Shown here: piece by piece, positions 1-64,000 of the stretch
How positions within the stretch are numbered: the stretch's first letter is position 1
Layout: every line of letters starts with the position of its first letter
Assembly: GCA_039919885.1 (NCBI GenBank)
Contig: JBDSEV010000022.1
Coordinates: 43,284 to 107,283, forward strand
DNA: 64,000 bases
DNA from: Chitinophagaceae bacterium
GTDB taxonomy: Bacteria > Bacteroidota > Bacteroidia > Chitinophagales > Chitinophagaceae
Reading direction: 5' to 3'
Made by a program: the position numbers and the translations under genes
Notes under the pieces: generated by a model
Database searches by the model: none
Told to the model about the DNA's origin: nothing
What the model saw: the letters and a program-made list of their open reading frames with translations, nothing else

Positions 1-253
1 CCACGCTGCCTTTTCCATTCCCTTCTTCAAAAGCCGCGTAAACGTGTTGCTGGTTGGGTGATACTGTTAGGAAAGAAGGATTCGGTGCTTTTATTTTACT
101 TTTATATGCGGCGGTTCCGGTAAGGCTGTTGAAATCGTACACATAAATACCTTCACTTTTGCCACTGGTATAGGTGCCAATAACCAGGTAACTGTGCTGC
201 GCGTTTGCTGTAAACATCTGTAAAAGAATAATAAGCTGGAAAATAATTTTCAT
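1..253 (-). CDS. Lactonase-family protein (6-phosphogluconolactonase-like 7-bladed beta-propeller). N-terminal fragment only; the gene continues past the window start.
   Basis: My own reverse-strand translation from the ATG at 253-251 gives MKIIFQLIILLQMFTANAQHSYLVIGTYTSGKSEGIYVYDFNSLTGTAAYKSKIKAPNPSFLTVSPNQQHVYAAFEEGNGKGSV. That is a signal peptide followed by the GTYT..GIYVY..NPSFL pattern typical of this family. It is absent from the ORF track because it runs off the window. Confidence 0.6.
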   Translation of the reverse strand, partial: MKIIFQLIILLQMFTANAQHSYLVIGTYTSGKSEGIYVYDFNSLTGTAAYKSKIKAPNPSFLTVSPNQQHVYAAFEEGNGKGSV

Positions 254-361
254 ATGCCGGATGCATTTAATTTATATGACAATACCATAAAGATAAATGA
301 AAAATAATTCGAATAAGGCTCGGATATGTAGCCATCATGCAGCGGTTTTACAAGTGGCAGG

Positions 362-1600
362 ATGCATTCATCATCATCAAATGTTCTTCCTACACCTATG
401 GTGCCAACGCTGATACAAAAAAGAAAATTTAGTTTGTTTCTTGCGGGTATTATTATGGTGCTGGCCGTTGCCGATGCATGTAAAAATATGGCCAGCAGAA
501 ATGCCACGGATAATTTCCGGGACCTGGTACCAGCTTTTATAAAAGACAGTATTTATTTGTCGGCCACCAACCCATTCTCTGCAGGCAAGGCGGCCATTGG
601 TCGTTATTTATTTTACGATCGGCGCCTTTCTGTTAATAATTCAAAAGCATGTGCCAGTTGTCATAGCCCGGGGTTTTCTTTTACAGACGGTTACCGCCGG
701 TCTATCGGTGCACTGGGTGACAACGTGCAGCACAATGCCCCGGCGCTGGTAAATGTCGTTTTTAATAAATACCTGACGGCTGCGGATTCCACTCTTCATT
801 TCCCGGAACAGCAAATCAACAACCCGATGTTTCACCAATCACCGCCAGAGCTTGGCTGGGCGGGCAATGAGCAACTTATATTGGCGCGGTTGCGGACGGA
901 TAGTTTGTACAGCCACCGGCTACCCGCGCTTTTTCCGGGTGAGCAAGACGCTTTTACGGTGCAGCACATACAGGACTGCATCAGCAGTTTTGTAAAAACC
1001 ATCCTTTCGTTTAATGCACCCTTGGATCAGTATACATACAAACGCGATAGCGCTGCTATGTCTGCCTCCGCGCTGAAGGGGATGCGTTTGTTTTTTGCTG
1101 ATCGCCTGCATTGCAAGAATTGTCATGGCGGCATTAATTTTTCTGTTCCTTCCCTTACGGACGCCGATGGAAAAATTGCTTATTACCAGAACACGGGCTT
1201 ATACAATATTGATGGCCTGGGATCTTATCCCGTGCACGACCGCGGCCTGATTGAATACACAAAACAACCAGTGGACATGGGCAGGTTCCGGGTGGCATCC
1301 TTGCGCAACCTCGCTTTTACCGCGCCCTACCTGCATGATGGTAGCGCAGCAACCCTGGAAGAGGTGATAGCCATTTATGCCGGGGGCGGAAGGCATACCG
1401 CCTCGCCTGGCGATAAGGGTAACGGCAGCACTAACCCATACAAAAATCCGCTGATAGCCGGTTTCTCTATAACACCGCAGGAAAAAAAAGAACTGGTTGA
1501 CTTCTTATTAAGCCTGTCCGATTCCTCCGCGTGCAACAATAACTTGTACAACAATCCTTTTAGTGCCGATGAGACGCGCGCTGAAGAGCCCAATAGGTAA
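362..1600 (+). CDS. Di-haem cytochrome c peroxidase (CCP/MauG family)
   Basis: 412-aa ORF with two CxxCH haem motifs (CASCHSPGFSFTDG and CKNCHGG) and the CCP-like stretch FRVASLRNLAFTAPYLHDGS. The start may instead be the internal Met at 398 (MVPTLIQKRKFSLFLAG...AVADAC, lipoprotein-like). Confidence 0.85.
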   Translation: MHSSSSNVLPTPMVPTLIQKRKFSLFLAGIIMVLAVADACKNMASRNATDNFRDLVPAFIKDSIYLSATNPFSAGKAAIGRYLFYDRRLSVNNSKACASCHSPGFSFTDGYRRSIGALGDNVQHNAPALVNVVFNKYLTAADSTLHFPEQQINNPMFHQSPPELGWAGNEQLILARLRTDSLYSHRLPALFPGEQDAFTVQHIQDCISSFVKTILSFNAPLDQYTYKRDSAAMSASALKGMRLFFADRLHCKNCHGGINFSVPSLTDADGKIAYYQNTGLYNIDGLGSYPVHDRGLIEYTKQPVDMGRFRVASLRNLAFTAPYLHDGSAATLEEVIAIYAGGGRHTASPGDKGNGSTNPYKNPLIAGFSITPQEKKELVDFLLSLSDSSACNNNLYNNPFSADETRAEEPNR

Positions 1601-1991
1601 TTGGAGGAAAAAATGAGGATAGACCAGCGTTTTCTGTCTTGTTTTCACTAAGGGTTTGCTTTTATTCGGTTGATTGATTTAATAGTAAACCGAGCCTGAA
1701 AATGATGAAAATACGGTGCGGCTTTAAACTACATCAATAGGGCATATTTGCGGCCAAACGGAGATCGGAAAATCCCACGCAAAGCAACGCGCAATCTTGT
1801 GTTTATCAGAGAACAATTGTTCGCGCAAGCGCCAAAAAGTTAACCAGCACCGTTTAAATCGATTGACGACCAGTGATTTATATGTCAATTTTCTGCGTTT
1901 TCCATCCGTCGAACAAATGAGGTTTAGTAAACGGCAAAATACGTCCGTTCATCGCGTATACAAACCAGTTCGTCTAAAACGGGTTCGCGCC

Positions 1992-2023
1992 TTTAGCATC
2001 TCTCGTATATGATAGTAGTTTTG
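1992..2023 (+). promoter_or_regulatory. Putative Bacteroidota sigma-A promoter (TTTA-N20-TAGTTTTG) for the 2076 gene
   Basis: TAGTTTTG at 2016-2023 matches the published Bacteroidetes -7 consensus TAnnTTTG. A TTTA sits 20 nt upstream at 1992-1995. The ATG is 53 nt downstream. Confidence 0.4.
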
Positions 2024-2075
2024 CATCGCAGACAGTATAAATACTGTTTGCCATAAACCAGCAAACCTTACCCTC

Positions 2076-5000
2076 ATGAAACTAAAATTTTACTTAATCC
2101 GGACCATCCTGTTGCTTACAGGAACAGTCGTTTTCCAGGCGATAGATGCCCAGGTTGCGGGCACGGTGTTCCGTGATATGAACGCGAACGGTATCCAGGA
2201 CAACATCAACCCAACCGAGCCAGGTGAATATGGTGTAACTGTTAAAGCCTATAATGCAGCCAACAGTCTTATTGCAACAGCAACCACTGATGCGGCAGGC
2301 TTCTATAGCTTCAGCGCTGCCCAGGCGGCGGCGGGTACGGCGCTACGACTGGAGTTTTCAGCCAGCGCGGGCGATTATCCTTCCAGACGAGCTGCAGCGG
2401 ACAGGAGTAATATCCAATTTGTAATTGCTGGGCCCACTGCTAATAGTATAGACTATGCACTGGCAACAAAAAAGTTATTGTCAGATAATAGCAACCCTTT
2501 CGTTGCTACAACCGCGGCCACCAATGGCAACGCACTTGCAACCGGTGCGGGCAATGCGGGCGACAATGATAACCTGTACGTTTTTCCGTACGACTTAAGC
2601 GGCAACGGCGGCAGCACGCGCAGAGCAAAGAATCAATATACTGGTTCTGTATTTGGCCTAGCCTGGCAGCGCGAGTCGCGCACATTGCTGATGGCGGCTT
2701 ACCTGAAACGCCACGCGGGTTTTGGACCCGGTGGTATTGGCGCCATTTACCAGACGCAGATCAATCATAACGGTGAGCCCACAGCGCCGACGCTTTTACT
2801 GGATGTGAATGCGATGGGCATAAACGTGGGTACTGACCCGCGCGTAAACCCGCTGCCGGATGCTTCGGCAGATCCCAATACTGACCAGGGTGTATTTGCA
2901 GAAGTAGGGAAAAGAGGAATTGGGAGCATTGAACTGGCAGACAATGGCAGGGATTTGTACATCGTGAATATGTATGAAAATAAATTACACCGCATCAATA
3001 TTGGTAACCCTTTAAAAACTTCTTTCAGCAGCGCCGATGTTACAGGTACCTGGGCCATCCCAGATCCTGGTATTGCGGGAACGGCATGGCACCCGATGGC
3101 GCTAAAAACGCACGCCGGTAAAATGTATGTGGGTGGTATCTGCACCAGGGAAGTTACTACTGCTTATAATGTAGCCGATACAGCCAATTTAACGGGAGTT
3201 GTATATGAAATTAATATCAAATCAGCCAGCCCGGTTTTCACAGAAGTAATGCGTTTCCCGATAACCCACCGTCGGGGCTTTACGAACGCGGATTTCCGCT
3301 ATGAAAACAGGAATAATTACTGGAGCGCGTGGCAGAACAACGGCGACATTTCGATAGGTGGTCCGTTGCGTTCAGATTTACTGGGTTCATTACTGGGTGG
3401 TAATGCAACCGGAATTTACTATTCACAACCGCTTTTCAGTAGTATTGAATTTGACGTGGATGGTTCTATGGTAATTGCTTTGCGTGACCGGTTTGGTGAC
3501 CAGGGGGGCTACGCTAATTATTTTGAAACTGGTAATGTACCGGGCGAAACCTACCGGGTACTTTCTTCCGGAGAGATGATGCGCGCTGGTAAAACCAATA
3601 CGGGCTGGATGCTGGAAAAAAATGCTACGGTATCTAGTGGCGGTATCACAACGGCTACACCTGGTCTGGCAGATAACAACCCGCTTGGGCTGGGGTCGTT
3701 TCTTGCTTTTTTGGGTTCACCATGGGGTGGAAGTTATGGCCCCGGTGGTAAGTATTATTATTACAACCAGAACTTTACCAATACGGGTGTACCTGCGGCG
3801 TTTGCGGGCAGCACCAATACGGGCCATTACCTAAAAACAAACGGTGGACTGGCGCTGTTGCCAGGCTTTAATGAAATCATGACAACTGCTATCGACCCGA
3901 TGAGCCAGTCGTTTACCAACGGATTATTAAAAAATTATAACCTGGGCGCCGATGCGGGAAATATGGCAGGCAGAATGGCATTAATAGCATCCGCAAGCGG
4001 CGACCCGTCCAATATGGGTAAGGCGGCTGCGCTGGGAGACCTGGAGCTGCTGCTGGATGCGCAATCCGTAGAAATCGGTAACCGGGTATGGAATGATATT
4101 AATGGAAATGGCAGACAGGATGCGGATGAACCGGGTATTGCAAACGTGGAAGTGGTATTAAGAAGTCCGGGTGACGATGGCGTGTACAATAACGGAGATG
4201 ACCAGACCTGGACCGTGACAACCGACGCAAATGGCAACTATTATTTTGATGGAAGTTTTGTAAACGATGATCGTCGTCCGGCATCATGGATTGGCGTTAG
4301 TAATACCAACTCCGGTATATTGCCCGGGTTTGAATACAAAGTGGAAATTAATCCGCAATCATCCATCACCGGTTTGTTGCTGACTGCTGCACATGCCAGT
4401 GCCGATGAGATTGACAATGATGGTACCTACGACATCACCCGCGCGCAATACATCATCAACCCGGGTGGTTCCGCAGCACCCAACAGCAGTTTTGAAAATA
4501 ATTATAATATCGATTTTGGTTTTAGCAACAACAGCCTGCTTTCTGTAAATAAAATTGAGTTAACTGCCACCCTTGTAAACAGCGATGTAAAATTGCAGTG
4601 GAATACTTTTGATGAGTTGAATGTGCGCACCTACACGGTTGAAAGAAGCACGGACAACAGGCAGTTCAGCAGCATTGGGTTTGCCGTTTCGAAAGGCAAT
4701 GGTAGTTTCACTTACCAGTCTGTTGATAACATCGAAAAATTGGGCGCCGTAAAAATGTATTACCGCGTTAAAATAGTTGACACCAATGGCCGTGTTAAGT
4801 ATTCTGCTACCGTATCGGTAAACAGTAAGCTGGCAACAGGTGTAATGGTTACGCCTAACCCATTTATTTCTTTTATACAGGTACAGGCCCGTGCAGATAA
4901 AAACGGCACCGGCAGCCTGCGCATTGTAAATGCCGGCGGGCAGGTAATCTACAATAGGAATGTACAGCTGGTGAAAGGACAAAACAGCTTTACCATAGAC

Positions 5001-5087
5001 GGTTTGGAAAATACTGCACGGGGCATGTATTATTTTGAACTGGAAGCTGCTGGAACAGTTGCAAGGGAAAAAATAATGAAACAATAA
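2076..5087 (+). CDS. Large secreted T9SS cargo protein. Two SdrD-B/Cna-B-like domains flank a roughly 600-aa unassigned region, followed by an Fn3-like YYRVK domain and a T9SS C-terminal sorting domain.
   Basis: 1003-aa ORF with a signal peptide (MKLKFYLIRTILLLTGTVVFQAIDAQ). The SdrD-B-like motifs are VFRDMNANGIQDNINPTEPGEYGVTVKAY and VWNDINGNGRQDADEPGIANVEVVL...TDANGNYYFD. The C-terminal tail (LQWNTFDE...VERSTDNRQF...YYRVKIVDTNGRVKYS...VTPNPF...) is shared with five other proteins in this window. Confidence 0.85.
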   Translation: MKLKFYLIRTILLLTGTVVFQAIDAQVAGTVFRDMNANGIQDNINPTEPGEYGVTVKAYNAANSLIATATTDAAGFYSFSAAQAAAGTALRLEFSASAGDYPSRRAAADRSNIQFVIAGPTANSIDYALATKKLLSDNSNPFVATTAATNGNALATGAGNAGDNDNLYVFPYDLSGNGGSTRRAKNQYTGSVFGLAWQRESRTLLMAAYLKRHAGFGPGGIGAIYQTQINHNGEPTAPTLLLDVNAMGINVGTDPRVNPLPDASADPNTDQGVFAEVGKRGIGSIELADNGRDLYIVNMYENKLHRINIGNPLKTSFSSADVTGTWAIPDPGIAGTAWHPMALKTHAGKMYVGGICTREVTTAYNVADTANLTGVVYEINIKSASPVFTEVMRFPITHRRGFTNADFRYENRNNYWSAWQNNGDISIGGPLRSDLLGSLLGGNATGIYYSQPLFSSIEFDVDGSMVIALRDRFGDQGGYANYFETGNVPGETYRVLSSGEMMRAGKTNTGWMLEKNATVSSGGITTATPGLADNNPLGLGSFLAFLGSPWGGSYGPGGKYYYYNQNFTNTGVPAAFAGSTNTGHYLKTNGGLALLPGFNEIMTTAIDPMSQSFTNGLLKNYNLGADAGNMAGRMALIASASGDPSNMGKAAALGDLELLLDAQSVEIGNRVWNDINGNGRQDADEPGIANVEVVLRSPGDDGVYNNGDDQTWTVTTDANGNYYFDGSFVNDDRRPASWIGVSNTNSGILPGFEYKVEINPQSSITGLLLTAAHASADEIDNDGTYDITRAQYIINPGGSAAPNSSFENNYNIDFGFSNNSLLSVNKIELTATLVNSDVKLQWNTFDELNVRTYTVERSTDNRQFSSIGFAVSKGNGSFTYQSVDNIEKLGAVKMYYRVKIVDTNGRVKYSATVSVNSKLATGVMVTPNPFISFIQVQARADKNGTGSLRIVNAGGQVIYNRNVQLVKGQNSFTIDGLENTARGMYYFELEAAGTVAREKIMKQ

Positions 5088-5130
5088 TTTTTTAATACCC
5101 GCCAACCAGTCCGTACCCGACTGGCAACAA

Positions 5131-5163
5131 CTGCACCTCCTGCAAAGGGGGTGTAGTTTTTTT
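5131..5163 (+). terminator. Rho-independent terminator downstream of the 2076-5087 gene
   Basis: A 10-bp stem pairs ctgcacctcc (5131-5140) with ggggggtgtag-side bases 5147-5156, including two G-U pairs, around the 6-nt loop tgcaaa. A T7 run follows immediately at 5157-5163. Confidence 0.7.
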
Positions 5164-5222
5164 ATACTATTGCGTGGAGCAGGCAGATCATGCGGCAAGA
5201 TGCAACAAGACTGCGGTGCCTG

Positions 5223-6149
5223 TTAGCTCAATTTATCCAGCGCAGCGGTGATACGATTGTATACCGCTTCATCGCTGAGCGGTTGCGGAACAAATTTTTC
5301 GCCAATCACTTTTTCATATAGTTCTATGTAGCGTTTGCTGATAGTATCAATCCATTCATCAGACATCGCCGGTACTGTTTGTCCGTGTTTGCCCATAAAA
5401 TTATTCGCAATCAGCCACTCGCGTACAAACTCTTTGCTAAGTTGTTGTTGTTTTTCTCCGCTCGCCTGTCTTTCTTCAAAACCGGCTGCATAAAAATAGC
5501 GCGAAGAATCGGGGGTATGTATTTCGTCCATCAGGTAAATGGTATCGCCGATGCGGCCAAATTCATACTTGGTGTCCACCAGTATCAAACCTTGTTTCGC
5601 CGCTATCTGTTTTCCCTTTTCAAACAATTGCAGGGTGTACTGCTCCAGGACTTTCCATTCCGCTGCGGTGGCCAGCCCGGTAGCAATAATTTCTTCTTTG
5701 CTGATGTCTTCATCATGCCCTTCCGCCGCTTTGGTAGACGGAGTAATAATGGGGGAGGGGAAGTAATCGTTTTCTTTCATCCCCTCGGGCATGGTAATAC
5801 CACACAATATTCGTTTTCCGCTGTTATAGGTTCTCCAGGCGTGCCCGGTAAGATTTCCCCTTACCACCATTTCTATTTTGTAGGGGATGCATTTTTTACC
5901 AATGGAAACAGTGGGTGCCGGCACTGCGGATAACCAATTGGGACAAATATCCGTGGTTGCTGCCAGCATATATGCAGCTATTTGATTCAACACCTGTCCT
6001 TTAAATGGTATCGGGTGGGGCAGTATTACATCGAATGCGGAAATACGGTCCGATGCAATCATTACCAGCCATTCGTCGTTGATGGTATATACGTCCCTGA
6101 CTTTACCGCTGTAAAATTTTGTTTGCTGCGGAAAACTAAATGTTGCCAT
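5223..6149 (-). CDS. purC: Phosphoribosylaminoimidazole-succinocarboxamide (SAICAR) synthase
   Basis: 308-aa ORF with the hallmarks [11 protein letters not shown]...[10 protein letters not shown] and [11 protein letters not shown]. Confidence 0.93.
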
Positions 6150-6289
6150 GCCCCGAAATTACGGTCGGGCAGGCTACCGCAACGTTTAAAATATCAACAG
6201 CCTCTATGTATCTGTGTAAAATTAAATTTTTGTATTAAAAGATTACAAATTGTACTTTGGTGCTCAATAGATTCAATAAACACGCCATC

Positions 6290-9058
6290 ATGAAAAAACA
6301 CCCCCGTTATCTTGCTCTATTGCTGATCGTTTTTACATTTACTATTACCGCCACTGCACAAACCGTTACCGTAACCGGGAATGTGAAAAACAGCAGTAAC
6401 AAAGACGCGGTTCCTGCAGTATCTGTTACCATTAAAGGTTCTTCATCCGGCACATTTACCGATGAAAAAGGAGATTTCAAAGTTGTTACCGCGCAAAAAC
6501 TTCCGATTACACTGATTATCTCGTCCATTGGGTTTGAAACAAAAGAAATGCTGGTGACGTCGGCTTCCAGCCCGGTGCAGGTTGATTTTGTACCTGCTTC
6601 TTCATTGGGAACAGAAGTGGTGGTTTCTGCCAGCAGGGTGCCACAGCGTATCCTGGAGTCGCCGGTTTCTATTGAAAGAATAAGCGCGGCCAACATTCGT
6701 AATTCACCCGCGGCTTCGTATTATGATGTATTGGCGAATCTAAAGGGTGTAGATGTAGTTACGTCTTCACTTACGTTTAAAACGCCCAGTACCCGCGGTT
6801 TTAGCGCCAGCGGTAATACGCGGCTTAACCAGTTGGTGGATGGAATGGATAACCAGGCACCCGGACTCAATTTTTCCGTAGGCGGCGTGGTGGGGTTAAC
6901 CGAACTGGATGTAGACAATATAGAATTGCTGCCTGGTGCTTCCTCGGCTTTGTATGGCCCGGGTGGTATGACGGGCACCATCCTTATCAACAGTAAGAAT
7001 CCTTTTAAATACCAGGGTCTTTCCTTCCAAATAAAAGAAGGGATCATGAATACGGACAGTCGTTTCAGGTCTTTGTCGCCTTACCACAACTGGTCGGTGA
7101 GATGGGCAGAAAAAGTCTCGGACCGGTTTGCTTTTAAAATAGGGATGGAACTGGTGGCCGCCAAAGACTGGCTGGGCTACGATAAAAGAAATTATTCCCG
7201 CACCGGAACGAACGGTAAAATAATTGATGGCGACCGGGCAACAGACCCTAACTACGATGGTATTAACACTTATGGCGATGAAACGACGATTGATATCCGC
7301 TCCAATGTTTTCCCGGGTATTGCGGCCAGCGCGCCTTTCCTCAAGGGGTTCCTGGATACGCTCAATGGCGGCAGGCCGATGAATGTGTCCCGTACCGGTT
7401 ATAATGAAAACGAAGCAGTCAATCCGAATACCCTCAACTATAAATTGTCCGGAGCGCTTCACTATAAACTGTCAGCGAAAACAGAAGCCATCCTTGCTGG
7501 TCATTGGGGTACGGGCAGTACAGTGTATACCGGAAGCGAACGGTATAGCCTGAGGAACCTGAAAATTGGACAATATAAATTTGAGATCAATAATCCAAAC
7601 TGGATGCTGCGGGCTTATACCACGCAGGAAGATGCCGGAGAAAGTTACAATGCCACCGTTACTACGCGCCTGGTAAATGAAGCATGGAAGCCCAGCGGCG
7701 GTGCCACCGGTTGGTTCTCCCAATACTCGCAGGCCTACCTGGGAGCGCGTTTAAATGGAGCAACCGACTTTAACGCACAGACCGCTGCCCGTGCCGCTGC
7801 GGACGTTGGCAGGCCTTCGCCTACCAGCGACCAGTTTAGAACGTTGTTCGACCGGGTAAGGAGTGTACCCATTTCAAAAGGAGGCGGACTTTTCCTGGAT
7901 AAAACCAATTTGTATATGGTAGAAGGCCAGGCAAACCTGAGCCCGGTTACCAAAAATGTTGCTGATATTATCATCGGCGCCAACTATAAACGTTACCTCC
8001 TTAATAGTGAAGGCACGCTGTTTGCGGACAGCACCGGTAAAATTGGTATAAATGAATTTGGCGCATACATGCAGGCCAGCAGAAGTTTATTCAATGATGT
8101 GATTAAACTTTCATTGAGTGGCCGGTACGATAAGAACCAAAACTTTAAAGGACGCTTTACCCCGAGGGCTACCATGGTGGTAAAAGTTGCAGACAACAAT
8201 AACATCCGTTTCAGTTACCAGCAGGCGTACCGCTTTCCCAGTACACAACAACAATGGATTAATTTAAATATTGGTTCCAACACGCAGTTAATTGGAGGCA
8301 ACAAAAGTTTCATCAGTTATTACAACCTGAAGACAACGCCAACGTATGAGCTAAGCGCCACATCGCCTACTACGGTAAATACAACGGCGTATGGTTTCCC
8401 GGATTCAAAACCAGAATCGGTAACTACTTATGAAATGGGCTACAAAGGCCTGGTTGGGAAAAATTTACTGATTGATGCTTATGGCTACTACGGCGAATAC
8501 AAAGATTTTATATACCGCACGCTGGTGATTCAGCCTACGAGTGGTAATGTAAATGATGTGGTAACGGCATTGGCCAACAATGTTCCGGCCAGCAATGTGG
8601 GTCGTATTTTTTCTGTGCCGGCCAATACCACTTCAAAAGTTAAAACCTATGGCTTTGGCCTTTCTATCGACTACCGGTTACCGCTGGGTTTTATTGTTAG
8701 TGGAAACGTTTCTTCGGATAATTTAAAAGATGCGGGCGGGTTCAGGGCTTCTTTCAGCACGCCAAAATACAGAACTAATTTTTCCCTCGCCAACAATGGT
8801 TTTGGAAAGGGTAAAAGAATTGGATTCAATGTTACCTGGCGCTGGCAGGATTCGTTTTACTACGACGGCGACTTCGGCAACGGAGATATTCCTGCAATGC
8901 ACACGCTCGATGCACAGGTCAGCTATAAAGTTCCCAATACAAAAGTGGGCCTTAAGCTCGGCGCCAATAACCTGCTGAATCAGTATTATGTAAATGCAAT
9001 AGGCAATTCAATGGTGGGCGGTTTGTATTACGTGGCCTTTGCCTACAATGTATTTTAA
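6290..9058 (+). CDS. TonB-dependent outer-membrane receptor with an N-terminal carboxypeptidase-regulatory-like domain
   Basis: Start taken at MKKHPRYLALLLIVFTFTITATAQ (6290); the ORF-track extension from 6257 is unlikely. It has a CarbopepD_reg-like domain (VTVTGNVKNSSNKDAVPAVSVTIKGSSSGTFTDEKGDFKV), a plug region (ESPVSIERISAANIRN), and a long beta-barrel ending in the terminal aromatic YVAFAYNVF. Confidence 0.85.
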   Translation: MKKHPRYLALLLIVFTFTITATAQTVTVTGNVKNSSNKDAVPAVSVTIKGSSSGTFTDEKGDFKVVTAQKLPITLIISSIGFETKEMLVTSASSPVQVDFVPASSLGTEVVVSASRVPQRILESPVSIERISAANIRNSPAASYYDVLANLKGVDVVTSSLTFKTPSTRGFSASGNTRLNQLVDGMDNQAPGLNFSVGGVVGLTELDVDNIELLPGASSALYGPGGMTGTILINSKNPFKYQGLSFQIKEGIMNTDSRFRSLSPYHNWSVRWAEKVSDRFAFKIGMELVAAKDWLGYDKRNYSRTGTNGKIIDGDRATDPNYDGINTYGDETTIDIRSNVFPGIAASAPFLKGFLDTLNGGRPMNVSRTGYNENEAVNPNTLNYKLSGALHYKLSAKTEAILAGHWGTGSTVYTGSERYSLRNLKIGQYKFEINNPNWMLRAYTTQEDAGESYNATVTTRLVNEAWKPSGGATGWFSQYSQAYLGARLNGATDFNAQTAARAAADVGRPSPTSDQFRTLFDRVRSVPISKGGGLFLDKTNLYMVEGQANLSPVTKNVADIIIGANYKRYLLNSEGTLFADSTGKIGINEFGAYMQASRSLFNDVIKLSLSGRYDKNQNFKGRFTPRATMVVKVADNNNIRFSYQQAYRFPSTQQQWINLNIGSNTQLIGGNKSFISYYNLKTTPTYELSATSPTTVNTTAYGFPDSKPESVTTYEMGYKGLVGKNLLIDAYGYYGEYKDFIYRTLVIQPTSGNVNDVVTALANNVPASNVGRIFSVPANTTSKVKTYGFGLSIDYRLPLGFIVSGNVSSDNLKDAGGFRASFSTPKYRTNFSLANNGFGKGKRIGFNVTWRWQDSFYYDGDFGNGDIPAMHTLDAQVSYKVPNTKVGLKLGANNLLNQYYVNAIGNSMVGGLYYVAFAYNVF

Positions 9059-9083
9059 TAGTTAATTACCTCAAATCGTATTT

Positions 9084-10307
9084 ATGAATATTATCAAACA
9101 TATACAACACAGTGGTCTCACTTTATTAGCACTGTTTATACTGTTTACTTCCTGCAACAAATTAAATACCGATCCTACGCCGATTGCCATACCAGGCAAT
9201 CCTTCCGGTAGCACGCTGGCGCAGACACTGGCTGCCACTGCAAGCGACAGTTTGTACAACAGGCTTGTTATTCGTTCCGGTGTCTTAACGGCCACGCCAG
9301 CCACCATCACGGATGCGGGCCAGCGTTATACTATGTTTGTGCCGGATAACAATGTTATGAAAGCGTTTATCAACGCGCTTTCCGGGGGTGCGGTGCCGAT
9401 TGGTTCGCCGGACGCGGTTTTTTCCGGTTTCATAACCGCCAATATTCCGGTGGCATCTGCGGCAGGCATTGTGAGTTATAATATTGTTCCGCAGGCATTG
9501 CCCACCAGCAGTTTCCCTACGAGTTTTCCCAATTTGCAATATCCTACTATTTTAAACCCGGCACCATCGCTTAGCGCATTGTTGCGCTTAACCACTTTTC
9601 CCAGTAAGCGCGGTGCAATAACCTGGGTAAATAACGTTCCGCTGGCTGCTGCAGATGCCATTGCTTCCAACGGTATTATACACCATACTGCCGGAATTGC
9701 ATTGCCACCTACCGCCAGTTTATGGAGTCGTATCAGTACCGACCCTGACATGACCTATTTTAAAGCCGCGGTACAGCGTGGCGACAGTGGTACCGCAGCT
9801 GCCAGTACGCTGCAGGCGGGTCTTGACAATATCGGCGCCAACCTCACCGTATTTGTTCCTTCGGATTCTGCGATGCGTGCGGCGCTCACTGGTTTGATTG
9901 CACAGGGACTGATTGCGCAGGGTGTTCCCGCAGGTATTGCGCTGGCGCAGGCGGGCGCACTGGCTGCAACGCCAGCGGTGTTCAGCAACCCGCTTTTATA
10001 TACTGCGCTTACACCTACGTTGGTAAAGGGGATTGCGGTGTACCATATTTTGGGTACCCGCGCTTTTACGGTTAACCTGCCCACTACTGCGGCCAGCTTT
10101 AAAACACTGCTCACCAGTGCGGTGCCCACACACCCGGGTGTAAGTATACAGGCAACTTTTACCGGGCCGGTAGTAACGGCAGCAACGGTAAAGGGTGTGG
10201 CCAATGCAACGCCTTCTATAATTTTTATCAATTCGCAAAGCAGCAGCGATCAAAACGCTACCAATGGTGTGCTGCATAAAATTGACCAGGTACTTTTGCC
10301 GCAATAA
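9084..10307 (+). CDS. Fasciclin (FAS1) repeat lipoprotein
   Basis: Lipobox-like signal (LFILFTSCNK). FAS1 motifs are repeated: YTMFVPDNNVMKAF, NGIIHHTAGIALP, LTVFVPSDSAMRAA and NGVLHKIDQVLLPQ. Confidence 0.8.
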   Translation: MNIIKHIQHSGLTLLALFILFTSCNKLNTDPTPIAIPGNPSGSTLAQTLAATASDSLYNRLVIRSGVLTATPATITDAGQRYTMFVPDNNVMKAFINALSGGAVPIGSPDAVFSGFITANIPVASAAGIVSYNIVPQALPTSSFPTSFPNLQYPTILNPAPSLSALLRLTTFPSKRGAITWVNNVPLAAADAIASNGIIHHTAGIALPPTASLWSRISTDPDMTYFKAAVQRGDSGTAAASTLQAGLDNIGANLTVFVPSDSAMRAALTGLIAQGLIAQGVPAGIALAQAGALAATPAVFSNPLLYTALTPTLVKGIAVYHILGTRAFTVNLPTTAASFKTLLTSAVPTHPGVSIQATFTGPVVTAATVKGVANATPSIIFINSQSSSDQNATNGVLHKIDQVLLPQ

Positions 10308-10387
10308 GAAAGAATTACAGGTTCACCGATTTCGCGCGGAGCAGTTTCATGCAGGGAGGGGCGCAACATAAATAAAATCAATATAAA

Positions 10388-10723
10388 CAAGCACTCGTTG
10401 CAGCTCCGCGGCCGCGGCGGCCTGCGCCGGACCGCGCTGCAGATCAAACTAAAACAAATCAACTATAAATTAAATAAACGCGAACCCCTTCCGATAACAG
10501 CAGTCGCCGATAAGGTGTCTGAGCCGAATACTCGTTCTGGCAATAATGAACGAGATCACAAAACCAAGCAAGCACTAGTTCCGATGATACCAGTCGCTGC
10601 ATAAGGCGCCTCAGCCGGTTCGATTCCGGCGGTAGCCGGATTGCGGAGCAAAGAAGCGGGTGCAGCGCCGTTGCAGCTCCGCCGCCCCGGCGGCCTGAGC
10701 CGGATACCCGTTCCGGACACTTG
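10388..10723. repeat. Cluster of four degenerate GC-rich repeats of about 45 nt. One carries a canonical tRNA T-arm. Possibly decayed tRNA 3'-half or att-scar-like elements.
   Basis: Copies begin near 10397, 10498, 10590 and 10670. The outer copies share gttgcagctccgcSgccScggcggcctgMgccgga. All four align as cagYtcgc...ggYgYctSagccgR followed by a hairpin with a 5-bp stem and 7-nt loop. The copy at 10614-10630 reads gccgg-ttcgatt-ccggc, which matches the TpsiC arm consensus. Confidence 0.55.
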
Positions 10724-10884
10724 CTTCAAATAAGAAAACCCCCGCCATGCATTGCCCAAGAGAATCCCTTCATCTCAACGCGTTGCCATTAAGTCAAAAA
10801 CCAGGTTGTGCCGGGGTGTTGGCTGCGCAGCCAGCTGCTGCACCACGCATACAAGCAGTAGAATGAATATATTTTTTATACTGC

Positions 10885-12288
10885 TCATTGCTGGTTTTTC
10901 GGTTTGGTAAGCAGCATGGTATCGGTATCAAACAACGGTACCTGGTAACCGCCGGAGTCAAGCGTTGCTGCGGGAAAGGCCTGCTTCAGCAAATTCCAGT
11001 CGGTATTTTTTACGCCGGTCCGATAAAAATAAATCGATCGCAGCATTTTCAGATCTTTCAATTTTAATAAACCGGCTGCGGTAACTTTTGTGCCTACCAG
11101 GTTGATTGATTGCAGTTGCTGCAAAGTGGAGAGCTTGCCCAGGCCCTCATCTGTAAGCCCGGTATTGCCGAGTTCAAGCCGGGTGATATTGTTACACTGT
11201 GCAATCATATTTATTGCAGTATCAGTAATCCGGGTGTCGTTCAGTTTTAACCACACCAGTTGTTTTTTTAGTGGCGCCAGCAGTTGCACTACTTTGTCCG
11301 TAGCACGGGCCATAGCAACAAAACTAACCATTAGATAATTACTGTTGAGTGCAACGGGCTGCACCACAATACCGCTATCCCGCAGTTTTTCTATCGCTGC
11401 TTCCGCTGCCTTTTCAACTGGAGCCGCAGGCACATCCGTTATCCGCTCCTTTTCCACAACGGTATTTTGAAGCGATAGCAAAATGGGTTTTATTTTTTCT
11501 GTTTGTGCAATGTCTTTTGTTTTTTTATCGAACGAGGCTCCGCTGGCCACCCACCAGTGCAGCAGCGCAATTTCTTTTTCGGTCAGCTGCGCCTTTTCTT
11601 TGGGCGGCATATGATGTTCATCTGCTTTTTCCAGCAAAATTCTTTTTATCAGCTCGCTTTCGGCTGCATTGCCGGCCTCAATGACAACGCCGCTCTTACC
11701 GCCTTTCATCAGCAAGTCCGGCTGATCCATTCTCAGCTTACCTTTCTGCTTACTGGCGCCATGGCAACCATAGCATTTGTTTTGCAGCAATGGCTGCACA
11801 ATTGCGGCATAGGCAACGGCTTCCTGCACATCCGGAATGGGTTTACTAATAACCGCCGTATCCGCGCCGGCAATATTATTTAAAGACCCGGTGAGGTAAT
11901 CAGATCCGTGGGTAAGCGAGCCGCCCAGGTGACCTGTAACGGTTAAAAGAAAAATTAATGCCACGGGCAATATCCATTTTAACCGGGTAACGATCGTATA
12001 CCGGTGCAGCACGTAATAAACAATGGATACCACTGCCACACTGATACCAAACCATTGGTGCCTGCCTGCCAGCGTTTCGTCATAATCGCCGCTGCCTGCC
12101 AGCAGGTAGCCGGTGATACAGGCTGCAACAGCACTGATCATTCCCCAAAACAATGTTGTGCCGATGGCATGCTGCAGGTGCAGGTATTTCTGCCGGCCAG
12201 CAAGCAATTGAAAAAAACAAGCAACCAGCAAAATGCCGATGGGAAGGTGAACCAGTACAGGATGAAAGCGGCCAATGAATTCAGACAT
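10885..12288 (-). CDS. Membrane protein: DUF2231-like 4-TM N-terminus, planctomycete-type cytochrome c domain and C-terminal leucine-rich repeats
   Basis: 467-aa ORF. The N-terminus reads FHPVLVHLPIGILLVACFF and is followed by further TM helices. The haem motif is CYGCHGASKQKGKLRMD. The LRR-like C-terminus reads LNDTRITDTAINMIAQCNNITRLELGNTGLTDEGLGKLSTLQQLQSINLVGTKVT. Confidence 0.8.
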   Translation of the reverse strand: MSEFIGRFHPVLVHLPIGILLVACFFQLLAGRQKYLHLQHAIGTTLFWGMISAVAACITGYLLAGSGDYDETLAGRHQWFGISVAVVSIVYYVLHRYTIVTRLKWILPVALIFLLTVTGHLGGSLTHGSDYLTGSLNNIAGADTAVISKPIPDVQEAVAYAAIVQPLLQNKCYGCHGASKQKGKLRMDQPDLLMKGGKSGVVIEAGNAAESELIKRILLEKADEHHMPPKEKAQLTEKEIALLHWWVASGASFDKKTKDIAQTEKIKPILLSLQNTVVEKERITDVPAAPVEKAAEAAIEKLRDSGIVVQPVALNSNYLMVSFVAMARATDKVVQLLAPLKKQLVWLKLNDTRITDTAINMIAQCNNITRLELGNTGLTDEGLGKLSTLQQLQSINLVGTKVTAAGLLKLKDLKMLRSIYFYRTGVKNTDWNLLKQAFPAATLDSGGYQVPLFDTDTMLLTKPKNQQ

Positions 12289-12419
12289 AGAAGAAACGGT
12301 GCGTTTTTAATTGCGGGCTGGGCAATTTTTTAAAAATTATTTATATTGGAATGCATCATTTGCTGAATGCCGTTTTTATTATTCACCTACCGGATATTTA
12401 AAAATTCCTGCTGACACTC

Positions 12420-13352
12420 TTACAAGTACCGTTGCCTGAGCAACTTCATCATGTGCACATTGATGGCCCATTGATCTGCCAGCGGTTGGCGCGTATAAGG
12501 CAGCGTGGGCATATAATCCGGCGGACCAAATTCGGTGAGGACGGTCATCCGTTCGCCACTTTTCTTTTTTCGTTCCACTACGGTATCCCACCAATCAAAA
12601 TGCTGCTTAACGGCGGCCGCCCACTCCGGTGCACGCGGATCATTTACCTGCGGTCCCTCCGCATGCCCAATGCGTGCATGAATGTGTTCTACCCTTGACA
12701 ACACCAGGTCTACCGTTTCTTTTTGATCCTGCAGCAGGGTTTCATGCACATTGCACCAGTGTGACACATCAAATGTAATTTTCAATGCAGGATTTTTTTC
12801 AATAAATGACCTGCAAATATGTGCCGCAAACATCATCCGCGATCGGTGTGTTTCGTGGCAGATGGTGATGCCCGTTTGCCGGGCCAGTGTATTAGTATGA
12901 TCAATAAAAGCCTGGTTCTGCTCGGCTGTAAAATAATCCCTGCCGGAGTGGCAATTGATATACAGCGGTTGCTGTATACTGTTAGTTGCGGCTGCATCCA
13001 CCATTTTCTTAAAAACACCGAGGTGTACAACCGGATCAGCTTGCGAGCCGCCACAAAGAAAACCAATGGCCAACTGGTGTTTTTTCAATGCTGCAAATAG
13101 ATCGTCCTGGCCTTTTTTTTCGGTGGGCCACCACATTTCGATTCCATCGTATCCTTCCTTTTTTGTTTTTGCGCAGAATTCGTCTAGCGTGCCGGCAAAA
13201 CCCCAGTTGGTATTCAGCACTTTTAGTTCGAAACCGGCTGTTCTACCAATGGCTGGCGGATGGGCCGCTGCAAAACTGTCCAGCGAAGACAAGACCATAG
13301 CGGTGCCGGCAGAACCGCCCAGTGCTAAAAATTTTCTACGGTTGATTGGCAT
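12420..13352 (-). CDS. Tat-exported sugar phosphate isomerase/epimerase-like protein (xylose isomerase-like TIM barrel)
   Basis: 310-aa ORF with a twin-arginine signal (MPINRRKFLALGGSAGTAMV). TIM-barrel family motifs: GYDGIEMWW, ITICHETHR and RVEHIHARIGH. Confidence 0.75.
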   Translation of the reverse strand: MPINRRKFLALGGSAGTAMVLSSLDSFAAAHPPAIGRTAGFELKVLNTNWGFAGTLDEFCAKTKKEGYDGIEMWWPTEKKGQDDLFAALKKHQLAIGFLCGGSQADPVVHLGVFKKMVDAAATNSIQQPLYINCHSGRDYFTAEQNQAFIDHTNTLARQTGITICHETHRSRMMFAAHICRSFIEKNPALKITFDVSHWCNVHETLLQDQKETVDLVLSRVEHIHARIGHAEGPQVNDPRAPEWAAAVKQHFDWWDTVVERKKKSGERMTVLTEFGPPDYMPTLPYTRQPLADQWAINVHMMKLLRQRYL

Positions 13353-13471
13353 AAATAGAGCGGATGTTTATTTTCAAGAAACAATTTTTAACCAGGGAGT
13401 CAATCAAATAGGAACCACTTGCCAGCTTTACAACCAGTCATTTCCATTTACCTGGGATGGTTGCTGCGTTG

Positions 13472-14977
13472 TTATGCAATGATATCATTGATCACATTGC
13501 CCGCCACATCCGTCAACCGGAATGGCCGCCCCTGGTACTGGTAAGTAAATTGCTCGTGGTTAAAACCCAGCTGGTTTAAGATGGTTGCCTGTATATCAAA
13601 TGGTGTTGTTTTACCGCTAATCGCACTATAGCCAATCTCATCTGTTTCACCGTAGCTGTAGCCCTTTTTAATACCGCCGCCTGCCATCCACATGGTAAAC
13701 GCTTCGGTATGATGATCCCTTCCCTTGAACGGCATGGTTTTGCCACCGCGGTTTTCCTGCATGGGCGTTCTGCCAAACTCACCGCCCCATACAACCAGCG
13801 TATCTTCCAGCATACCTCTTTGTTTAAGATCCAACAAGAGTGCGGTAATTGATTTGTCTACCTGCCGGCATTTGTTTACCAGCCCAATATCCACGGCGTC
13901 ACCTGCACTGGTACCGTGGCTGTCCCATCCCCAGTCGAACAACTGAACAAAGCGGACGCCTTTTTCTACAAGTTTTCGCGCCAGCAAAATATTATTTGCG
14001 AAACTGCCACTGCCAGGTTTGGTACCATACATTTCATGAATATAGGGTGGTTCATCATTGATGTTCATGACTTCCGGTACAGATATCTGCATCTTGTACG
14101 CCATTTCATACTGCGCAATGCGCGATAAAATTTCAGGGTCTTTATAATCTTCGTATTGCTGCTGGTTTACTTCATTAATGGCATCTATAGACGCTTTTCG
14201 TAAATCGCGGTCCATGCCATTGGGATCGTTGATAAACAATACAGGATCACCTTCGCTGCGGCACTGAACGCCCTGGTAAACACTTGGCAGAAAACCACTA
14301 CCCCAGACGCTCTTACCCGCATCCGGATTTTTTCCACCCGAGGTCAATACCACATAGCCGGGCAGATTCTGGTTTTCTGTACCCAGGCCATAGGTAATCC
14401 AGCTGCCCATGCTTGGCCTGCCCAAACGCGGTGAACCGGTGTGCATGAACAATTGCGCGGGTGCATGGTTGAACTGATCAGTAGTAACTGCTTTTAGAAG
14501 CGTTATTTCATCTGCAACGTTACACAGGTGCGGCAAGTGATCGCTTATCCATAAACCACTCTCACCGCGTTGTTTAAAATTTGCCTGCGGGCCCAGCATC
14601 TTGGGTACCCCGCGTATAAATGCAAACCGTTTTCCTTGCAGCAACGACTGCGGACAATCCTGCCCATCCAGCTTCATTAAATCCGGTTTATAATCAAACA
14701 ATTCCAGCTGCGACGGTGCCCCTGCCATGTGCAGGTAAATAACAGATTTGGCCCTTCCTGGAAACATCGGTGTTTTTGGCGCAAGGGGATGAGCTGCATC
14801 AAAAACAACGGGGTTTGTACGCGCGGTATTATTGCCACAGCCAAACAAAGAACCCATTGCCAATGCGCCCAGCCCCATTGCACTTTCTTTTAAAAAGTGC
14901 CGGCGCGTATGCAACTGCAGGTAAGCGTTAGCCGCTTCCTTTGCCAGCCGTTTATTATGTAATTCTTTCTGTGTCAT
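13472..14977 (-). CDS. DUF1501 family protein (sulfatase/alkaline-phosphatase-like fold), Tat-exported
   Basis: 501-aa ORF with a Tat signal (HTRRHFLKESAMGLGALAMGS). Characteristic DUF1501 motifs: VIYLHMAGAPSQLELFDYKP, WDSHG and VVWGGEFGRTP. Confidence 0.85.
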   Translation of the reverse strand: MTQKELHNKRLAKEAANAYLQLHTRRHFLKESAMGLGALAMGSLFGCGNNTARTNPVVFDAAHPLAPKTPMFPGRAKSVIYLHMAGAPSQLELFDYKPDLMKLDGQDCPQSLLQGKRFAFIRGVPKMLGPQANFKQRGESGLWISDHLPHLCNVADEITLLKAVTTDQFNHAPAQLFMHTGSPRLGRPSMGSWITYGLGTENQNLPGYVVLTSGGKNPDAGKSVWGSGFLPSVYQGVQCRSEGDPVLFINDPNGMDRDLRKASIDAINEVNQQQYEDYKDPEILSRIAQYEMAYKMQISVPEVMNINDEPPYIHEMYGTKPGSGSFANNILLARKLVEKGVRFVQLFDWGWDSHGTSAGDAVDIGLVNKCRQVDKSITALLLDLKQRGMLEDTLVVWGGEFGRTPMQENRGGKTMPFKGRDHHTEAFTMWMAGGGIKKGYSYGETDEIGYSAISGKTTPFDIQATILNQLGFNHEQFTYQYQGRPFRLTDVAGNVINDIIA

Positions 14978-15013
14978 GTTGCGCTTTTTATAAGGCAGCC
15001 GGGCCGTATTCAG

Positions 15014-17779
15014 CTAGTTCTTTGTTATCACTTCGTCTAAATTCAGGATCGTATTGATAACCACCACCAATGCTGCGGCGGCGGCTGTATTTCCTTTTGT
15101 ACTAAAACCACCTGCTATTTCACAGGCATTGTCTTTACTGGCAGTAAATTTTTGCAAAGCTGTTTCATACAATTTAAACAGTGTGCCCATTGCCGGTGGT
15201 TCAACAGCATGGCCTGTTGCTCTTTCATATACAATGGTAATTTGCTGCCGGGGATTACCGGGTACCGTTGCCTCCAGTCTTCGCGCCAGCTTTCTTGCCA
15301 TGTCAAGACTGGCTTCATCGTTCAAGCCTACCAATGCCTGCAGCGGTGTATTGGTTCTTATGCGCCTGGCAGTGCAGACTTCTCTTGCCACGCCGTCAAA
15401 CGTCATCATAGCAGGATAAGGTGCCGTTCTTTTCCAGTAGGTGTATACAGCCCTGCGGTATTTATTTTCTCCTTCGCTCAGTTGCCACTTAAGGCCGTCG
15501 TAAGGCGAGCGCCAAATGCCATCAGGCTGGTACGGCATTACACTGGGGCCGTACATTTTATTGCTCATCAGCCCGGTAACATACAAAGCCTGGTCGCGCA
15601 ACTGTTCAGCAGATAACCTTACCCGCGCGCCCCTTGAATAATATTTATTGGCCAGATCCTTTTCTATTGCATCTTTTGAAACATGCGAGTCTTGCTGGTA
15701 GGTGGCGGACAACAGCATTTCTTTCAGCAATTTTTTTACATCCCAGTTATAGGTATACATAAATTGGTACGACAAATAATCGAGCAACTCTTTATGTGTA
15801 GGGGGTATGCCCTGTGTACCGAGATCTTCCAGGGTTTCCACCAGACCGGTTCCAAAGAGTTGTTCCCAGAGGCGATTGACCATTGTTCTGGCTGTCAGTG
15901 GATTTTTTTTACTGGTTAACCACATCGCCAGTCCCAGCCGGTTATTGGGCGCACCCGCGGGCATTGGATTGAGCGCATGTGGAACGCCAGGTGTCACCGC
16001 AGCTCCTTTAACCAGCCAGTTGCCTCTCTCAAAAACATGTGAAATGCGTTGCATACCATCGGGGTTTTCCACCATAATCGGCGTTACCGGGGTGGACATG
16101 GTAAGTAAATGCCAGTATTGTTTTTTTGCTGCCTCATAACCAGGGTCATCTTTGCCCGGAAATGGATCGGTAAAATAAAACCAGTCGAACGTAATGCCGG
16201 TATCTTCAGGTTTCTTCAGATTTTTATTAGTGTAAGTGAGGTAAAAGTCGTGCACTCCTGCAATGGGCACCGCAGGTATAGTTGCTATCTGCCATCCATC
16301 TTTTGAAACCGCTACCGGAATAGAAACAATTACCGGCCCGTCTGGTCTGTCTGCATGGATTTGAAAAAGCCCGCCCGGTACGGATGATTTATAACGGTAA
16401 ATAAGTTCACGCTTATTATTAAAATTAGAATGCGGCAACCGCACCAGCCCATTGTTGCGCAACGCCGCCCATTTGGTATCGTTCAGTTCACTGTTCACAA
16501 ACTGATCGCAATACAATGAATTGATTGCAGGCTGCCAGGTCCGTAAAAACTGGTTGATTTCTTTTGTTTGTGCTGCCGTGGCATGTTGTTGCAGCCATGC
16601 ATTGAGGGTATCTTTTTCTGCGTTGGCCGAATCAGTAAAACTGCGCAGCACCGGGTAATCAGCGTAGGTGTCTTCGTCCCTGGTATTATTAAAAAAAGCA
16701 GAAAACTGGTAATATTCTTCATGCCTGAACGGGTCATAAGGATGACTATGGCATTGCACACACGCAAAGGTGGTTCCCATTAAAGCTTCCCAGGTGGTGT
16801 TCACACGGTCAAGCACAGCCGAAGTACGGAATTCTTCATTGTCAGTACCACCTTCATCATTGGTCATGGTATTACGGTGAAAAGCGGTTGCTATCAATTG
16901 CGCGTCAGAAGGATTGGGCATCAGGTCTCCGGCTATTTGTTCTGTTAAAAACTGGTCATAGGGTTTATTTTCATTGAATGCATTAATCACCCAGTCGCGG
17001 TAACGCCAGATAGTACGCGCATCATCGCGCTCATAACCTTTTGTATCGGCATAGCGGGCCAGGTCCATCCACATGGCCGCCCATCTTTCGCCATAGCGCG
17101 GCGAAGCCAGCAGGCTGTCTACAACATTTTCAAAAGCGTGGTCCGTCTTATCCGCGTAAAATTGTTTTGTTAGCTGATCAGTAGCGGGCATACCGGTAAC
17201 ATCCAGGCTTACCCTTCTCAATAAAGTTGCTTTATCTGCCTGCGGCGAATGACCGAGTTGCTGTGCTTTTAATTGCCGGAGTATAAAACGATCTACATTG
17301 GTTTTTGCCCAGTCATCTTCTGCGTTTCCAAAAAAGCCAAGCAGCCGCGTATCTCCCGGAACTGCTGCGGGCTGTACAGCAACATAGGCCCAGTGGTCTC
17401 CCCATTGCGCGCCTTGCTTTACCCAATTGCGGAGTACATCAATTTCATTTGCAGGGAGGGGATCGTGTTTATAAGGCATCCTTTCTTCCGGATCCTTTGC
17501 GGTAAGCCGGCGAATCATTTCACTGTGTTCCGGATCGCCGGGAATAATAGCGGGTTTACCAGATTCCGTATTGGCCAGCGCCTCTGACCGAAATAGTAAA
17601 CTGAAGCCTGCCTTTCTGCGAACACCGCCATGGCAGGTAATACAGTTTTTGTTGAATATGGGTTTTACCTGGGTGTTGTAATCAATTTTTTGTGCGCGTA
17701 TGCTGAATAGGTAGACCGCCACGCCCGCTACTAAAGCGACAATGATGAGCACTGATTTTTTTTGCATTAATTTCTTCAC
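15014..17779 (-). CDS. PSCyt/DUF1549/DUF1553 (PSD1) protein with planctomycete-type cytochrome c and an internal CBM6/35-like insertion
   Basis: 921-aa ORF with an N-terminal TM helix. It has the haem motif CITCHGGVRRKAGFSL, the DUF1549 region SPRYGERWAAMWMDLARYADTKGYE, the conserved CVQCHSHPYDPF, and the DUF1553 region RTMVNRLWEQLFGTGLV. The inserted segment ends ...AGVHDFYLTYTNKN...ITFDWFYF. Confidence 0.85.
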   Translation of the reverse strand: MKKLMQKKSVLIIVALVAGVAVYLFSIRAQKIDYNTQVKPIFNKNCITCHGGVRRKAGFSLLFRSEALANTESGKPAIIPGDPEHSEMIRRLTAKDPEERMPYKHDPLPANEIDVLRNWVKQGAQWGDHWAYVAVQPAAVPGDTRLLGFFGNAEDDWAKTNVDRFILRQLKAQQLGHSPQADKATLLRRVSLDVTGMPATDQLTKQFYADKTDHAFENVVDSLLASPRYGERWAAMWMDLARYADTKGYERDDARTIWRYRDWVINAFNENKPYDQFLTEQIAGDLMPNPSDAQLIATAFHRNTMTNDEGGTDNEEFRTSAVLDRVNTTWEALMGTTFACVQCHSHPYDPFRHEEYYQFSAFFNNTRDEDTYADYPVLRSFTDSANAEKDTLNAWLQQHATAAQTKEINQFLRTWQPAINSLYCDQFVNSELNDTKWAALRNNGLVRLPHSNFNNKRELIYRYKSSVPGGLFQIHADRPDGPVIVSIPVAVSKDGWQIATIPAVPIAGVHDFYLTYTNKNLKKPEDTGITFDWFYFTDPFPGKDDPGYEAAKKQYWHLLTMSTPVTPIMVENPDGMQRISHVFERGNWLVKGAAVTPGVPHALNPMPAGAPNNRLGLAMWLTSKKNPLTARTMVNRLWEQLFGTGLVETLEDLGTQGIPPTHKELLDYLSYQFMYTYNWDVKKLLKEMLLSATYQQDSHVSKDAIEKDLANKYYSRGARVRLSAEQLRDQALYVTGLMSNKMYGPSVMPYQPDGIWRSPYDGLKWQLSEGENKYRRAVYTYWKRTAPYPAMMTFDGVAREVCTARRIRTNTPLQALVGLNDEASLDMARKLARRLEATVPGNPRQQITIVYERATGHAVEPPAMGTLFKLYETALQKFTASKDNACEIAGGFSTKGNTAAAAALVVVINTILNLDEVITKN

Positions 17780-17955
17780 CTGGCAGGCAAATTAAGTGTT
17801 GTTAAAAGTAACGAATCCTGCCTGTTTACAGCATCATTTGCAGAATTAATTGATAAGTGGACGAACCAAAATATTTTCCGCGCCGGGGAGCGGGCTCTTA
17901 CCCGGCATGCTTTCCAGGCTTTATTACTGAAGCTGCGGTTGTAAATTATTGCAGC

Positions 17956-20145
17956 CTATTCTACCACAAACCAGCCATAGCTTTCTGCTGCAATTGTAAG
18001 GGTTACCGGTGTATTGTATGCCCTGTCAAGCTGTTGCAGTTTTCGCTGCCCGTTCAATACTATGGTTGCTTTGCTGGTAAGCCCCGCATAATAGAGCGGC
18101 ACTTGTATGGTACGGGTAATCGACTGTTTAAGCGGATTAAAAACCATTACGAGCGCCTTTTGCCTGAGCTGGGGATCCACATGCATCCATCCATCCCAAT
18201 CGCGGCCGTCGGCCCTTCTTAAATGAATGATGGCAGCATTTAGAATAGCGAAATATTTTTTATACCAGCTGATCACGCCGATCACCATTTCCTTTGTTTT
18301 AACGGCATCGTATAACCGCGGACCGCGGTAACAGGCCTGCACACCGGCGCCGTAATACTGCATCATTAACTGTTTATAATCCTCCAGGTGATCGCGCAAC
18401 GGTTCAAGCACGGCTTCCGGCCCACCGCCCTGGTATTTAGTAAGCGGCACAAAACCCCAGCTCATAGACGGCATTTTCTCCCAGGTACCGTCAAAAACAT
18501 TTTGCCGGTTTAATACCTTTTGTTGTTCCCTTGGCAGTGAGAAGTTCACCTCGCGGTAGCCCAGCGCAATTTTATTGGTGCCATCCAGGAAATACCAATC
18601 GGGCGTATTCACATACACGCCATTTTCATTGCACCAGTGGTACAGGCTTTTTTGTAATTCCATCTGGCGCCATTGACTATCATCTAATCCCTTGTGCCCC
18701 GGATGCGTGGTAGAAGCGCATACATCTCCCGGGTAAGGACCATCGTTTTCAAAAATATTAAACCCGGTATTACTGATGAAGTACTGTAGTTTCTGCAGGT
18801 AGGCAAGGCCCCATTTGCTGCCATAACAAGGTGCGTTGCCAAAAAAAGCGCCACCCGGTTTGCCGGTAGCAGCATCAATTACATCATCCTCGTCACTTAT
18901 TTTTCTTGAACTGAACAAAGAATAACTACCTATTAAAATATTGTTGTTGTGTGCATAATCTGCCAGTGCTTTCCAGTGGCGTACATTGGCCGCCGCTGTA
19001 TCTTCCATATTGCAATGACTGCCAAAACTTAAAATCACCGCTTCGTAACCGGTAGCTGCGCACTGGTCAATGGCATTTCTCACCTCGTCATCTGTCTTGC
19101 TGACCAGGTGCATAAAAATGGGGTTCTCTTTTGTCCATGGAGCCGCCACGCCGTACATTCTGCGAATGGCCAGGCCCCTTCGCTCGCGATCATAGCTATC
19201 CATCAGCAGTTCATGGGTGCGAACAGAAGTGAATGTTTCGCCCGGCTGCAACGCTATACCCGGCGCTTTTTCCGGATATACCTCCAGCAAACACGGTGTT
19301 TGGTAATTATAGTTTACCTGTGATGTATAGCTGCTGTCTGCTTTCCAGTGGGTGGTCTGGTCGCTAATGTCATACCGCATTGCATTGTTAAAAGCATAAT
19401 TTGTTTCAACATATATGCCGTGTTGCTTCTTCATTTGTTCCGGCGTTCCCACCACCGCGCTTTCTTCTTCAGTTAATGCCAGTACCTCGTTCACAACCCG
19501 GTTTAGTTTCACCGGCTTCACGCCCTTGTTTTCTACTGACAACCATTTTACAACCAGCGGAATGCCATTGTACATTTCATAATGTACCGTCACCTCCAGC
19601 GCTTTTAACGCGGGTGCAGAATATCTGTATAGAAAATTGAGCGTAACCCCGCGCGCGGGCTTTAATAGCGGATAGGATGCAGACGCCGGTTTCCAATGCA
19701 GGCGTGGCCGGATGGTATCAACGGTATAATTTACAAAGTGAAAATCCTGGCTGCTGTCCTTCAGTTTATCCACCCATTCCGGCAGCAGGTACGCTTGTTC
19801 CTGTTGGTTGTACAACCCACCCACATTGTACTCCTTTTCATCAATGATTAAACGCGCCTCCGGTTTTACTGCACGCAGCAGTTGCTGACCGTTGCTGAGG
19901 TTTTTATAATCCGTACACGCAACGTTGGGCGAGAGTCGGAAAACTCTTTTAACAAGTCCGTTGTACAATACAATGTCTTTTCCATCGGCCGATTTGTAAA
20001 CAGCAGCACTTTCCGTTGCGGGCACAACCAGCCAGTCAGTACTTGCATTCTTATCTTTTTTACCGTCGTACACAGGTAGCTTTTCCTGCGCACTGGTAAC
20101 AGTTAGTTTTATAATAAACAGAACAATGGCGGATATTTTCTTCAT
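17956..20145 (-). CDS. Secreted hypothetical protein, possibly a (beta/alpha)8 glycosidase-like enzyme; family not recognised
   Basis: 729-aa ORF with a signal peptide (MKKISAIVLFIIKLTVTSAQ). It lies co-directionally between a GH29 gene and the DUF1553 gene. The central region (GYEAVILSFGSHCNMEDT...YAHNNNILIGSYS...NIFENDGPYPGD) resembles a TIM-barrel hydrolase, but I cannot assign a CAZy family by eye. Confidence 0.6.
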   Translation of the reverse strand: MKKISAIVLFIIKLTVTSAQEKLPVYDGKKDKNASTDWLVVPATESAAVYKSADGKDIVLYNGLVKRVFRLSPNVACTDYKNLSNGQQLLRAVKPEARLIIDEKEYNVGGLYNQQEQAYLLPEWVDKLKDSSQDFHFVNYTVDTIRPRLHWKPASASYPLLKPARGVTLNFLYRYSAPALKALEVTVHYEMYNGIPLVVKWLSVENKGVKPVKLNRVVNEVLALTEEESAVVGTPEQMKKQHGIYVETNYAFNNAMRYDISDQTTHWKADSSYTSQVNYNYQTPCLLEVYPEKAPGIALQPGETFTSVRTHELLMDSYDRERRGLAIRRMYGVAAPWTKENPIFMHLVSKTDDEVRNAIDQCAATGYEAVILSFGSHCNMEDTAAANVRHWKALADYAHNNNILIGSYSLFSSRKISDEDDVIDAATGKPGGAFFGNAPCYGSKWGLAYLQKLQYFISNTGFNIFENDGPYPGDVCASTTHPGHKGLDDSQWRQMELQKSLYHWCNENGVYVNTPDWYFLDGTNKIALGYREVNFSLPREQQKVLNRQNVFDGTWEKMPSMSWGFVPLTKYQGGGPEAVLEPLRDHLEDYKQLMMQYYGAGVQACYRGPRLYDAVKTKEMVIGVISWYKKYFAILNAAIIHLRRADGRDWDGWMHVDPQLRQKALVMVFNPLKQSITRTIQVPLYYAGLTSKATIVLNGQRKLQQLDRAYNTPVTLTIAAESYGWFVVE

Positions 20146-20183
20146 GCAACGTTTAAAAATTAAAATTTCTTCTTATTATAACG

Positions 20184-20217
20184 GCGTGCCGTCTGCATAT
20201 CCATAATTACGGCACGC
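20184..20217 (-). terminator. Hairpin between the GH29 gene and the 729-aa gene (possible terminator or processing site)
   Basis: A 9-bp perfect stem pairs gcgtgccgt (20184-20192) with acggcacgc (20209-20217) around a 16-nt loop. No clear U-run follows on the minus strand. Confidence 0.3.
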
Positions 20218-20267
20218 GCTTCTAATTTTATTTAAAGGGAATGGCACTTATTTTTTTTATACGCATA

Positions 20268-22403
20268 CTACTTTATATGAAACAACATGGCCGCGGGCAA
20301 TTCTATTTCTGCTCCGCCTTCCGGTTGCAGCACTACCCTGAGTGAATTTTCTCCGCCGCTGTCGTAATACTGAACAGTAATGGCATGGTATCCTTTCTTT
20401 AAGGCTGCTTTTCCGGGCCCGCCGCCGCTATTGTCATTGCTTGCTATCTCCATTCCATCAATAAACAATTTGCTGCCGTCATCGGAACTAAGCGAAAAAG
20501 TATAGAAACCATCTTTCGCAATTTTAATATACCCATCAAATACAAATGCAAATTTTTCCTTGCGTTGTTTTAATGAAAGCGAAATGACAGTAGCAATGCC
20601 AGTTTTGTTTACCGGCGTACTGGCAATTGACTGAAGGCTTACGCTACCAGTAGGCTCATAATACTTATACGCCAGTCCGGGTGTTAGCAGTGCAGGCGCG
20701 CTGGCTTTCATCCATTGATAACGGATCACTTTCTCTTTAGCAATGCTGCCGGGTAAACCTGTTTCGGGAATACTGACTGCTTGCACAACACTTGTTTTAT
20801 CCAGCAAAATTGGTTTTGTATACAGCGCAGATTGTGCTGTAGGCGATGTACCGTCTGTGGTATAATGGATCTTTTCTGTAGCTGCAGTTTCCATTGACAC
20901 CAGCGGCTGCAGCGGCGTTTTGTAGACTGTTTTTATAGTAGGCTTGGTAGCAAATTTTCCATAGTTGCTTATCTTAATAGCGTACGCATACGGCGCTTTT
21001 ATAGTATTGGGATTGTAGGGCGGCAGGCTGATTACTATGTTTTCTCCTGTTTGTTTCCACTCAAGGTCTGCCTTAGTAGACAAGAAACTGATAGCTGTTC
21101 CCGGGGGCAGCGTAATTGATTTCAAAACCACCTGGTTGTTATCTGGATATCTGGGCAGAATGGCATATAGCGCGTTGGTGGAAGGATTGTAGGTATAAAA
21201 AACTTCTTTTACCGCATACCCCGGATCGGGGTCGATGGTAAGTTTTAGCAACAAGTCACCGCTTCCTGTTGCTGGTTTGTAATCCTGCAGGCCATCGCTC
21301 CATTGCGAAACTTTTTTCCAGCGCACGGTATTATAAATGGCTTCGCCGTTTATCTTCATCCAGTCGCCGATCTGCAGCAACCGCTCCTGCATAATTGGCG
21401 GAATTTTGCCATGTTCATCCGGGCCGATGTCCAGTAAAAAATTACCCCCACTGCTTACTTTGTCGATCAATTGCACTACAAGAGATTGTGATGAATTATA
21501 ATCCCAGGCATCTTCTTCACGGTTATACCCATAGCTGAAACCCATGCCACGGCTTTCTTCCCAATAATGATCTTCAAAATTGAGATTGGGCTGGTATTCG
21601 GGTGTATAAAATCCCGCATGTTTGAAACGTACGCCTGCGCCCCATCGGTCATTTACTACTACCTTATCTTTCACCGGACTTTCATTGTATAACCATGCTA
21701 AAAATTCCTGGCTTTTCCATTTTTCTGCAGGCAGTTCCCATTCGCCATCCGTCCAGAACACATCCGGCTGGTAAGTATTAATGAGGTCTTTCATCTGCGG
21801 CCAGGTGTGCTCCCGTACAAATTTTTCTTTATCCGCTTTCCACAACGGGTTGTACCACTCGTACAGCGAATAATACATACCGGCATGCACCGTTGTTTTT
21901 CTTACTGCCGCAAACAATTCTTTTATTAAATCACGCTTAGGGCCCACGTCTACTGCGTTCCAGGGAAAACCCCATGACTGGTTGGCCTCTTTGCTGGGCC
22001 ATAGCGCAAATCCGTCATGGTGCTTTGACGTTAGTACAATGTATTTAGCACCCGATTGTTCAAACAACTTCGCCCATTCATCGGCGTTAAACAACTCTGC
22101 TTTAAACTGATCTGCCAGCTGGTAATACGTGAGGTTGCTGAATTTCTTTTTATGATACGCCTGGCGCGCGGTATCAGTTCCATTAAGGCCGTTTTGGTAC
22201 CATTCAGCATATTGTCCTTTGCTGCTCCAGGCCGGTACGGAATAAACACCCCAGTGAATAAAAATTCCAAACTTCACATCTTTAAACCATTGCGGCACCG
22301 GCCTTGCATCCAGCGACGACCAGTTGGGTTGATAAGGCTGTGCAGACAGAAAACACAGCAGCAGGCAAAAGGTGTTTAGCAGTAGTAATTTTTTCATATA
22401 CAA
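20268..22403 (-). CDS. Alpha-L-fucosidase (GH29) with a C-terminal PA14 domain
   Basis: The GH29 signature is FGIFIHWGVYSVPAW...KHHDGFALWPS. The C-terminal PA14-like segment is FVFDGYIKIAKDGFYTFSLSSDDGSKLFIDG...GYHAITVQYYDSGGENSLRV. The start may be the MKKLLLL Met at 22397. Confidence 0.88.
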   Translation of the reverse strand: MYMKKLLLLNTFCLLLCFLSAQPYQPNWSSLDARPVPQWFKDVKFGIFIHWGVYSVPAWSSKGQYAEWYQNGLNGTDTARQAYHKKKFSNLTYYQLADQFKAELFNADEWAKLFEQSGAKYIVLTSKHHDGFALWPSKEANQSWGFPWNAVDVGPKRDLIKELFAAVRKTTVHAGMYYSLYEWYNPLWKADKEKFVREHTWPQMKDLINTYQPDVFWTDGEWELPAEKWKSQEFLAWLYNESPVKDKVVVNDRWGAGVRFKHAGFYTPEYQPNLNFEDHYWEESRGMGFSYGYNREEDAWDYNSSQSLVVQLIDKVSSGGNFLLDIGPDEHGKIPPIMQERLLQIGDWMKINGEAIYNTVRWKKVSQWSDGLQDYKPATGSGDLLLKLTIDPDPGYAVKEVFYTYNPSTNALYAILPRYPDNNQVVLKSITLPPGTAISFLSTKADLEWKQTGENIVISLPPYNPNTIKAPYAYAIKISNYGKFATKPTIKTVYKTPLQPLVSMETAATEKIHYTTDGTSPTAQSALYTKPILLDKTSVVQAVSIPETGLPGSIAKEKVIRYQWMKASAPALLTPGLAYKYYEPTGSVSLQSIASTPVNKTGIATVISLSLKQRKEKFAFVFDGYIKIAKDGFYTFSLSSDDGSKLFIDGMEIASNDNSGGGPGKAALKKGYHAITVQYYDSGGENSLRVVLQPEGGAEIELPAAMLFHIK

Positions 22404-22446
22404 TGATTTATTTTTAACCGCCCACTCCCCCGCGGAGCGTGCGCCA

Positions 22447-24045
22447 TTACTTTTTATACTTTGTTACAAAAGTAGTAACACTCATCGGCGCGACCACAAC
22501 ATCACTGGCAGACACCACAGCGTGTTGCATATCCTGTGTAGCATCCGTAGTATAACTATCCAGGCTTTTGCTATTGACGCCCGGCGAAAACTGCAATTGG
22601 AGCTGCTGCCTAATCGCTGAATTATTTGCTACCACCATCACCAGTTCGCTGCTTCCAACATTTTTGTATGCAGAAACCAGGCAATCTGCGGGGCCGGAAA
22701 AAGCGGCGCTTATTCTTTGCATACCGGGCCTGATAAACCTTGAATAGTTACCCATGCACCACAATTGTTTGCTGCTGCTTACCATACCATCTTCTTTTGA
22801 TTTACCCGGATGGATGCTGCCGTCGGGCGCATTGATGTATACCAGTCCGTCACTGTAATTGTATGGATTGATGGCCAGCCACCATTGAAAAGAACTTACA
22901 CCCGCTACCACCAGGTCGGTATGGATCACTTTTGCCACGTAAAGCCCGTAGCGGATATCCGTATTCCGCGGACCGCCATTCAAATTGCCGCAGATATCGC
23001 CTAGCACGCCAAATTCAGATTGCCATAACTGAATGCGGGGATCTACCTGTTTTCTTTTTTCGTTTACTGCGCTGCGTGTGGCCAACAAGACGCTGTCCGG
23101 GCAGGTGCTGAAATAACTGTGGTACGACATCACGGGCGCTGTATTGGGAACCGCACCGATGTAATGACTTGACGCCGGGTTAAAAAAATCATTCAGCTGG
23201 TTGCCGATAAGGGCATTGGAATCCGTAAGGAAATTAACCCGCGCTGCTTCGCCTGCAGTAATCCTGGTGGTTAGTCCGGCTGCCTGCAGTTTTGGTCCCA
23301 GTATTTTTATCAACCGCGCAGTTTGTTCATTGGTGGCGCCAGTACCTTCCTGTGCCGGACGCTCGCCCCATTTCCATTGCGGTTCATTTACCGGGCTTAT
23401 GTAATCGAAAGGAATATTGGTGGCATTAAAATGTTTGCACACTGCCACCAGGAAACTTGCAAACGCCGCATATTTGTCTTCTTTGCAATTAAAATTATTA
23501 TCCGACAAACCATAAGAAAACCCATTTTTTGTAAACCGGACCGGTGGAGAATTGGTAAACGCCAATAGATATTTCACACCCCTTTTTTTTGCAGCGCCTG
23601 CGAACCATTGGGCGCCGCGCTGTTTGCGCCAGTTATAGCTAGCATCGGCACCTAAAAAACATTCTTCGCGCCGGTAGTCATCCGGTATACCGCTTGCAGG
23701 GCCTTGTTCGGCACTTCCTGCACCAATATTAAAACGCCACAAAGACAAACCGATCCCTTTTGGCGATCCATCGGCTAGTTTTTCGGTGCTGAATAACAGA
23801 TCGGCGATTGCATTTTTCTTTTTTTCATCTTTCCAATTGCCAGCAAACTTAGCCGTCCAGCAATCGGATGCGCCAAAACTATGAATGGTCTGGTATGCTT
23901 TGGTGAGATCAATAACGAGCAGGTTTGTGGCGCTACCGGGTTCAATAAGTTTTTTGTCACTGCTGAAGGGCTGCGCACCCGAATTGCGGTGTACAATAGC
24001 AAGCAAAAACAAGAGGCTGGTGAAAGCAATCAGGTATGTCCTCAT
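22447..24045 (-). CDS. Glycoside hydrolase family 30-like (O-glycosyl hydrolase)
   Basis: Start taken at MRTYLIAFTSLLFLLA (24045), not the 24093 extension. It has the GH30-like pattern IHSFGASDCW, SPVNEPQWKW and LWQSEFG, followed by a C-terminal beta-sandwich. The family call rests on motif resemblance only. Confidence 0.65.
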   Translation of the reverse strand: MRTYLIAFTSLLFLLAIVHRNSGAQPFSSDKKLIEPGSATNLLVIDLTKAYQTIHSFGASDCWTAKFAGNWKDEKKKNAIADLLFSTEKLADGSPKGIGLSLWRFNIGAGSAEQGPASGIPDDYRREECFLGADASYNWRKQRGAQWFAGAAKKRGVKYLLAFTNSPPVRFTKNGFSYGLSDNNFNCKEDKYAAFASFLVAVCKHFNATNIPFDYISPVNEPQWKWGERPAQEGTGATNEQTARLIKILGPKLQAAGLTTRITAGEAARVNFLTDSNALIGNQLNDFFNPASSHYIGAVPNTAPVMSYHSYFSTCPDSVLLATRSAVNEKRKQVDPRIQLWQSEFGVLGDICGNLNGGPRNTDIRYGLYVAKVIHTDLVVAGVSSFQWWLAINPYNYSDGLVYINAPDGSIHPGKSKEDGMVSSSKQLWCMGNYSRFIRPGMQRISAAFSGPADCLVSAYKNVGSSELVMVVANNSAIRQQLQLQFSPGVNSKSLDSYTTDATQDMQHAVVSASDVVVAPMSVTTFVTKYKK

Positions 24046-24221
24046 TTCAATAAAATAATCAATGGGGCTTTTTAAATGGGCAATCGTTGACAATTTAGCG
24101 GTATTTTTTATACCTGCCGGATAAGACAGTAAGTTTTATTGTTCCGGCCGCTCAATGGCGCATTTTATTACCTTTATCCCCCGTTCAAAATAACCAGGCA
24201 AATTAAAAATTAAAATTACAT

Positions 24222-25619
24222 ATGGAATACAGAATTGAAAAAGATACCATGGGAGAAGTGAAAGTGCCGGTGGACGCACTATACGGCGCACAGACACAGC
24301 GCAGTATTGATAATTTTAAGATAGCGGAGGATATTAATAAAATGCCCAAAGAAATTATCAAGGCTTTTGCTTACCTCAAAAAAGCGGCGGCCATTACCAA
24401 CCTGGAAGCCGGTGTGCTGGATAAAAAGAAAAGTGACCTGATAGGAAAAGTGTGCGACGAGATACTGGAAGGAAAGCTGGATACCTCTTTTCCACTGGTG
24501 GTTTGGCAAACAGGCAGCGGCACACAAAGCAACATGAACGTAAATGAAGTGGTTGCTTACCGTGGCCATGTAATAAACGGCGGCCAGCTAGCAGACAAAG
24601 AAAAAGTGCTGCATCCCAACGATGATGTAAATAAATCGCAGTCGAGCAACGATACTTTTCCCACCGCGATGCACATTGCGGCCTATAAAATTTTAATAGA
24701 CATTACCATACCCGGTATTGAGAAACTAAGGGATACGCTTGCTGCAAAAAGCAAGGCCTTTATGCATGTGGTAAAAATAGGGCGCACCCATTTTATGGAT
24801 GCAACGCCTTTAACCGTGGGACAAGAATTCAGTGGTTATGTTTCTCAACTCAACCATGGACTAAAAGCTATAAAAAACACCCTGGCGCATTTGAGCGAAC
24901 TTGCACTGGGCGGCACTGCAGTTGGCACCGGTATCAACACGCCTGAAAACTATTCAGAAATTGTGGCCAGGCATATTGCGGAATTAACAGGCTTACCGTT
25001 TATCACCGCAGAAAATAAATTTGAAGCGCTGGCAGCACATGATGCAATCGTGGAAGCACATGGCGCTCTAAAAGTGGTGGCAGTAAGTTTAATGAAGATT
25101 GCCAATGATGTGCGCATGTTATCATCCGGGCCCCGCAGCGGCATCGGCGAATTGTTTATACCCGACAATGAACCCGGCTCCTCTATTATGCCAGGGAAAG
25201 TAAACCCTACGCAATGCGAAGCACTTACCATGATTGCAGCGCAGGTAATGGGAAATGATGTTACCGTTGGCATCGGCGGCAGCAACGGTCATTTTGAACT
25301 AAATGTTTTTAAGCCGGTAATGATCTATAATTTCTTACATAGCGCCCGCCTGATTGGCGATGGTTGTGTAAGCTTTAACGATAAATGTGCTGCAGGATTA
25401 GCACCCATTGAAGCCAATATTAAAAAGCATGTAGACAATTCGCTCATGCTGGTTACTGCACTCAATACAAAAATTGGTTATTACAAAGCGGCAGAAATTG
25501 CACAGAAAGCACATAAAGAAGGCACCACGCTGAAAGAAATGGCGGTAAAACTCGGTTATGTTACACGGGAAGAATTTGATGCATGGGTTGACCCGGCAAA
25601 GATGGTAGGCAAGCTATAA
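24222..25619 (+). CDS. fumC: Class II fumarate hydratase
   Basis: 465-aa ORF with the [16 protein letters not shown] signature and [15 protein letters not shown]. Confidence 0.95.
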
Positions 25620-25643
25620 CAAAACCAATTTTTCAAACACTTA

Positions 25644-25678
25644 TAAAAAAAATCCACGGCAAGCCGTGGATTTTTTTT
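25644..25678. terminator. Bidirectional rho-independent terminator between fumC and the convergent 25699 gene
   Basis: The sequence is aaaaaaaa-tccacgg-caag-ccgtgga-tttttttt: a 7-bp stem and 4-nt loop flanked by an A-run and a T-run. Confidence 0.75.
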
Positions 25679-25698
25679 GCTACTTCTTATATTTACTG

Positions 25699-28305
25699 TT
25701 ACAATTTTTGCAACTTGATTGCCTGGCTGATATTGCTGCCCGCAACCTTCAGGTAATAGATACCTCCTGGCAATTTAGATAGATTTACGTTAATCATATT
25801 CTTGCCCTTTGTTAAAATAACCGTGTGTTGCAAGACTGTTTTTCCTGCCATATCGGTCACCTGCCAGCTGGTCTGCTCACCTACAATCGCATTTACTTCC
25901 ACCGTTGCGTAATCAATTACCGGGTTCGGATGAATGCTGATAGTTCCTTTTTTACTTGCAGGGTATAAAGTTACGGTTGATGAAAGCCTTGATTTGCCAT
26001 CATTGTCGATAACTTTCAAACGGTAATATACTGCTGCGGCCGACAATTTACCGAACGCGCTGTCAGGATATGTATACTGTTGCTGACCTGCCGCAGCGCT
26101 GGCTGCAAGTGTAACCACCGGGTAAAAATCAGTACTGTTAACGCTTCGTTCCAGTGTAAAGTTCTTGGTGCCATGCTCGTCTTCGGTAATCCATTTTAAT
26201 TTGGCGATATCGTTGTTTACAGCGCCATTGAAGGAAATAAGATTTACCGGTAACAATGCGCTTACACTTGCAAAATAAAAAGTAGAGAAACTGGTTACAC
26301 TGGTTTGCAGCACATACCCGCCTGAGCCAAATGCGGCCCGGTTGGTGGTAGGAAGGGCCAACGCTGTTACCGCCATTGCCGACCCGCATACTTCGCTGTT
26401 TTTAAAAATGGCAAGGTTGGAAATGTTCGATACACCGGGGGGATTACCTACCGAATTTACACCATTTTTAAAGGCAGTAAATTCTGCATTGGTGATGTAA
26501 AGACGTACGCCTACAGCAGACCCTGGCTGTGTTTGCGGTGTAATAGTAATATTCCGGTCGAGGTAAAGCGTTTTACTTGAAGCTTTTTCCCGTACAGCAT
26601 TTGAATTGGTGTATACAGAAGTGGTAACGTTACCCAGGTTATTGCCATTGGCAAAAATTTCCGCAACAATATTACCGCTGGTATCGGTAATGGGCACCCA
26701 GAGCGTATCGTTTTTGTTGGTAGCATTAATGGTAACGGTATTCGCGTTCTCACAAAGATTTGCTTTGCCGGTAGCAATTGGCACTGCAGTAGAAATGGTA
26801 CTGGTACCACTTACATTTTTATAACCGAGAAAGGTAAATTTTTGCAAACATCCTCTGCACGCTACAATCATGGGGTTATTGGCACTCGGTCCGGATGTAG
26901 CGGCCGATTTATCCATAATCACATAAATGTCTTTACCTCCGGGGCCAAAAGCCATATCGCGATAACGATTATTACTGTCGAAGTAACAAACCGTATCAGC
27001 TGAACCACTATTCACAATCGATGTTCCCGAAGAATCCAGTTTTGTCCGTATCAGCCTGCCCCATTTAAGCCCGGACATAATCAGAGAATTTTTCCAACCT
27101 GGTATTGCGCTGTAATTATATAAACCCAGACCGGACCAGCCTTCTGATGGCCAGCCTCCATTTCCCGGATTAGTGACCCATATATTATTGATTTCCGATT
27201 TCGGTCTCGCGTAACCACAAAATAAAGGGTCTTTATAACTGGAACCAATAGCCGCAGCATTGGCTGGTTCACTTACAATCAAAGGCACCCCAGACGTAGA
27301 GTAAGCACCTGCACTTGAGCCATTGTAATTGGTATCAGCCGCGAAACCAATAACCAGGGGATGCCCATAATTTCGTTTCCGCTCAATAATATTCACTTCA
27401 TCATCGCTGTAAGGGCCGTGCGAAGACCCATATAAGATATTGCGGACACTGTCGTATGCGAAACCCTGGTTATTCCTTATACCGGTTACCCAAACAGCAC
27501 TTTGCCGAGCGGGTGTTGTGGTATTAAACGGATTGTCATTGGGTATCCATTTATCGTAGGAGCCCGCATCTCCGTCCGGCTCCAGGTTAAACCGTAGAAT
27601 TTTCCCTTCGTAAATAGTTGAATCCTGCGCATGGTTAACACGATACTGGTTTCCAAACTGCCCGGCGCCCATATCACCTTCGGCATAAAAAAGATAGTTA
27701 ACCCCATTTACCGGGGCAATGATCATGCGTTGCGAATTATGATCACTGCTTCCGGGAAGTGTGTCACACAATGACACGGGATTTCCCAAATTGCCGCTTA
27801 TTGGATCATAAGTAAACCTTGCAATACGGTTTTGGTAAAACACGCCCGTATTACCAGCGCCAGTGCTTAAGTAACTGCGGATATAAGAAATGTATACATA
27901 TTTTTTAGCACCCACAGACTTACTAAAATCTGGGTGAATGGCCATACCCGCCAAACCGCCTTGCGGATTAGTTGGCGAAAAAACGAACTGGATATTGAAG
28001 ACAGAGTCGCTCCCAGCGCTGTTGCCAAGCCAGGTACTTTTTAAACTGATATCTAATATTTTTCTTTTGTTGTTCAGAGGGCCATTAGGGCTGATCTTAT
28101 ATACACAATAACCCTTCGATTCTGTAACCCACAACGAATCATCCGGTCCATAAGTAAGCTCCCATGGATCATTTAGAATATTGTCGCCTGATACGTCTGA
28201 TTTAAGAAAGACTTCATTCATGCGCCCGCCAACAATAGTTTGCGTAAAAGACTTAACGGAGAGAATAAAAATAAATAGAACTAGTAGGGTAAAGTACTTC
28301 TTCAT
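25699..28305 (-). CDS. PQQ-dependent sugar (glucose/sorbosone) dehydrogenase-like beta-propeller protein with Fn3-like domain and T9SS C-terminal sorting domain
   Basis: 868-aa ORF with a signal peptide. GSDH-like motifs: PDDSLWVTESKG, GLAGMAIHPDF and RNYGHPLVIG. The C-terminal tail (LKWITEDEHGTKNFTLERSVNSTDF...VYYRLKVIDNDGKSRLS...IHPNPV...IYYLKV) matches the tail shared by the other T9SS cargo genes here. Confidence 0.8.
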   Translation of the reverse strand: MKKYFTLLVLFIFILSVKSFTQTIVGGRMNEVFLKSDVSGDNILNDPWELTYGPDDSLWVTESKGYCVYKISPNGPLNNKRKILDISLKSTWLGNSAGSDSVFNIQFVFSPTNPQGGLAGMAIHPDFSKSVGAKKYVYISYIRSYLSTGAGNTGVFYQNRIARFTYDPISGNLGNPVSLCDTLPGSSDHNSQRMIIAPVNGVNYLFYAEGDMGAGQFGNQYRVNHAQDSTIYEGKILRFNLEPDGDAGSYDKWIPNDNPFNTTTPARQSAVWVTGIRNNQGFAYDSVRNILYGSSHGPYSDDEVNIIERKRNYGHPLVIGFAADTNYNGSSAGAYSTSGVPLIVSEPANAAAIGSSYKDPLFCGYARPKSEINNIWVTNPGNGGWPSEGWSGLGLYNYSAIPGWKNSLIMSGLKWGRLIRTKLDSSGTSIVNSGSADTVCYFDSNNRYRDMAFGPGGKDIYVIMDKSAATSGPSANNPMIVACRGCLQKFTFLGYKNVSGTSTISTAVPIATGKANLCENANTVTINATNKNDTLWVPITDTSGNIVAEIFANGNNLGNVTTSVYTNSNAVREKASSKTLYLDRNITITPQTQPGSAVGVRLYITNAEFTAFKNGVNSVGNPPGVSNISNLAIFKNSEVCGSAMAVTALALPTTNRAAFGSGGYVLQTSVTSFSTFYFASVSALLPVNLISFNGAVNNDIAKLKWITEDEHGTKNFTLERSVNSTDFYPVVTLAASAAAGQQQYTYPDSAFGKLSAAAVYYRLKVIDNDGKSRLSSTVTLYPASKKGTISIHPNPVIDYATVEVNAIVGEQTSWQVTDMAGKTVLQHTVILTKGKNMINVNLSKLPGGIYYLKVAGSNISQAIKLQKL

Positions 28306-28463
28306 TTGGTTTTGGATTTGATACTGGATTGCTACTAAAACGAGGACTTTTCATAAAACGTATACCTATAAATAAAAAAATATTTAGTTTATCTATACTA
28401 GGTTCTACTTAGTCAACGTTTTCTAAAAAACCAAATTACAATCGCCGGGCCGATTTTGAAATA

Positions 28464-28511
28464 GTAAAACAACGATCAGTTTGTCGGCAAAAAAAGTGAT
28501 TTGATCGAATA
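28464..28511 (+). promoter_or_regulatory. Conserved 48-nt upstream block (candidate activator or operator site) of paralog 1
   Basis: The block gtaaaacaacgatcagtttgtcggcaaaaaaagtgatttgatcgaata aligns with 31972-32019 upstream of paralog 2. In both genes it lies exactly 12 nt upstream of the -33 element. It contains an internal direct repeat, AAAAnAACGAT / AAAAAGTGATT, about 25 nt apart. Confidence 0.45.
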
Positions 28512-28523
28512 TGCTGCAAGAAG

Positions 28524-28555
28524 ATTGTAAGAAGAGGCAGCTTGCTTTAGTTTTA
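28524..28555 (+). promoter_or_regulatory. Putative sigma-A promoter of paralog 1 (ATTG-N20-TAGTTTTA)
   Basis: A near match to the -7 consensus TAnnTTTG lies at 28548-28555, with TTG 20 nt upstream. Paralogs 2 and 4 show the same geometry. The implied leader is about 110 nt. Confidence 0.45.
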
Positions 28556-28671
28556 CCCCAGTATCAGTATAAGTATTTTCTATTATTTCAAATAGCGATT
28601 ATAACTATAACACTATAATATAAGTGCTTTTTGTTTTCGGTGTGTTATCGTTCAATCAAGACCCAATATCT

Positions 28672-31600
28672 ATGAAAACATTTTTACCCGCTGCAATTCG
28701 TTGCAGTTTATTTTTGATGATTGTTTTCTTATTAGGAAAACCATCATTAGCGCAAACCGATGCATGTACCAGCCCTCCTTTACTTGTTTCATCCTACGCT
28801 GGCTGTAGTTCTACCGTCGGCACACTGCCCGGCGGAGCATCTTATACTGCTGGGTCAATCTCTTCCATAGGTTGCGGTACAGCATCACGAAATGACGTGT
28901 GGTATACTTTTGTTGCTAACTCAGCTACTCCAACAGTTACATTAACTACGGCTATGGCCAACCCGAGATTGCAACTTTTTTCCGGCAGTTGTGGCTCCCT
29001 CGTAAATGTGATGTGTGGCACTACTGGCGGATCACCTGTTACGATGGCTGCTGCGGGATTAACTGTTGGCACGACCTACTATATCAGAATTTACACGACT
29101 TTAAATGCAAGCGGAAATTTTAATATTTGTATTACAGACCCAACACCACCGGCAAATGATAATTGCGCCGGCGCTGTTAATTTAAATTCCAATAATTCCT
29201 GCAGTAATACCCCAGGAACACTTCTATATTCAACCCCCAGTTCCACAACCGCTTCCTGTGGAACAGCTTCCTCGGGAGATGTTTGGTATAAGTATAACGC
29301 AACTACCGCTTATCCAACCATAACATTGGATATTAACAATACGAATACCACTATTAAAGCAGCGACCGCTGTTTTGGAAATATACTCCGGCGCTTCTTGT
29401 GCCGGGTTAACATCAATTGGTTGCTGGAAAGGAGGCCCCGGGCTTGGTAATTTTTCGGCGAGTCCGGTACTCACCGTGGGCGCCACTTATTACATCCGGG
29501 TATATACAAATACTAATACAGGCAGCTATATTGGATCGGGTAACTGGGCTTTTAATATATGTATCGTCAATCCTTCCGCGTCCAACCCCACGGTGTTCTA
29601 CGGAAAAAGTTATGTAAACATTACGAAAGGTAGTGGCGGCGGTACGGTTGAACCCGGTGACGAACTGGAAATAAGGGGAACCTTTGCTGTTTCTGCAAAC
29701 GCAGCTTACTTCTGCGCTTTTTCAGATAATGTGCCTGCCAATACTACTTATGTACCAAACACCCTGCGGGTACTTACCAATGAAGGAAAAATATACCAGC
29801 AATTTACGGACGCGGCTGCGGATGACGCAGGCACCATTGCACTCGGCGCTGTAACTATTAATTTAGGAAGCGGGGCGACCGCGGCTAGCGGCGGTGCGGT
29901 AAGATTTACCAACCGGCCATCTAACTTCGGCACCACCTGTATTATGGTGGCCTCCTACCGGGTAATTGTAAACGCAGTTTCGCTGGGTACAATCGTTAAT
30001 ATGGGCGGCGGCACCATTGCTTATAGGAACCAGCCGTTGACGCCAGTCAATACCATTACCTTCCCGGCATACAATGCGGTTGTTTATAAAAATTTTGGCA
30101 TTTGTGCAAACACCATTGGCTCCAATGGGGTACTTTCAGAATTTAGCGGAACCTTTGGTTCTGGCAATATGAAAGACCGCGCTGCATCCAGCAAAATTCC
30201 CGCAAATTATACGTACGCGCAGTTTTCTAACGGCAACCCAGGTGACAATTTCTATGGCCTGTCAAATAACTCCAGCTCTGGCGGTGTCAATTATTCAATT
30301 AATCCCAATGAACCCGTTGCAGTGAAACATGTATTTAATGTGTGGGACATCATAGGAGATCATACTGGAGCCACCAATCCATTAGCAGGTAATCCTCCGG
30401 CGGACACAACGGGCGGCAAAACAGGTGGGTACATGGTTGTAATCAATGCAGCCTTTAGAACCGATACTGCGTTTCTCGATACAGTAAAAAACCTGTGTCC
30501 GAACACGTACTATGAATATTCTGCATGGTTCCGTAATATATGCCGTACCTGCGGTGCAGATTCTATCGGCGTGAGCTCTTCCAGCCTGGGATATATTCCA
30601 ACCGGTCCCGGAGATTCAAGTGGAGTGCACCCAAACCTGACATTTAATATTAACGGAAAAGACTATTATACTACGGGCGACATTTTATACAATGGCCAAT
30701 GGATAAAAAAAGGGTTTACGTATCTCACCGGCCCCGCTGAAACCCAAATGATAATTAATATACGCAACAATGCACCCGGTGGTGGGGGCAACGACTGGGC
30801 GGTAGACGACATTGGCGTGGCAACTTGCACGCCCAACCTGGTGATGAACCCAGCGACACCAACCGTAAATGTCTGCTATGGCGATGGCACCTCACTGTCT
30901 GCTGATGTTACCAGCTACTTTAACAATTACACACAATATATCTGGGAAAAAAGTACAGATAACGGCGTGAACTGGTTATCCACCGGCTACAGCGGTACCG
31001 GATCTCCGTTAACCAACGGAACAGAATTTGTGTACACCGCAGTAGGCCCTTCTTTTATCGGCGATTCATCTACGCATAATAACATTTTCCGTTTACGTGT
31101 GGCAAGCACCTCCATTAATCTGGCAGACCCCAGCTGTTCATTTTCAGGCATTAGAACTGTAAAGGTGTATGTAAGCAATTGTATGTGGTTGTTAAAAGCC
31201 AACTTTGTAAACTTCTCCGGCAGCCTGCGCAGTAATCTCGCCGGCCTTCAATGGAAGATGGTAAATGAAAACGGAAAAGAAAGCTATGAAATTGAAAAAA
31301 GTACCGATGGTACCCACTTTACTATCGCTGGCAAACTAAGGTCCACTTCGCCCGATGGAAGCGGCAACTATACATTTGACGATCCTGCGGCGCTGAACGC
31401 CATAACCTATTACCGTATTAAGCTGCTGGAAGAATCAGGATTTAAATATAGTAAAACGGTTATGCTGGCACCTGGTAAAATACCATTTGACGTAAAAGGC
31501 CTGGTGAATCCATTCTCGTCGCATATACAATTTGATGTAATAGTACCCGGTACCGGAGCAATAAAATCTACATTGTTTGATAATTATGGTAAAGTAGTTA

Positions 31601-31743
31601 AAACCCATACCGAACAGGCAGAAAAAGGGGTACATGCAATAAAAATTGCCAACATCAGTAATTTAACCAGTGGCATGTACACATTAAAAGTTCAATGGCA
31701 AAACGAAACGCTTACGAAAAGAATTATTAAAATAACTGAATAG
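28672..31743 (+). CDS. Giant T9SS cargo protein, paralog 1. Order of parts: signal peptide, 2 PPC-like Cys-rich repeats, DUF11-like Ig domain, unassigned GDHTG/GGGGNDWA core, Ig-like domain, Fn3-like YYRIK domain, T9SS CTD.
   Basis: Start taken at the ATG MKTFLPAAIRCSLFLMIVFLLGKPSLAQ; the ORF track starts 48 nt earlier at a GTG. It is collinear with the next three genes, and the motifs are listed in the findings. The C-terminus LVNPFSSHIQFDV...GMYTLKVQWQNETLTKRIIK is a type-A T9SS sorting domain. Confidence 0.88.
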   Translation: MKTFLPAAIRCSLFLMIVFLLGKPSLAQTDACTSPPLLVSSYAGCSSTVGTLPGGASYTAGSISSIGCGTASRNDVWYTFVANSATPTVTLTTAMANPRLQLFSGSCGSLVNVMCGTTGGSPVTMAAAGLTVGTTYYIRIYTTLNASGNFNICITDPTPPANDNCAGAVNLNSNNSCSNTPGTLLYSTPSSTTASCGTASSGDVWYKYNATTAYPTITLDINNTNTTIKAATAVLEIYSGASCAGLTSIGCWKGGPGLGNFSASPVLTVGATYYIRVYTNTNTGSYIGSGNWAFNICIVNPSASNPTVFYGKSYVNITKGSGGGTVEPGDELEIRGTFAVSANAAYFCAFSDNVPANTTYVPNTLRVLTNEGKIYQQFTDAAADDAGTIALGAVTINLGSGATAASGGAVRFTNRPSNFGTTCIMVASYRVIVNAVSLGTIVNMGGGTIAYRNQPLTPVNTITFPAYNAVVYKNFGICANTIGSNGVLSEFSGTFGSGNMKDRAASSKIPANYTYAQFSNGNPGDNFYGLSNNSSSGGVNYSINPNEPVAVKHVFNVWDIIGDHTGATNPLAGNPPADTTGGKTGGYMVVINAAFRTDTAFLDTVKNLCPNTYYEYSAWFRNICRTCGADSIGVSSSSLGYIPTGPGDSSGVHPNLTFNINGKDYYTTGDILYNGQWIKKGFTYLTGPAETQMIINIRNNAPGGGGNDWAVDDIGVATCTPNLVMNPATPTVNVCYGDGTSLSADVTSYFNNYTQYIWEKSTDNGVNWLSTGYSGTGSPLTNGTEFVYTAVGPSFIGDSSTHNNIFRLRVASTSINLADPSCSFSGIRTVKVYVSNCMWLLKANFVNFSGSLRSNLAGLQWKMVNENGKESYEIEKSTDGTHFTIAGKLRSTSPDGSGNYTFDDPAALNAITYYRIKLLEESGFKYSKTVMLAPGKIPFDVKGLVNPFSSHIQFDVIVPGTGAIKSTLFDNYGKVVKTHTEQAEKGVHAIKIANISNLTSGMYTLKVQWQNETLTKRIIKITE
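28753..29568 (+). repeat. Two tandem in-frame PPC-like Cys-rich domain repeats inside paralog 1
   Basis: Each unit has the form [N]D.C..A......C....GTL....(C)GT....DVWY.[FY]......P[TS][IV]TL......[RV][LI][QE][LI][FY]SG[SA]C..L....C......L..G.TYYIR[IV]YT....G.[FW].F.ICI. The boundary between units is at 29139/29140. Confidence 0.8.
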
Positions 31744-31971
31744 TGCAGGCTAGCCTTCTAACTGGAAAACCGGAATTAATAAAAGTTCGACGTAAAATAA
31801 AAATTAAAAAGTATCACCTGCGTTCATCAACCATGCGGCTGTGAGATGCAGGTGTTGGGAAGGCAACACAATAGAGCCGTGGCTTATTCCGGTATGCGCT
31901 GTACCAAGCTCTATTTATCCGGAGTTATCGACGCCAACAACCATGTTGTATACTTTTCATTTTTTAAAATC

Positions 31972-32019
31972 GTAAAAGAACGATTCAGTTATCGGGTAAA
32001 AAGACGATTTGAACGAATA
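31972..32019 (+). promoter_or_regulatory. Conserved 48-nt upstream block of paralog 2 (partner of 28464-28511)
   Basis: The block gtaaaagaacgattcagttatcgggtaaaaagacgatttgaacgaata matches the paralog 1 block at roughly three-quarters of positions by eye. It has the same 12-nt spacing to the -33 element. Confidence 0.45.
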
Positions 32020-32031
32020 GAGAGCTTTTCG

Positions 32032-32063
32032 TTTGCAGACAGAAATTGCCTGTACTAGTTTTG
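32032..32063 (+). promoter_or_regulatory. Putative sigma-A promoter of paralog 2 (TTTG-N20-TAGTTTTG)
   Basis: Exact matches to the Bacteroidetes -33 TTTG (32032-32035) and the -7 TAnnTTTG (32056-32063), separated by 20 nt. The ATG is 114 nt downstream. Confidence 0.5.
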
Positions 32064-32176
32064 CGGAATGTACATCTAGATGCTATAGCCTATACTAAGA
32101 AATTTTATACATAGTAATTGCTAAGTGTTTGTACGTCTGTAGCCATTTTTTTATTAGTCGGGTAAGATCTCAATCT

Positions 32177-35100
32177 ATGAAAACGTTTATATCTGCTTCC
32201 TTTCGTCGTGTAAAGACGCTTTTTGTTTTAATGGTTATTGTACTTGCGGGGTATCAATCTTTTGCCCAGGCGCCTGCCAATGACCTTTGCATAAATGCAT
32301 CGCCGCTAACGGCTGCGGTTACCTGTAACGCTGTGGCCGGCACATTAAGTGATGCTACCGTTTCGATACCCACCCTAACTGGTTGTGGCACCACAGGTGC
32401 AGATGTTTGGTATACTTTTGTTGCGCAATCCGCGTATCCCAATATTACATTGAGCAATCCGGGCGCTAGTCTAACTGGTACCAATGCGCGTATTCAACTT
32501 TTTTCTGGAAGCTGCGCGAGCCTTACCCAGCTGGGTTGTATCAGCGGAACTTTTTTAAGTACCGCCAGCGTTTATCCCGCAGGCCTTATCACCGGCAATA
32601 CTTACTATATAAGAATATATTCGGCCACTGTTGCACCCACTGGTGGTGCTGCATGGGATTTTTCTATTTGTGTTACGGATCCGCCCGCAAACGATCTTTG
32701 CAGCAATGCTTTGTTATTAGCATCTGCTACTTCCTGCACGCCAACCGCAGGCACTTTAAACAATGCGGCAGTATCAATACCCGCAATTGCCGGGTGTGGC
32801 ACAACGGGCGGCGATGTGTGGTACACGTTTGTTGCACAGTCTGTTTATCCCTCTATAACATTAGGCAGCCTTGGATCAAGTCTTGCCGGTACCAATGCAC
32901 GTATACAATTACTTTCAGGTGCGTGCGGAAGCTTAACAGCACTGGGTTGTGTCTCAAACAGCGTCTTCAATACTGCCGCGGCGTATCCAACCGGGCTAAC
33001 GCCAGGTAATACCTATTATATAAGAATTTACTCAAACACACTGGCGCCAACAAGTGCTGCCACTGCGTGGGATTTCTCTATTTGCATAACAGATCCACCA
33101 ATAAATGATCTCTGTACCAATGCTACAGCACTTGTATCAGCTAATACCTGTTCTGCCGTACCGGGTACACTGAATTATGCAGCCGTTTCTGTACCAACTA
33201 TTGCTACTACCTGCGGAACTGCTGGCGCGGATGCCTGGTATACTTTTGTTGCACAGTCAGTATATCCATCCATTACTTTAAGCAACCTTGGATCAAGCCT
33301 GACGGGAACCAATGCCCGCATACAATTGTTTTCGGGCACCTGTGGCACATTGAGTTCACTGGCCTGCGTGGCCACCAGTACGTTTAATACCGCCGCTGCT
33401 TACCCCGCTGGCTTAACACCGGGCGATACCTATTATATCAGGATATATTCAAATGCTGCGGCGCCGGCAAGTGCCACCACTGCATGGGATTTTTCCATCT
33501 GTGTTACGGACCCTCCCACAAATGACCTTTGTACGGACGCCACTGTACTGGTATCAAACAATATTTGCAGCAATACTTCCGGTACCCTTAACAGTGCAGC
33601 AGTATCCGTCCCAGCTATTACCACCACCTGCGGAACTGCCGGCGGAGATGTATGGTATTCTTTTGTGGCGCAATCTGCCTACCCAACCATTACGCTCAGC
33701 AGTATGGGAATAAATATCAATGGCAACGCCAGGATACAAATATTTTCTGGCAGCTGCGCCAGTATGACTTCACTCGCCTGCGTATCAGCGGCCAGCTTTA
33801 ATACTTCAATCAGTTACCCCGCAGGGTTAACACCGGGCAATACTTATTTCGTAAGAATTTATTCCAATACACTTGCGCCGGCAAGCGTCACCGGTGGCTG
33901 GGATTTTTCCATTTGTATAACGGATCCACCGGTAAATGATAATTGTGCGAATGCAATCGCATTAACATCCGCCAGTGTGTGCAGCAATATTGCCGGCACC
34001 ATGGGTAGTGCTACTTATTTTGCTTCGGGTGCTGTGGCTTGTTCGGGCACCGACAGGTATGACGTTTGGTACACATTTATCGCGCAAAGAACAAACCCTA
34101 CCATTACTATCAGCAGTGCAGGTGCAGGGTTTAACACGCCAAGAATACAGGTGCTGTCTGGTACCTGCGGCAGTTTTATTTCTACCGGTTGCAATGGCAG
34201 TACTTATACACCCACCGGGTTAACCATTGGTGCAACTTACTATGTGAGGGTTTATTCTACCAACAACCCCATACCCAACATAAATGCAGATTTTAATATT
34301 TGTATAACGGACCCCGCATTGCCTGCGAATGATGATTGTGCAGGCGCCACGGTGATAACTTCAGCACCAGCCTGCTCCAGCACTGCCGGAACCTTGTTAA
34401 ATGCTACGGCCACCACCGGTGTGCCTGGTAATTGCGGCGACGCCAATTCACCAGATGTATGGTATAGCTTTGTGGCCAACACGCCTTTTCCTTCCATTAC
34501 GCTCGGAAGTTTGGGCGCACAGTTTGCTGCTGCCGGGCCAAGGGTTCAAATTTTGTCTGGCACTTGCGGAAGCTTCACCTCCCTGGCATGTACAAACACT
34601 ACTTCTTTCAACACATTTCTGCCAAGCGGACGAACAGGTCTTACTATCGGTAACACGTATTATATCCGTGTTTACACCAATACAGCTATAATGAGCGGTG
34701 CCAACTGGAATTTTAATATTTGTGTGACCGAACCCGCTGCACCCGCTATAGATTATGGGAGGAGTTATGTAAATATAACCAAGGGATCAAACGGTGGTAC
34801 CATTGAACCAGGAGATGAGCTGGAGATGCGGGCAACCATGTCCGTGAGATCCAACTCGGCTTATGGCGTATCCTTTACGGGTGCTATTCCGGCCAATACA
34901 ACTTATGTACCCGGCACGCTCCGGATACTCACCAACGAAGGAAAAATTTATAAACAATGGACGGACGCCGCAGACGGCGATCCCGCTACCATATCAGGTT
35001 CAGCAATTACTGTGAACCTTGGATCTTCGGCCGATCAATTACTCGGTGGTGTTATGAAGAGTAGTGACAGACCTGTGGCAGGTAGTACCTGTCTTAATAT

Positions 35101-36907
35101 TGTCTCCTTCCGTGTAATTGTTAATGCCATTGCTTTTGGCACCCCGTTAAGCGTTGGTGGCGGAAATATTTCCTACTATAATCCATCCAGTGCTACCGGT
35201 CCCATTAATATTACTTTCCCGGATGTTACGGCCATCGTTTATAAAAACTATGGCATCTGCACCAATACCATCGGCAGTAACGGTATATTGTCTGAATATG
35301 GTGGCACATTTGGATCAGGTACACAGAAGGACCGCGATTCATCACTGAACATACCAACCAATTATCAATACAAAGTGTTTACCTCTGGTGCCCCGGGCGA
35401 TTACTTCTATGGAATGTCTAATAACACCAGCACAGGTACAGGGCCAGCCAACTATTCCATCGACCCTAACGATCCCGTAGCAGCGCATCGTGTGTTTGCG
35501 GTGTGGGATATCATTGGCGACCATACAGGTGCAGCGAACCCCCTGGCAGGAAATTTACCGACAGATGTAAACAATGGTTTCAGTGGTGGTTACATGGCGG
35601 TTATCAATGCATCTTACCGGACCGATACTGCTTTCCTTGATACGGTAAGAAATTTGTGTCCCAATACTTCTTACGAGTATTCCGCATGGTTCAGGAATAT
35701 TTGCCGGAGGTGTGGCGTAGACTCAGTGGGCACACAGGCTTTAAATCCTGGTTACCTGCCAACCGGCCCGGGCGATTCATCGGGTGTACATCCCAACCTT
35801 ACTTTTAATATTAACGGCTTTGATTATTATACAACCGGAGACATGGGTTATACGGGCCAATGGGTAAAAAAAGGATTTACCTATCGCACCGGCCCATCAG
35901 AAACCCAGATGATCATTAATATACGCAATAACGCACCCGGTGGTGGCGGTAACGACTGGGCAATTGATGACATCGGCGTGGCATCGTGCACACCTATACT
36001 GGAAGTTAACCCGGCAGATCCCTTACTAAAAGTATGCTACGCGGATGGCGCATCTATTTCAGCCAAAGTGAAAAGCTATTTCGATAACTATACTTACTAT
36101 ATATGGGAAAAAAGTACGGATGGTGGGGTTAGTTTTACCTCCACAGCCTACACCAGCGCCGGCACCATAGCACCGGTATTCAACGGATCTGAATATGAAT
36201 ACACGGCCACCGGCCCGTCGTTCATCGGTGATTCTACCACCCACAACAATGTTTTCAGGCTGCGGGTAGCCAGCTCAGCAGGCAACCTGGCTGATCCCTC
36301 CTGCTCTTTCATTGCAGCCAGAACAGTAAAGGTGTATGTTAATAATTGTATGTGGTTGTTGAAAACAGATTTCGTGAATACGACGGGATCAATCCATAAT
36401 AACCTTTCCGAAATTCAATGGACCACGGTAAACGGAAATGGCAAAGAATATTATGAGGTAGAAAAAAGCACAGATGGCAGCTCCTTTACCAAAATTGGCA
36501 AAGTAAATTCCCATGTGCTTACCGGCAACAGCGTGTATCATTTTACTGACCCAACTGCTATTGCCGGCATGCAGTATTACCGCATTAAATTAGTAGAAGA
36601 AAATGGTTTTAAGTATAGCAAAACAATTTTGCTGAATACGGGCAAGGCCAATTTTTCCGTACAAAACCTGGTGAACCCATTTGCAAATACCATCTCCTGC
36701 AACGTTGTATTACCGGCAGACGGAGATGTACGCACCACCATTTTTGATATGTATGGAAGGGCGGTAAAAACATACCGGCAGTCTACGATAGCTGGTGTTA
36801 GCCCGCTTCAGATCCGTGACCTTGGGTCGCTGAGCGCAGGTACCTACTTTTTAAAAATAGAATGGCAAAATGAAAGCATTATCAAAAAGGTGATTAAATC
36901 TAAGTAA
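32177..36907 (+). CDS. Giant T9SS cargo protein, paralog 2. It has six PPC-like repeats, then the same DUF11-like, core, Ig-like, Fn3-like and CTD architecture.
   Basis: Start taken at the ATG MKTFISASFRRVKTLFVLMVIVLAGYQSFAQ, giving 1576 aa. Downstream of the repeats it aligns with paralog 1 along the whole length, for example VWDIIGDHTGAANPLAGN, LCPNTSYEYSAWFRNICRRCGVDS, IRNNAPGGGGNDWAIDDIGVASC and YYRIKLVEENGFKYSKTILL. Confidence 0.9.
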   Translation: MKTFISASFRRVKTLFVLMVIVLAGYQSFAQAPANDLCINASPLTAAVTCNAVAGTLSDATVSIPTLTGCGTTGADVWYTFVAQSAYPNITLSNPGASLTGTNARIQLFSGSCASLTQLGCISGTFLSTASVYPAGLITGNTYYIRIYSATVAPTGGAAWDFSICVTDPPANDLCSNALLLASATSCTPTAGTLNNAAVSIPAIAGCGTTGGDVWYTFVAQSVYPSITLGSLGSSLAGTNARIQLLSGACGSLTALGCVSNSVFNTAAAYPTGLTPGNTYYIRIYSNTLAPTSAATAWDFSICITDPPINDLCTNATALVSANTCSAVPGTLNYAAVSVPTIATTCGTAGADAWYTFVAQSVYPSITLSNLGSSLTGTNARIQLFSGTCGTLSSLACVATSTFNTAAAYPAGLTPGDTYYIRIYSNAAAPASATTAWDFSICVTDPPTNDLCTDATVLVSNNICSNTSGTLNSAAVSVPAITTTCGTAGGDVWYSFVAQSAYPTITLSSMGININGNARIQIFSGSCASMTSLACVSAASFNTSISYPAGLTPGNTYFVRIYSNTLAPASVTGGWDFSICITDPPVNDNCANAIALTSASVCSNIAGTMGSATYFASGAVACSGTDRYDVWYTFIAQRTNPTITISSAGAGFNTPRIQVLSGTCGSFISTGCNGSTYTPTGLTIGATYYVRVYSTNNPIPNINADFNICITDPALPANDDCAGATVITSAPACSSTAGTLLNATATTGVPGNCGDANSPDVWYSFVANTPFPSITLGSLGAQFAAAGPRVQILSGTCGSFTSLACTNTTSFNTFLPSGRTGLTIGNTYYIRVYTNTAIMSGANWNFNICVTEPAAPAIDYGRSYVNITKGSNGGTIEPGDELEMRATMSVRSNSAYGVSFTGAIPANTTYVPGTLRILTNEGKIYKQWTDAADGDPATISGSAITVNLGSSADQLLGGVMKSSDRPVAGSTCLNIVSFRVIVNAIAFGTPLSVGGGNISYYNPSSATGPINITFPDVTAIVYKNYGICTNTIGSNGILSEYGGTFGSGTQKDRDSSLNIPTNYQYKVFTSGAPGDYFYGMSNNTSTGTGPANYSIDPNDPVAAHRVFAVWDIIGDHTGAANPLAGNLPTDVNNGFSGGYMAVINASYRTDTAFLDTVRNLCPNTSYEYSAWFRNICRRCGVDSVGTQALNPGYLPTGPGDSSGVHPNLTFNINGFDYYTTGDMGYTGQWVKKGFTYRTGPSETQMIINIRNNAPGGGGNDWAIDDIGVASCTPILEVNPADPLLKVCYADGASISAKVKSYFDNYTYYIWEKSTDGGVSFTSTAYTSAGTIAPVFNGSEYEYTATGPSFIGDSTTHNNVFRLRVASSAGNLADPSCSFIAARTVKVYVNNCMWLLKTDFVNTTGSIHNNLSEIQWTTVNGNGKEYYEVEKSTDGSSFTKIGKVNSHVLTGNSVYHFTDPTAIAGMQYYRIKLVEENGFKYSKTILLNTGKANFSVQNLVNPFANTISCNVVLPADGDVRTTIFDMYGRAVKTYRQSTIAGVSPLQIRDLGSLSAGTYFLKIEWQNESIIKKVIKSK
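32270..34732 (+). repeat. Six tandem in-frame copies of the PPC-like Cys-rich domain (411, 414, 417, 414, 387 and 420 bp)
   Basis: Unit boundaries read directly from the sequence: 32270, 32681, 33095, 33512, 33926, 34313, with the array ending at 34732. Each unit starts P[PA].ND.C and ends [WF][DN]F[SN]IC[VI]T[DE]. Units 1-4 are the most similar to each other and also show DNA-level similarity. Confidence 0.9.
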
Positions 36908-37078
36908 GTCATTCAGTTACTGCGTTCTAAATGCTTTTAATAGAACCGTATACTAAAAACCACTTATCACCGTTTTTACTAGTCAACCAGTAATGCTGCG
37001 AGACAGGGTATTTATTGTTAATCATTGTTTTGATCCGCCGCAATCTTAAAACGAATTGCGGCCGGCAAAATCCATTCT

Positions 37079-39412
37079 ATGAAAAATATTGTAACCCTTA
37101 CCGGGAAACTATACAGCTGCGCAGCAGTGTTTATGCTCCTTTTTTTAAGCCAGCAATATGGCCACGCACAAGCGTCCGCCAAAATAAAATTCAGCAACAG
37201 TTATGTAAATATTACCCGTAATACCCTCGGTGGTACGGTTGAATCCGGTGATATCCTGGAAATCCGCACTACATTATATGTGAACAGCACGTACAACACA
37301 ACGGGAATGATCTACTACCTCCGCTATGTCGATAACCTGCCGTCCAATACCGCCATATCAGCCGCAAGCACCCTCAACCTCATTACCAATGAAGGTGTTG
37401 CCCTTAAAACATATACGCAAGCACCCGATGCGGATGCCGGAACGTACCTTGCTACGCCATCTGTTGGGGAATTCCAGGTTAAAGTTAATATGGGTGGTTT
37501 CCCTTTTAGCGCGGATCCATCTGCGCCGGCAGACAACTCACCAACCGATGTAACGGGTTCGGGAAATCTGAGGGGCAACGTAAACAAGCCAAAATTTGGT
37601 GGCGGCACCCTGGTGTCCACGGCGTTCCGTGTGCAGGTAACCGGTAGTACCGGCGATATCATCACACTTGGCAGCGGGCATTTACTATTTAAGAAAACAA
37701 ACGTGCCAGGCGACCCCGATACTTCCATCAACACCATTCCTTATCAAATTTTAATTTCCGCCAACGAAAGCCTCTGCTCCAATACGGTAGGAACCAATTT
37801 TGCCGATGAGTTTGCCGGGAGTTTTGGCAGTGGCAATTCCCTGAACAGATCAACAGGACCCAGTTTTGCTTTGCCTGGTTATACTTACATTCCAAATGTG
37901 AGCCTGTACCCAAGTGTGGGCATAAACGATGGTTATTATGCAGTAGTAAATAATTCCAGTCCAAAATCGGCCACGGATCCAAATGCGCGACGCCAACCTA
38001 ATTGCGCACTACCAGCAGGTCCTATTGCACCCAATGACTCGTGTGCAGGAAGAATGTTTGGCGGTTTTTGGTTCATCAGTGGCGACCATACAGGAACCAT
38101 GGATGCTATTGGTAACCCACCACCAGGGCCAGGCGCCACCGGTGGCTATATGCTGGCTGTAAATGCTGACATTGCTACCACGGAAGCCTATAAGCAAACC
38201 ATCTCTGGCCTGTGCCCCGATACCTACTATGAGTTTTCAGCGTGGGTTAAAAATATCTGCCCGCTCTGTGGTCTTGATTCATCGGGTAGCCAGACCTACA
38301 AACCCGGTGTATTACCCAATCTTACTTTTGTGGTTGACGGTGTTGACCGCTATTCATCCGGTGAAATTGACACGCTTGGCTGGTTGAAAAAAGGCTTCCT
38401 TTTTAGGACCAATAGTGGCCAGACATCCATCGTAATTTCTATACGCGACAATGCACCCGGTGGTGGTGGAAACGACTGGGTACTGGATGATATTACACTG
38501 GCTACCTGCAGCCCAAACCTGGCCATGTTGCCATCGCCCATAGCACCAGTTTGTTATGGTAACACGGTTGATATCTCCTGCGATGTAACCAGCTATTTTT
38601 CAAATTATACGCATTGGGAATATGAAAAAAGTACGGATTCAGGCGTTACCTGGGTCACAACAGGCGTTAGTGGGGTGGGTGTACCGGTCCTTACGGCCGG
38701 ACAATACCAGTACAATGCAGCATACCCAACATTTGTTGGAGACAGCAGCGTACACAAGAATGTATACCGCATCAGGATTGCCTCTTCTGCGGCAAACCTG
38801 GCAGATCCTAACTGTTCTTTCCTTGCTACCACTACCATTGTAATAAAGGTTAACAATTGCCAATGGGTATTGAAGACAGATATTACAGCTATTTCCGGAC
38901 AACTCAAAGACAATGCCGCTACCGTTCGCTGGTCAATAGCAGACGAAGCGCCGGGTGTTGAATATGCGGTGGAAAAAAGCACCGATAAAATTAATTACAA
39001 ACCTGTTGAAAAAGTGGCCGCAAAAATGCAACAGGCGGCAAACTATGTGTATAACGATCCCGAAATATTAACGGCTCCTGCGTATTATCGTATTAAAATA
39101 ATTGACAAGGATAAATTTAAATTTAGCAAAACAATCCTGCTGAGTCCTTCGGGATTGTCATTGGGAATAAAATCGATCACCAACCCGTTTGTACAAACCC
39201 TCGCTTTTGATGTGCTGGCACCTTCAGCGGGCATGGCCGGCGTACTGGTGATTGATAACTACGGTAAAACAATATACCAGCGGAAGGAGCTGGTCAGCAC
39301 AGGAATTAATCCTGTAAAAATTTATCTGCCCGCACTCAGCAATGGCATTTATACTTTGCGTATAGAATTCAATAATACCGTTATTAATAAAAGGGTCATT
39401 AAAGCAAACTAA
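37079..39412 (+). CDS. T9SS cargo protein, paralog 3. It has no PPC-like repeats; otherwise DUF11-like domain, core, Ig-like domain, Fn3-like domain and CTD.
   Basis: 777-aa ORF with a signal peptide (…LLFLSQQYGHAQA). It is the most divergent member but keeps SYVNITRNTLGGTVESGDILEIR, FWFISGDHTGT, GGYMLAVNA, LCPDTYYEFSAWVKNICPLCGLDS, IRDNAPGGGGNDWVLDDITLATC and YYRIKIIDKDKFKFSKTILL. Confidence 0.88.
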   Translation: MKNIVTLTGKLYSCAAVFMLLFLSQQYGHAQASAKIKFSNSYVNITRNTLGGTVESGDILEIRTTLYVNSTYNTTGMIYYLRYVDNLPSNTAISAASTLNLITNEGVALKTYTQAPDADAGTYLATPSVGEFQVKVNMGGFPFSADPSAPADNSPTDVTGSGNLRGNVNKPKFGGGTLVSTAFRVQVTGSTGDIITLGSGHLLFKKTNVPGDPDTSINTIPYQILISANESLCSNTVGTNFADEFAGSFGSGNSLNRSTGPSFALPGYTYIPNVSLYPSVGINDGYYAVVNNSSPKSATDPNARRQPNCALPAGPIAPNDSCAGRMFGGFWFISGDHTGTMDAIGNPPPGPGATGGYMLAVNADIATTEAYKQTISGLCPDTYYEFSAWVKNICPLCGLDSSGSQTYKPGVLPNLTFVVDGVDRYSSGEIDTLGWLKKGFLFRTNSGQTSIVISIRDNAPGGGGNDWVLDDITLATCSPNLAMLPSPIAPVCYGNTVDISCDVTSYFSNYTHWEYEKSTDSGVTWVTTGVSGVGVPVLTAGQYQYNAAYPTFVGDSSVHKNVYRIRIASSAANLADPNCSFLATTTIVIKVNNCQWVLKTDITAISGQLKDNAATVRWSIADEAPGVEYAVEKSTDKINYKPVEKVAAKMQQAANYVYNDPEILTAPAYYRIKIIDKDKFKFSKTILLSPSGLSLGIKSITNPFVQTLAFDVLAPSAGMAGVLVIDNYGKTIYQRKELVSTGINPVKIYLPALSNGIYTLRIEFNNTVINKRVIKAN

Positions 39413-39551
39413 CAGTTGGCGGGCAAATACCTAACGGGCGTGCAAAAAACGCTTTATTCTTGCCTGAAAAACCTATTATCTTATGATTACCAGCCTACTA
39501 GAAAACAAAAAAATACTGTCACCGGCATTGGTTTCACGTAGTACTAGTACG

Positions 39552-39583
39552 ATTGCGATTAAGGCCCGCAACGACTACTTTTG
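39552..39583 (+). promoter_or_regulatory. Putative sigma-A promoter of paralog 4 (ATTG-N20-TACTTTTG)
   Basis: TACTTTTG at 39576-39583 matches TAnnTTTG, with TTG 20 nt upstream. The ATG is 50 nt downstream. Confidence 0.45.
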
Positions 39584-39632
39584 AACAGACGGATCAACAG
39601 GTAATTGTTGCCTGAAAACCAAATCTGTATCT

Positions 39633-41903
39633 ATGAAAATACCTTTACCTAAACCTCTCCTAAGCAGCCTCCTTATTGTACCGGCCGCAGTGTGCATATC
39701 ATTCGCTGCCACTGCACAAACCGTAGACTATGGAAAAAGCTATATCAATACAACCAAGGGGACTGCCGGCGGCACCATGGAACCAGGCGACACCCTACAG
39801 ATAAAATCAACTTTTGTAGTAAAGTCCGGCACGCTGGACAGTTGTGGTTTTTTTGATAACATACCGGCAGGAACGGTTTACATACCGGGAAGTCTGGCAG
39901 TATTAACCAATGAAGGAAAAGTATATAAGGCATTTACAGATGCCGCAGGAGACGATGCCGGCTGGATAGCGGGTACAGCAATCAGAATTAATCTTGGCTT
40001 TAATAGCCTGGGCGGTAAACAGGCAAGCGCCTTGCGGAGAGGCCAGATAAAAAATACGGATAAGCCTTCTTTTTACAACGGCACCTGTATTATGGTTGCT
40101 TCCTATAAAATAAAAATAAACACCGCTTTGGGCGGTCAGATCAACGTAGGCGGCGGGTATGTAACCTATAAAAGTGGTTCCAGCGCAATTACAACCAGTT
40201 CCTTCCCGGTAGACAATGTTGCTATTTTTACCAACTATGGTCTTTGTTCTAATTCTGTGGGCGCAAATGCGCTGGGTACGGAATTTAACGGCACTTTCGG
40301 GGGAGGAAAAAATAAAAACAGGGGTACTTCTGCAAATGTACCGCCCAGTTATACCTATTCCCCTTTTACTGCAAACAATCCAAATGATTATTACTACGGC
40401 ATTTCAAACAATACCAGTACGGCGGGCGCAGGCTACAGCATTCTTAACTCATGGCCAAAACCGGATCCTTCTGCTACTTCGCACCGGGTGTTTACCGTAT
40501 GGGATATCATAGGCGATCATACCGGCGCCGTAAATCCTATTCTGGGCAACCCTCCTGCAGATACCGTAAACAAAAACAATGGCGGTTATATGCTGGTCAT
40601 CAATGCCAGCTACCGTATAGACTCTGCATTTAACCAGACCATCACTGGTCTTTGCCCCAATACTTATTATGAATTTTCCCTCTGGATAAGAAACATCTGT
40701 TCAAAATGCGGTTGTGATTCCAATGGCAGGGGTGCTACCGGCGGCGTAGGATACATACCCACTGCACCCGGTGACTCATCAGGCGTAAAACCAAACCTTA
40801 CGCTGGCCATCAATGGCGTCGATTATTACACCACAGGAGACATTGCATACAATGGTCAATGGATAAAAAAAGGCTTTACTTATTTAACGGGACCGATGCA
40901 GACTTCGCTAACCGCAATGGTGCGCAACAACGCGCCCGGTGGTGGCGGCAACGACTGGGCCATTGACGACATCGCGCTGGCCACCTGTATGCCTAACCTC
41001 AACCTGGATCCATCACCAAATCTTACTGTCTGCGTGGGCAACCAGGTAGATATGTCCAGCGTGATCAGTTGCTATTTTTCTAACTATATCTATTGGCGCT
41101 GGGAAAAAAGTGTTGACAATGGTGTCACCTGGACCAATACAGGTATTTCAGGAACCGGCACACCCGTTTATAATGCAGGACAATGGCAGTATACTGCTAC
41201 GTATCCATCGTTCCTGGCAGACATTTCTTTAAACAATGCAAGGTTCAGGATTACAGTGGCCTCCACGCCACTCAATTTAGATGATGCAGGCTGTTCTTTT
41301 AGCGCCGCTACGGTGATACAGGTGCTCACCAGTACTTGTATGGCGCTGCCCGGTAAACAGCTGGCTTCCTTTAAAGGTAAAGCTGTCAATGATTTTGCCA
41401 CCCTCGACTGGACCGCTATAAATGAAACTTCCGGGATGTTTTTTGAAATTGAAAAAAGCACGGACGCAATGCATTTTCAAAAAGTGGGGACCGTAAATGC
41501 CGTTGCCGGAAACGGAGACACGCATCGCTATACATTAACGGATATGGAAGTATTGACCGGCGTGACCTACTATCGTTTGAAAATGGTTACAGCAACAGGT
41601 TTTGTCTACAGCCAGGTAGTTAATTTGTACGGAGGTAGTATCAGTTTCGAACTAAGATCGCTCCTTAATCCATTCGATAATTACCTTTCGTTTGATGCTA
41701 TAACATCAGCCGATAAAAAAGTAACCGTTTTATTATTTGACAGTTTTGGCCGGGTGGTAAAACAGAAAAAAGAAATCTTGCATGCGGGTTTTAATAAAAT
41801 CATCATGACGGATTGCAGCAGCCTGAGCGATGGTACCTATTTTTTACAGGTACAGGCAGCAGAACAGGTAATTAATAAAAGAGTAATCAAAATAAAAAGA
41901 TAA
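39633..41903 (+). CDS. T9SS cargo protein, paralog 4, with no PPC-like repeats
   Basis: 756-aa ORF with a signal peptide (…CISFAATAQ). It keeps YGKSYINTTKGTAGGTMEPGDTLQIK, VWDIIGDHTGAVNPILGNPPADT, GGYMLVINA, LCPNTYYEFSLWIRNICSKCGCDS, VRNNAPGGGGNDWAIDDIALATC, YYRLKMVTATGFVYSQ and a T9SS CTD. Confidence 0.88.
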   Translation: MKIPLPKPLLSSLLIVPAAVCISFAATAQTVDYGKSYINTTKGTAGGTMEPGDTLQIKSTFVVKSGTLDSCGFFDNIPAGTVYIPGSLAVLTNEGKVYKAFTDAAGDDAGWIAGTAIRINLGFNSLGGKQASALRRGQIKNTDKPSFYNGTCIMVASYKIKINTALGGQINVGGGYVTYKSGSSAITTSSFPVDNVAIFTNYGLCSNSVGANALGTEFNGTFGGGKNKNRGTSANVPPSYTYSPFTANNPNDYYYGISNNTSTAGAGYSILNSWPKPDPSATSHRVFTVWDIIGDHTGAVNPILGNPPADTVNKNNGGYMLVINASYRIDSAFNQTITGLCPNTYYEFSLWIRNICSKCGCDSNGRGATGGVGYIPTAPGDSSGVKPNLTLAINGVDYYTTGDIAYNGQWIKKGFTYLTGPMQTSLTAMVRNNAPGGGGNDWAIDDIALATCMPNLNLDPSPNLTVCVGNQVDMSSVISCYFSNYIYWRWEKSVDNGVTWTNTGISGTGTPVYNAGQWQYTATYPSFLADISLNNARFRITVASTPLNLDDAGCSFSAATVIQVLTSTCMALPGKQLASFKGKAVNDFATLDWTAINETSGMFFEIEKSTDAMHFQKVGTVNAVAGNGDTHRYTLTDMEVLTGVTYYRLKMVTATGFVYSQVVNLYGGSISFELRSLLNPFDNYLSFDAITSADKKVTVLLFDSFGRVVKQKKEILHAGFNKIIMTDCSSLSDGTYFLQVQAAEQVINKRVIKIKR

Positions 41904-42047
41904 CGTCGCTTACTCTCATGTCAATGGTAAAGACCATGAGTTGTTGATCCGTACCCCGTATCTTGTTAGGTAATGGATGACTGTTGCAGCAGCTTCGCAG
42001 TTGGCAGCTTCAGCATCGATTATTAAATTTTCAACTTGCGGTTGTAC

Positions 42048-42075
42048 AAAACCCCGCCTGTAGAGGTGGGGTTTT
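42048..42075 (+). terminator. Rho-independent terminator closing the paralog array
   Basis: The sequence is aaaa-ccccgcc-tgtaga-ggtgggg-tttt: a 7-bp stem with one G-U pair and a 6-nt loop, where the A and T flanks can extend the stem. Confidence 0.65.
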
Positions 42076-42321
42076 ATATATTTTACCGTGGCAGTACACA
42101 ACTGGTGGAATGGCGCCTGCATAACCACAAAAAAATCCCGGCTAATGGTTAACCGGGAGGGAATTGGAGTATTATGCGAACCCTGTTTCAGGAATCTATA
42201 AAACGTTTTATTCCGGAATTTGTGGAAGACCACCAGGTTAAACAGGCCTTCATTGGCTAACCTGCAACGCACTCCGGCTGGTGGTCTTTTTCAAAAAATA
42301 AGTTGTTAGAAACGCCCCTGC

Positions 42322-43677
42322 TTAATTCACTCTTGAACGGGTAAGGTTAATTGTATAGCCGGAACCGGACGAAAAATCGTACTGGTACATTTTAATCAAC
42401 CCAACGCCTTTTGCGTACCATTGCTTTAAAAAATATATCTGCTTTGTACCAATTGCTGGTAGTGTAAGAAAATAACCGGTATGCACTTCCAGCACATCAG
42501 CATAGGTTTTCGCGCCAACCGTATAATTAGCCAGCTTCTGTGAAAGTGTATCGTTGATGGCACCTGTGCGGCTGGCACCCTGGTAAGATCCCGAATAGGC
42601 GGTTATCCAGGTATTACCCTGTGTTACATTGTCTTTCAAAAAAATATGTTGTAAGCCCGCGGCGATGCCGGTACTGGTATCTGCAGGATAATATTCGTAA
42701 TAAGTGTTGCCACTCTTCCAATAATAGCTACTGTCCGAACCCGCAGTTCCATAATCGTTCACAAAAAGATTATAATTATTACCGCCGAAAACTTTGGTTG
42801 AGCCGGAACTTCGTACATAAAGCGTATCAGCGGGAGATCCGCCTTCAGCCAGGTAGCTCCAGTTTGAATTAGCAGTTACTGGAAAATAATCTCCCACCCG
42901 TGGCGCCGAAAAATCTACTTCTGCTTTGGTACAACCATCTTTTGTAACTGCTACCGTACCGGAAATAGAATCCGTACCACATTTTGCTACCCATGGATAA
43001 TTACCTGCAGGCAATTTAACAATGAAAGCCCCCGCCGCGGTACAACCAGATGGCTCAGCTGCATAGAAACTAGTTATCTGTCCTGGTTGATTGCCAATGG
43101 TAACGGCAATGGGTGTTGTACTGGTACCACCGCCGCAACCTGCCTTGCTCCATAAAATTACCTGGCCGCTGTCTGTTGGTGCAGGCGTTACACCACCACC
43201 GCCTTTTAGCACGGCAGAAAATTTACCTTCCACAATGGCTTTTGACTCAGTACCACTCAGCGCTTTACCACTGAAGGTACCCGTTATGCCGAATGAGTCA
43301 ATCTTTGTGATTACAATGGTAAAAGAATCTACCGAAGTCTGATCGGTTTGATAGGTAGGCGTACCACCTTTTATATACGCAAATAAACTAAAAGGTGTTC
43401 TGTACGTGCCCGGTTTAAGGTCCGCCCCAAAAACCTGCAGGGTAATTTGCGAAGCGCCATCAGCAGAACGACCAATTAACGTCATAAATTTATACGTGGC
43501 GATGGTATCAATGGATGCAGAATCTATTGAGCCTTTAAATTGCACACCAGCTTCCTTGAACTCCCATTGGGCAGAAGGATTTCCACCCACAGGAATTTCC
43601 ACACTATATTCTTTCTGGCAGGAAAAAATGGCTGCACTGGCTATTATTAAAACAAACAAACGCTGTAAATACTTCAT
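42322..43677 (-). CDS. Hypothetical lipoprotein
   Basis: 451-aa ORF with a lipobox (LIIASAAIFSCQKE). It is a Gly/Thr/Ser-rich, probably beta-rich protein with no family recognised. Confidence 0.75.
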   Translation of the reverse strand: MKYLQRLFVLIIASAAIFSCQKEYSVEIPVGGNPSAQWEFKEAGVQFKGSIDSASIDTIATYKFMTLIGRSADGASQITLQVFGADLKPGTYRTPFSLFAYIKGGTPTYQTDQTSVDSFTIVITKIDSFGITGTFSGKALSGTESKAIVEGKFSAVLKGGGGVTPAPTDSGQVILWSKAGCGGGTSTTPIAVTIGNQPGQITSFYAAEPSGCTAAGAFIVKLPAGNYPWVAKCGTDSISGTVAVTKDGCTKAEVDFSAPRVGDYFPVTANSNWSYLAEGGSPADTLYVRSSGSTKVFGGNNYNLFVNDYGTAGSDSSYYWKSGNTYYEYYPADTSTGIAAGLQHIFLKDNVTQGNTWITAYSGSYQGASRTGAINDTLSQKLANYTVGAKTYADVLEVHTGYFLTLPAIGTKQIYFLKQWYAKGVGLIKMYQYDFSSGSGYTINLTRSRVN

Positions 43678-43819
43678 TTTTATGAATTTAACTTGATAAG
43701 TTGCCGAACAAGAAAGGCAATAGCGATGGGAGCGATCGTTTTCCGGCCATTATCCTGTTTAATTACGAGGTAATAGCACGAAAGGTTGGTTGAACAGGCT
43801 GGACAAAACTACAAATGTT

Positions 43820-44533
43820 TCACAAAACCTGCATATTATCGTTAACAGGGCTGTTGGTTTCCACAGAAGCATGTTGATCCTCGTCTTCTTTTTTAAAAAA
43901 CCGCCGTTGAAAAACCAGGATAGCAATTACACCTGTGGAGATTGCAGCATCGGCAATATTGAAGACCGGGCTGAAAAAAGTAAACCGTTCCCCTCCTATA
44001 AAGGGTATCCATTCCGGTAAGAATTTATCTTTTATAATGGGGAAGTAGAGCATATCTACCACTTTACCATGCAAAAAACCTGCATACCCTTTGGGCGGAA
44101 GAAACTGCGCTACATGGTGAGTAGTACTTTCATCAAAAATAATTCCGTAAAACATGCTATCAATGAGGTTGCCCAGTGCCCCGGCAAATATCAAAGCAGC
44201 ACAGATAATAAAACCGCGGTGGTAATTTTTACGGAGAAAATTGCGGAGAATAAAAACGCCTGTAATTACTGCTATTAGGCGGAACAGTGTAAGCGTCATT
44301 TTACCCCAGTTTCCGCCCAGTTCCCAACCCCAGGCCATACCGGAATTTTCTACAAAATAGATTTGAAACCAGTCGCCGCCCAGCGGGCGTAAACCCTTGT
44401 CGTATGGCGTAAGCATAGCATAGGACTGAGCCAAGTCATCAGTCAAAGGCATATGCGTCTTTACCCAAAATTTAATTGCCTGGTCCGTTATAAGAATGAG
44501 CAGGATAAGTAAAACAATATTTCTTCCCTTCAC
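43820..44533 (-). CDS. lspA: Lipoprotein signal peptidase (signal peptidase II)
   Basis: 237-aa multi-TM ORF with the LspA motifs ENSGMAWG and FNIADAAISTGVI. Confidence 0.88.
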   Translation of the reverse strand: MKGRNIVLLILLILITDQAIKFWVKTHMPLTDDLAQSYAMLTPYDKGLRPLGGDWFQIYFVENSGMAWGWELGGNWGKMTLTLFRLIAVITGVFILRNFLRKNYHRGFIICAALIFAGALGNLIDSMFYGIIFDESTTHHVAQFLPPKGYAGFLHGKVVDMLYFPIIKDKFLPEWIPFIGGERFTFFSPVFNIADAAISTGVIAILVFQRRFFKKEDEDQHASVETNSPVNDNMQVL

Positions 44534-44739
44534 GGTTGTTTTTTAATTGGCAAATATAATGGTTTCACCGGCAGCGCATCATTTGCGCCAAGGTGTCATA
44601 GTTTCCTTTTTCATGGCGAATGGCCGGTAAAAAAAGTAACCAACGGTTCGCAAGATTGACAAGCAGCATGATATATAATTTTGTTAAATAAATGCAAACG
44701 CCGTTCATTAATGCAGTTAAATCTCCCGGCAACGTTCGG

Positions 44740-47232
44740 CTATTCTTCAAAATAAACCCGCTTTACGCGTTGTGCAATACCCGTCATTATCTCATAGGGA
44801 ATGGTTTCTGCCCACGCTGCCACTTCCTGCACGGACAAAGGATGGCCGAATACCACTACTTCATCCCCTTCCTGCACGTTCGGGATACCGGTAATGTCCA
44901 GCATGGTCATGTCCATAGAGATGATACCGATAACCGGCGCCAGCTTTCCATTCACCAGCATTTTTCCTTTTCCATTGCTCAGCCTTCGCGGATATCCGTC
45001 AGCATACCCCAGCCGAACGGTTGCTATTACACTGTCGCGGGTTGCAATACCTTTTCTTCCATACCCTGCTGTTTCGCCCTTTTTCAAGTGCTTTATCTGC
45101 GCAATAGTAGTCTTAAGCGTGGAAACTTCTTTAAGGTTGAGCTGCCGCGAGGCTGCGCTGTCAATGCCATACAATCCAATGCCCAGTCTTACCATGTCAA
45201 GCTGCAGTTGCGGATAACGGACAATGGCAGCCGAATTTGTCATGTGTTTTAAAAAAGTATACGGAAGCGCATTTTCAAGGACAGCAACAGCAGAAAAGTA
45301 TCTATCTGCCTGCTGCAGGGTAAAATTGTCACCTCCCGGATCTTCACTGGCAACCAGGTGGGTAAAAACAGATTGTACCCTGCAACAACCGGCATTCAGC
45401 ACTGCCGCAAGTTTATCCATATCCGCTACGTTAAAGCCCAGCCTGTTCATGCCGGTTTCCAGTTCAACGTGCACCGGAAATTGTTGTAAGCCTTCTTTCG
45501 CCAGGTACTCATCAAAAGCATTCAGTAAACCGAAAGACCAGATATCAGGCTCCAGGTTAAATTGTATAAGCGCCTCAAAAGAAGTGGCCTCCGGATTAAT
45601 AACCATAATGGGCAGCGTAATACCGGCTTTGCGCAGTTCAATGCCTTCATCGGCATAAGCTACTGCCAGGTAATCAGCTTTATGAAATTGCAGCAGGCTG
45701 GCTATTTCATAGCTCCCGCTACCATACGAATAAGCTTTTACCATGGCCATCAGTTTTGTGGCTGGCTTTAGTAGTTGCTGGTACTGCTGCAGGTTGTGCA
45801 GCATAGCACTCAAATTAATCTCCAGTACGGTTTGGTGTACTTGTTGCTCCAGCAATGGCAATATTTGTTCAAATTCAAATACCCGCGCGCCTTTCAGCAA
45901 AATAGTTTCATGCTGAAATTTAAGGTGATAAAAATCTTTTTTGAATGCATCCAGGTTTGCATACAAACTTATTTCGGGGCCACCTGTTTTTTCAAAAATA
46001 GCCTTGTGTTGCAATAACTGTGGACCAATGCCAATAAACCTGTTCACCTTTTTCTCTTGCAGGACAGCGGCTACTTCTTTATACAACTCATTTTCACTTT
46101 TACCGCTTTCAGGTATATCAGATAGTATGACTGTGCGGCGGGGGTGCTGCTGTTGTCTTGCCAAAAAATCAAGTGCAATTTTTAGCGAACTAAGATCTGC
46201 AGAATAACTGTCATTAATAATAGAGCAGTTATTGATGCCCTTTTTTAATTCCAGTCGCATCGCCAAGGGCACCAGTTCCAGCATGCGCTCCTGTATATAA
46301 GGGTGCCCTATACCCAACTGCAGCAAAACACAATAACAAGTGACGGCATTTTCTACGGAGGCATCATCTGTAAAGGGTATTTTGAAAGACAATGTTTCTT
46401 CTTTAAACACTGCGGTAATATGGGTAGCGGTTTGGCTTTTTATTAGGGTGATAACACGGAAAGTTGCAGTTGTTTTAGTACTCCACGTAAATAAGTGCAT
46501 CTTTTTCGCGGAATGATTGCGCTGCTGAACCAGCTCCAGTACACTTTCGTTTAGTTCGGGATAGTCTTTGCAATAAATAAGCGTATGCACATGTGTAAAA
46601 AGCTGTAATTTTTCTTTTACTTTTTCCCGCATGTTAAAAAACCCTTCGCTGTGTGCCGCTCCAATATTTGTAAAGATGCCAATGCCCGGCTGAATCATTT
46701 TCTCAAGTTTGTCCATTTCACCGCTTTGCGAAATGCCGGCTTCAAACAAGCCAAGGTTGTACTGATCATTCATTTGCCACACACTCAAAGGAACCCCTAT
46801 TTGCGAGTTATAACTTTTTGGACTGCGTACGACCAAAAATTTTTCTTCGAGCAACTGGTTCAGCCATTCTTTTACGATGGTTTTGCCATTGCTGCCTGTG
46901 ATGCCTATTACGGGATAAGAAAATTGTTGCCGGTGGTAGGCGGCCAGCAACTGCAACGCCTGCAACACATCTTTTACAATAATGATATTTGCACCGGCCG
47001 GTAAACCACTGCCGGTTTCAGTTGACACAATAAAGTTGCGGACGCCTTTATCATAGGCTTCCTGCAGAAAAGCATGCCCATCACGGCGCGGTCCTTTCAA
47101 CGCAAAAAAAAGGGAACTGGCAGGAAAAGAAAGCTTCCTGCTATCGGGCAGTAAATATTCTATAAGGTCTCCAGCGCCCTGCTGCAACCATTTACCTTTT
47201 ACAATTGTACGTATCGCTTCAATGGAATACAC
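44740..47232 (-). CDS. murF/alr: Bifunctional UDP-N-acetylmuramoyl-tripeptide--D-alanyl-D-alanine ligase / alanine racemase
   Basis: 830-aa ORF. The N-terminal Mur ligase has the P-loop GITGSNGKT. The C-terminal part, from about TVLEINLSAMLHNL (near 45850), is an alanine racemase with AMVKAYSYGSG (PLP lysine region) and GYADGYPR. Confidence 0.9.
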   Translation of the reverse strand: MYSIEAIRTIVKGKWLQQGAGDLIEYLLPDSRKLSFPASSLFFALKGPRRDGHAFLQEAYDKGVRNFIVSTETGSGLPAGANIIIVKDVLQALQLLAAYHRQQFSYPVIGITGSNGKTIVKEWLNQLLEEKFLVVRSPKSYNSQIGVPLSVWQMNDQYNLGLFEAGISQSGEMDKLEKMIQPGIGIFTNIGAAHSEGFFNMREKVKEKLQLFTHVHTLIYCKDYPELNESVLELVQQRNHSAKKMHLFTWSTKTTATFRVITLIKSQTATHITAVFKEETLSFKIPFTDDASVENAVTCYCVLLQLGIGHPYIQERMLELVPLAMRLELKKGINNCSIINDSYSADLSSLKIALDFLARQQQHPRRTVILSDIPESGKSENELYKEVAAVLQEKKVNRFIGIGPQLLQHKAIFEKTGGPEISLYANLDAFKKDFYHLKFQHETILLKGARVFEFEQILPLLEQQVHQTVLEINLSAMLHNLQQYQQLLKPATKLMAMVKAYSYGSGSYEIASLLQFHKADYLAVAYADEGIELRKAGITLPIMVINPEATSFEALIQFNLEPDIWSFGLLNAFDEYLAKEGLQQFPVHVELETGMNRLGFNVADMDKLAAVLNAGCCRVQSVFTHLVASEDPGGDNFTLQQADRYFSAVAVLENALPYTFLKHMTNSAAIVRYPQLQLDMVRLGIGLYGIDSAASRQLNLKEVSTLKTTIAQIKHLKKGETAGYGRKGIATRDSVIATVRLGYADGYPRRLSNGKGKMLVNGKLAPVIGIISMDMTMLDITGIPNVQEGDEVVVFGHPLSVQEVAAWAETIPYEIMTGIAQRVKRVYFEE

Positions 47233-47276
47233 AGCAAAAGAAGATTAATGAATAAGGATCGCCTCGCAGGACTGTA

Positions 47277-48212
47277 TTAATCCACTTCATCCTTACGCGC
47301 AACCTGCATTGAATAAAGGATGGCCCCTGCCAGGCAGACGACTATAACTATCAGCGAAATATAGACCGGAATGTGTATGCCAATCCAGGGAATTTCCACC
47401 AGCATTTTCAGACCAATAAAAATAAGTACAATGGCAATTCCCTGCTGCAGGTGGCTAAACTTATCTACCGCTCCTTTCAACAAAAAGAAAAGCGATCTCA
47501 AACCCAGTACCGCAAACACATTGGAGGTATACACCACCAGCCTGTTTTGTGAAATGGCAAACACCGCAGGAATGGAATCAAGTGCAAAAACCACGTCGAT
47601 GGTAGCCAGCATTACAATGACTACGAATATTTTTGTGTACCAGCGCTTGCCGTTTTTAATAACGGTGAGGTGTACGCCATGTTCTTCGTTGGTAATGGGA
47701 AAAACGCGCTTTAATAATTTATATACCTTGTTTTTTTCTAAATCAATTTCCTCGTCTTTATTAGCCGCAAACATTTTGACGCCGGTAAATATAAGTATGA
47801 CGCCAAAAATATACAGTACCCAGCGGAAGCGCTCTACCAGTTCAATGCCTACGGTAATAAAAATAACCCGCAGCAGAATGGCCATCAATATACCGATAAG
47901 CAACACCCTGGCGTAATGCGTTTCTTTTACCCCAAAAAATGTAAAAATGAGAATAAAGACAAAAATATTGTCAATGCTCAGGCTCCACTCCATGAGGTAA
48001 GCGCTGAGGTACTCCAGCGCTACACTGTGACCGTTCTCCAAGGCAACAAATACGCCAAAGCCAATGGCCAGCAATACCCAGAATATGGTTTGAACCAGTG
48101 CCTGTTTAAAAGAAATGATCGCCGACTTCTTGCTTAGTAGTCCCAAATCAAAAATAAGCGCCACTACCAGCGCAATGCCAAATACGATATAGCTTATTTG
48201 CTCTCTTGTCAT
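47277..48212 (-). CDS. TerC/Alx family integral membrane protein
   Basis: 311-aa polytopic ORF with the TerC motifs EWSLSIDNIFVFILIF and DSIPAVFAIS. Confidence 0.85.
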   Translation of the reverse strand: MTREQISYIVFGIALVVALIFDLGLLSKKSAIISFKQALVQTIFWVLLAIGFGVFVALENGHSVALEYLSAYLMEWSLSIDNIFVFILIFTFFGVKETHYARVLLIGILMAILLRVIFITVGIELVERFRWVLYIFGVILIFTGVKMFAANKDEEIDLEKNKVYKLLKRVFPITNEEHGVHLTVIKNGKRWYTKIFVVIVMLATIDVVFALDSIPAVFAISQNRLVVYTSNVFAVLGLRSLFFLLKGAVDKFSHLQQGIAIVLIFIGLKMLVEIPWIGIHIPVYISLIVIVVCLAGAILYSMQVARKDEVD

Positions 48213-48325
48213 TAATAAATTGTGTGGTTGTAAAGATAGATCAAAAGGTGTAAGGTTGAGGCTGTTGGGCTAAAGATCAAAGCGATGGATTGGAGAACAG
48301 CCTTTAATGATGCGCCTTTTACCAC

Positions 48326-50032
48326 CTACGCGTTGCTGTACTTTCTTTTGCGCAGGAACTGGTAAAAACTGCCAAACAAAATAACCAGCAACAAGGGACC
48401 AATGATATTAATAAGCTGCCATTTTGTTTTGTCTGTTTCCAGCTTTTTCTTATCCAGCAACCGAAGCGTAATATCCTTATTGCGTGTTTCCAGTATCCCC
48501 GATTTATCCACCAGGTACTGCACGCAGTTCATCACAAATTCGCTGTTGGCATATTTATTTTTGGTGTAGGGGTTAAGGCCCATGGTCATTGGGCCATCCG
48601 CCTGGGAAACAAAATTAAGCGCAATATCTCCGTCTGACACCACGATCATTTTATTAGCTGTTTCACTCCGCGCACGGAATGGTTGCTGCGCCAGGCGAAG
48701 AGATTGTTTAATGGATTCGCTTACCCGGTTGGCATACAATGAGGTGAAGCTACCTTCTAGCAGCACAGCCACTGGCACATAAGATTTGTTAAAAGATTTG
48801 ATGTCTTCCTCGTTCTGGATACTGGTCCACGACACTTTAGCGGGGGTGTTAAGTATACGGGAAGCATCGGAGGTGGTAAGCAGGTAAGTTTTTTTTATTC
48901 CCGCTGTTTGGACGGTGTCAATACTGTTGGGAAACTGCGCCAGCACATAATCCAGGTTCTTAGAAATGGGATTGCTGTTGTTGCTGCTTAGCAATGGAAA
49001 ATAGGGCCACGGCAGTAGTTGAATCTGTGGCTTACCGCCAACATTGCCCACTACAGAAGGTATTTTATCGCAATTGAGATCTTGCACCAGGTCAAGGTTA
49101 ATGCGTACGCCATATTTAAACAACAGGTCTTCCAGGTTTAATCCACGGTCAAAAGCGATGAACTCATTTTGGGTACGTTGCAGGCTGTCCATTTCTGCAT
49201 AGAGGTTATCAATCATCCACATAATTTTTCCACCCTGCATGGTATACTGATCCAACTTTAATTTTTGCTCGTCGGTAAATTTCTGCGTCGGCTTATTAAT
49301 CAGCAATGCATTAAACACGGCCGGTATGGCCGGGACACTATCGATCGGTAAAAATGCAAACCCGTATTTTTTCCGCAGGTTGCCATCAATCAAATCCTTA
49401 ATGCGCTGCGAAAATTCTTCTCCGTTGCCCAACAAATAGCCTACCACAGGCATTGAATCGGTGGTAATTTTCTGGATAGCACTGATGAACTTATATTCCA
49501 GCGTGGCTTCAACCCGGTTGATGGAAGTTTCGTCCAGCGCTGAGCTCTGACCCGATAACAGGTCTACTGCAGTAACCCGGCCTTTGTAACTAAGCAATGC
49601 CCCCGGCACCACCTGTCGTTGCTCGGTTCCTTCCCCTTCTTTCACCTGCGCCTGGATGGTATATGGTTTAATACCCAGGTTGGCAATTGAATCCAGGAAA
49701 TAACTTTTCGCAGAATCATTTAAACTGTTACCGGGCTTTTCAAATGTGAATTTAATACGGCTTTTGCCGATTTCTTTAAATTCCTGCAACAGCTGCCCGG
49801 TGCTGTTTTTTAATTTTTTAAAATCTTTGGGCATATCGCCGTCCAAAAAAACAGTGATGGTTACCTGGTTGTCCAGGCCCCGCAGCATTTTTTTTGTGGG
49901 GGCAGACAAGGTATAGCGTTTCTCTGCGGTAAGGTCTGCACGCACATTATAAAAAGACGCGGCAATATTTAGCAGCACCAGGAATGCAAGCAAAACAATC
50001 CACCAGTATTTTGTAGCCAGCAATTTTTTCAT
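48326..50032 (-). CDS. gldG: Gliding-motility-associated ABC transporter substrate-binding component GldG
   Basis: 568-aa ORF with N- and C-terminal TM anchors and a GldG-like N-terminus (RADLTAEKRYTLSAPTKKMLRGLDNQVTITVFLDG). It lies immediately downstream of gldF: the gldF stop (50033-50035) abuts the gldG start (50030-50032). Confidence 0.85.
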   Translation of the reverse strand: MKKLLATKYWWIVLLAFLVLLNIAASFYNVRADLTAEKRYTLSAPTKKMLRGLDNQVTITVFLDGDMPKDFKKLKNSTGQLLQEFKEIGKSRIKFTFEKPGNSLNDSAKSYFLDSIANLGIKPYTIQAQVKEGEGTEQRQVVPGALLSYKGRVTAVDLLSGQSSALDETSINRVEATLEYKFISAIQKITTDSMPVVGYLLGNGEEFSQRIKDLIDGNLRKKYGFAFLPIDSVPAIPAVFNALLINKPTQKFTDEQKLKLDQYTMQGGKIMWMIDNLYAEMDSLQRTQNEFIAFDRGLNLEDLLFKYGVRINLDLVQDLNCDKIPSVVGNVGGKPQIQLLPWPYFPLLSSNNSNPISKNLDYVLAQFPNSIDTVQTAGIKKTYLLTTSDASRILNTPAKVSWTSIQNEEDIKSFNKSYVPVAVLLEGSFTSLYANRVSESIKQSLRLAQQPFRARSETANKMIVVSDGDIALNFVSQADGPMTMGLNPYTKNKYANSEFVMNCVQYLVDKSGILETRNKDITLRLLDKKKLETDKTKWQLINIIGPLLLVILFGSFYQFLRKRKYSNA

Positions 50033-50764
50033 TCAGGGCCTGCGTTTAATGAGGTTACGTTGGGTAAATAGCAAAAAGAAAGCAATGATGCTGAAAAAAT
50101 AGACCAGGTCACGGCTATCAATAACCCCCCGGCTGATGCTGCGGTAATGAAAATCAATCCCCAGCATCTCTACATAATAATCCGCACCCGATGCCAGTGC
50201 TGGTATACGACTCACCGCGTTAAAGCCCATGTATAATATAAAACAGGCAAACGCGCTTACGATAAAAGCAATTACCGCATTACTGGTGAAGCTGCTGCAA
50301 CAAATGCCAATGGCAGTAAAAACCGCGGCTAAAAAGCACAGGCCAATATAGGCGCCTGTTACGCCGCCCACGTCAATGCCGGCATTGCCGGCGCTCAGTG
50401 CCTGCATGCTCACCGCATAAATAAGCGTAGGCAGCAGCGCCAATAAAACAATCAGCAAACAACCCAGGTATTTGCCGCCTACCAGCTGACTGTACCGTAG
50501 CGGTTTTGTATGCAGTATTTCGTAGGTACCCGCTTTAAACTCATCCGCCAGGCTGCGCATGGTGATGGCCGGCACCAAAAAAGTAAGTATCCAGGGCGCC
50601 AGTTCAAAAAACTTATCCAGGGTAGCGTACCCAAAATCCAGCATATTGCTGTCCGGAAAAACAAAAAGAAACAGGCCATTGAGCAGTAGAAATACTGCCA
50701 AGGCAATTATACCCGTAAGGCTGCTGAAAAACTGCCGGAATTCTTTTTTACAAACAGGCCACAT
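50033..50764 (-). CDS. gldF: Gliding-motility-associated ABC-2 type transporter permease GldF
   Basis: 243-aa, 6-TM ORF beginning KKEFRQFFSSLTGIIALAVFLLLNGLFLFVFPDSNMLDFGYATL...EFKAGTYEILHTKP, which is typical of GldF. Confidence 0.85.
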   Translation of the reverse strand: MWPVCKKEFRQFFSSLTGIIALAVFLLLNGLFLFVFPDSNMLDFGYATLDKFFELAPWILTFLVPAITMRSLADEFKAGTYEILHTKPLRYSQLVGGKYLGCLLIVLLALLPTLIYAVSMQALSAGNAGIDVGGVTGAYIGLCFLAAVFTAIGICCSSFTSNAVIAFIVSAFACFILYMGFNAVSRIPALASGADYYVEMLGIDFHYRSISRGVIDSRDLVYFFSIIAFFLLFTQRNLIKRRP

Positions 50765-50959
50765 GCGCCAAAAATAATGTATTCAGTGCACAGAAAATGA
50801 ATAATGCGTTTCTATATTGCTGATTTTGAGATTGCAGGATTTAACGGATCGCACTGGTTAGAAAAATATCGAAATCCACCATACGGACAGCAGCAATTTC
50901 CATTAAATAAGCAATTTATTTGTAAATTCGGGGACATCCAACTAATAACCACCAACTGC

Positions 50960-51391
50960 ATGGCATTAAAGATTATCGATCACGGCACAAAGGAATACCA
51001 GCAAATGGTCCAGATGCGCCTGGACATTTTGCGCAAACCACTTGGACTGAGTTTTACACCCGAAGAACTGGAAAAAGAAAAGGATGAAGTATTGATTGGC
51101 GCTTTTGAGGACGAGCGCATGCTGGGCTGCTGTATGCTCATCAAACAGGCACAATACATTGCGCGCCTGCGGCAAATGGCCGTTATGAACAATGTACAGG
51201 GAAAGGGCATTGGCCGGGCGCTGATGAATTTTGCCGAAAACATTGCCCGTGACATGGGCTACCGAAAATTATTGATGCATGCCCGCAAAACAGCCGCCGG
51301 ATTTTACGAAAAACAGGGCTACCGAATTACCGGCGAAGAATTCACCGAAGTTACCATACCGCATTATGTGATGGAAAAAGATCTTATCTGA
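50960..51391 (+). CDS. GNAT family N-acetyltransferase
   Basis: Start taken at MALKIIDHG (50960); the upstream extension from 50804 is not protein-like. Acetyl-CoA binding motif: MAVMNNVQGKGIGRALMNFAE. Confidence 0.8.
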   Translation: MALKIIDHGTKEYQQMVQMRLDILRKPLGLSFTPEELEKEKDEVLIGAFEDERMLGCCMLIKQAQYIARLRQMAVMNNVQGKGIGRALMNFAENIARDMGYRKLLMHARKTAAGFYEKQGYRITGEEFTEVTIPHYVMEKDLI

Positions 51392-51430
51392 CCTGTTTTT
51401 TTTACCGGCACCGGGTGGAGATTTGTATTG

Positions 51431-54400
51431 CTAAAAAGCTACTTCCGACTGGGGTATAACACCTTTGTGCATTCGTTGTAAAAACAGCAGCATCGCCTCC
51501 ATTGTTTTTACATCCGCAACTACTAATAAAAACAATCTGCCAACCTGTTTTAACTTTGCCTTGTTGGTGTGTTTCTGCAGATAGTCCAGCGTGTTTTTAA
51601 AGATATCAGATTCAAAATAAGGAGAGTCCGGCCGGTTAATGAAATAACAACGGAGGATCTCATCTTTCAGGCTCATCTTTTCAAATCCCAGTTCCACAGC
51701 CAGCTTGCGGCAACGTACAGTGGTAAATAAATCTTCTACCTGGTTAGGCAGCGGACCAAACCTATCTATCATTTCCTTGTGGAAATCAAGCAATTCTTCT
51801 TCTGTATCGCAGTTGTCCAGGCGGGTGTACAACGATAGTCTTTCCGTGATGCTTTCCACATAGCTGTCGGGTATCAGTATTTCCAAATCTGTATCAATGG
51901 TGCAGTCATGCACAAAATCTTCCTGTTTTTGAATTTCATCCTTGAACACTTCGCGGAACGAGGTTCGCTTTAATTCGCGGATGGCTTCATCGAGTATTTT
52001 CTGGTACATTTCAAACCCAATCTCCGCCATAAAGCCGCTTTGTTCTCCGCCCAGCATATTGCCCGCCCCACGGATATCCAGATCACGCATAGCAATCTGG
52101 AACCCGCTGCCCAGTTCGCTGTGCTGTTCCAATGTTTGCAAACGTTTTCTAGAGTCGGCCGGCAGCGTACTTACCGGGGGCGCCAGTAAATAACAAAATG
52201 CTTTTTTATTGCTACGGCCAACTCTTCCGCGCAGCTGGTGCAAATCGCTTAAACCAAACTGGTGTGCGTTGTTGATGATGATTGTATTTACATTGGGTAT
52301 GTCTACCCCACTTTCCACGATATTGGTACAAATCAGTACATCGTATTTCTGGTTGATGAAATCCAGGATTCTTTCTTCCAGCTCATGCCCTTCTAACTGC
52401 CCGTGGGCAAAACCGATACTCAAATCAGGACAGAGCCCCTGTACCAGTCCTGCCATTTCTGCCAGTCCGTGTACGCGGTTATGAATAAAAAAAACCTGGC
52501 CACCTCTTTCCGTTTCGTAATAAATCGCATCGCGTATAAAGTCTTCATTAAATACGGCTATCTCGGTTTGTATGGGCTGGCGGTTCGGCGGCGGCGTATT
52601 AATGATGCTTAGATCCCGGGCACCCATTAAACTGAACTGCAGCGTTCTTGGTATAGGCGTTGCCGTTAGCGTGAGGCAGTCGACATTGGTGCGCAGGGTT
52701 TTAATTTTTTCTTTTGCTGCCACACCAAACTTTTGTTCTTCGTCAATCACCATGAGTCCCAGGTCCTTGAATTTTACTTCTTTCCCCAGCAGCGAGTGCG
52801 TACCAATTATAATGTCTACTTTTCCTTCTTCCAGCCTTTTGAGCGTTTCCTTCTTCTCTTTCGAAGACTTGAATCGGTTGATATAGTCCACCGTTACCGG
52901 AAAATCTTTCAACCGATCACTGAAGGTTTTAAAATGCTGGAAAGCCAGGATGGTAGTGGGTACCAATATTACGGCCTGCTTATTGTCGCAGCAGGTTTTA
53001 AACGCTGCGCGAACGGCTATCTCGGTTTTACCGAAACCTACATCACCACAAACCAGCCGGTCCATCGGTGCAGGCAGTTCCATATCGCGTTTTACATCTG
53101 CGGATGCCTTGCTCTGGTCGGGCGTATCTTCGTAAATAAAAGACGCTTCCAGTTCTGTTTGCATATAATTATCGGGCAGGTGCGCAAAGCCATGCTGGGC
53201 TTTTCGCTGGGCATATAGCTTAATAAGGTCAAAAGCTATTTCCTTAACCTTCGTTTTGGTTTTTTCCTTGAGCCGGTTCCATACATCACTACCCAGCTTA
53301 TTTACTTTTGGTACCGAGCCTTCTTTACCGGTAAACTTGGCAATTTTATGTAGTGAATTGATGTTTACGTAGAGGATATCACTATCTCTATAAATAATTC
53401 GTACCGCCTCCTGCAGCCTGCCATTTGCTTCTATCTTTTGAAGCCCGCTGTATACGCCAACGCCATGGTCAATATGGGTTACGTAATCACCCGGCTGCAG
53501 TTCGCGCAGCGTTCTTAGCGTAAGTGCCTTATTCTTGTTGTAAGCCTGTTTTACTTTGTACTTGTGATAACGCTGAAAAATCTGGTGATCGGTATAACAG
53601 ATAATTTTTAAGTCGTCGTCTATAAACCCCTGGTGAATGGAAACCGGTACCGGCGTGAGCTGGATGTCTGCCTTTAAATCGGTAAAGATGGTATGCAATC
53701 GTTCCAGCTGTTTCGGGTTTTCTGCAAATAAATAAATCGCATATTTTTTTGCCTCTCTTGCTTTTAAATCAGCAATCAATAAATCAAACTGCCGGTTAAA
53801 AGCGGGTTGTTCCTTGGTATGAAACTCAATTTCGTGCAGCGTGGTTAGGGATGGCTGGTGACCAAATTCGATGCGGTGCCGCAGCCGGATTTGATCTTCG
53901 ATGGCTGCTGCCGTTATAAAATCTTCCGGTGTAATGTGTTTTTTTTCTAATTTATCATCGTCTTCATCAGCGGCAGTTTTTTTACCTGGCGGAAGGAGTT
54001 CTTTCTGCAATTCAATAAAAAAATGGAGGTCTTCTTCTTCTACCGATATTTTTTCCTTGATAACATCCCAATCCTGTAACCAGACAGCCGTGTTCTCCGG
54101 TAGAAATTCCAGTAACGATACTTTTTCCCCATCCTCAAACTGTGTTTCAACATTGGGGATGATGGTAACCTGCAGCAATTTCCGTTCACTTAGCTGTGTT
54201 TCCGGGTCAAACACCCTGATAGAATCCACGTCATTGCCAAACAATTCAATGCGGTAAGGTTTTTCGTTGCCAAAAGAATAGATATCCAGTATACCACCTC
54301 GTATCGCAAATTGACCGGGCTCGTACACAAAATCTGTTTTGCTAAACCCGTACTGATCAAATTGCAGTAAGAGATTACCGATATCCAGTGAATCACCATT

Positions 54401-54850
54401 TTTTATGCGGATGATATTTGCCGACAATGTTTTAGGCAGCACGCATTTTTCAAATAATGCTTCCGGGTAGGTAACAATGATTTTTTTATTGCCGCCGCCG
54501 CTCAGTTTGGTCAATGCTTCTGTACGCAGCATTACATGCGAAGAATTGAGCAGCTTAAAATTCTTTTTATTTTTAAACGAAGCAGGAAAATAGAAAAGAT
54601 CAAGCGCATTGGTAAGGTTCTCCAGGGTATTATGAAAATATGCTGCCTCTTCGGCGTCGTTCAGTACAATAAGGTGATTAATTTGTGCGCAGGAGGGATG
54701 TTGAAAGACAGCCGTTACTACAAACTGAGATGCACTGCCCCGGAGATTTTTAAGAAACAGCTGTTGTGGCGCAGACATAGTAATCTTGTCCGCAATAGAA
54801 AAAACGCGGGGATCTTTACCAAACGCTTCCAGCAACACATTCAAATTCAT
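51431..54850 (-). CDS. mfd: Transcription-repair coupling factor
   Basis: Start taken at MNLNVLLEAFGKD (54850). It has the DEAD/helicase motifs GDVGFGKTE and MVIDEEQKFG, the helicase C motif LRGRVGRS, and a TRCF domain. The ORF-track extension to 55084 has no homology-like features. Confidence 0.93.
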   Translation of the reverse strand: MNLNVLLEAFGKDPRVFSIADKITMSAPQQLFLKNLRGSASQFVVTAVFQHPSCAQINHLIVLNDAEEAAYFHNTLENLTNALDLFYFPASFKNKKNFKLLNSSHVMLRTEALTKLSGGGNKKIIVTYPEALFEKCVLPKTLSANIIRIKNGDSLDIGNLLLQFDQYGFSKTDFVYEPGQFAIRGGILDIYSFGNEKPYRIELFGNDVDSIRVFDPETQLSERKLLQVTIIPNVETQFEDGEKVSLLEFLPENTAVWLQDWDVIKEKISVEEEDLHFFIELQKELLPPGKKTAADEDDDKLEKKHITPEDFITAAAIEDQIRLRHRIEFGHQPSLTTLHEIEFHTKEQPAFNRQFDLLIADLKAREAKKYAIYLFAENPKQLERLHTIFTDLKADIQLTPVPVSIHQGFIDDDLKIICYTDHQIFQRYHKYKVKQAYNKNKALTLRTLRELQPGDYVTHIDHGVGVYSGLQKIEANGRLQEAVRIIYRDSDILYVNINSLHKIAKFTGKEGSVPKVNKLGSDVWNRLKEKTKTKVKEIAFDLIKLYAQRKAQHGFAHLPDNYMQTELEASFIYEDTPDQSKASADVKRDMELPAPMDRLVCGDVGFGKTEIAVRAAFKTCCDNKQAVILVPTTILAFQHFKTFSDRLKDFPVTVDYINRFKSSKEKKETLKRLEEGKVDIIIGTHSLLGKEVKFKDLGLMVIDEEQKFGVAAKEKIKTLRTNVDCLTLTATPIPRTLQFSLMGARDLSIINTPPPNRQPIQTEIAVFNEDFIRDAIYYETERGGQVFFIHNRVHGLAEMAGLVQGLCPDLSIGFAHGQLEGHELEERILDFINQKYDVLICTNIVESGVDIPNVNTIIINNAHQFGLSDLHQLRGRVGRSNKKAFCYLLAPPVSTLPADSRKRLQTLEQHSELGSGFQIAMRDLDIRGAGNMLGGEQSGFMAEIGFEMYQKILDEAIRELKRTSFREVFKDEIQKQEDFVHDCTIDTDLEILIPDSYVESITERLSLYTRLDNCDTEEELLDFHKEMIDRFGPLPNQVEDLFTTVRCRKLAVELGFEKMSLKDEILRCYFINRPDSPYFESDIFKNTLDYLQKHTNKAKLKQVGRLFLLVVADVKTMEAMLLFLQRMHKGVIPQSEVAF

Positions 54851-55176
54851 GAAGGCTGCAAATATACGAATGCTATGGCAAAAAACAGGTTTATCAATCG
54901 CCGGGATTATTTTTACTACCGTTGCGTTTGCTGTGTTAATAAGAATTTTCATACCATTGCGGCACGCACCTCCGTGAAATATTCCTCCCGTCCGGCGTAG
55001 TAAAAAAATCCCGCGCAGCGGTGGTAAAAAAAACCGCGTAGCCTGCCTGCCATGAAGCAGGTGCTGTTGTCTGCAGTCCCACAAAATGACTTGTTGCAGG
55101 AAAATTAAATCGAATTAAGAAAAAAGACTTTACATTAGCGGCACGAATACACGATTGCCTGCCATTATTGACAAAA

Positions 55177-55201
55177 GCCCCGGTTAGCCGGGGCTTTTTT
55201 T
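55177..55201. terminator. Hairpin terminator between apaG and mfd
   Basis: The sequence is gccccgg-ttag-ccggggc: a 7-bp GC stem flanked by aaaa upstream and ttttttt downstream on the plus strand. Read on the minus strand it follows apaG with a TTTTG tail. Confidence 0.55.
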
Positions 55202-55321
55202 GTGCTCAGGCCGCATATTGGCCAATGCTGCAGCAAGACAGTCAACCGTCTGTAGTAGCGTAATGTTTTTAAAAATTGGATGAAAATGCGGAGATCCGCT
55301 GAAGCGTAGCTAAAAAACTGA

Positions 55322-55708
55322 TTAATTGTTTTTAAACGGAACCACCATTTCAAAAGAAGGAATGGCCACCTCGAAGATTTTCTTTGTGCTCAGGTTCTCC
55401 ATTTGGTAGGTTCCTGTCATGCGGCCCATTTCTGTACGCAGGTTGCAGCCGCTTACGTACTCATATTTCTCACCTGCATTTAATGTAGGTTGCACACCCA
55501 CTACGCCTTCTCCATCCACTTCCCGGTTTTGACCGTTGCTGTCGAAGATCTGCCAGTGACGGCGGTGCAATTTTACCGGAAAGCTGTTTTTATTTTCTAT
55601 TGAGATGCGGTACGCAAACATAAACTCAGACTGCAATGGGTTGGAGTAGTCTGGCTGGTAGAATGTTTCTACACTTATCTCTATGCCTTCTGATACTTTG
55701 GAGACCAT
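55322..55708 (-). CDS. apaG: ApaG (DUF525) protein
   Basis: Start taken at MVSKVSEGIEISV (55708). ApaG pattern: FAYRISIEN...VKLHRRHWQIFDSNG...VDGEGVVGVQP.L..GE.YEY.S. Confidence 0.85.
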   Translation of the reverse strand: MVSKVSEGIEISVETFYQPDYSNPLQSEFMFAYRISIENKNSFPVKLHRRHWQIFDSNGQNREVDGEGVVGVQPTLNAGEKYEYVSGCNLRTEMGRMTGTYQMENLSTKKIFEVAIPSFEMVVPFKNN

Positions 55709-56179
55709 AGGAATTTTGTTTGCTGCCGAAAGATACAAAAAAAGAGCGAGCTGAGCGCAGGGAAGGCAAAAACATGCTAAGGGTTTGCACGGAGCAACGG
55801 CATAAAAAGTCTTGAAAGGCAAAAACCGCCACCGTGCTATTTTTTCAATCTTGTAATGCGCATATAATTTGTGAAAGTTTGCTTACTGTGGAAGCCTGCG
55901 TCGATCGCCGCCGGCAAAATACCTTGTTTGCGCGCATCGTGCGATGAGGCACGCCGTTTAGAAATCAGGGTGTCGTAGTTTTGTGATTGGGAATTTTATA
56001 CCCGTCCCTGAAGAATGCGCGCGAGTACGCTTATATTTGGAGCGCCTTGCCATTCCCTCAAGTATATTTTTGATAGTCATACGAAATTTGTTTACCGATC
56101 GTTTCAAAACCTGCTGGTTTTCCGGCAAAAATTGCAGGGGCCAGCTTTAAAAATAGCGCAGTTCATCAAAAAATATAAT

Positions 56180-57631
56180 ATGAAAATAGCAGTTGCAAAC
56201 GGAGATGGTATCGGACCGGAAATCATGGCCGCCGTTTTAAAAATATTCAAGGCCAATAATGTTCCGCTTGAGTATGAATTTGTGGACATGGGAAAATGGG
56301 TTTTCGACAAAGGTTTTTCAAACGGCATGACGCCGGAAGCGCAACAGGCGATTGAATCACTGGGCCTCCTCTTTAAAGGGCCAATGGAAACACCCAAGGG
56401 AAAAGGTGTTAAAAGCATTAACGTTACGGCCAGGAAAACATGGAACACGTTCGCCAACAAAAGAGTATTCCAGACATTGCATGGCGTAGATACCGTGTTC
56501 AGTAAAGGCGGCATTCCGATAGACATTACCATCGTTCGCGAAAACATAGAAGATACCTATGGCGGCATTGAACACATGCTTACCCATGATGTGGCATTGA
56601 GCCGGCGGTTTATTACGCGGCCGGGGAGCATGCAGGTAATCCGCTATGCTTTTGAAATGGCGAAACTGAAAAAAGCTACCCGTATCAGTTGCGGTCACAA
56701 AGCCAATATTATGAAGCTGACTGACGGCTTGTTTTTAGAATGTTTTTATGAAGTAGCTAAAGAATACCCCGAACTGAAATCCGATGATATTATTGTGGAT
56801 GACCTGTGTATGAAACTGGTAACACGTCCGGATCTTTTTGATGTGGTAGTGCTGACCAACCTACAGGGCGATATTGTGTCTGATCTCTGCGCAGGACTGG
56901 TGGGTGGCCTTGGTTTTGCACCTTCCGCAAATATTGGCGATCACATTTCCATTTTTGAAGCGGTGCATGGAACAGCGCCGGATATTGCCGGAAAAAATAT
57001 TGCCAATCCCACCGCTTTGCTGCTGAGCGGTATTGCGATGCTGCTGCACGTGGGGTTAACAGAAAATTCCGCGGTGATAGAAAACGCATTGCTGTATACG
57101 TTAGAGAGTGGTATTCATACCGGCGATTTCGGCGACAAATCAACCAAAGCGGTAGACACCACAGCGTTTGCCGACGCCATTATTGCCAACTTTGGAAAAA
57201 AGCCCGCCTTAAATGCAAAACCTGTAATGCCAAATGTGCCAGGCACACCTACGCCTTTCAAACTGGCACAGAATGCAATGATGTATTCGCAGGACAATGG
57301 TGATGAAAGTATTGTTGGCGTGGACTTATTTATTGAAAGTCATGAGCAACCACAGGCCATTGCAGTAAAATGCCAGCGCCATGCGGGTGTTAAATTTAAA
57401 CTGATAAACATCAGCAACCGCGGCACGCAGGTATGGCCTACCGGATCGGTGTATACCAACCTGGTAAACGTGTACAACGTGCGGTTTGAATCGCTTGACG
57501 GTGAACCACTGTACCAGCAGGATATCCTTGGATTGTATGTTAGCATGAGCGGCAATTTTAAAATATGCTCGTCAGAAATTTTAAATATGTGGGGCGATAA
57601 GCGATCCTATAGCGTTGCAGCTGGCCAGTAA
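56180..57631 (+). CDS. icd: Isocitrate dehydrogenase (isocitrate/isopropylmalate dehydrogenase family) with a C-terminal extension of about 135 aa
   Basis: Start taken at MKIAVANGDGIGPEIM (56180). Family motifs: NLQGDIVSDLCAGLVGGLGFAPSANIG and EAVHGTAPDIAGKNIANP. The ORF-track N-terminal extension from 56015 was rejected. Confidence 0.85.
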   Translation: MKIAVANGDGIGPEIMAAVLKIFKANNVPLEYEFVDMGKWVFDKGFSNGMTPEAQQAIESLGLLFKGPMETPKGKGVKSINVTARKTWNTFANKRVFQTLHGVDTVFSKGGIPIDITIVRENIEDTYGGIEHMLTHDVALSRRFITRPGSMQVIRYAFEMAKLKKATRISCGHKANIMKLTDGLFLECFYEVAKEYPELKSDDIIVDDLCMKLVTRPDLFDVVVLTNLQGDIVSDLCAGLVGGLGFAPSANIGDHISIFEAVHGTAPDIAGKNIANPTALLLSGIAMLLHVGLTENSAVIENALLYTLESGIHTGDFGDKSTKAVDTTAFADAIIANFGKKPALNAKPVMPNVPGTPTPFKLAQNAMMYSQDNGDESIVGVDLFIESHEQPQAIAVKCQRHAGVKFKLINISNRGTQVWPTGSVYTNLVNVYNVRFESLDGEPLYQQDILGLYVSMSGNFKICSSEILNMWGDKRSYSVAAGQ

Positions 57632-57688
57632 TACACTGACGAATGGATCATTTTGACAGCAGGAGTTTTTCCACCAGACAGTAGCAAT

Positions 57689-58129
57689 ATGCCTGAAAAA
57701 ATTCACGAATACAGCAATTCATCTATTACCATTATCTGGAAGCCGGAAATTTGCATTCATTCCAAAATATGCTGGCACGGCCTGCGGTCAGTATTTGATC
57801 CGGCCAGAAGACCATGGATACTCCCGGACGCCGCTGATTCGGCCACCATTATGGCACAGATAGACAAGTGCCCGAGCGGTGCATTGAGTTACCTTAAAAA
57901 GGACGTGGCGGACAGACCGGATCCCATTGCCGTTACACCGCCGGAAAACGTCACCAATATTGAATGCCTGCCCGATGGACCTTTGCTGGTGACAGGCGCG
58001 GTGAGGGTGAAAAAAGCTGATGGCACCGAAGAAATAAAAACGGGCGCTGTCGCCTTGTGCCGTTGCGGCGCGTCAAAAAATAAACCATACTGCGATGGTG
58101 GGCACAAAACGATAGGATTTGAAGGATAA
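57689..58129 (+). CDS. Fusion of a divergent 4Fe-4S mono-cluster domain with a CDGSH iron-sulfur domain
   Basis: Start taken at MPEKIHEY (57689). The N-terminal half reads ITIIWKPEICIHSKICWHGL...KCPSGALSY. The C-terminal CDGSH motif is CRCGASKNKPYCDGGHK. Confidence 0.8.
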   Translation: MPEKIHEYSNSSITIIWKPEICIHSKICWHGLRSVFDPARRPWILPDAADSATIMAQIDKCPSGALSYLKKDVADRPDPIAVTPPENVTNIECLPDGPLLVTGAVRVKKADGTEEIKTGAVALCRCGASKNKPYCDGGHKTIGFEG

Positions 58130-58138
58130 CAAATACAA

Positions 58139-58339
58139 TCAGCTTGCTGTTTCCACCATAAAAAACATATAAACAACCCCCAACAACAACAAGACAAAAA
58201 GAGCGGCGTAATGAATGCGGAGAAAAGATTTTTCTTTTTGTTCCTGTTCTTTCATTCTTGCCCGGCCATAAAGGATAAACGTAATTATAGCAACTACCAG
58301 GGTAATAGCGGCGACGATTGCAAACAATGAAACAAGCAA
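58139..58339 (-). CDS. Possible small two-TM membrane protein (uncertain)
   Basis: The 92-aa ORF (58139-58417) overlaps the end of the SUI1-like gene. A TTG at 58339 lies one nt after that gene's stop codon and would give about 66 aa with two clear hydrophobic helices (LLVSLFAIVAAITLVVAIITFILY and YAALFVLLLLGVVYMFFMV). There is no homology evidence. Confidence 0.3.
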   Translation of the reverse strand: MLVSLFAIVAAITLVVAIITFILYGRARMKEQEQKEKSFLRIHYAALFVLLLLGVVYMFFMVETAS

Positions 58340-58340
58340 A

Positions 58341-58700
58341 TCAGATTTTTTTGGATAATGTATACCCGGTTTTAATGAGCCATTGCAATACTTTATCGCG
58401 TTGGTCACCCTGCACAATTATTTCACCGTCCTTTACCGCACCACCACTCCCGCAATAATTTTTCAACTGTTTGCCCAGGCTTTCTAAGTTTTCCTCCGTA
58501 CCGGAAAATCCGGTAACCAGTGTAACGGCCTTGCCTGCCCGACGTTTGGTATCCAGCCGTATGCGCAACCGTTGCTGTTTGGGCAACAAGGTTTCTGCAG
58601 GTTCATGTTTGTCTTCCTCAAAAGAGAAATTTGGATCAGTACTGAATACAAAGCCCCGTGCATCGGGCTTATTCTTTTTTGACATAAGCTGTTTTTTCAA
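58341..58700 (-). CDS. SUI1/YciH-family translation initiation factor
   Basis: 119-aa ORF with the SUI1 core RAGKAVTLVTGFSG..ENLESLGKQLKNYCGSGGAVKDGEIIVQGDQRDKV. Confidence 0.85.
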   Translation of the reverse strand: MKKQLMSKKNKPDARGFVFSTDPNFSFEEDKHEPAETLLPKQQRLRIRLDTKRRAGKAVTLVTGFSGTEENLESLGKQLKNYCGSGGAVKDGEIIVQGDQRDKVLQWLIKTGYTLSKKI

Positions 58701-58709
58701 AAAAAATGA

Positions 58710-59567
58710 TTACCCGGCAATGACTGCTTTCAAACTTAGATCCAGGCTCTTTGCCTGGTGAATCAGCGCGCCGGCGCTTATAAAATCAACCCCTGTTGCC
58801 GCGTACGCTTCAATATTATCAAGATTAATACCGCCGCTGGCTTCTGTTTCAAATCTGCCGTCGATGAGTTCTACTGCGGCGGCCACCATTTCCGGGGTAT
58901 AATTATCCAGCATTACCCGGTTCACTTTGCCCACTGCCAGCACTTTTTTCACATCGTCCAGGCTCCTGGTTTCCACTTCAATTTTAAGACCCGGTTTAAC
59001 TGTTTCCACGTATTGCCATGCCCGTTCTATGGCCTGCTGCAGTCCGCCGCAGTAGTCAATATGGTTATCCTTCAGCATAATCATATCATACAAACCCATG
59101 CGGTGGTTTGCGCCGCCACCGATGCGTACGGCTTCTTTTTCAAGCAGGCGGAAATTCGGGGTTGTTTTACGGGTATCCAGCAATTTCGTGGTATACCCTT
59201 TTAACTTATCGGAATACTGGCGGGTTAGTGTAGCAATACCGCTCATACGCTGCATGCAGTTTAAGATCAGTCGCTCACATTGTAAAATAACATGCACCAG
59301 CGTTTCGGCCTCAAATGCCGTCTCACCGGGCTGCATGCCGTCACCATCTTTTTTATGGGCCGTAAAGCTGACAGCGGGGGCAGCATACTGAAATATCTTT
59401 TCTGCAACCGACATCCCCGCAAGGACACCGGCCTGCTTTATTTTTAACACCGCTTTACCCCTGGCGCCGGCGGGTATGCAACAAAGCGTGGAGTGATCAC
59501 CGTCGCCAACATCTTCCTTCAATGCCGCGGCTATTAATTGGGCCAGCTGTTCGTTAAATGTGACCAT
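58710..59567 (-). CDS. nadC: Nicotinate-nucleotide diphosphorylase (carboxylating) / quinolinate phosphoribosyltransferase
   Basis: 285-aa ORF with LLDTRKTTPNFRLLEKEAVRIGGGANHRMGLYDMIMLKDNH and SGGINLDNI. Confidence 0.92.
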   Translation of the reverse strand: MVTFNEQLAQLIAAALKEDVGDGDHSTLCCIPAGARGKAVLKIKQAGVLAGMSVAEKIFQYAAPAVSFTAHKKDGDGMQPGETAFEAETLVHVILQCERLILNCMQRMSGIATLTRQYSDKLKGYTTKLLDTRKTTPNFRLLEKEAVRIGGGANHRMGLYDMIMLKDNHIDYCGGLQQAIERAWQYVETVKPGLKIEVETRSLDDVKKVLAVGKVNRVMLDNYTPEMVAAAVELIDGRFETEASGGINLDNIEAYAATGVDFISAGALIHQAKSLDLSLKAVIAG

Positions 59568-59685
59568 ACAACAAAGATAAAGGCTAAAGCTGAAAGCGTG
59601 GCGTGCGCCGGATTATGCTGCGTATCCGGCAAAAAAAAGCCTGCAATTGTATTGCAAGCCTTTAGGTCTTTCAGGGGTAATATTA

Positions 59686-60090
59686 TTACTCAACGGTTTG
59701 GAAAGCGATCTCCTGCAAGACCTGTTTGCTGTCCTTTTGTTTCATAAATAATTTGGTACGGTAATCGCCGTTTTTCGTTTTCAATGTGCCGATGCAATAT
59801 TTGGAACCGTTGTTTTCGCCTTTGTATTTAATTTCAAAACTGCGTACATTATTGTAGCTGAAGAAATCCCGGATGATCATCTCGGCCTGTGCCCGGCTGT
59901 AGTTGTCACTTTTGTCCGGAAGGGTGATGTCTACACGGCTATCAAAATAACGCGATAACTGGGTAGCATTTCCTGCTTTTATAGCGCCTACAATATCTTC
60001 AATTTCCATTCCGGTGACATAGGCAGGGCGGGAAAAAGAAGGTAGCAAAAAAAGGCATGACAGCACGGCAAGCCACAGGTAGTTTTTCAT
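59686..60090 (-). CDS. DUF4783-like small secreted protein
   Basis: 134-aa ORF with a signal peptide and the pattern DITLPDKSDNYSRAQAEMIIRDFF...YKGENNGSKYCIGTL.T.NG.YR typical of that family. Confidence 0.7.
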   Translation of the reverse strand: MKNYLWLAVLSCLFLLPSFSRPAYVTGMEIEDIVGAIKAGNATQLSRYFDSRVDITLPDKSDNYSRAQAEMIIRDFFSYNNVRSFEIKYKGENNGSKYCIGTLKTKNGDYRTKLFMKQKDSKQVLQEIAFQTVE

Positions 60091-60273
60091 AAATCTTTCC
60101 TTTAGTTCTTCAAGTAATGGATGGAAGTATTAGTCTTCAAAAGGGGTGGATTGCAAGGTTCTATACAATCACTAAAAATATGCCAACTTGATTTATGTGT
60201 AAAAAAAACGCTTATTCCATTTGATTTTTACGACTGCCCGGATGATTACCGTGGAATTCGGTAATTTTAAAGC

Positions 60274-61797
60274 ATGGAAAAGAAGAAAATTATCTTGATT
60301 ATAATGGATGGATGGGGCCTTGGACAAAATAAATCGGCCGATGCTATCCAAAACGCAAATGTGCCTTTTGTAAGTAGTTTATATAATAAATATCCGCATA
60401 CTACCCTGGTTACCTGTGGTGAAGCGGTTGGCCTGCCAGACGGGCAAATGGGAAACAGCGAAGTAGGTCACCTTAACCTGGGTGCCGGTCGTGTTGTTTA
60501 CCAGGAACTACAACGGATCAATGTGGCCGTGCGCGACGGCTCTTTTGCAAAAAACGAAGTATTGCTGCAAAGCATCCGGCGGGCAAAAGAAAGCAATAAA
60601 CCCTTGCACCTGCTGGGTTTGGTGAGCGATGGGGGCGTACATTCTCATATTAAACACCTGATGGCGCTGACCGATCTTTGTAAAAACGAGGGCCTGACAA
60701 ATGTATTCATTCATGCCTTTACCGACGGGAGGGATACAGATCCTAAAAGCGGCCTCGGATTTATTACTGCACTGCAGGATCACCTGCAGGTTTCTGTTGG
60801 AAAGATTGCCAGCGTAAGCGGACGCTATTATGCCATGGACCGTGATAAACGCTGGGAAAGAGTTAAGCTGGCTTACGATGCCATGGTAAACGGCATTGGC
60901 GATACGTCCGGCAACGCCATAGCAGCTGTTCAACATTCATATAACAACAATATCACCGACGAATTTATTAAACCAACAATAATTGTACATCCGGATGGAA
61001 CACCGGTGGCGACTATCCAAAACGGCGATGTTGCTATCTGTTTCAACTTCCGTACAGACCGCTGCCGGGAAATAACAGAAGTGCTAACCCAACAGGATTT
61101 CCCTGAAAGTGGTATGCATAAACTGCAGCTGGATTATACGACCATGACCCGTTATGATCATTCGTTCCAAAATGTGCATGTGGTGTTTGAACACGACGAT
61201 TTGAAGAATACATTGGGTGATGTGGTAGCTCAAAATGGTTTACAACAAATACGTATTGCCGAGACTGAAAAATACCCGCATGTAACCTTCTTTTTCAGTG
61301 GTGGCCGCGAAAAGGCGTTTGAAGGTGAGAAAAGGATTATGGCGCCTTCGCCGAAAGTAGCTACTTATGATCTGCAACCAGAAATGAGCGCTTACGAACT
61401 AACCGCGTCCATCATTCCGGAAATTGAAAGTAAGGCCGCTTCTTTTATCTGTCTCAATTACGCCAATACAGACATGGTTGGTCATACCGGAATTTTCAGC
61501 GCTGCTATTAAGGCGGCAGAAACGGTGGATGCCTGCGTGGAGAAAGTGGTTACCGCGGCACTTGCCAACGACTATACGGTTTTTCTTACGGCAGATCATG
61601 GCAATGCAGATTATATGGTAAACGAAGACGGAACGCCCAATACAGCCCATACACTCAACCTGGTACCATTTTTTATCATCGACAAAGAATGGAAAGGCCC
61701 GATTAAACCAGGCAAACTGGGGGATCTTGCACCTACTATTTTAACGATGATGCAGCTACCCATCCCAAAAGAAATGACCGGTAATATTTTGATTTAA
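60274..61797 (+). CDS. gpmI: 2,3-bisphosphoglycerate-independent phosphoglycerate mutase
   Basis: 507-aa ORF with ILIIMDGWGL, GNSEVGHLNLGAGR, GGVHSH, FTDGRDT and TADHGNA. Confidence 0.95.
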   Translation: MEKKKIILIIMDGWGLGQNKSADAIQNANVPFVSSLYNKYPHTTLVTCGEAVGLPDGQMGNSEVGHLNLGAGRVVYQELQRINVAVRDGSFAKNEVLLQSIRRAKESNKPLHLLGLVSDGGVHSHIKHLMALTDLCKNEGLTNVFIHAFTDGRDTDPKSGLGFITALQDHLQVSVGKIASVSGRYYAMDRDKRWERVKLAYDAMVNGIGDTSGNAIAAVQHSYNNNITDEFIKPTIIVHPDGTPVATIQNGDVAICFNFRTDRCREITEVLTQQDFPESGMHKLQLDYTTMTRYDHSFQNVHVVFEHDDLKNTLGDVVAQNGLQQIRIAETEKYPHVTFFFSGGREKAFEGEKRIMAPSPKVATYDLQPEMSAYELTASIIPEIESKAASFICLNYANTDMVGHTGIFSAAIKAAETVDACVEKVVTAALANDYTVFLTADHGNADYMVNEDGTPNTAHTLNLVPFFIIDKEWKGPIKPGKLGDLAPTILTMMQLPIPKEMTGNILI

Positions 61798-61875
61798 TAC
61801 AACCGGTGCCGGCACCGACGGAATTTTATTTAAATACGCTTACAGCGAGCGGAAACACCCAATCATTTACTACCT

Positions 61876-62361
61876 ATGATAAAAAAAATACTGGTTATAC
61901 TTTTAATTGCACTGGTACTGATACAATTTTTTCATCCGAAAAAAAACGCCGGAACTGTGGCAGCAAACCAGTCGATTGCTGCGGTATACAGTGTTCCCGA
62001 AAATGTAAAAGAGATATTGGCGGTCAGTTGTAACGACTGCCATTCCAACAACACATTGTATCCATGGTATGCTAAAATACAACCGGTAGACTGGTGGTTA
62101 AATAATCATGTGACGGAGGGGAAATCAGAATTAAATTTTGATGTATTTGCGACCTACAGCCTGCGGAGGCAGTACCACAAGATGCAAGAAATAATAGAAG
62201 AGGTGAGAGAAAATAAAATGCCACTGGATAATTATACGTGGATCCACAAAAAGGCGGTACTGACGTCCGCCGAGAAAGAGGCGTTAGTAGCCTGGGCCGG
62301 CGCCATCAGAACAACAATGCAACAGCTGTATCCCGCAGATAGCCTGGCGAGAAAAAAATAA
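61876..62361 (+). CDS. Haem-binding domain-containing protein
   Basis: 161-aa ORF with an N-terminal TM helix and CNDCHSNNTLYPWYAKIQPVDWWLNNHV..GK.ELNF, characteristic of the haem-binding-domain family. Confidence 0.75.
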   Translation: MIKKILVILLIALVLIQFFHPKKNAGTVAANQSIAAVYSVPENVKEILAVSCNDCHSNNTLYPWYAKIQPVDWWLNNHVTEGKSELNFDVFATYSLRRQYHKMQEIIEEVRENKMPLDNYTWIHKKAVLTSAEKEALVAWAGAIRTTMQQLYPADSLARKK

Positions 62362-62399
62362 ACTGCGCTTGTTGAAGGCCTTGCGCACGAACCGGCTTT

Positions 62400-62429
62400 C
62401 TGGAAGGTGCTGGCGCCTTCCAGCTTTTG
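62400..62429 (+). terminator. Hairpin terminator after the haem-binding protein gene
   Basis: The sequence is ctggaagg-tgctggcg-ccttccag: an 8-bp stem followed by cttttg, a short T-run. Confidence 0.5.
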
Positions 62430-62663
62430 AAACTATTCCAGTACAGGTAAGAATTTATTTTTTTAGGTCGACTTTCTTGAAACCATCTAAGTTTTAACGG
62501 TTTTGTTAAATTTCATGCACGCTTCTGCCTAAAAATCATACAATTGTTAATATAACAAGAATCCGCGTCGATTTTTTCAAATTTGCGCACACTTTATTTA
62601 TACTCGCCAAGCAGCAACCCGTATTAAAAATTGTCTTAAATTACGGGTTACCAAACGTCCAAA

Positions 62664-63242
62664 ATGACAGAGGAATCCATTTTAAAAGGTTGTTTAAGAA
62701 ATGAGCCTGTAGCACAAAAGGAATTGTACAACCGGTACACACCTAAAATGCTGGCAGTTTGTTACAGATTTGCGCACAACAGGGAAGATGCGGAAGACAT
62801 GTTGCAGGAAGGATTTATCAAGGTGTTTTCGCAAATACACACGTTCCGCAACCAGGGTGCCTTCGAGGGTTGGGTGCGGCGCATAATTGTACATACTTGT
62901 ATCAACAACCTGAAAAAGAATAAGAAGTTCAATGAAAGCGTAGATATCATACACGCAACGTCATTGCAGGTAAGGGAGGAAAGTGTTCCTTCTATTGTGC
63001 AGGCCAAGCAGGTAGTGGAGTGTATACGCATACTGCCAATCGGTTACAGAACTGTCTTAAACTTGTATGCTATCGAAGGCTATTCGCACCGGGAAATAGG
63101 AAATATGCTGGACATTGAAGAAAGTACCAGCAGGTCTCAGTATACCCGTGCAAAACAAATGCTGGAGGATATTTTAATTAAGAAGAAAATACTGCAGCAG
63201 CAGCCTGCAAAGAAAATGAACGTTTTATCTTTTGGAAGATAA
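62664..63242 (+). CDS. ECF-type RNA polymerase sigma-70 factor
   Basis: 192-aa ORF. Region 2 reads LYNRYTPKMLAVCYRFAHNREDAEDMLQEGFIKVF. Region 4 reads VLNLYAIEGYSHREIGNMLDIEESTSRSQYTRAK. Confidence 0.9.
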   Translation: MTEESILKGCLRNEPVAQKELYNRYTPKMLAVCYRFAHNREDAEDMLQEGFIKVFSQIHTFRNQGAFEGWVRRIIVHTCINNLKKNKKFNESVDIIHATSLQVREESVPSIVQAKQVVECIRILPIGYRTVLNLYAIEGYSHREIGNMLDIEESTSRSQYTRAKQMLEDILIKKKILQQQPAKKMNVLSFGR

Positions 63243-63315
63243 ATGACGACCGGGAAATGAATATGTTTAGCTGTTTTACCAAACTAACATCCGTACACAA
63301 AACACCCTTGCTTAC

Positions 63316-64000
63316 ATGGACCGCAATAATTACGATAATGATTTTGAAGAATTTCTAAAACAGAAATCGGATCAATATAAAATGTACCCGTCTGACAGGG
63401 TCTGGAACAATATTTACAGTTCCTTTCATGGCAGAAAGAAATGGTGGGCACTGGGTTTTACCTTATTTTTTATTGGTTCGGCGTTCTTCATTGGCAGGCA
63501 GGTATTGTTTGCTGAATACAACGAGATGGCAACAGGGGTGAATCAAAGTGCACAAGCCGTTGCCGCATCATCCCCTGTACAGGTTTATAAAACAGCACCG
63601 GGCATTTCCACTATCTCACCCGGATTGCCAGCTACCACTACAGCAATACGCACAATCGAAACAATAAAAAGAATTCCACAAGCTGCTTCAAACCCTGGTC
63701 TGTCAACAGCACCCGTAATCATATCAGAACAAGACAGTCGTGGAACAACGGTCATCACAGCTGAATCAACAGGTATTATTGAAAATATGCCACCGGCAGC
63801 AAGTATTGCTGCTTCAAAGGGTGCTTCGCAAAGTGAATCGCCTGCATTGTTACCTTCCGCTTCGGCTACAAAAGAAAGCAACGCTGTAAAAGCAATTGCC
63901 CAGCCAAAAGCTGCTGAAAAAATTAACCAGGTAGAACAGGCTGCTGCCAAAAAAATTGTTAGCTATTCCAGGTGGTCAATGCAGGTTTATGCAAGTCCCA
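63316..64000 (+). CDS. Putative membrane-anchored anti-sigma or sigma-associated protein, 5' partial (runs off the window end)
   Basis: My own translation from the ATG at 63316 gives MDRNNYDNDFEEFLKQKSDQYKMYPSDRVWNNIYSSFHGRKKWWALGFTLFFIGSAFFIG... followed by a long low-complexity Ala/Ser/Thr/Pro region. The frame stays open to position 64000. The position just downstream of an ECF sigma gene and the single TM helix fit an anti-sigma role. It is missing from the ORF track because it has no stop in the window. Confidence 0.65.
   Translation, partial: MDRNNYDNDFEEFLKQKSDQYKMYPSDRVWNNIYSSFHGRKKWWALGFTLFFIGSAFFIGRQVLFAEYNEMATGVNQSAQAVAASSPVQVYKTAPGISTISPGLPATTTAIRTIETIKRIPQAASNPGLSTAPVIISEQDSRGTTVITAESTGIIENMPPAASIAASKGASQSESPALLPSASATKESNAVKAIAQPKAAEKINQVEQAAAKKIVSYSRWSMQVYASP

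Follow-up and report, generated by a model that had tools for sequence, protein, structure and literature searches.

A conserved four-gene cassette of Bacteroidota, encoding two c-type cytochromes, a DUF1501 protein, and a TIM barrel, is a variant of a known yet uncharacterized module

Modules that join a DUF1501 protein to PSCyt1, PSCyt2, and PSD1 domains occur in Planctomycetes, Verrucomicrobia, and Lentisphaerae (PMC3542564; He et al. 2017, PMC5615132). One four-gene cluster of PVC bacteria encodes a DUF1501 protein, a PSCyt/PSD1 protein, a PSCyt1-WD40 protein, and a PPC-like protein (Kamneva et al. 2012, PMC3542564). A second point of reference is the periplasmic 3-keto-glycoside pathway, AL1-AL4 / BT2156-BT2159 (bioRxiv 10.1101/2024.03.25.586180; Liu et al. 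2021, PMC8121099); in the periplasm, TIM barrels of the "sugar phosphate isomerase" type act as 3-keto-glucoside 1,2-lyases (bioRxiv 10.1101/2024.03.25.586180). The cassette described here is a real, conserved variant of the first of these, a known yet uncharacterized module. A preliminary description of this DNA had held that no function was established for the DUF1553/DUF1501 pair. We found no published biochemistry in the literature that gives the pair a function, but the DUF1501/PSCyt module itself was already described in 2012 (PMC3542564).

The window, by which we mean the whole 64-kb stretch of DNA analyzed, comes from a soil-type member of the Bacteroidota and has the four genes on the minus strand with gaps of 36, 119, and 131 nucleotides (nt) between genes 1 and 2, 2 and 3, and 3 and 4 (Table 1). 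An ORF check reproduced the reported coordinates and gaps, and Pfam and motif searches recovered all of the reported domains, heme motifs, and Tat motifs; the heme c motifs in the cassette are three in total. The database gene call starts gene 1 at ATG 17767 (917 amino acids [aa]) and not at GTG 17779, and the ATG is likely the true start.

TABLE 1 Features of the cassette and of the block upstream of it, by position in the window
Feature	Position	Strand	Basis or remark
Gene 1, DUF1549/DUF1553 protein	15014-17779	-	Pfam, orthologues
Heme motif CITCH of gene 1, aa 46-50	17630-17644	-	In PSCyt1 domain (17474-17644)
Second heme motif CVQCH(SHPYDPF) of gene 1, aa 340-344	16748-16762	-	Within PSCyt2/DUF1549 (16679-17296)
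CBM6-like beta-sandwich of gene 1	16163-16510	-	Between DUF1549 and DUF1553
Gene 2, DUF1501 protein	13472-14977	-	Pfam, orthologues
Tat motif TRRHFLK of gene 2	14888-14908	-	Motif search
Lipobox Cys47 of gene 2	14837-14839	-	Motif search
Gene 3, xylose-isomerase-like TIM barrel	12420-13352	-	Pfam, orthologues
Tat motif RRKFLA of gene 3	13323-13340	-	Motif search
Gene 4, membrane cytochrome c/LRR protein	10885-12288	-	Pfam, AF2, orthologues
4-TM DUF2231-like domain of gene 4	11908-12288	-	Pfam, AF2
Heme motif CYGCH of gene 4, aa 172-176	11761-11775	-	In PSCyt1 domain
C-terminal LRR domain of gene 4	10954-11403	-	Pfam, Foldseek
Promoter-like 12-mer TTAATTTGCCTG	17784-17795	-	Resembles Bacteroidota -7 element TAnnTTTG
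Upstream codirectional block	17956-24093	-	Pfam, PDB search
729-aa conserved protein, no known family	17956-20145	-	Pfam, PDB search
GH29 alpha-L-fucosidase with PA14	20268-22403	-	Pfam
GH30	22447-24093	-	Pfam

Our survey covered the 80 top-ranking loci for the membrane cytochrome c/LRR protein; 53 of them, those with ≥6.5 kb of DNA upstream, were taken as informative. The neighborhood, on whose conservation the preliminary description had staked its case, was kept: DUF1553, DUF1501, TIM barrel, and cytochrome c/LRR genes followed one another on one strand and in this order in 50 of the 53. The carriers were Chitinophagaceae, Pedobacter, and one Bacteroidia metagenome-assembled genome, and the cassette is conserved in Chitinophagales and some Sphingobacteriales. 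Cultured carriers include Niabella aurantiaca DSM 17617, a Pedobacter sp., and Lacibacter luteus. More than 590 stretches related to gene 4 were found in a collection of species-representative genomes. Median spacers in the relatives were 67, 95, and 75 nt, and about half of all intergenic spacers were ≤60 nt.

Could four functionally independent genes lie side by side by chance or synteny alone? The spacers in the window (36 to 131 nt) are by themselves no proof of cotranscription, every surveyed locus came from Bacteroidota, and shared ancestry within one order could be behind part of the conservation. Against this, the order is kept across several families and between flanks that are often unrelated (for example, in Flavihumibacter profundi, locus L003), some relatives have start and stop codons of cassette genes that overlap or almost abut, and the genomes are not near-clonal (identities of 48 to 95%). 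Independence is thus strongly disfavored, and we regard it as extremely improbable. Because the same order is kept in dozens of related genomes, the four genes very probably form one unit whose predicted products make up a membrane-attached machine.

The periplasmic location proposed earlier is borne out by Tat motifs in 63 of 64 DUF1501 and 64 of 68 TIM-barrel orthologues and by the invariance of the c-type heme motifs. The Tat motifs, a lipobox-like Cys in 54 of the 64 DUF1501 orthologues, a hydrophobic helix at the N terminus of gene 1, and the four TM helices of gene 4 all point to the membrane and periplasm. By these motifs, DUF1501 is predicted to be a Tat-exported lipoprotein; the TIM barrel, with no lipobox among its 68 orthologues, is a predicted soluble Tat-exported metalloenzyme.

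The domain order of gene 1 is PSCyt1 (Pfam, 1.6e-14), PSCyt2/DUF1549 (4e-84), the CBM6-like beta-sandwich, and PSD1/DUF1553 (1.6e-88). Its orthologues in 52 loci were 54 to 81% identical, and all 52 had two CxxCH motifs. C42, C45, M97, and P98 were invariant (alignment A2), and the Met axial ligand of the PSCyt1 heme probably comes from the invariant downstream "RMP"; the domain shows weak similarity to FoxE (5mab), a c-type cytochrome. Around the second motif, C336, C339, H340, H342, Y344, and D345 were invariant in 30 orthologues. The AlphaFold models were of moderate quality (pLDDT of about 67), and confidence was low across this segment, perhaps because it needs a cofactor or partner to fold. 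In the CBM6-like region pLDDT was 84 to 94. The Pfam CBM_6 match to it (1.3e-5) fell below the cutoff, but the best Foldseek matches of the model in the PDB were the CBM6 modules 1gmm and 2v4v (E = 1.8e-6; target TM-score, 0.75), confirming a CBM6-like fold for the predicted structure.

In gene 4, Pfam detected PSCyt1 (1.5e-15), weak LRR matches, and DUF2231 just under the cutoff (24.9 versus 26.4 bits). The AF2 model has four N-terminal helices followed by the LRR, which Foldseek matched to LRRs of NLRP1 and of the RNase-inhibitor type. All 81 orthologues had a single CxxCH, and H9, H14, H77, H120, H127, C172, C175, H176, and M227 were invariant; the five His residues of the membrane domain are predicted to sit at the periplasmic face. 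Pfam found no signaling output domain in gene 4, and its anatomy would fit a tether and electron-transfer partner better than a sensor. The invariant CxxCH motifs, two in gene 1 and one in gene 4, argue for a redox role of the cassette.

DUF1501 (gene 2; Pfam, 7e-147) shows the highest conservation among the four proteins, with a median identity of 80% (maximum, 95%) versus 60, 66, and 53% for the others. This constraint, the strongest in the cassette, makes it the putative catalytic core. S89, D95, K97, H171, D352, H354, E400, R403, R420, and H422 were invariant or nearly so. DUF1501 is a member of the alkaline-phosphatase/sulfatase superfamily, but it resembles sulfatases and LtaS only weakly and only in the GDHG region, and weak Sulfatase and Phosphodiest Pfam matches appeared in 24 of 55 relatives. 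The desulfating role once suggested for it is unsupported: the window protein lacks the C/SxPxR signature and any match to the Pfam Sulfatase model, "EF" replaces the sulfatase metal pair "DH," and the 64-kb window contains no sulfatase, FGE, or anSME gene.

These same observations weigh against a broader form of that idea, a nonredox esterase, in which DUF1501 would hydrolyze sulfate, phosphate, or phosphonate esters on glycans and the heme proteins would keep a redox-sensitive metal center right or sense redox or a ligand, with gene 4 as the sensor. Its superfamily membership fits such an enzyme, as does Tat export, a usual trait of hydrolases whose metal centers are complex, such as PhoD and PhoX. 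The many invariant Arg residues of PSD1 could bind anions, and sulfatase genes lie near PSCyt genes in Verrucomicrobia (He et al., PMC5615132). Yet gene 4 offers no output domain, and three conserved hemes would be a heavy investment for maintenance alone; we consider this explanation unlikely.

Gene 3 matched the xylose-isomerase-like TIM barrel AP_endonuc_2 above the cutoff (2.4e-9), and its E-D-H-E metal tetrad (E167, D195, H223/H225, and E274) was invariant in 27 orthologues. It has no close solved relative in the PDB (best match, Art22; E = 0.008), and no similarity was detected between it and any TIM-barrel lyase, solved or characterized. The gene was present in 72 of 81 loci and missing from about 5 (L036, L041, L068, L076, and L083). 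Given this lack of similarity and these absences, the enzyme may be an accessory to the cassette.

In 5 to 6 relatives, genes for a Tat-Gfo/Idh/MocA oxidoreductase and a DUF1080 protein (3-keto-disaccharide hydrolase family) are inserted inside the cassette, between genes 1 and 2 (L012, L013, L016, L019, and L028). In L003, the strand opposite gene 1 carries a Gfo/Idh/MocA gene ∼3 kb upstream of it, and a second AP_endonuc_2 gene lies immediately upstream. Such genes would suit an electron sink: Tat-exported Gfo/Idh/MocA enzymes, encoded in the cassette or elsewhere, would have their tightly bound NAD(P)H reoxidized by the cytochromes, the TIM barrel would be a 3-keto-glycoside lyase, and DUF1501 would be an accessory or scaffold. 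Reoxidation by cytochromes in vivo was raised as a possibility by the authors of the 3-keto pathway for their enzyme (bioRxiv 10.1101/2024.03.25.586180). However, more than 45 loci, the window included, have neither gene in the cassette, the TIM barrel shows no recognizable relationship to the characterized lyases, and an accessory role ill suits the most conserved member. We find this quite doubtful.

Of three upstream genes taken to be glycosidases, GH29 and GH30 were confirmed, but the 729-aa protein had no significant match in Pfam, NCBIfam, or the PDB. The succession of GH29 and the 729-aa gene was shared by only 7 loci, those of the closest relatives. In 28 of 53 loci, fucosidase genes of GH29 or GH95 lie within 10 kb of the cassette, arranged in several ways. 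Together with the CBM6 fold and the Gfo/Idh/MocA and DUF1080 insertions, they make a carbohydrate link plausible, so that this half of the proposed carbohydrate-modifying or desulfating module finds support and the earlier interpretation as a whole is partly supported. Roughly half of the loci lack neighboring glycoside hydrolases and adjoin housekeeping genes instead (such as fumarase, an enoyl-CoA hydratase family gene, and a class I aminoacyl-tRNA synthetase). The wider DUF1501/PSCyt family is also of great size and variety, with 24,347 clusters (50% identity) matching DUF1501. Both facts would accord with a periplasmic system for respiration or detoxification, acting on, e.g., an inorganic or small organic substrate, its glycosidase neighbors being inherited synteny. 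We judge this very unlikely, as gene 1 conserves the CBM6-like module, GH29 and GH95 recur at differing positions, and the TIM barrel is from a sugar-acting family.

The 12-mer in Table 1, which ends 5 nt upstream of GTG 17779, has one other exact copy in the window, at 24195-24206 upstream of GH30; with ≤1 mismatch there were 4 matches versus 0.93 expected. It may be a promoter.

Our best model, which we favor tentatively, is that the four genes encode a single membrane-tethered periplasmic assembly. The DUF1549/DUF1553 protein would be held at the inner membrane through its N-terminal helix, and its CBM6-like module would capture a glycan or oligosaccharide; the neighboring fucosidases are the probable source of that substrate in this clade. 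DUF1501, a metalloenzyme of the alkaline-phosphatase superfamily without the formylglycine signature, would be the catalytic core and act on the bound substrate beside the second, buried heme of gene 1. Electrons would pass, in one direction or the other, between that heme and the PSCyt1 hemes of genes 1 and 4; the LRR would dock onto the complex, and the 4-TM domain with its five His residues would link the chain to the quinone pool or a terminal oxidase branch. The soluble TIM enzyme would then convert a keto- or enol-sugar product by isomerization, beta-elimination, or hydration, for which superfamily members in 3-keto-glycoside pathways set the precedent. We know of no redox-coupled enzyme of the alkaline-phosphatase superfamily, so the DUF1501-heme catalytic pair would be without biochemical precedent. 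Also against the model, no dehydrogenase is recognizable in the window cassette (Gfo/Idh/MocA, GMC, and PQQ domains are absent).

Among known systems, the S1 formylglycine-dependent sulfatases have a distant, fold-level kinship with DUF1501, and one helix-strand-"G(D/E)xG" region of these sulfatases and LtaS aligns with it; the signature, the Pfam match, and the metal-ligand pair set DUF1501 apart. LacABC glucoside 3-dehydrogenase and gluconate 2-dehydrogenase are membrane-bound periplasmic dehydrogenases with cytochrome c subunits. They share with the cassette the logic of a Tat-exported catalyst, one or more c-type cytochromes, and a membrane attachment feeding the respiratory chain, but the cassette lacks a flavoprotein, GMC, or PQQ catalytic subunit, and its candidate catalyst belongs to the alkaline-phosphatase superfamily. 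With the 3-keto-glycoside pathway the cassette has in common periplasmic xylose-isomerase-like TIM barrels, which in that pathway act on oxidized sugars, and, in the few relatives with insertions, Tat-Gfo/Idh/MocA and DUF1080 genes. The window has neither of these genes, its TIM barrel does not detectably resemble the characterized lyases, and both DUF1501 and c-type cytochromes are absent from that pathway. The closest likeness is to the PVC module, in which a Tat-signal DUF1501 likewise adjoins a PSCyt1-PSCyt2-PSD1 cytochrome able to carry a carbohydrate-binding insert. In its four-gene version, a second PSCyt1 cytochrome is also fused to a protein-interaction repeat, and the PSCyt1-WD40 cluster (PMC3542564) is an architectural precedent for the PSCyt1-LRR fusion of gene 4. 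Here, the host is a member of the Bacteroidota (Chitinophagaceae), an LRR and a 4-TM DUF2231-like anchor stand in place of WD40, a predicted Tat-exported TIM-barrel metalloenzyme stands in place of the PPC-like protein, and DUF1501 is a predicted lipoprotein.

Four consecutive ORFs on the minus strand (see the table) were borne out by an ORF check, as were the gaps of 36, 119, and 131 nt between them, the 36-nt gap separating gene 1 from the DUF1501 gene. In the database, the call for gene 1 begins at an ATG at 17767. Pfam supported the domains that the preliminary description had claimed for the four proteins, and the motifs CITCH, CVQCH, CYGCH, TRRHFLK, and RRKFLA all lay where it had placed them; an NCBIfam scan gave nothing useful for these proteins. 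The same description had counted three glycosidase-type genes upstream. The GH29 and GH30 genes were confirmed, but the third, encoding a 729-aa protein, had no significant Pfam, NCBIfam, or PDB match.

Coordinates of features in the window and, where a locus is named, in related loci
Feature	Positions	Strand	Length	Remark
Di-heme cytochrome c peroxidase/MauG-family gene	362-1600	plus
T9SS-sorted PQQ-type glucose/sorbosone dehydrogenase (GSDH) and SdrD_B-repeat protein	2076-5087 and 25699-28305
TonB-dependent receptor	6257-9058	plus
Receptor/fasciclin pair	6257-10307	plus		convergent with cassette
Noncoding stretch	10308-10884		577 nt	downstream of gene 4
Direct repeat	10396-10431 and 10669-10704		36 nt	92% identical, 273 nt apart
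Gene 4, membrane cytochrome c/LRR	10885-12288	minus	467 aa
Gene 3, TIM barrel	12420-13352	minus	310 aa
Gene 2, DUF1501	13472-14977	minus	501 aa
N terminus of gene 2	14837-14908	minus
Gene 1, DUF1549/DUF1553	15014-17779	minus	921 aa
12-mer, exact copies	17784-17795 and 24195-24206	minus	12 nt	only two in window
12-mer, one mismatch	55097-55108		12 nt	upstream of mfd
729-aa protein	17956-20145	minus	729 aa
GH29 gene	20268-22403			upstream of cassette
GH30 gene	22447-24093			upstream of cassette
Run of large T9SS-sorted proteins	28624-41903	plus	1039, 1592, 777, 756 aa
Mur-ligase/alanine racemase ORF	44740-47232	minus	830 aa
L003, second TIM-barrel region	1167-5707			upstream of gene 1
L004, small-ORF insertion	9586-9939
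L005, small-ORF insertion	8303-8764

Conservation of the four-gene neighborhood had been proposed as the check on this block. We aligned 14 homologs of the gene 4 protein and used the alignment to scan one genome per species, which gave at least 590 confirmed stretches. The best 80 of these loci were fetched with 10-kb flanks each, and their cassette content was scored in two ways, by tblastn with the window proteins and by independent ORF clustering; the results agreed. The survey reached relatives of the cytochrome/LRR and TIM proteins at about 50% identity or more, and the 53 loci having at least 6.5 kb of upstream sequence formed the informative set. Fifty of these 53 had the DUF1549/DUF1553, DUF1501, TIM, and cytochrome c/LRR genes in that order on one strand. 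Among the other three, one lacked the TIM gene alone and two were degraded or divergent; the TIM gene was also absent from four short loci. The loci were found in Terrimonas, Niabella, Paraflavitalea, Lacibacter, Flavisolibacter, Puia, and Flavihumibacter (all Chitinophagaceae), and the closest homologs among the matches listed were from metagenome-assembled genomes (MAGs) of Chitinophagaceae, the family of the window itself. Full cassettes outside this family occurred in Pedobacter and one Bacteroidia MAG; a Saprospiraceae MAG (gene 1 not detected) and a Chryseolinea MAG (no TIM gene) had partial cassettes.

The spacers in the relatives were short, with medians of 67, 95, and 75 nt; about half did not exceed 60 nt, and start and stop codons overlapped in places. 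Both CxxCH motifs of gene 1 were kept in 52 of 52 orthologs and the single one of gene 4 in 81 of 81, while the Tat motif was kept in 63 of 64 DUF1501 and 64 of 68 TIM orthologs. Because order, strand, and motifs are conserved and spacers short across loci whose flanks vary widely, the block is a real, strongly conserved cassette, and the chance adjacency of independent genes is effectively excluded. DUF1501 is its most conserved component (median identity to the window protein, 80%, versus 66% for TIM, 60% for gene 1, and 53% for gene 4). Small ORFs encoding a "23S rRNA intervening sequence protein" (a four-helix bundle) or a PD-(D/E)XK_3 protein recur in the DUF1501-TIM or TIM-cytochrome spacers of related cassettes (loci L004, L005, L015, L016, L023, L026, L030, L037, and L039).

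Gene 1 matched Pfam PSCyt1, PSCyt2/DUF1549, and PSD1/DUF1553, with a subthreshold CBM_6 match between the last two. From its N terminus, a hydrophobic helix with no obvious cleavage site, it runs through the PSCyt1 heme domain, a helical DUF1549 part with the second of its two CxxCH motifs, a beta-sandwich, and a helical DUF1553 part. In the AlphaFold2 model (mean pLDDT, 66.6), confidence was good for the beta-sandwich and for a large part of the helical scaffold. The poorly modeled regions coincided with the segments of highest conservation, at and near TNDEGGTDNEEFR...CVQCHSHPYDPF and at and near an Arg/Trp-rich stretch ending RRIRTNTPLQAL; such segments may become ordered only with a cofactor or partner. 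When Foldseek was run against the PDB, CBM6 modules alone matched (E about 2e-6; target TM-score, 0.75), and the helical DUF1549/DUF1553 parts had no solved relative. A PDB sequence search likewise gave no informative relative of DUF1549/DUF1553, its matches being limited to CBM6 and the c-type cytochrome FoxE, to which the PSCyt1 domain is weakly similar.

Gene 2 matched Pfam DUF1501 (PF07394) at 7e-147, with 390 of 390 profile positions covered. Its N terminus has a Tat motif, TRRHFLK (aa 24 to 30), followed by a lipobox-like L-x-G/S-C whose Cys is kept in at least 54 of 64 orthologs (loci L003 to L083). Because the Tat motif is combined with this conserved Cys, the sequence suggests a Tat-exported lipoprotein; such lipoproteins are uncommon. 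The preliminary description had read the block as a periplasmic, heme-linked, carbohydrate-modifying or desulfating module. Its periplasmic, heme-linked, and probably carbohydrate-related character is supported, but desulfation is not: a regex search found no C/S-x-P-x-R formylglycine signature in the window DUF1501, which therefore falls outside the S1 sulfatases, and we rejected that identity. There was also no match to Pfam Sulfatase (PF00884) at E ≤ 1. A profile built from 55 diverse relatives did match S1 sulfatases and LtaS, weakly and locally, at the helix-strand "GDHG" region, and 24 of 55 distant relatives had weak Sulfatase or Phosphodiest Pfam matches (best, 5e-6); beyond this region, comparison of the sequence with the PDB gave no informative relative. 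In the profile alignment, E400-F401 sit at the metal-binding D-H positions of sulfatase 9bb9, and other invariant D/H residues (D352/H354, H422) could stand in for the sulfatase metal pair. The invariant or near-invariant residues (S89, D95, K97, H171, D352, H354, E400, R403, R420, and H422) point to an active site that depends on metal but has diverged. A rival reading is a plain esterase whose heme partners are regulatory or maintain a metal center; we consider this rather unlikely.

Gene 3 matched Pfam AP_endonuc_2, a xylose-isomerase-like TIM barrel, and keeps the E-D-H-E metal tetrad of its superfamily (E167, D195, H223/225, and E274). In a PDB sequence search, no solved TIM barrel was significantly similar to it. 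Gene 4 matched PSCyt1, with a near-threshold DUF2231 and weak LRR matches. Its four predicted transmembrane helices and CYGCH, a putative heme attachment site, make it a membrane-associated c-type cytochrome. The AlphaFold2 model, of moderate quality overall (pLDDT about 67), contained the helices, the PSCyt1 heme domain, and a well-modeled LRR. With Foldseek, the LRR resembled those of NLRs and RNase inhibitor, and the four-helix membrane domain had no solved-structure match. LRRs were also among the few matches when the four proteins were compared with the PDB by sequence. Five His residues (H9, H14, H77, H120, and H127) were invariant in the alignment of homologs. Given a heme domain that has to face the periplasm and charged loops that obey the positive-inside rule, these residues probably lie at the periplasmic face of the membrane domain and might there bind a metal, heme b, or a quinone. 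A sensor role for gene 4, raised previously, is not supported.

GH29 and GH95 are fucosidase families. One or the other was present within 10 kb in 28 of the 53 large loci. Their placement varied: GH29 may lie a short way upstream of gene 1, and GH95 or GH29 a short way downstream of gene 4, in the latter case often preceding a calcineurin-like phosphoesterase gene. We infer that fucosylated glycans are the leading substrate candidate in this clade. The cassette of Flavihumibacter profundi (locus L003) has no glycosidase within 10 kb; set against the fucosidase neighbors and the CBM6-like module, a function unrelated to carbohydrates seems very unlikely. The GH95 and phosphoesterase genes are absent downstream of the window cassette, and the place they hold in many relatives is taken by the 577-nt noncoding stretch, which contains a GC-rich direct repeat and could be some repeat element or a scar left by rearrangement. 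An Rfam scan of the whole window gave no match. In the seven closest loci, the 729-aa protein, a candidate undescribed glycoside hydrolase or accessory protein, is conserved (72 to 78% identity) and sits immediately between GH29 and the cassette.

Other neighbors link the cassette to periplasmic keto-sugar chemistry. Genes for Tat-signal Gfo/Idh/MocA proteins and for DUF1080, the "3-keto-disaccharide hydrolase" family, are inserted between genes 1 and 2 in five related loci (L012, L013, L016, L019, and L028); DUF1080 was found in seven. L003 carries a Gfo/Idh/MocA gene on the opposite strand, about 3 kb upstream of gene 1. An electron-sink module serving Gfo/Idh/MocA sugar oxidoreductases would suit these loci, but the annotated ORFs of the window contain no Gfo/Idh/MocA oxidoreductase, and we judge that role quite improbable. 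Also in L003, a second AP_endonuc_2 TIM-barrel gene adjoins gene 1 upstream and shares its strand; farther upstream, the opposite strand carries genes for ApbE (flavin transferase), an FGE-sulfatase-family protein, and the Gfo/Idh/MocA oxidoreductase. These upstream genes may be accessory or maturation genes.

The 12-mer TTAATTTGCCTG, which we take to resemble the Bacteroidota -7 promoter element TAnnTTTG, ends 5 nt upstream of the GTG of gene 1 in one exact copy and lies upstream of GH30 in the other. These positions hint that the cassette has its own promoter, apart from the GH30-GH29-729-aa block. A scan for sigma-70 promoters and intrinsic terminators, with models not suited to Bacteroidota, showed no enrichment over shuffled sequences, and the hairpin after the 729-aa gene was no more stable than shuffled sequence (z = -0.17).

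Elsewhere in the window, the di-heme peroxidase/MauG-family gene is about 9 kb from the cassette. The 1039- and 1592-aa members of the run of very large T9SS-sorted proteins carry GBD_T9SS_assoc galactose-binding-like domains. One ORF encodes a Mur-ligase (MurF-like) module and, fused with it, a complete alanine racemase.

Gene linkage, export signals, heme motifs, the CBM6 fold, the metal tetrad, and the LRR were observed directly, and the best-supported picture is that of a membrane-tethered periplasmic complex of the cassette proteins. Gene 1 would bind glycan via its CBM6-like module, and the DUF1501 lipoprotein would be the catalytic core. Three c-type hemes would form the path from the active site to the membrane by way of gene 4, whose LRR would dock onto the complex and whose His-rich membrane domain would link to the quinone pool or an oxidase branch. 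The soluble TIM enzyme would process a keto- or enol-sugar product. We infer the physical complex, the direction of electron flow, the substrate, and the chemistry. The cassette may be a new type of respiratory-chain-linked periplasmic enzyme, in which DUF1501, as a metalloenzyme of the alkaline-phosphatase superfamily, and a catalytic c-type heme of the DUF1549/DUF1553 protein carry out redox-coupled cleavage or modification of glycan substituents; this proposal is tentative and rather doubtful, and no such chemistry is known for the superfamily. The main weakness of the complex model is likewise that no redox-coupled enzyme is known in that superfamily.

DUF1501 and DUF1549/DUF1553 are among the most abundant uncharacterized periplasmic pairs in Planctomycetota, Verrucomicrobiota, and Bacteroidota. 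DUF1501 was matched by 24,347 clusters at 50% identity, and the module has been flagged as unsolved since 2012. The cassette overturns nothing; it offers a compact version of this long-standing module, of fixed four-gene composition, in cultivable aerobes. Mechanistic clues come from its extra parts: a TIM metalloenzyme that acts on sugars, and a membrane cytochrome that carries a docking domain. Its carriers include fast-growing aerobes in culture, both Chitinophagaceae and Pedobacter, among them Niabella aurantiaca DSM 17617 (L048), Lacibacter luteus TTM-7 (L054), Terrimonas pollutisoli (L012), Flavisolibacter nicotianae (L066), and Pedobacter sp. ASV12 (L078). In such strains genetics, heme staining, copurification, and growth assays are more practical than in planctomycetes, and the old question is directly testable. 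If the reading of DUF1501 as redox-coupled to heme is true, it would give the very large DUF1501/PSCyt family of the three phyla its first link to a function.

We compared the cassette with known systems. The periplasmic 3-keto-glycoside pathway combines Gfo/Idh/MocA and DUF1080 proteins with sugar-phosphate-isomerase-like TIM barrels (bioRxiv 10.1101/2024.03.25.586180; PMC8121099). Gene 3 shares a Pfam superfamily with these 3-keto-glycoside 1,2-lyase-type barrels, but identity with that pathway (AL/BT2156-2159) was rejected, the window having neither a Gfo/Idh/MocA oxidoreductase nor DUF1080. Flavoprotein-cytochrome c dehydrogenases share with the cassette a membrane-associated c-type cytochrome subunit (gene 4); they were rejected since Pfam found no FAD/GMC or PQQ catalytic domain in the four proteins. 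The cassette is not a canonical SusC/SusD polysaccharide utilization locus because no codirectional SusC-like/SusD-like pair adjoins the enzymes. The TonB-dependent receptor is on the strand opposite to the cassette, and the fasciclin-domain protein next to it is not SusD-like; the receptor itself has a CarboxypepD_reg N-terminal domain (SusC-like build).

Searches of the accessible literature agreed with the earlier statement that no biochemical function is known to have been established for DUF1553/DUF1501, giving comparative-genomics papers and none with a biochemical function. Kamneva et al. 2012 (PMC3542564) reported the DUF1501/PSCyt-PSD1 pair from PVC bacteria as a conserved module without a known function, and He et al. 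2017 (PMC5615132) noted carbohydrate-binding inserts and sulfatase neighbors for it. The window pair has every defining feature of that module, namely DUF1501 and an adjacent PSCyt1-PSCyt2-PSD1 protein with cytochrome c motifs, and its DUF1501 carries the twin-arginine signal that is frequent, but not obligatory, there. The four-gene cluster of Kamneva et al. 2012 consists of DUF1501, a PPC-like protein, PSCyt1/Big_2/PSCyt2/PSD1, and PSCyt1/WD40. Where it has WD40, the window has an LRR and a four-helix DUF2231-like membrane anchor with PSCyt1, and where it has the PPC-like protein, the window has the AP_endonuc_2 TIM barrel; neither WD40 nor PPC had a Pfam match in the cassette proteins. With a PVC host in one case and a Bacteroidota host in the other, the arrangements are analogous, not identical: the DUF1501/PSCyt pair, biochemically uncharacterized, is already known, and the composition of the cassette is new.

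What the first reader, a model, noticed from the sequence alone, without database searches (positions are those of the whole stretch)
28672..41903. Tandem array of four giant paralogous T9SS cargo genes built around an unassigned core
Four consecutive same-strand genes (1023, 1576, 777 and 756 aa) are collinear paralogs. Each has a signal peptide and a DUF11-like Ig domain (Y[GS].SY[VI]N[IT]T[KR]...GGT[VM]E[PS]GD.L[EQ]I[RK]...[NL][VIL]P[AS][NG]T.Y[VI]P.[TS]L..LTNEG). These are followed by a core of about 250 aa that I cannot place in any named family, then a Cys-bracketed Ig-like domain (VC.G......V.SYF.NY..[YW].[WY]EKS.D.GV.W..TG.SG.G.P), an Fn3-like YYR[IL]K domain and a type-A T9SS sorting domain. 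The array occupies 13 kb and ends at one strong terminator (42048-42075). Three members carry their own TTG-N20-TAnnTTTG promoter. DNA identity between members is only moderate, so this is an old, maintained family rather than a recent duplication. That fits a functionally diversified set of secreted surface proteins (adhesin, lectin or enzyme battery) whose core activity is unknown.
Basis: partly seen in the sequence, partly recalled or inferred. Interest (0 to 1): 0.8.

Follow-up and report, generated by a model that had tools for sequence, protein, structure and literature searches.

The report
Four paralogous T9SS lectin-like surface proteins
Four neighbouring genes in a Chitinophagaceae genome encode related secreted surface proteins whose previously unplaced, highly conserved core is predicted to fold like a carbohydrate-binding module with an unusual extra cap, so they are most likely sugar- or polymer-binding adhesins of an unnamed but widespread family, not a new kind of system.

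Summary
Four same-strand ORFs (28672-31743, 32177-36907, 37079-39412, 39633-41903) share a collinear module of about 720 aa at 39-63% identity. The module runs N-terminal beta-sandwich, 260-aa core, Ig-like domain, Fn3-like domain, type A T9SS sorting domain. No Pfam, NCBIfam or PDB sequence profile matches the core. A confident AlphaFold model of the core (pLDDT 88) matches CBM4/6/16/22 modules, the EclA lectin domain and CBM-fold Stig cyclases over its C-terminal ~140 residues. The first ~120 residues form a conserved, mostly non-regular cap with an invariant Asp-His. The core is the most conserved part of the protein (76% identity among homologs, against about 40% for the stalk and CTD). 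It never co-occurs with catalytic domains. In distant T9SS cargo (CHU_C/SprB-repeat proteins) it is repeated in tandem. Gene 4 is the ancestral copy: single-copy orthologs sit between fumC and lspA in most related Chitinophagaceae. Genes 1-3 are older lineage-specific duplicates with orthologs in sister species. Best reading: surface-displayed lectin-like adhesins, a new variant of a known kind with unknown ligand. Interest is moderate.

The parts
28672..31743 (+). Gene 1 (1023 aa): signal peptide, 2 GBD_T9SS_assoc repeats, N-terminal beta-sandwich, core, Ig-like, Fn3-like, type A CTD
32177..36907 (+). Gene 2 (1576 aa): signal peptide, 6 GBD_T9SS_assoc repeats (period 411-417 nt), then the same shared module
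37079..39412 (+). Gene 3 (777 aa): the most divergent paralog (39-41% identity). It has a Cys-containing insertion in the core cap and lacks the PTGPGDSS loop.
39633..41903 (+). Gene 4 (756 aa): the ancestral copy, orthologous to the single-copy syntenic gene of other Chitinophagaceae
28744..29571 (+). Gene 1 N-terminal GBD_T9SS_assoc (PF23759) repeats, 2 copies
   Evidence: (37.7 bits against a cutoff of 27)
32267..34741 (+). Gene 2 N-terminal GBD_T9SS_assoc (PF23759) repeats, 6 copies
   Evidence: (115 bits, 6 stretches)
30067..30840 (+). Core domain of gene 1 (CBM-like jelly roll plus N-terminal cap)
35222..36001 (+). Core domain of gene 2
37739..38521 (+). Core domain of gene 3
40209..41000 (+). 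Core domain of gene 4 (aa 193-456). Modelled at pLDDT 87.9; the C-terminal half matches CBM4/6/16/22, EclA and HpiC1 folds.
39720..40247 (+). Gene 4 N-terminal beta-sandwich domain (aa 30-205), specific to this family. The 'DUF11-like' label is unconfirmed.
41001..41348 (+). Gene 4 Ig-like domain with conserved Cys (C467, C554, C569). It recurs next to the core in distant relatives.
41349..41612 (+). Gene 4 Fn3-like 'YYRLK' domain. Together with the CTD it forms a generic cassette also found in the GSDH and SdrD_B cargo proteins of this window.
41667..41891 (+). Gene 4 type A T9SS C-terminal sorting domain. The equivalents are at 31507-31731, 36674-36898 and 39182-39403 in genes 1-3.
32056..32063 (+). 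TAGTTTTG, a Bacteroidota -7-type box upstream of gene 2. The homologous box of gene 1 is TAGTTTTA at 28548-28555.
39576..39583 (+). TACTTTTG, a -7-type box 50 nt upstream of the gene 4 ATG
42048..42075 (+). Intrinsic-terminator-like hairpin closing the array. A convergent one on the - strand lies at 42158-42136.

Best explanation
The four genes encode T9SS-exported, cell-surface lectin-like adhesins.

Shown here. Each protein has a Sec-type signal peptide ending in AQ and a type A T9SS C-terminal sorting domain. Between them lies a fixed module: a family-specific beta-sandwich, a 260-aa core, an Ig-like domain and an Fn3-like domain. The core is one elaborated beta-jelly-roll of the CBM / galactose-binding-domain-like fold. 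It carries a ~120-residue conserved cap and a conserved loop-plus-last-strand motif, NAPGGGGNDW..DDI. It is by far the most constrained part of the protein.

Inferred. After Sec export the CTD directs passage through the T9SS translocon. A PorU-type sortase removes the CTD, and the protein is either tethered to anionic LPS or released, as established for P. gingivalis cargo (PMC5445135). The Fn3-like and Ig-like domains would act as a stalk. The N-terminal sandwich plus the core would form the distal head, which binds a glycan or other polymer, probably with Ca2+ bound by the ND...DD acidic residues as in CBM4/6/22 modules.

Origin of the array. Gene 4 is the conserved ancestral copy. Genes 1-3 are old duplicates. 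Their fixed differences and loop insertions and deletions concentrate in the core, which suggests changed ligand specificity. In genes 1 and 2, 2 and 6 additional GBD_T9SS_assoc modules add reach or valency.
For: Paralogy and architecture.

T9SS type A CTD.

Core fold. The core-only AF2 model has pLDDT 87.9 and pTM 0.87. Foldseek against PDB gives 83 hits at E<=1e-3. The top 50 are carbohydrate-binding jelly rolls (EclA C-terminal lectin domain at E 3e-6 and TMt 0.59, CBM22, CBM4-2, CBM16, CBM6, CBM61, Fbs1 sugar-binding domain, an alginate CBM), CBM-fold Stig cyclases and a Cry1Ca toxin. BFVD hits are CBM6, CenC-like CBMs and phage tail-fibre domains.

Sequence bridge. Distant HMMER relatives of the core give Pfam CBM_4_9_1 at 28.1 bits (cutoff 27), HpiC1-like at 26.2 (cutoff 27), and weak CBM_6, CBM60 and CBM_4_9 hits on the same segments. 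Three of 40 close homologs give weak CBM_4_9 hits.

No catalytic partner. In 16 representatives scanned, the partners are only GBD_T9SS_assoc, Ig, PKD, cadherin-like, SprB repeats and CTDs.

Tandem use. In other T9SS cargo the core is repeated 2 to 5 or more times, often with the same Ig-like domain. This is typical of binding modules.

Constraint. Mean identity among homologs is 76% for the core, 63% for the N-domain, 55% for the Ig-like domain, 38% for the Fn3-like domain and 40% for the CTD. Of 28 group-specific fixed differences between paralog types, 21 lie in the core.

Maintenance. Each paralog type has an intact ortholog in sister species.
Against: Only about 130-150 of the 264 core residues superpose on CBMs, with TM-scores normalised to target length of 0.4-0.6. 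This is fold-level similarity only.

The N-terminal cap, with its invariant D103-H104-T105, has no structural counterpart.

The core is unusually conserved for an adhesin, and gene 4 is a single-copy syntenic core gene. Both features would also fit an enzyme or a housekeeping envelope role.

The locus is not in a polysaccharide utilisation locus. Its conserved neighbours are housekeeping genes: fumC, lspA, and a large gene read by eye as a murF-alr fusion.

There are no expression or secretion data.
Confidence: 0.55

Rival explanations
1. The core is a secreted enzyme built on a CBM-like scaffold, as the Ca2+-dependent Stig cyclases are. The invariant Asp-His of the cap and the acidic ND...DD cluster would form a metal or active site acting on an extracellular substrate. 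The four paralogs would then be an isozyme set.
For: Stig cyclases (HpiC1, FamC1 and others) are among the best Foldseek hits and align over ~240 columns. A distant relative scores 26.2 bits on Pfam HpiC1-like against a cutoff of 27. Core identity is very high (76%), and invariant polar residues D60, D103, H104, N132, N162, D249, D253 and D254 are kept across 39 diverse sequences. The gene is single-copy and syntenic across the family.
Against: The Stig-cyclase superpositions have rmsd of 9-12 Å. The tighter superpositions are with lectins and CBMs. Most of the more distant relatives examined lack the DHT motif but keep the NAPGG.GND..DD motif. The core is repeated in tandem in other proteins, which is unusual for catalytic domains. 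No window protein reaches any enzyme family threshold.
Confidence: 0.15
2. The proteins are surface-coat or motility adhesins, analogous to SprB. Their head domains would contact surfaces or partner cells in general, not one specific glycan. The ancestral copy would serve a housekeeping envelope function.
For: Distant relatives of the core occur in CHU_C (type B CTD) proteins with SprB repeats, Ig_7 and PKD domains. The whole-protein Foldseek search returns MAM-Ig-Fn3 receptor ectodomains, an S-layer protein and PorU. The position next to lspA and a cell-wall-type gene is conserved in 59-66 of 80 loci.
Against: The window proteins carry type A CTDs, not the type B CTD of SprB-class gliding adhesins. 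They are short (about 750 aa) compared with SprB-like giants. Synteny with housekeeping genes is not evidence of a functional link. The whole-protein structural matches have TM-scores of only 0.1-0.2.
Confidence: 0.15
3. The head binds a non-carbohydrate target, such as a protein, a lipid or another organism's surface. This would resemble Cry-toxin domain III or phage receptor-binding domains, which share the fold. The paralogs would be diversified for different prey or hosts.
For: Cry1Ca and phage tail-fibre or receptor-binding proteins are among the fold matches. Paralog-specific fixed differences are concentrated in the core.
Against: The majority of fold matches, and the closest ones, are sugar-binding modules. 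No toxin or effector domain is attached. The high conservation of the core across a whole bacterial family argues against arms-race targets.
Confidence: 0.1

Closest known systems
CBM4 / CBM9 (CenC-like), CBM6, CBM16 and CBM22 carbohydrate-binding modules (galactose-binding-domain-like jelly rolls)
   Same: The C-terminal ~140 residues of the core superpose on these modules: Foldseek E 4e-5 to 2e-4, TMt 0.43-0.51. The core ends in an acidic ...GND...DD last-strand motif. My recollection, not tested here, is that such modules bind structural Ca2+ at this position. Distant sequence relatives reach near-threshold CBM_4_9_1, CBM_6 and CBM_4_9 Pfam scores.
   Different: No window protein matches any CBM profile. 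The domain is about 260 aa rather than 130-170. It has a ~120-residue conserved cap with an invariant DHT motif and an extra CxxC-containing loop. It is not appended to a glycoside hydrolase. Carbohydrate binding is untested.
EclA C-terminal lectin domain (PDB 6yf6)
   Same: It is the best single structural match: E 3.2e-6, TMt 0.59, rmsd 2.6 Å over 127 columns. It is a small sugar-binding beta-sandwich.
   Different: Sequence identity is 15%. It covers under half of the core. The architecture and organism are different. No shared binding-site residues were established.
Stig cyclases (HpiC1, FamC1, FilC1): CBM-fold, Ca2+-dependent terpene cyclases
   Same: They give fold matches over ~240 columns (E about 1e-5). 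A distant relative of the core scores 26.2 bits on Pfam HpiC1-like.
   Different: The rmsd is high (9-12 Å). The window proteins do not match PF22825. These are cyanobacterial cytosolic biosynthetic enzymes, whereas the window proteins are secreted T9SS cargo. No indole-alkaloid gene context is present.
CHU_C / SprB-repeat T9SS type B cargo proteins of Bacteroidota
   Same: They contain recognisable copies of the same core domain (HMMER E 1e-27 to 1e-60 with the core profile). The copies are often in tandem and are followed by the same 'W.W..S.DGG..W' Ig-like domain.
   Different: They carry type B (CHU_C) rather than type A CTDs. The examples inspected by eye lack the family-specific N-terminal sandwich, the CxxC loop and, in most, the DHT motif. 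Their architectures are different and usually larger.
Receptor tyrosine phosphatase mu ectodomain (MAM-Ig-Fn3, PDB 2v5y)
   Same: It is the top whole-protein Foldseek hit (E 1.9e-11). It has the same order of a jelly-roll head, an Ig domain and an Fn3 domain on a membrane-proximal stalk.
   Different: It is a eukaryotic cell-adhesion receptor. TM-scores are 0.13-0.16. This is an architectural analogy only, with no homology claimed.

Membership tests
T9SS type A cargo | C-terminal sorting domain matching TIGR04183 / PF18962 above the curated cutoff | tested here: met
   TIGR04183 scores 32.4, 33.2 and 30.8 bits (cutoff 23) for genes 1, 2 and 4. Gene 3 scores 22.6 bits, marginal, but its tail aligns with the others, including the NPF...D..G...G.Y.L...K..IK columns.
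T9SS type A cargo | N-terminal Sec signal peptide | tested here: met
   Read directly from the translations: a basic n-region, a hydrophobic stretch of 12-18 residues, and an ...AQ cleavage-type site in all four. AF2 places a helix at residues 7-20 of gene 4. No dedicated predictor was available.
T9SS type A cargo | Actual T9SS-dependent secretion, CTD removal and A-LPS attachment | not testable with these tools
   This requires secretome or proteome data from wild type against a T9SS mutant. Mechanism as reviewed in PMC5445135.
GBD_T9SS_assoc (PF23759) | Profile match above the gathering score | tested here: met
   Gene 1 scores 37.7 bits (2 repeats) and gene 2 scores 115.1 bits (6 repeats) against a cutoff of 27. 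The domain is absent from genes 3 and 4. The core itself is not related to this domain (hhalign probability 0.2%).
DUF11 repeat (TIGR01451 / PF01345) | Profile match above the cutoff in the N-terminal sandwich | tested here: not met
   The only hit is TIGR01451 in gene 2: E 0.0087, 16.1 bits against a cutoff of 24. Pfam gives nothing at E<=10 on the isolated domain and nothing in 40 homologs.
CAZy-type carbohydrate-binding module (CBM4/6/9/16/22 class) | Beta-jelly-roll fold of the GBD-like class | tested here: met
   Foldseek matches of the pLDDT-88 core model to CBM22, CBM4-2, CBM16, CBM6 and CBM61, with E 4e-5 to 2e-4 and TMt 0.4-0.5. BFVD CBM6 and CenC-like hits agree.
CAZy-type carbohydrate-binding module (CBM4/6/9/16/22 class) | Sequence membership in a defined CBM family profile | tested here: not met
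   The window cores give no CBM Pfam hit at E<=10. Only sub-threshold or near-threshold hits appear in 3 of 40 homologs and in distant relatives. No PDB sequence hit was found.
CAZy-type carbohydrate-binding module (CBM4/6/9/16/22 class) | Demonstrated carbohydrate binding | not testable with these tools
   This requires glycan arrays, affinity gels or ITC on recombinant protein.
Stig cyclase / HpiC1-like (PF22825) | Profile match and biosynthetic gene context | tested here: not met
   No window protein matches PF22825. Only a distant relative scores 26.2 bits, below the cutoff of 27. The neighbouring genes are housekeeping or glycoside-hydrolase genes.

The most novel reading that the evidence does not exclude
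The 260-aa core, a CBM-like jelly roll plus a conserved 120-residue cap with an invariant Asp-His, is not a passive binding module. Instead it would be a new family of secreted, probably Ca2+-dependent enzymes or a specific receptor. Its single-copy ortholog is kept at one core-genome position in most related Chitinophagaceae examined, so it would carry out a conserved and so far unrecognised extracellular function of this family. The four-gene array would be a lineage-specific diversification of that function.
Probability: 0.15. Interest if true: 0.6.

Novelty: new variant of a known kind. Interest (0 to 1): 0.35.

Why it matters
Chitinophagaceae are abundant in soil, rhizosphere, freshwater and wastewater, and they export very many T9SS cargo proteins of unknown function.

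This family is large. The full-length search found more than 2,297 proteins. The core profile matched 1,392 clusters at 50% identity. It is present in at least 541 places among species-representative genomes. Public sources name it only by its sorting domain.

This work shows that the core is a distinct, highly constrained CBM-like domain, that it is reused in tandem in other T9SS adhesin-like proteins, and that one copy is a syntenic core gene. That gives a concrete domain definition suitable for a new Pfam or CBM family. It also gives a tractable target: express the N-domain plus core and screen glycans.

It does not reveal a new kind of system.

Tried and rejected
1. Pfam and NCBIfam on full proteins and on isolated domains at E<=10 found nothing for the core, the N-domain, the Ig-like domain or the Fn3-like domain.

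2. PDB sequence searches with one protein and with two profiles (4 and 39 sequences) gave only chance-level hits to neogenin and factor H binding protein.

3. Foldseek with the full-length model gave only generic multi-Ig/Fn3 matches at TM 0.1-0.2. The full-length model was poor (pLDDT <50) across residues 205-320. This was solved by re-modelling the core alone with a more diverse alignment.

4. I tested whether the core is a diverged copy of the N-terminal GBD_T9SS_assoc repeat. hhalign gave a probability of 0.2%, so this was rejected.

5. I tested for recent duplication or gene conversion. There are no long identical tracts and TRF reports no tandem repeats, so this was rejected.

6. I looked for a polysaccharide-utilisation-locus context. 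No SusC/SusD pair is adjacent, and the conserved neighbours are housekeeping genes, so there is no support.

7. Literature searches for the family, for PF23759 and for Chitinophagaceae T9SS adhesins found no description of these proteins in the held library.

8. The look-up of encoding contigs for the exact gene 4 product found nothing on record.

9. An exact TTG-N20-TAnnTTTG promoter for three genes was not reproduced. Only two exact -7 boxes were found.

Full report
OBSERVATION

The window has four consecutive + strand ORFs: 28672-31743 (1023 aa from the ATG), 32177-36907 (1576 aa), 37079-39412 (777 aa) and 39633-41903 (756 aa). All four start in the same context, tctATGAAAA. Each encodes an N-terminus with a basic n-region, a hydrophobic core and an ...AQ cleavage-type site.

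The last ~720 aa of each protein align collinearly. Pairwise identities are 63% (g1-g2), 50% (g1-g4), 48% (g2-g4) and 39-41% (g3 against the rest).

DNA identity between copies is 60-81% even in the best-conserved stretches. There are no long identical tracts, and TRF finds nothing. The hairpin at 42048-42075 is the strongest terminator-like site in the region.

- The extra length of genes 1 and 2 is an N-terminal array of PF23759 GBD_T9SS_assoc domains. Gene 1 has 2 (37.7 bits) and gene 2 has 6 (115 bits; 411-417-nt period, 61-76% DNA identity between units).
- The 'DUF11-like' label rests on one sub-threshold TIGR01451 hit in gene 2 (E 0.0087). It is not reproduced by Pfam, either in the isolated domain or in 40 homologs.
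- Exact TAnnTTTG boxes in intergenic DNA occur only before genes 2 and 4. Gene 1 has TAGTTTTA at the position homologous to gene 2's box, and the two upstream regions are themselves homologous. Gene 3 has none.
- The Fn3-like 'YYR.K' domain plus CTD is a generic tail. It is also found on the neighbouring GSDH-type cargo (25699-28305, E 4e-12) and on an SdrD_B-repeat cargo (2076-5087, E 6e-13).

WHAT THE CORE IS

Sequence methods fail.
- Pfam and NCBIfam give no hit at E<=10.
- PDB sequence searches give nothing, whether with a single sequence or with profiles of 4 and 39 sequences.

The first full-length AF2 model (pLDDT 75) was poor across residues 205-320. Its Foldseek matches were generic Ig/Fn3 chains. 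The top hit was the MAM-Ig-Fn3 ectodomain of RPTPmu, at TM 0.13-0.16.

An exhaustive HMMER search with a profile of the four cores found 1,392 clusters at 50% identity (654 at E<=1e-10). I used diverse full-length core hits to build a 39-sequence alignment (A4, 33-66% identity to gene 4). The core alone then modelled at pLDDT 87.9 and pTM 0.87.

Foldseek with that model gave 83 PDB hits at E<=1e-3. The leading ones were:
- the EclA C-terminal lectin domain (E 3e-6, TMt 0.59, rmsd 2.6 Å);
- CBM22, CBM4-2, CBM16, CBM6 and CBM61;
- the Fbs1 sugar-binding domain;
- an alginate-binding CBM;
- the CBM-fold Stig cyclases.

The BFVD library gave CBM6, CenC-like CBMs and phage tail-fibre domains. About 130-150 residues superpose. 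These are the strands at core residues 128-260.

The first ~120 residues are confidently modelled but mostly non-regular. They carry the invariant D103-H104-T105 motif, which is WDIIGDHTG in the window proteins.

A sequence bridge agrees with the fold assignment. Distant HMMER relatives give, on the very segments that match the core:
- Pfam CBM_4_9_1 at 28.1 bits (cutoff 27);
- HpiC1-like at 26.2 bits (cutoff 27);
- weak CBM_6, CBM60 and CBM_4_9 hits.

The core is unrelated to the N-terminal GBD_T9SS_assoc repeats (hhalign probability 0.2%).

HOW THE DOMAIN IS USED ELSEWHERE

Among the 150 best representatives, 55 have the full architecture N-domain - core - Ig - Fn3 - CTD. Others carry 2 to 5 or more core matches in tandem, often interleaved with the same Ig-like domain.

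The distant ones are CHU_C (type B CTD) proteins with SprB repeats, Ig_7 and PKD domains. Their cores keep GYM.V.NA, LC.NT.YEFS, PN..F and NAPGG.GND..DD. Most of those inspected lack DHT, and all lack the CxxC loop.

Long representatives with a full core add only GBD_T9SS_assoc, Big_9, cadherin-like and CTD domains. No catalytic domain was seen in any of them.

EVOLUTION AND CONTEXT

The full-length protein has more than 2,297 relatives. Nearly all listed ones are about 750 aa, and those that carry a source name are called at most 'T9SS type A sorting domain-containing protein'.

A scan of species-representative genomes found at least 541 encoding places. The best 80 are essentially all Chitinophagaceae or Chitinophagales. 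In 72 of those 80 loci there is one copy. Two or three copies occur mainly in the closest relatives of this window. Four copies is the maximum seen.

The locus is syntenic:
- fumC lies upstream in 61 of 80 loci;
- a divergently oriented GSDH-type T9SS cargo is adjacent in 52;
- lspA lies downstream in 66;
- the large gene at 44740-47232 lies downstream in 59;
- TerC lies downstream in 55.

A neighbour-joining tree places gene 4 with these single-copy orthologs. Genes 1 and 2 form a clade with their own orthologs in five sister MAG species. Gene 3 forms a third clade, with orthologs in at least three species. The duplications therefore predate several speciations, and every type has been kept intact.

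Mean identity of gene 4 to 36 homologs, by domain:

| Domain | Identity |
|---|---|
| Core | 76% (79% in the jelly-roll half) |
| N-domain | 63% |
| Ig-like | 55% |
| Fn3-like | 38% |
| CTD | 40% |

Of 28 positions that are fixed within paralog groups but differ between them, 21 are in the core. Gene 3 also has a Cys-containing insertion in the cap and lacks the PTGPGDSS loop.

MECHANISM

The shown facts are the architecture, the CTD, the fold class, the conservation pattern, the absence of catalytic partners and the tandem reuse.

The rest is inferred from established T9SS biology (PMC5445135). The steps would be:
1. Sec export.
2. CTD-directed passage through the T9SS.
3. CTD removal by a PorU-type sortase.
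4. Attachment to anionic LPS, or release.

The Fn3-like and Ig-like domains then form a stalk. The N-domain plus core forms a distal head that binds a glycan or polymer, probably with Ca2+ held by the ND...DD acids as in CBM4/6/22 modules. That last point comes from my knowledge of those families and was not tested.

I put this lectin/adhesin reading at 0.55. The rivals are:
- an enzyme on a CBM scaffold, with the Stig cyclases as precedent, and with the invariant Asp-His and the high conservation in its favour (0.15);
- a general surface-coat or motility adhesin (0.15);
- a binder of non-carbohydrate targets (0.10).

COMPARISON WITH WHAT IS KNOWN, AND NOVELTY

The proteins are members of the T9SS type A cargo class. 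The CTD and signal peptide criteria are met, but secretion itself is untestable here. Genes 1 and 2 contain bona fide PF23759 domains.

The core works like a CBM or lectin module and has that fold. It fails sequence membership of every defined CBM family and of HpiC1-like, and its cap has no counterpart.

I found no description of the family in the held literature, though that library is incomplete.

This is a new variant of a known kind: an unnamed, elaborated CBM-like domain family in T9SS surface proteins. A specialist would not be surprised by the general picture. The useful points are the domain definition, the unusually strong constraint on the core, and the finding that one copy is a syntenic core gene of most related Chitinophagaceae. 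Interest: 0.35.

Noticed in passing
window 25699-28305 (- strand): A GSDH (PQQ-type glucose/sorbosone dehydrogenase-like) beta-propeller protein with its own Fn3-like domain and type A CTD lies divergently upstream of the array. A homologous gene is adjacent to the family member in 52 of 80 related loci. A functional link with the lectin-like protein is possible but untested.
   Followed up: partly
window 28465-28512 and 31972-32020: The upstream regions of genes 1 and 2 are homologous. They share a conserved block, GTAAAAnAACGAT...TCGG..AAAAA...GATTTGAnCGAATA, about 40-90 nt upstream of the -7-like box. This could be a duplicated regulator binding site.
   Followed up: partly
window 37037-37062: An 8-bp perfect inverted repeat (GCCGCAAT ... 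ATTGCGGC, 10-nt loop) lies 17 nt upstream of the gene 3 ATG, in a 171-nt spacer that has no promoter-like box. Gene 3 may be co-transcribed with gene 2 and regulated through this hairpin.
   Followed up: no
window 2076-5087 (+), 25699-28305 (-), and genes 1-4: At least six T9SS type A cargo genes lie in this 64-kb window. Three unrelated ones share the same Fn3-like 'YYR.K' + CTD cassette (25-29% identity), which suggests the cassette is a mobile secretion tail.
   Followed up: partly
window 10885-12288 and 13472-17779 (- strand): There are PSCyt1/PSCyt2/PSD1 (DUF1549/DUF1553) and DUF1501 genes, a pair best known from Planctomycetes. Here they carry a weak, sub-threshold CBM_6 match and sit next to GH29 fucosidase-PA14 and GH30 genes.
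   Followed up: no
window 42322-43677 (- strand): A 451-aa protein with a lipoprotein-type signal (…AIFSC) has no Pfam match. It lies convergent to the array and is conserved only in the closest relatives (8 of 80 loci).
   Followed up: partly
window 44740-47232 (- strand): An 830-aa ORF reads by eye like a MurF-type ligase fused to an alanine racemase. It is conserved downstream in 59 of 80 loci. It was not checked against profiles.
   Followed up: no
L060, L078 (genome contigs) and P0044: Records titled 'Bordetella parapertussis', 'Bacteroides fragilis' and 'Gemmatimonadaceae' MAGs carry Chitinophagaceae-type orthologs at 49-58% identity. These bins are probably mislabelled or contaminated.
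   Followed up: no
L039 12939-13706, L057 13050-13826, L079 7926-8711: Independent two-copy arrangements occur in more distant genomes. In L039 and L057 the extra copy lies downstream of the ortholog rather than upstream. L057's two copies are each other's closest relatives in the tree, so at least that duplication arose independently.
   Followed up: partly

Follow-up and report, generated by a model that had tools for sequence, protein, structure and literature searches.

What is the module that four neighbouring genes have in common at this locus, and what might it do on the proteins that carry it? The window, i.e., the whole stretch of 64,000 nucleotides analysed here, contains four tandem genes (P1–P4), all on the plus strand. 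Based on the ORF listing and alignment, they carry a common module of ~250 aa. The genes, their sorting domains and a hairpin past the last paralog are located as follows:

28624..31743, plus strand: P1 gene; ORF from GTG 28624, likely ATG start 28672 (MKTF..., signal peptide)
31507..31728, plus strand: P1 T9SS type A C-terminal sorting domain (Por_Secre_tail)
32129..36907, plus strand: P2 gene; ORF from TTG 32129, likely ATG start 32177
36674..36895, plus strand: P2 T9SS type A C-terminal sorting domain
37079..39412, plus strand: P3 gene, 777 aa
39182..39400, plus strand: P3 T9SS type A C-terminal sorting domain, just below both curated cut-offs
39633..41903, plus strand: P4 gene, 756 aa
41667..41888, plus strand: P4 T9SS type A C-terminal sorting domain
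42048..42075, plus strand: strong terminator-like hairpin, 12-bp stem followed by a T run

Signal peptides were found in all four proteins, the hydrophobic N-termini of which end in AQ. The TIGR04183 model scored 32.4 bits in P1, 33.1 in P2, 30.8 in P4 and 22.6 in P3 (cut-off 23), and the P3 domain reached 20.7 with Pfam PF18962 (cut-off 27). Judged by the sorting domain together with the signal peptide, P1–P4 are T9SS type A cargo. P1 comprises two GBD_T9SS_assoc repeats, an N-terminal beta-sandwich, the module, an Ig-like domain, an FN3-like domain and the T9SS CTD. P2 starts with six GBD_T9SS_assoc repeats followed by the same core architecture, and the Pfam/NCBIfam scan found no such N-terminal repeats in P3. 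The full-length AF2 model of P4 (pLDDT 87) consists of five beta domains: the N-terminal sandwich, the module, the Ig-like and FN3-like domains and the CTD. The tandem array recurs in a related MAG contig (L005). Conservation does not extend to the flanking genes in one related genome, and no biosynthetic or catabolic partner genes are kept adjacent.

The modules, delimited by their outermost conserved Cys, and their motifs occupy the following positions:

30085..30828, plus strand: P1 module, aa 488–735; GTFGSG 30148–30165, GDHTG 30355–30369, GGYMVVINA 30424–30450, LCPNT 30493–30507, NIC..CG loop insertion 30535–30627, NAPGGGGNDW block NAPGGGGNDWAVDDI 30769–30813
35240..35989, plus strand: P2 module, aa 1038–1287; GDHTG 35516–35530, GGYMAVINA 35585–35611, NIC..CG loop 35696–35788, NAPGGGGNDW block NAPGGGGNDWAIDDI 35930–35974
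37757..38509, plus strand: P3 module, aa 227–477; GDHTG 38081–38095, GGYMLAVNA 38141–38167, NIC..CG loop 38252–38311 (the shortest), NAPGGGGNDW block NAPGGGGNDWVLDDI 38450–38494
40227..40988, plus strand: P4 module, aa 199–452; GDHTG from 40512, NAPGGGGNDW from 40929

These spans agree to ~15 nt with the intervals given in the preliminary description, which had also named the module as the most conserved part of the paralogs. This holds: in the P1–P4 alignment (~720 aa, 41–63% identity to P1), the fraction of invariant columns in a sliding 40-column window peaks at 0.40–0.55 at P1 nt ~30340–30880, against 0.05–0.3 elsewhere. Judged from this alignment, the similarity of the four modules is paralogy, far beyond chance. 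A regex test of the six motif patterns proposed earlier found 23 of 24 instances exact in the four paralogs; the sole miss is block 4 of P2, NLTFNINGFDYYTTGDM, with a final M instead of I. The count of four conserved cysteines in the LCP...NIC..CG block needs correction, as there are three in the block and five across the whole module (N-terminal G[IL]C, LCP, NIC, xxC and terminal A[TS]C).

The module belongs to a large family of at least 864 clusters at 50% identity, 105 of them at E ≤ 1e-30. As far as source names show, it is seen only in T9SS cargo of Bacteroidota (Chitinophagaceae, Saprospiraceae, Sphingobacteriaceae), and the annotation of its clusters reads hypothetical or names no more than T9SS cargo. 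The carriers are presumably surface-exported proteins of soil Bacteroidota. Some family proteins hold the module in two or three tandem copies. SprB repeats and CHU_C occur among the relatives, whose sorting domains belong either to type A or to type B (CHU_C). The module is not fused to any carbohydrate-active enzyme. In the four paralogs, no Pfam or NCBIfam model reached its threshold in the module, with only the GBD_T9SS_assoc repeats and the CTD being matched. Searches of PDB sequences by phmmer with P4 and by a close-homolog profile returned 0 matches, and a literature search on this module in T9SS cargo found no specific description.

Conservation was counted over 123 family domains. The Asp of DHT is kept in 119 domains, the Asn of VNA in 120, G-N-D in 121–122 and the first Asp of DDI in all 123, while only T, D, S, N or E occur immediately before the invariant Phe. 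The DHT His is replaced by N, Q or another residue in 17 of the 123. Both Cys of the NIC..C pair are present in 95 domains and both are absent in 26, with two exceptions. It should be noted that all other core motifs are retained in the 26 domains devoid of CxxC. Among the close homologs, the loop regions contain many polar residues that are near-invariant, and several N-terminal polar positions are conserved in the Chitinophagaceae-type clade only. To a CBM/MAM-like scaffold, this clade also has added two conserved loops, namely GNPP and the Cys-rich NIC..CG.DS...GY.PT.PGDSSGV.

These counts bear on the idea that the CxxC and the LCP Cys form a redox-active or metal-binding (e.g., Zn/Cu) centre as the functional core of the module. 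The near-perfect co-occurrence of the NIC..C cysteines and their invariance in the four paralogs fit such a centre. However, a core function agrees poorly with domains that lack both cysteines and keep the other motifs, and the CxxC stands at the base of a clade-specific, length-variable loop insertion. In addition, the LCP Cys occurs in 21 domains that have no CxxC pair and is absent in at least six that have it. The insertion is modelled with pLDDT <50 at residues 189–191 and 194–208 of the first model, ~10 residues past the CxxC, and structural disulfides are the simplest reading for an exported protein. We regard such a centre as extremely unlikely. A catalytic or redox centre marked by the His, the Asp and the CxxC likewise finds no support: the His is variable, the CxxC is dispensable, and the Asp of DHT has its counterpart in a Ca2+ ligand that is structural in MAM domains.

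The AF2 model of the module (pLDDT 74, pTM 0.74) matched Stig cyclases, CBM4-2, CBM16, CBM22 and EclA-C in Foldseek at E 1e-5 to 5e-4. In the full-length model, the N-terminal half of the module is less confident (pLDDT 48–83). There were 64 PDB matches at E ≤ 1e-3, and the top 50 were all CBM/GBD-type domains. Sub-threshold Pfam matches in homologs, distant members and consensus sequences were confined to CBM_4_9, CBM_6, MAM, HpiC1-like and F5_F8_type_C, all of which we take to be members of the GBD clan; CBM_4_9_1 was also matched below threshold in distant members or consensus sequences. The best CBM_4_9 (PF02018) score, 22.2 bits (E 1.9e-4) on the family consensus, does not reach the gathering threshold of 25.9, and the same model gave E 0.044 in two of 36 close homologs. 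Judged from models and profiles together, the module is a beta-jelly-roll of the galactose-binding-domain-like superfamily (Pfam clan GBD). The beta-sandwich fold of CBM or lectin type anticipated from the letters is thus borne out by the AF2 models and the Foldseek matches.

The best Foldseek E-values go to the HpiC1/FamC1 cyclases, which are enzymes, an observation that speaks against a purely glycan-binding reading. The module could accordingly be an enzyme on a CBM-like scaffold, as are the Ca2+-dependent Stig cyclases, with polar residues of the N-terminal half (N-R, P-x-D-x-Y, NN-S, R-x-F, W-D, D-H-T) as the active site. The Pfam HpiC1-like model scored 26.2 bits on relative P0238 (cut-off 27) and 19.7 on a compact consensus, and the numerous near-invariant polar residues in the loops of close homologs would fit an active site. 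The His of DHT, however, is not conserved across the family, several of the N-terminal polar positions are restricted to one clade, and adjacent biosynthetic or catabolic partner genes are not conserved. Moreover, tandem copies accompanied by adhesin-type repeats are typical of binding modules. In our opinion, an enzyme is a very unlikely interpretation.

The closest profile relative is the C-terminal domain of the lectin EclA. A 33-sequence family profile matched PDB 6yf6 (EclA-C) with E 2e-4, placing GGgGND on SMGND and NIC..C on the specificity loop I214–Y218. In hhalign, the family against four EclA-C orthologs, taken from genome contigs, gave 92.5% (E 4.8e-7); a search with the EclA-C fragment in a set of 5.8 billion proteins returned just one 65-aa fragment. 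EclA-C binds fucose via a Ca2+ ion coordinated by I180, T181, S269, G271 and D273 (PMC11875179). Its S-x-G-x-D loop pairs with G-G-x-G-N-D of the module, the G and D being identical and the Ser replaced by Gly, for which backbone or water-mediated Ca2+ ligation is possible. The match covers only the C-terminal ~100 residues. I180 and T181 sit 5–6 residues beyond the aligned region, and ungapped extrapolation leads to M-L-V-V-N-A, adjoining the near-invariant Asn.

The 6yf6 match concerns the other, non-LecA domain of EclA. Homology of NNAPGGGGND to the Ca2+/galactose loop NDVPGTYGNN of LecA (PA-IL) was also considered and was rejected because hhalign to a LecA/PllA/EclA-N alignment gave 0.5%. 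This value also serves as the negative control for the EclA-C match.

MAM domains are the other relatives to be weighed. The Ca2+ ligands of the NRP1 MAM domain are E651, D685 (the Asp of DHT), the main-chain O of N691 and D796 (the first Asp of DDI) (PMC5104691). By motif order, xFGxG, DHT, GGY and DDI of the module match these four structural positions, all of which are kept in 119–123 of the 123 domains. Trimmed diverse family alignments gave 76–83% against MAM in hhalign, and the alignment spans only the DHT-to-DDI stretch of the four-ligand site. The 0.5% obtained with the untrimmed close-homolog alignment A2 is an artefact of its 644 match columns and long flanking sequence. The suggestion that the Gly-rich loop and acidic cluster form a Ca2+ or ligand site is strengthened by the alignment to S269/G271/D273 of EclA-C and to D796 of NRP1 MAM, the site itself being predicted.

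A MAM-like adhesion or oligomerisation module, with purely structural Ca2+, would make protein–protein contacts and bind no sugar. Such contacts could serve self-association of surface proteins, cell–cell or cell–surface adhesion, or gliding-related adhesion. This agrees with the way the motifs follow one another (xFGxG, DHT, G-aromatic, Cys-x-aromatic strand, G..A.DDI...C), with the conserved ligand positions, with a Pfam MAM match on relative P0249 (E 7.6e-4) and with the SprB and CHU_C of the relatives, typical of gliding adhesins. MAM domains having the same structural motifs mediate protein–protein contacts and not sugar binding, which counts against the glycan reading. Furthermore, the best PDB match of the full-length model is the RPTPmu MAM-Ig-FN3 ectodomain (Foldseek E 1e-11), the domain order of which is identical, but this multi-domain match could stem from the Ig and FN3 domains. 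Pfam MAM (PF00629) was not found in the four paralogs at E ≤ 1, and its best scores among relatives and the consensus, 19.8 and 16.6 bits, stay below the gathering threshold of 26.4. The best profile match is the lectin domain EclA-C rather than MAM, and the near-invariant GGxGND loop is foreign to MAM and aligns to sugar/Ca2+ ligands. We consider the adhesion module rather unlikely.

Based on the above results, we lean, with some reservation, towards a Ca2+-stabilised jelly-roll that most likely acts as a Ca2+-dependent carbohydrate-binding domain of lectin/CBM type on T9SS-exported proteins. Two Ca2+ sites are predicted, and in P4 their residues would be the following:

Structural Ca2+ site (predicted), P4: T221/F222 (GTFG), D295 (DHT), G318/Y319 (GGY), D445 (DDI)
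Ligand Ca2+ loop (predicted), P4: G437-G439-D441 (GGGGND), near N324 (VNA)
Cys-rich loop, P4: aa 354–385

The residue that precedes the invariant Phe in (T/D/S/N)-F-G-x-G and the Asp of G-D-H-T-G would bind the structural Ca2+, with the G-G-Y backbone and the first Asp of D-D-I completing the site, in an arrangement as in NRP1 MAM. The P-G-G-x-G-N-D loop would hold a second Ca2+, at the surface, probably with a contribution from the strand end V-N-A; this ion would bind a sugar cis-diol, as EclA-C does with S269-M-G271-N-D273 and I180/T181. Since the NIC..C loop aligns to the specificity loop of EclA, it is possible that two clade-specific loops set the ligand specificity: NIC..CG.DS...GV.P (20–32 aa) and GNPP, the latter lying between DHT and GGYM. 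As for the cysteines, structural disulfides, made in the periplasm, are presumed for the CxxC pair and for the pair of N- and C-terminal Cys. On this reading, the four paralogs would bind glycans as surface or secreted proteins, with loops that have diversified and a varying number of N-terminal GBD repeats. With no fused carbohydrate-active enzyme and no conservation of the flanking genes in a related genome, the context offers no clue to the ligand. That the Chitinophagaceae-type loops and N-terminal polar residues have turned the module into a Ca2+-dependent enzyme or a redox-gated lectin, with the CxxC switching binding, seems most unlikely to us.

As no curated model exists, thousands of surface proteins are labelled just "hypothetical" or "T9SS sorting domain-containing". 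Definition of the module as a GBD-clan domain with predicted MAM-type and EclA-type Ca2+ sites would provide an annotation handle and residues to mutate. The family also hints at a bridge, at the sequence level, that connects the MAM domains of metazoans with the CBM/lectin domains of bacteria. No new kind of biology emerges from it. The preliminary description could name no characterised family. In the sense of curated models at threshold this stands, but profiles do link the module to EclA-C/CBM22-like, CBM_4_9, HpiC1-like and MAM domains. A match to a defined family was nearly reached, as these linked families explain most of the motifs, yet none does so at threshold.

Comparison with the known systems shows where the module departs from each. 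The HpiC1-like Stig cyclases (PF22825) are Ca2+-binding CBM-like jelly rolls with the best Foldseek E-value (1e-5), but their TM-scores against the module are modest (0.31–0.34 query-normalised, 0.42–0.47 target-normalised). They are cyanobacterial biosynthetic enzymes, whereas the module genes have no biosynthetic context. CBM_4_9/CBM4-2, CBM16 and CBM22 resemble the module in fold (Foldseek E 5e-5 to 5e-4) but differ in motifs, since DHT and GGxGND are not theirs. A further difference is that the module has no glycoside hydrolase attached to it.

EclA-C of Enterobacter cloacae (CBM22-like) shares with the module the jelly-roll and the terminal strand after the GND loop. In contrast to the module, it is 144 aa long and has no Cys-rich loop, DHT or DDI (IKELKI instead). 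Its partner in the enterobacterial lectin, which is expressed in the cytosol, is a LecA domain, whereas the module is found in T9SS cargo.

MAM domains (NRP1 5L73, RPTPmu 2C9A/2V5Y, meprin) have the same motif order (E-F-G, D-H-T, G-N-F, D-D-I) and, like the module, a C-terminal Cys after the last strand. In RPTPmu, MAM is followed by Ig and FN3, a domain order like that of the proteins described here. However, MAM is metazoan and ~160 aa long, while the module is bacterial (Bacteroidota), spans 200–260 aa and adds to the MAM plan a P-x-D-G-x-Y-x-I-x-N hairpin, the GGxGND loop and clade-specific insertions. The pattern of cysteines differs as well. MAM has four, forming two intradomain disulfides. 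In the module, conserved Cys are found at the start, within the LCP strand and behind the final strand; its N- and C-terminal Cys are tied by co-absence, and the LCP Cys is dispensable.

Four consecutive ORFs on the + strand encode the paralogous proteins P1–P4, which share a conserved module, delimited here by its first and last conserved Cys:

28624-31743, +, P1, ORF of 1039 aa; module at 30085-30828, +
32129-36907, +, P2, ORF of 1592 aa; module at 35240-35989, +
37079-39412, +, P3, ORF of 777 aa; module at 37757-38509, +
39633-41903, +, P4, ORF of 756 aa; module at 40227-40988, +

These spans are essentially equal to the intervals of the preliminary description, and the six motif blocks proposed there were found exactly by regex in 23 of 24 instances, the sole deviation being the final M of block 4 in P2. 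Aligned with P1 as the reference, the common cores of about 720 aa were 41–63% identical, and the module was their most conserved part, with invariant columns peaking at 0.40–0.55 in a sliding window. The observation of a conserved module in four paralogs is confirmed, with one correction: the LCP...NIC..CG block holds three conserved Cys, not four, and the whole module holds five.

The module alone had no match in Pfam, NCBIfam or PDB sequences. When 1.84 billion cluster representatives were searched exhaustively with HMMER, the family comprised 864 clusters at E<=1e-3 (105 at E<=1e-30). Where the sources name the members, the names include "hypothetical protein" and "T9SS type A sorting domain-containing protein", and the organisms are Chitinophagaceae, Ferruginibacter, Puia, Ginsengibacter, Phnomibacter, Pedobacter and Saprospiraceae. 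Distant members are compact (about 200 aa), occur in 2–3 copies per protein alongside SprB repeats and type B (CHU_C) sorting domains, and lack two features of the window clade, namely the ~20-aa insertion between DHT and GGYM and the 20–32-aa loop beginning NIC..CG.DS. One distant relative from the representative search (P0244, 1368 aa) shows nine matches with an 89-residue period, all confined to the loop segment (residues 193-240 of the module query); this may be a repeat protein made from a module fragment or a low-complexity coincidence.

The N-termini of P1–P4 are hydrophobic and signal-peptide-like, ending in AQ, and all four proteins end with a T9SS type A sorting domain (CTD; Por_Secre_tail/TIGR04183), which scored slightly below the cut-off in P3. 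Ahead of the shared core, two (P1, 28750-29580) or six (P2, 32260-34740) N-terminal tandem GBD_T9SS_assoc repeats (PF23759) of ~130 aa each were found, with the pattern PANDxC...CGT.G.DVWY.F...YP.ITL...ARIQL.SG.CG...C...GNTYYIRIY; such repeats are missing from P3 and P4, and repeat number is the chief source of the length differences among the paralogs. When mature P4 was modelled at full length with AF2 (pLDDT 87, pTM 0.74), five beta domains were seen: a sandwich at the N-terminus, followed by the module, by one Ig-like and one FN3-like domain, and by the CTD.

The domain directly upstream of the module (29584-30080, 34739-35240, 37166-37750 and 39711-40220; signature YGKSYVNITKG..GGT.EPGD.L.I...) was confidently modelled as a beta-sandwich (pLDDT >90). 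It had no Pfam match and only a weak TIGR01451 DUF11-type repeat match, in P2 (E 0.009), and represents a further conserved domain of P1–P4 that lacks annotation. Two further conserved, unannotated beta domains lie 3′ of the module (30880-31500 in P1, with equivalents in the other paralogs), the first Ig-like (VCYG...SYF.NY...WEKS.D.G..W) and the second FN3-like (EKSTD....YYRIK..E..GF.YSK).

The AF2 model of the module (P4 aa 175-466; pLDDT 74, pTM 0.74) bears out the proposed beta-sandwich or jelly roll. It matched galactose-binding-like jelly rolls in the PDB, namely the Stig cyclases HpiC1 and FamC1 (E 1e-5), CBM4-2, CBM16, CBM22, a porphyran CBM and EclA-C, the C-terminal domain of the Enterobacter cloacae lectin EclA, which gave the highest target-normalised TM-score (0.59). 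Pfam matches to the module family were all sub-threshold:

CBM_4_9, query family consensus: 22.2 bits, E 1.9e-4
HpiC1-like, query P0238 (a distant relative): 26.2 bits, cut-off 27
MAM, query P0249 (a distant relative): 19.8 bits
CBM_4_9_1 and CBM_6, query distant members: sub-threshold

We take all of these families to be members of the GBD clan. Fold and profile evidence place the module in the GBD-like superfamily; at curated thresholds it belongs to neither MAM nor CBM_4_9. An enzyme on a CBM scaffold, like the Stig cyclases, would agree with the HpiC1 and FamC1 matches, but is improbable.

Used as a profile, a trimmed, diverse alignment of 33 family sequences matched PDB 6yf6 (EclA-C) with E 2e-4. 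Four EclA orthologs were retrieved from genomes, and hhalign of the same alignment against their C-terminal domains gave a probability of 92.5% (E 4.8e-7, 96 columns); the negative control, the LecA family against the module family, gave 0.5%. EclA-C binds fucose via Ca2+ with the ligands I180, T181, S269, G271 and D273; two of these residues, D273 and G271 (through its NH), in addition form hydrogen bonds to the sugar, and I215, K217 and Y218 form the fucose methyl pocket (PMC11875179). The published numbering is consistent with the chain sequence (S269-M270-G271-N272-D273-F274-R275; I214-I215-G216-K217-Y218). HMMER aligns SMGND of EclA with GGxGND of the family, and R-I-I-G-K-Y-E with N-I-C-x-x-C-G. 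The G-N-D residues are conserved in 121–122 of 123 family domains and the VNA Asn in 120.

Against a small MAM alignment, the module family reached 76% probability and the compact subfamily 83%, with the stretch from DHT to DDI aligned. In the MAM structure of neuropilin-1 (NRP1), a stabilising Ca2+ is held by E651, D685, the N691 backbone O and D796, which are conserved in meprin and RPTPmu (PMC5104691). These residues were placed on motifs by counting along the verified NRP1 sequence, and the family motifs were matched by order:

E651 (with F652), NRP1 C-E-F-G-W-G: family (T/D/S/N)-F-G-x-G
D685, NRP1 D-H-T: family G-D-H-T-G
N691 (with F692), NRP1 G-N-F: family G-G-Y-M
D796, NRP1 D-D-I, first D: family D-D-I

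The motifs of the module's predicted structural Ca2+ site match those of MAM in order. The DHT Asp is conserved in 119/123 domains, the first Asp of DDI in all 123, and the xFGxG Phe in 119, preceded by T, D, S, N or E in every domain. The Asp and His reported earlier as invariant, together with the acidic cluster, are thus best read as a predicted MAM-type structural Ca2+ site, and the Gly-rich GGxGND loop as a putative solvent-facing Ca2+/sugar site of the EclA type. The Asp residues hold up as invariant or nearly so; the His does not, being present in only 106 domains and replaced by N in 12.

The best match of the full-length P4 model was the RPTPmu ectodomain (E 1e-11), whose MAM-Ig-FN3 order parallels the module-Ig-FN3 order of P4. 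The module could accordingly be a MAM-like protein-protein adhesion module, a reading that we consider possible but doubtful; the Ig and FN3 domains may partly drive this match, and the MAM profile score was sub-threshold. The module may also be a sequence bridge from bacterial CBM-like to metazoan MAM domains.

Both Cys of the NIC..C pair occur in 95/123 domains and both are absent in 26 (two exceptions), and the pair is found only alongside the loop insertion. The LCP Cys occurs without the CxxC in 21 domains, and the CxxC without the LCP Cys in at least six. The three domains missing the C-terminal Cys also miss the N-terminal one. A redox or metal centre at the CxxC is highly improbable, as this co-occurrence does not fit a conserved centre of either kind. 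The Cys pattern agrees with an exported protein that has structural disulfides, presumably an N-terminal/C-terminal staple plus a loop-base CxxC.

The genes around P1–P4 (a GSDH-type T9SS protein, fumarase, GH30, a GH29 fucosidase with PA14, lipoprotein signal peptidase and MurF-Alr) are encoded on other strands or have housekeeping roles, and a strong terminator-like hairpin is located 3′ of P4. A related metagenome contig (ENA ERZ25039594 contig_15598, 1110-11314) carries a tandem array of P2-, P3- and P4-like genes, as in the window. Its P3-like gene encodes 779 aa; the P2-like (1486+269 aa) and P4-like (123+437 aa) genes are split by what look like assembly frameshifts, and where the 437-aa piece matches the module query (half of the query), its identity to P4 is 91%. 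Since this contig keeps the array but has different downstream genes (YkuD_2, DXP synthase), the conserved unit is the array and not the neighbourhood. Other features of the window are as follows:

2076-5087, +, SdrD_B-repeat protein, T9SS type A cargo
10885-12288, 13472-14977 and 15014-17779, all -, PSCyt1/PSCyt2/PSD1 (DUF1549/DUF1553) protein paired with a DUF1501 protein, plus another PSCyt1 protein
17956-20145, -, ORF of 729 aa, no Pfam family at E<=1e-3
20268-22403, -, and 22447-24093, -, GH29 alpha-L-fucosidase with C-terminal PA14 adjoining a GH30 glycosidase
25699-28305, -, glucose/sorbosone dehydrogenase-like protein, T9SS type A cargo
42322-43677, -, ORF of 451 aa, no Pfam family at E<=1e-3

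This region is rich in T9SS substrates. Pairing of PSCyt1/PSCyt2/PSD1 and DUF1501 genes is most familiar from Planctomycetes, yet occurs here in a Bacteroidota-type window. The GH29 and GH30 genes lie on the strand opposite to the array, separated from it by fumarase and one other gene, and are not conserved beside the array in the metagenome contig. The fucosidase is of note because EclA-C, the module's closest solved relative, binds fucose.

We suggest the following mechanism, which, taken as a whole, we hold to be somewhat more probable than its negation. Paralogy, export signals, fold and the profile similarity with its aligned ligand residues are observations; metal binding, sugar binding, disulfides and specificity are predictions. 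P1–P4 would be exported by Sec and fold in the periplasm with disulfide formation, after which the CTD would direct T9SS export. Once on the surface or released into the medium, the jelly roll would be made rigid by the structural Ca2+ and would bind a glycan via a second Ca2+, coordinated by the GGxGND loop together with the end of the VNA strand. Specificity would be shaped by two loops, the clade-specific Cys-rich one and the GNPP loop. It is in these two loops, and in how many N-terminal GBD repeats they carry, that P1–P4 differ most, a pattern compatible with diversified binding.

Defining the module helps to annotate many Bacteroidota T9SS cargo proteins. It is a previously unannotated member of a known, GBD-like domain type and not a new kind of system; it probably works most like the Ca2+-dependent lectin domains of the EclA-C/CBM22 type.
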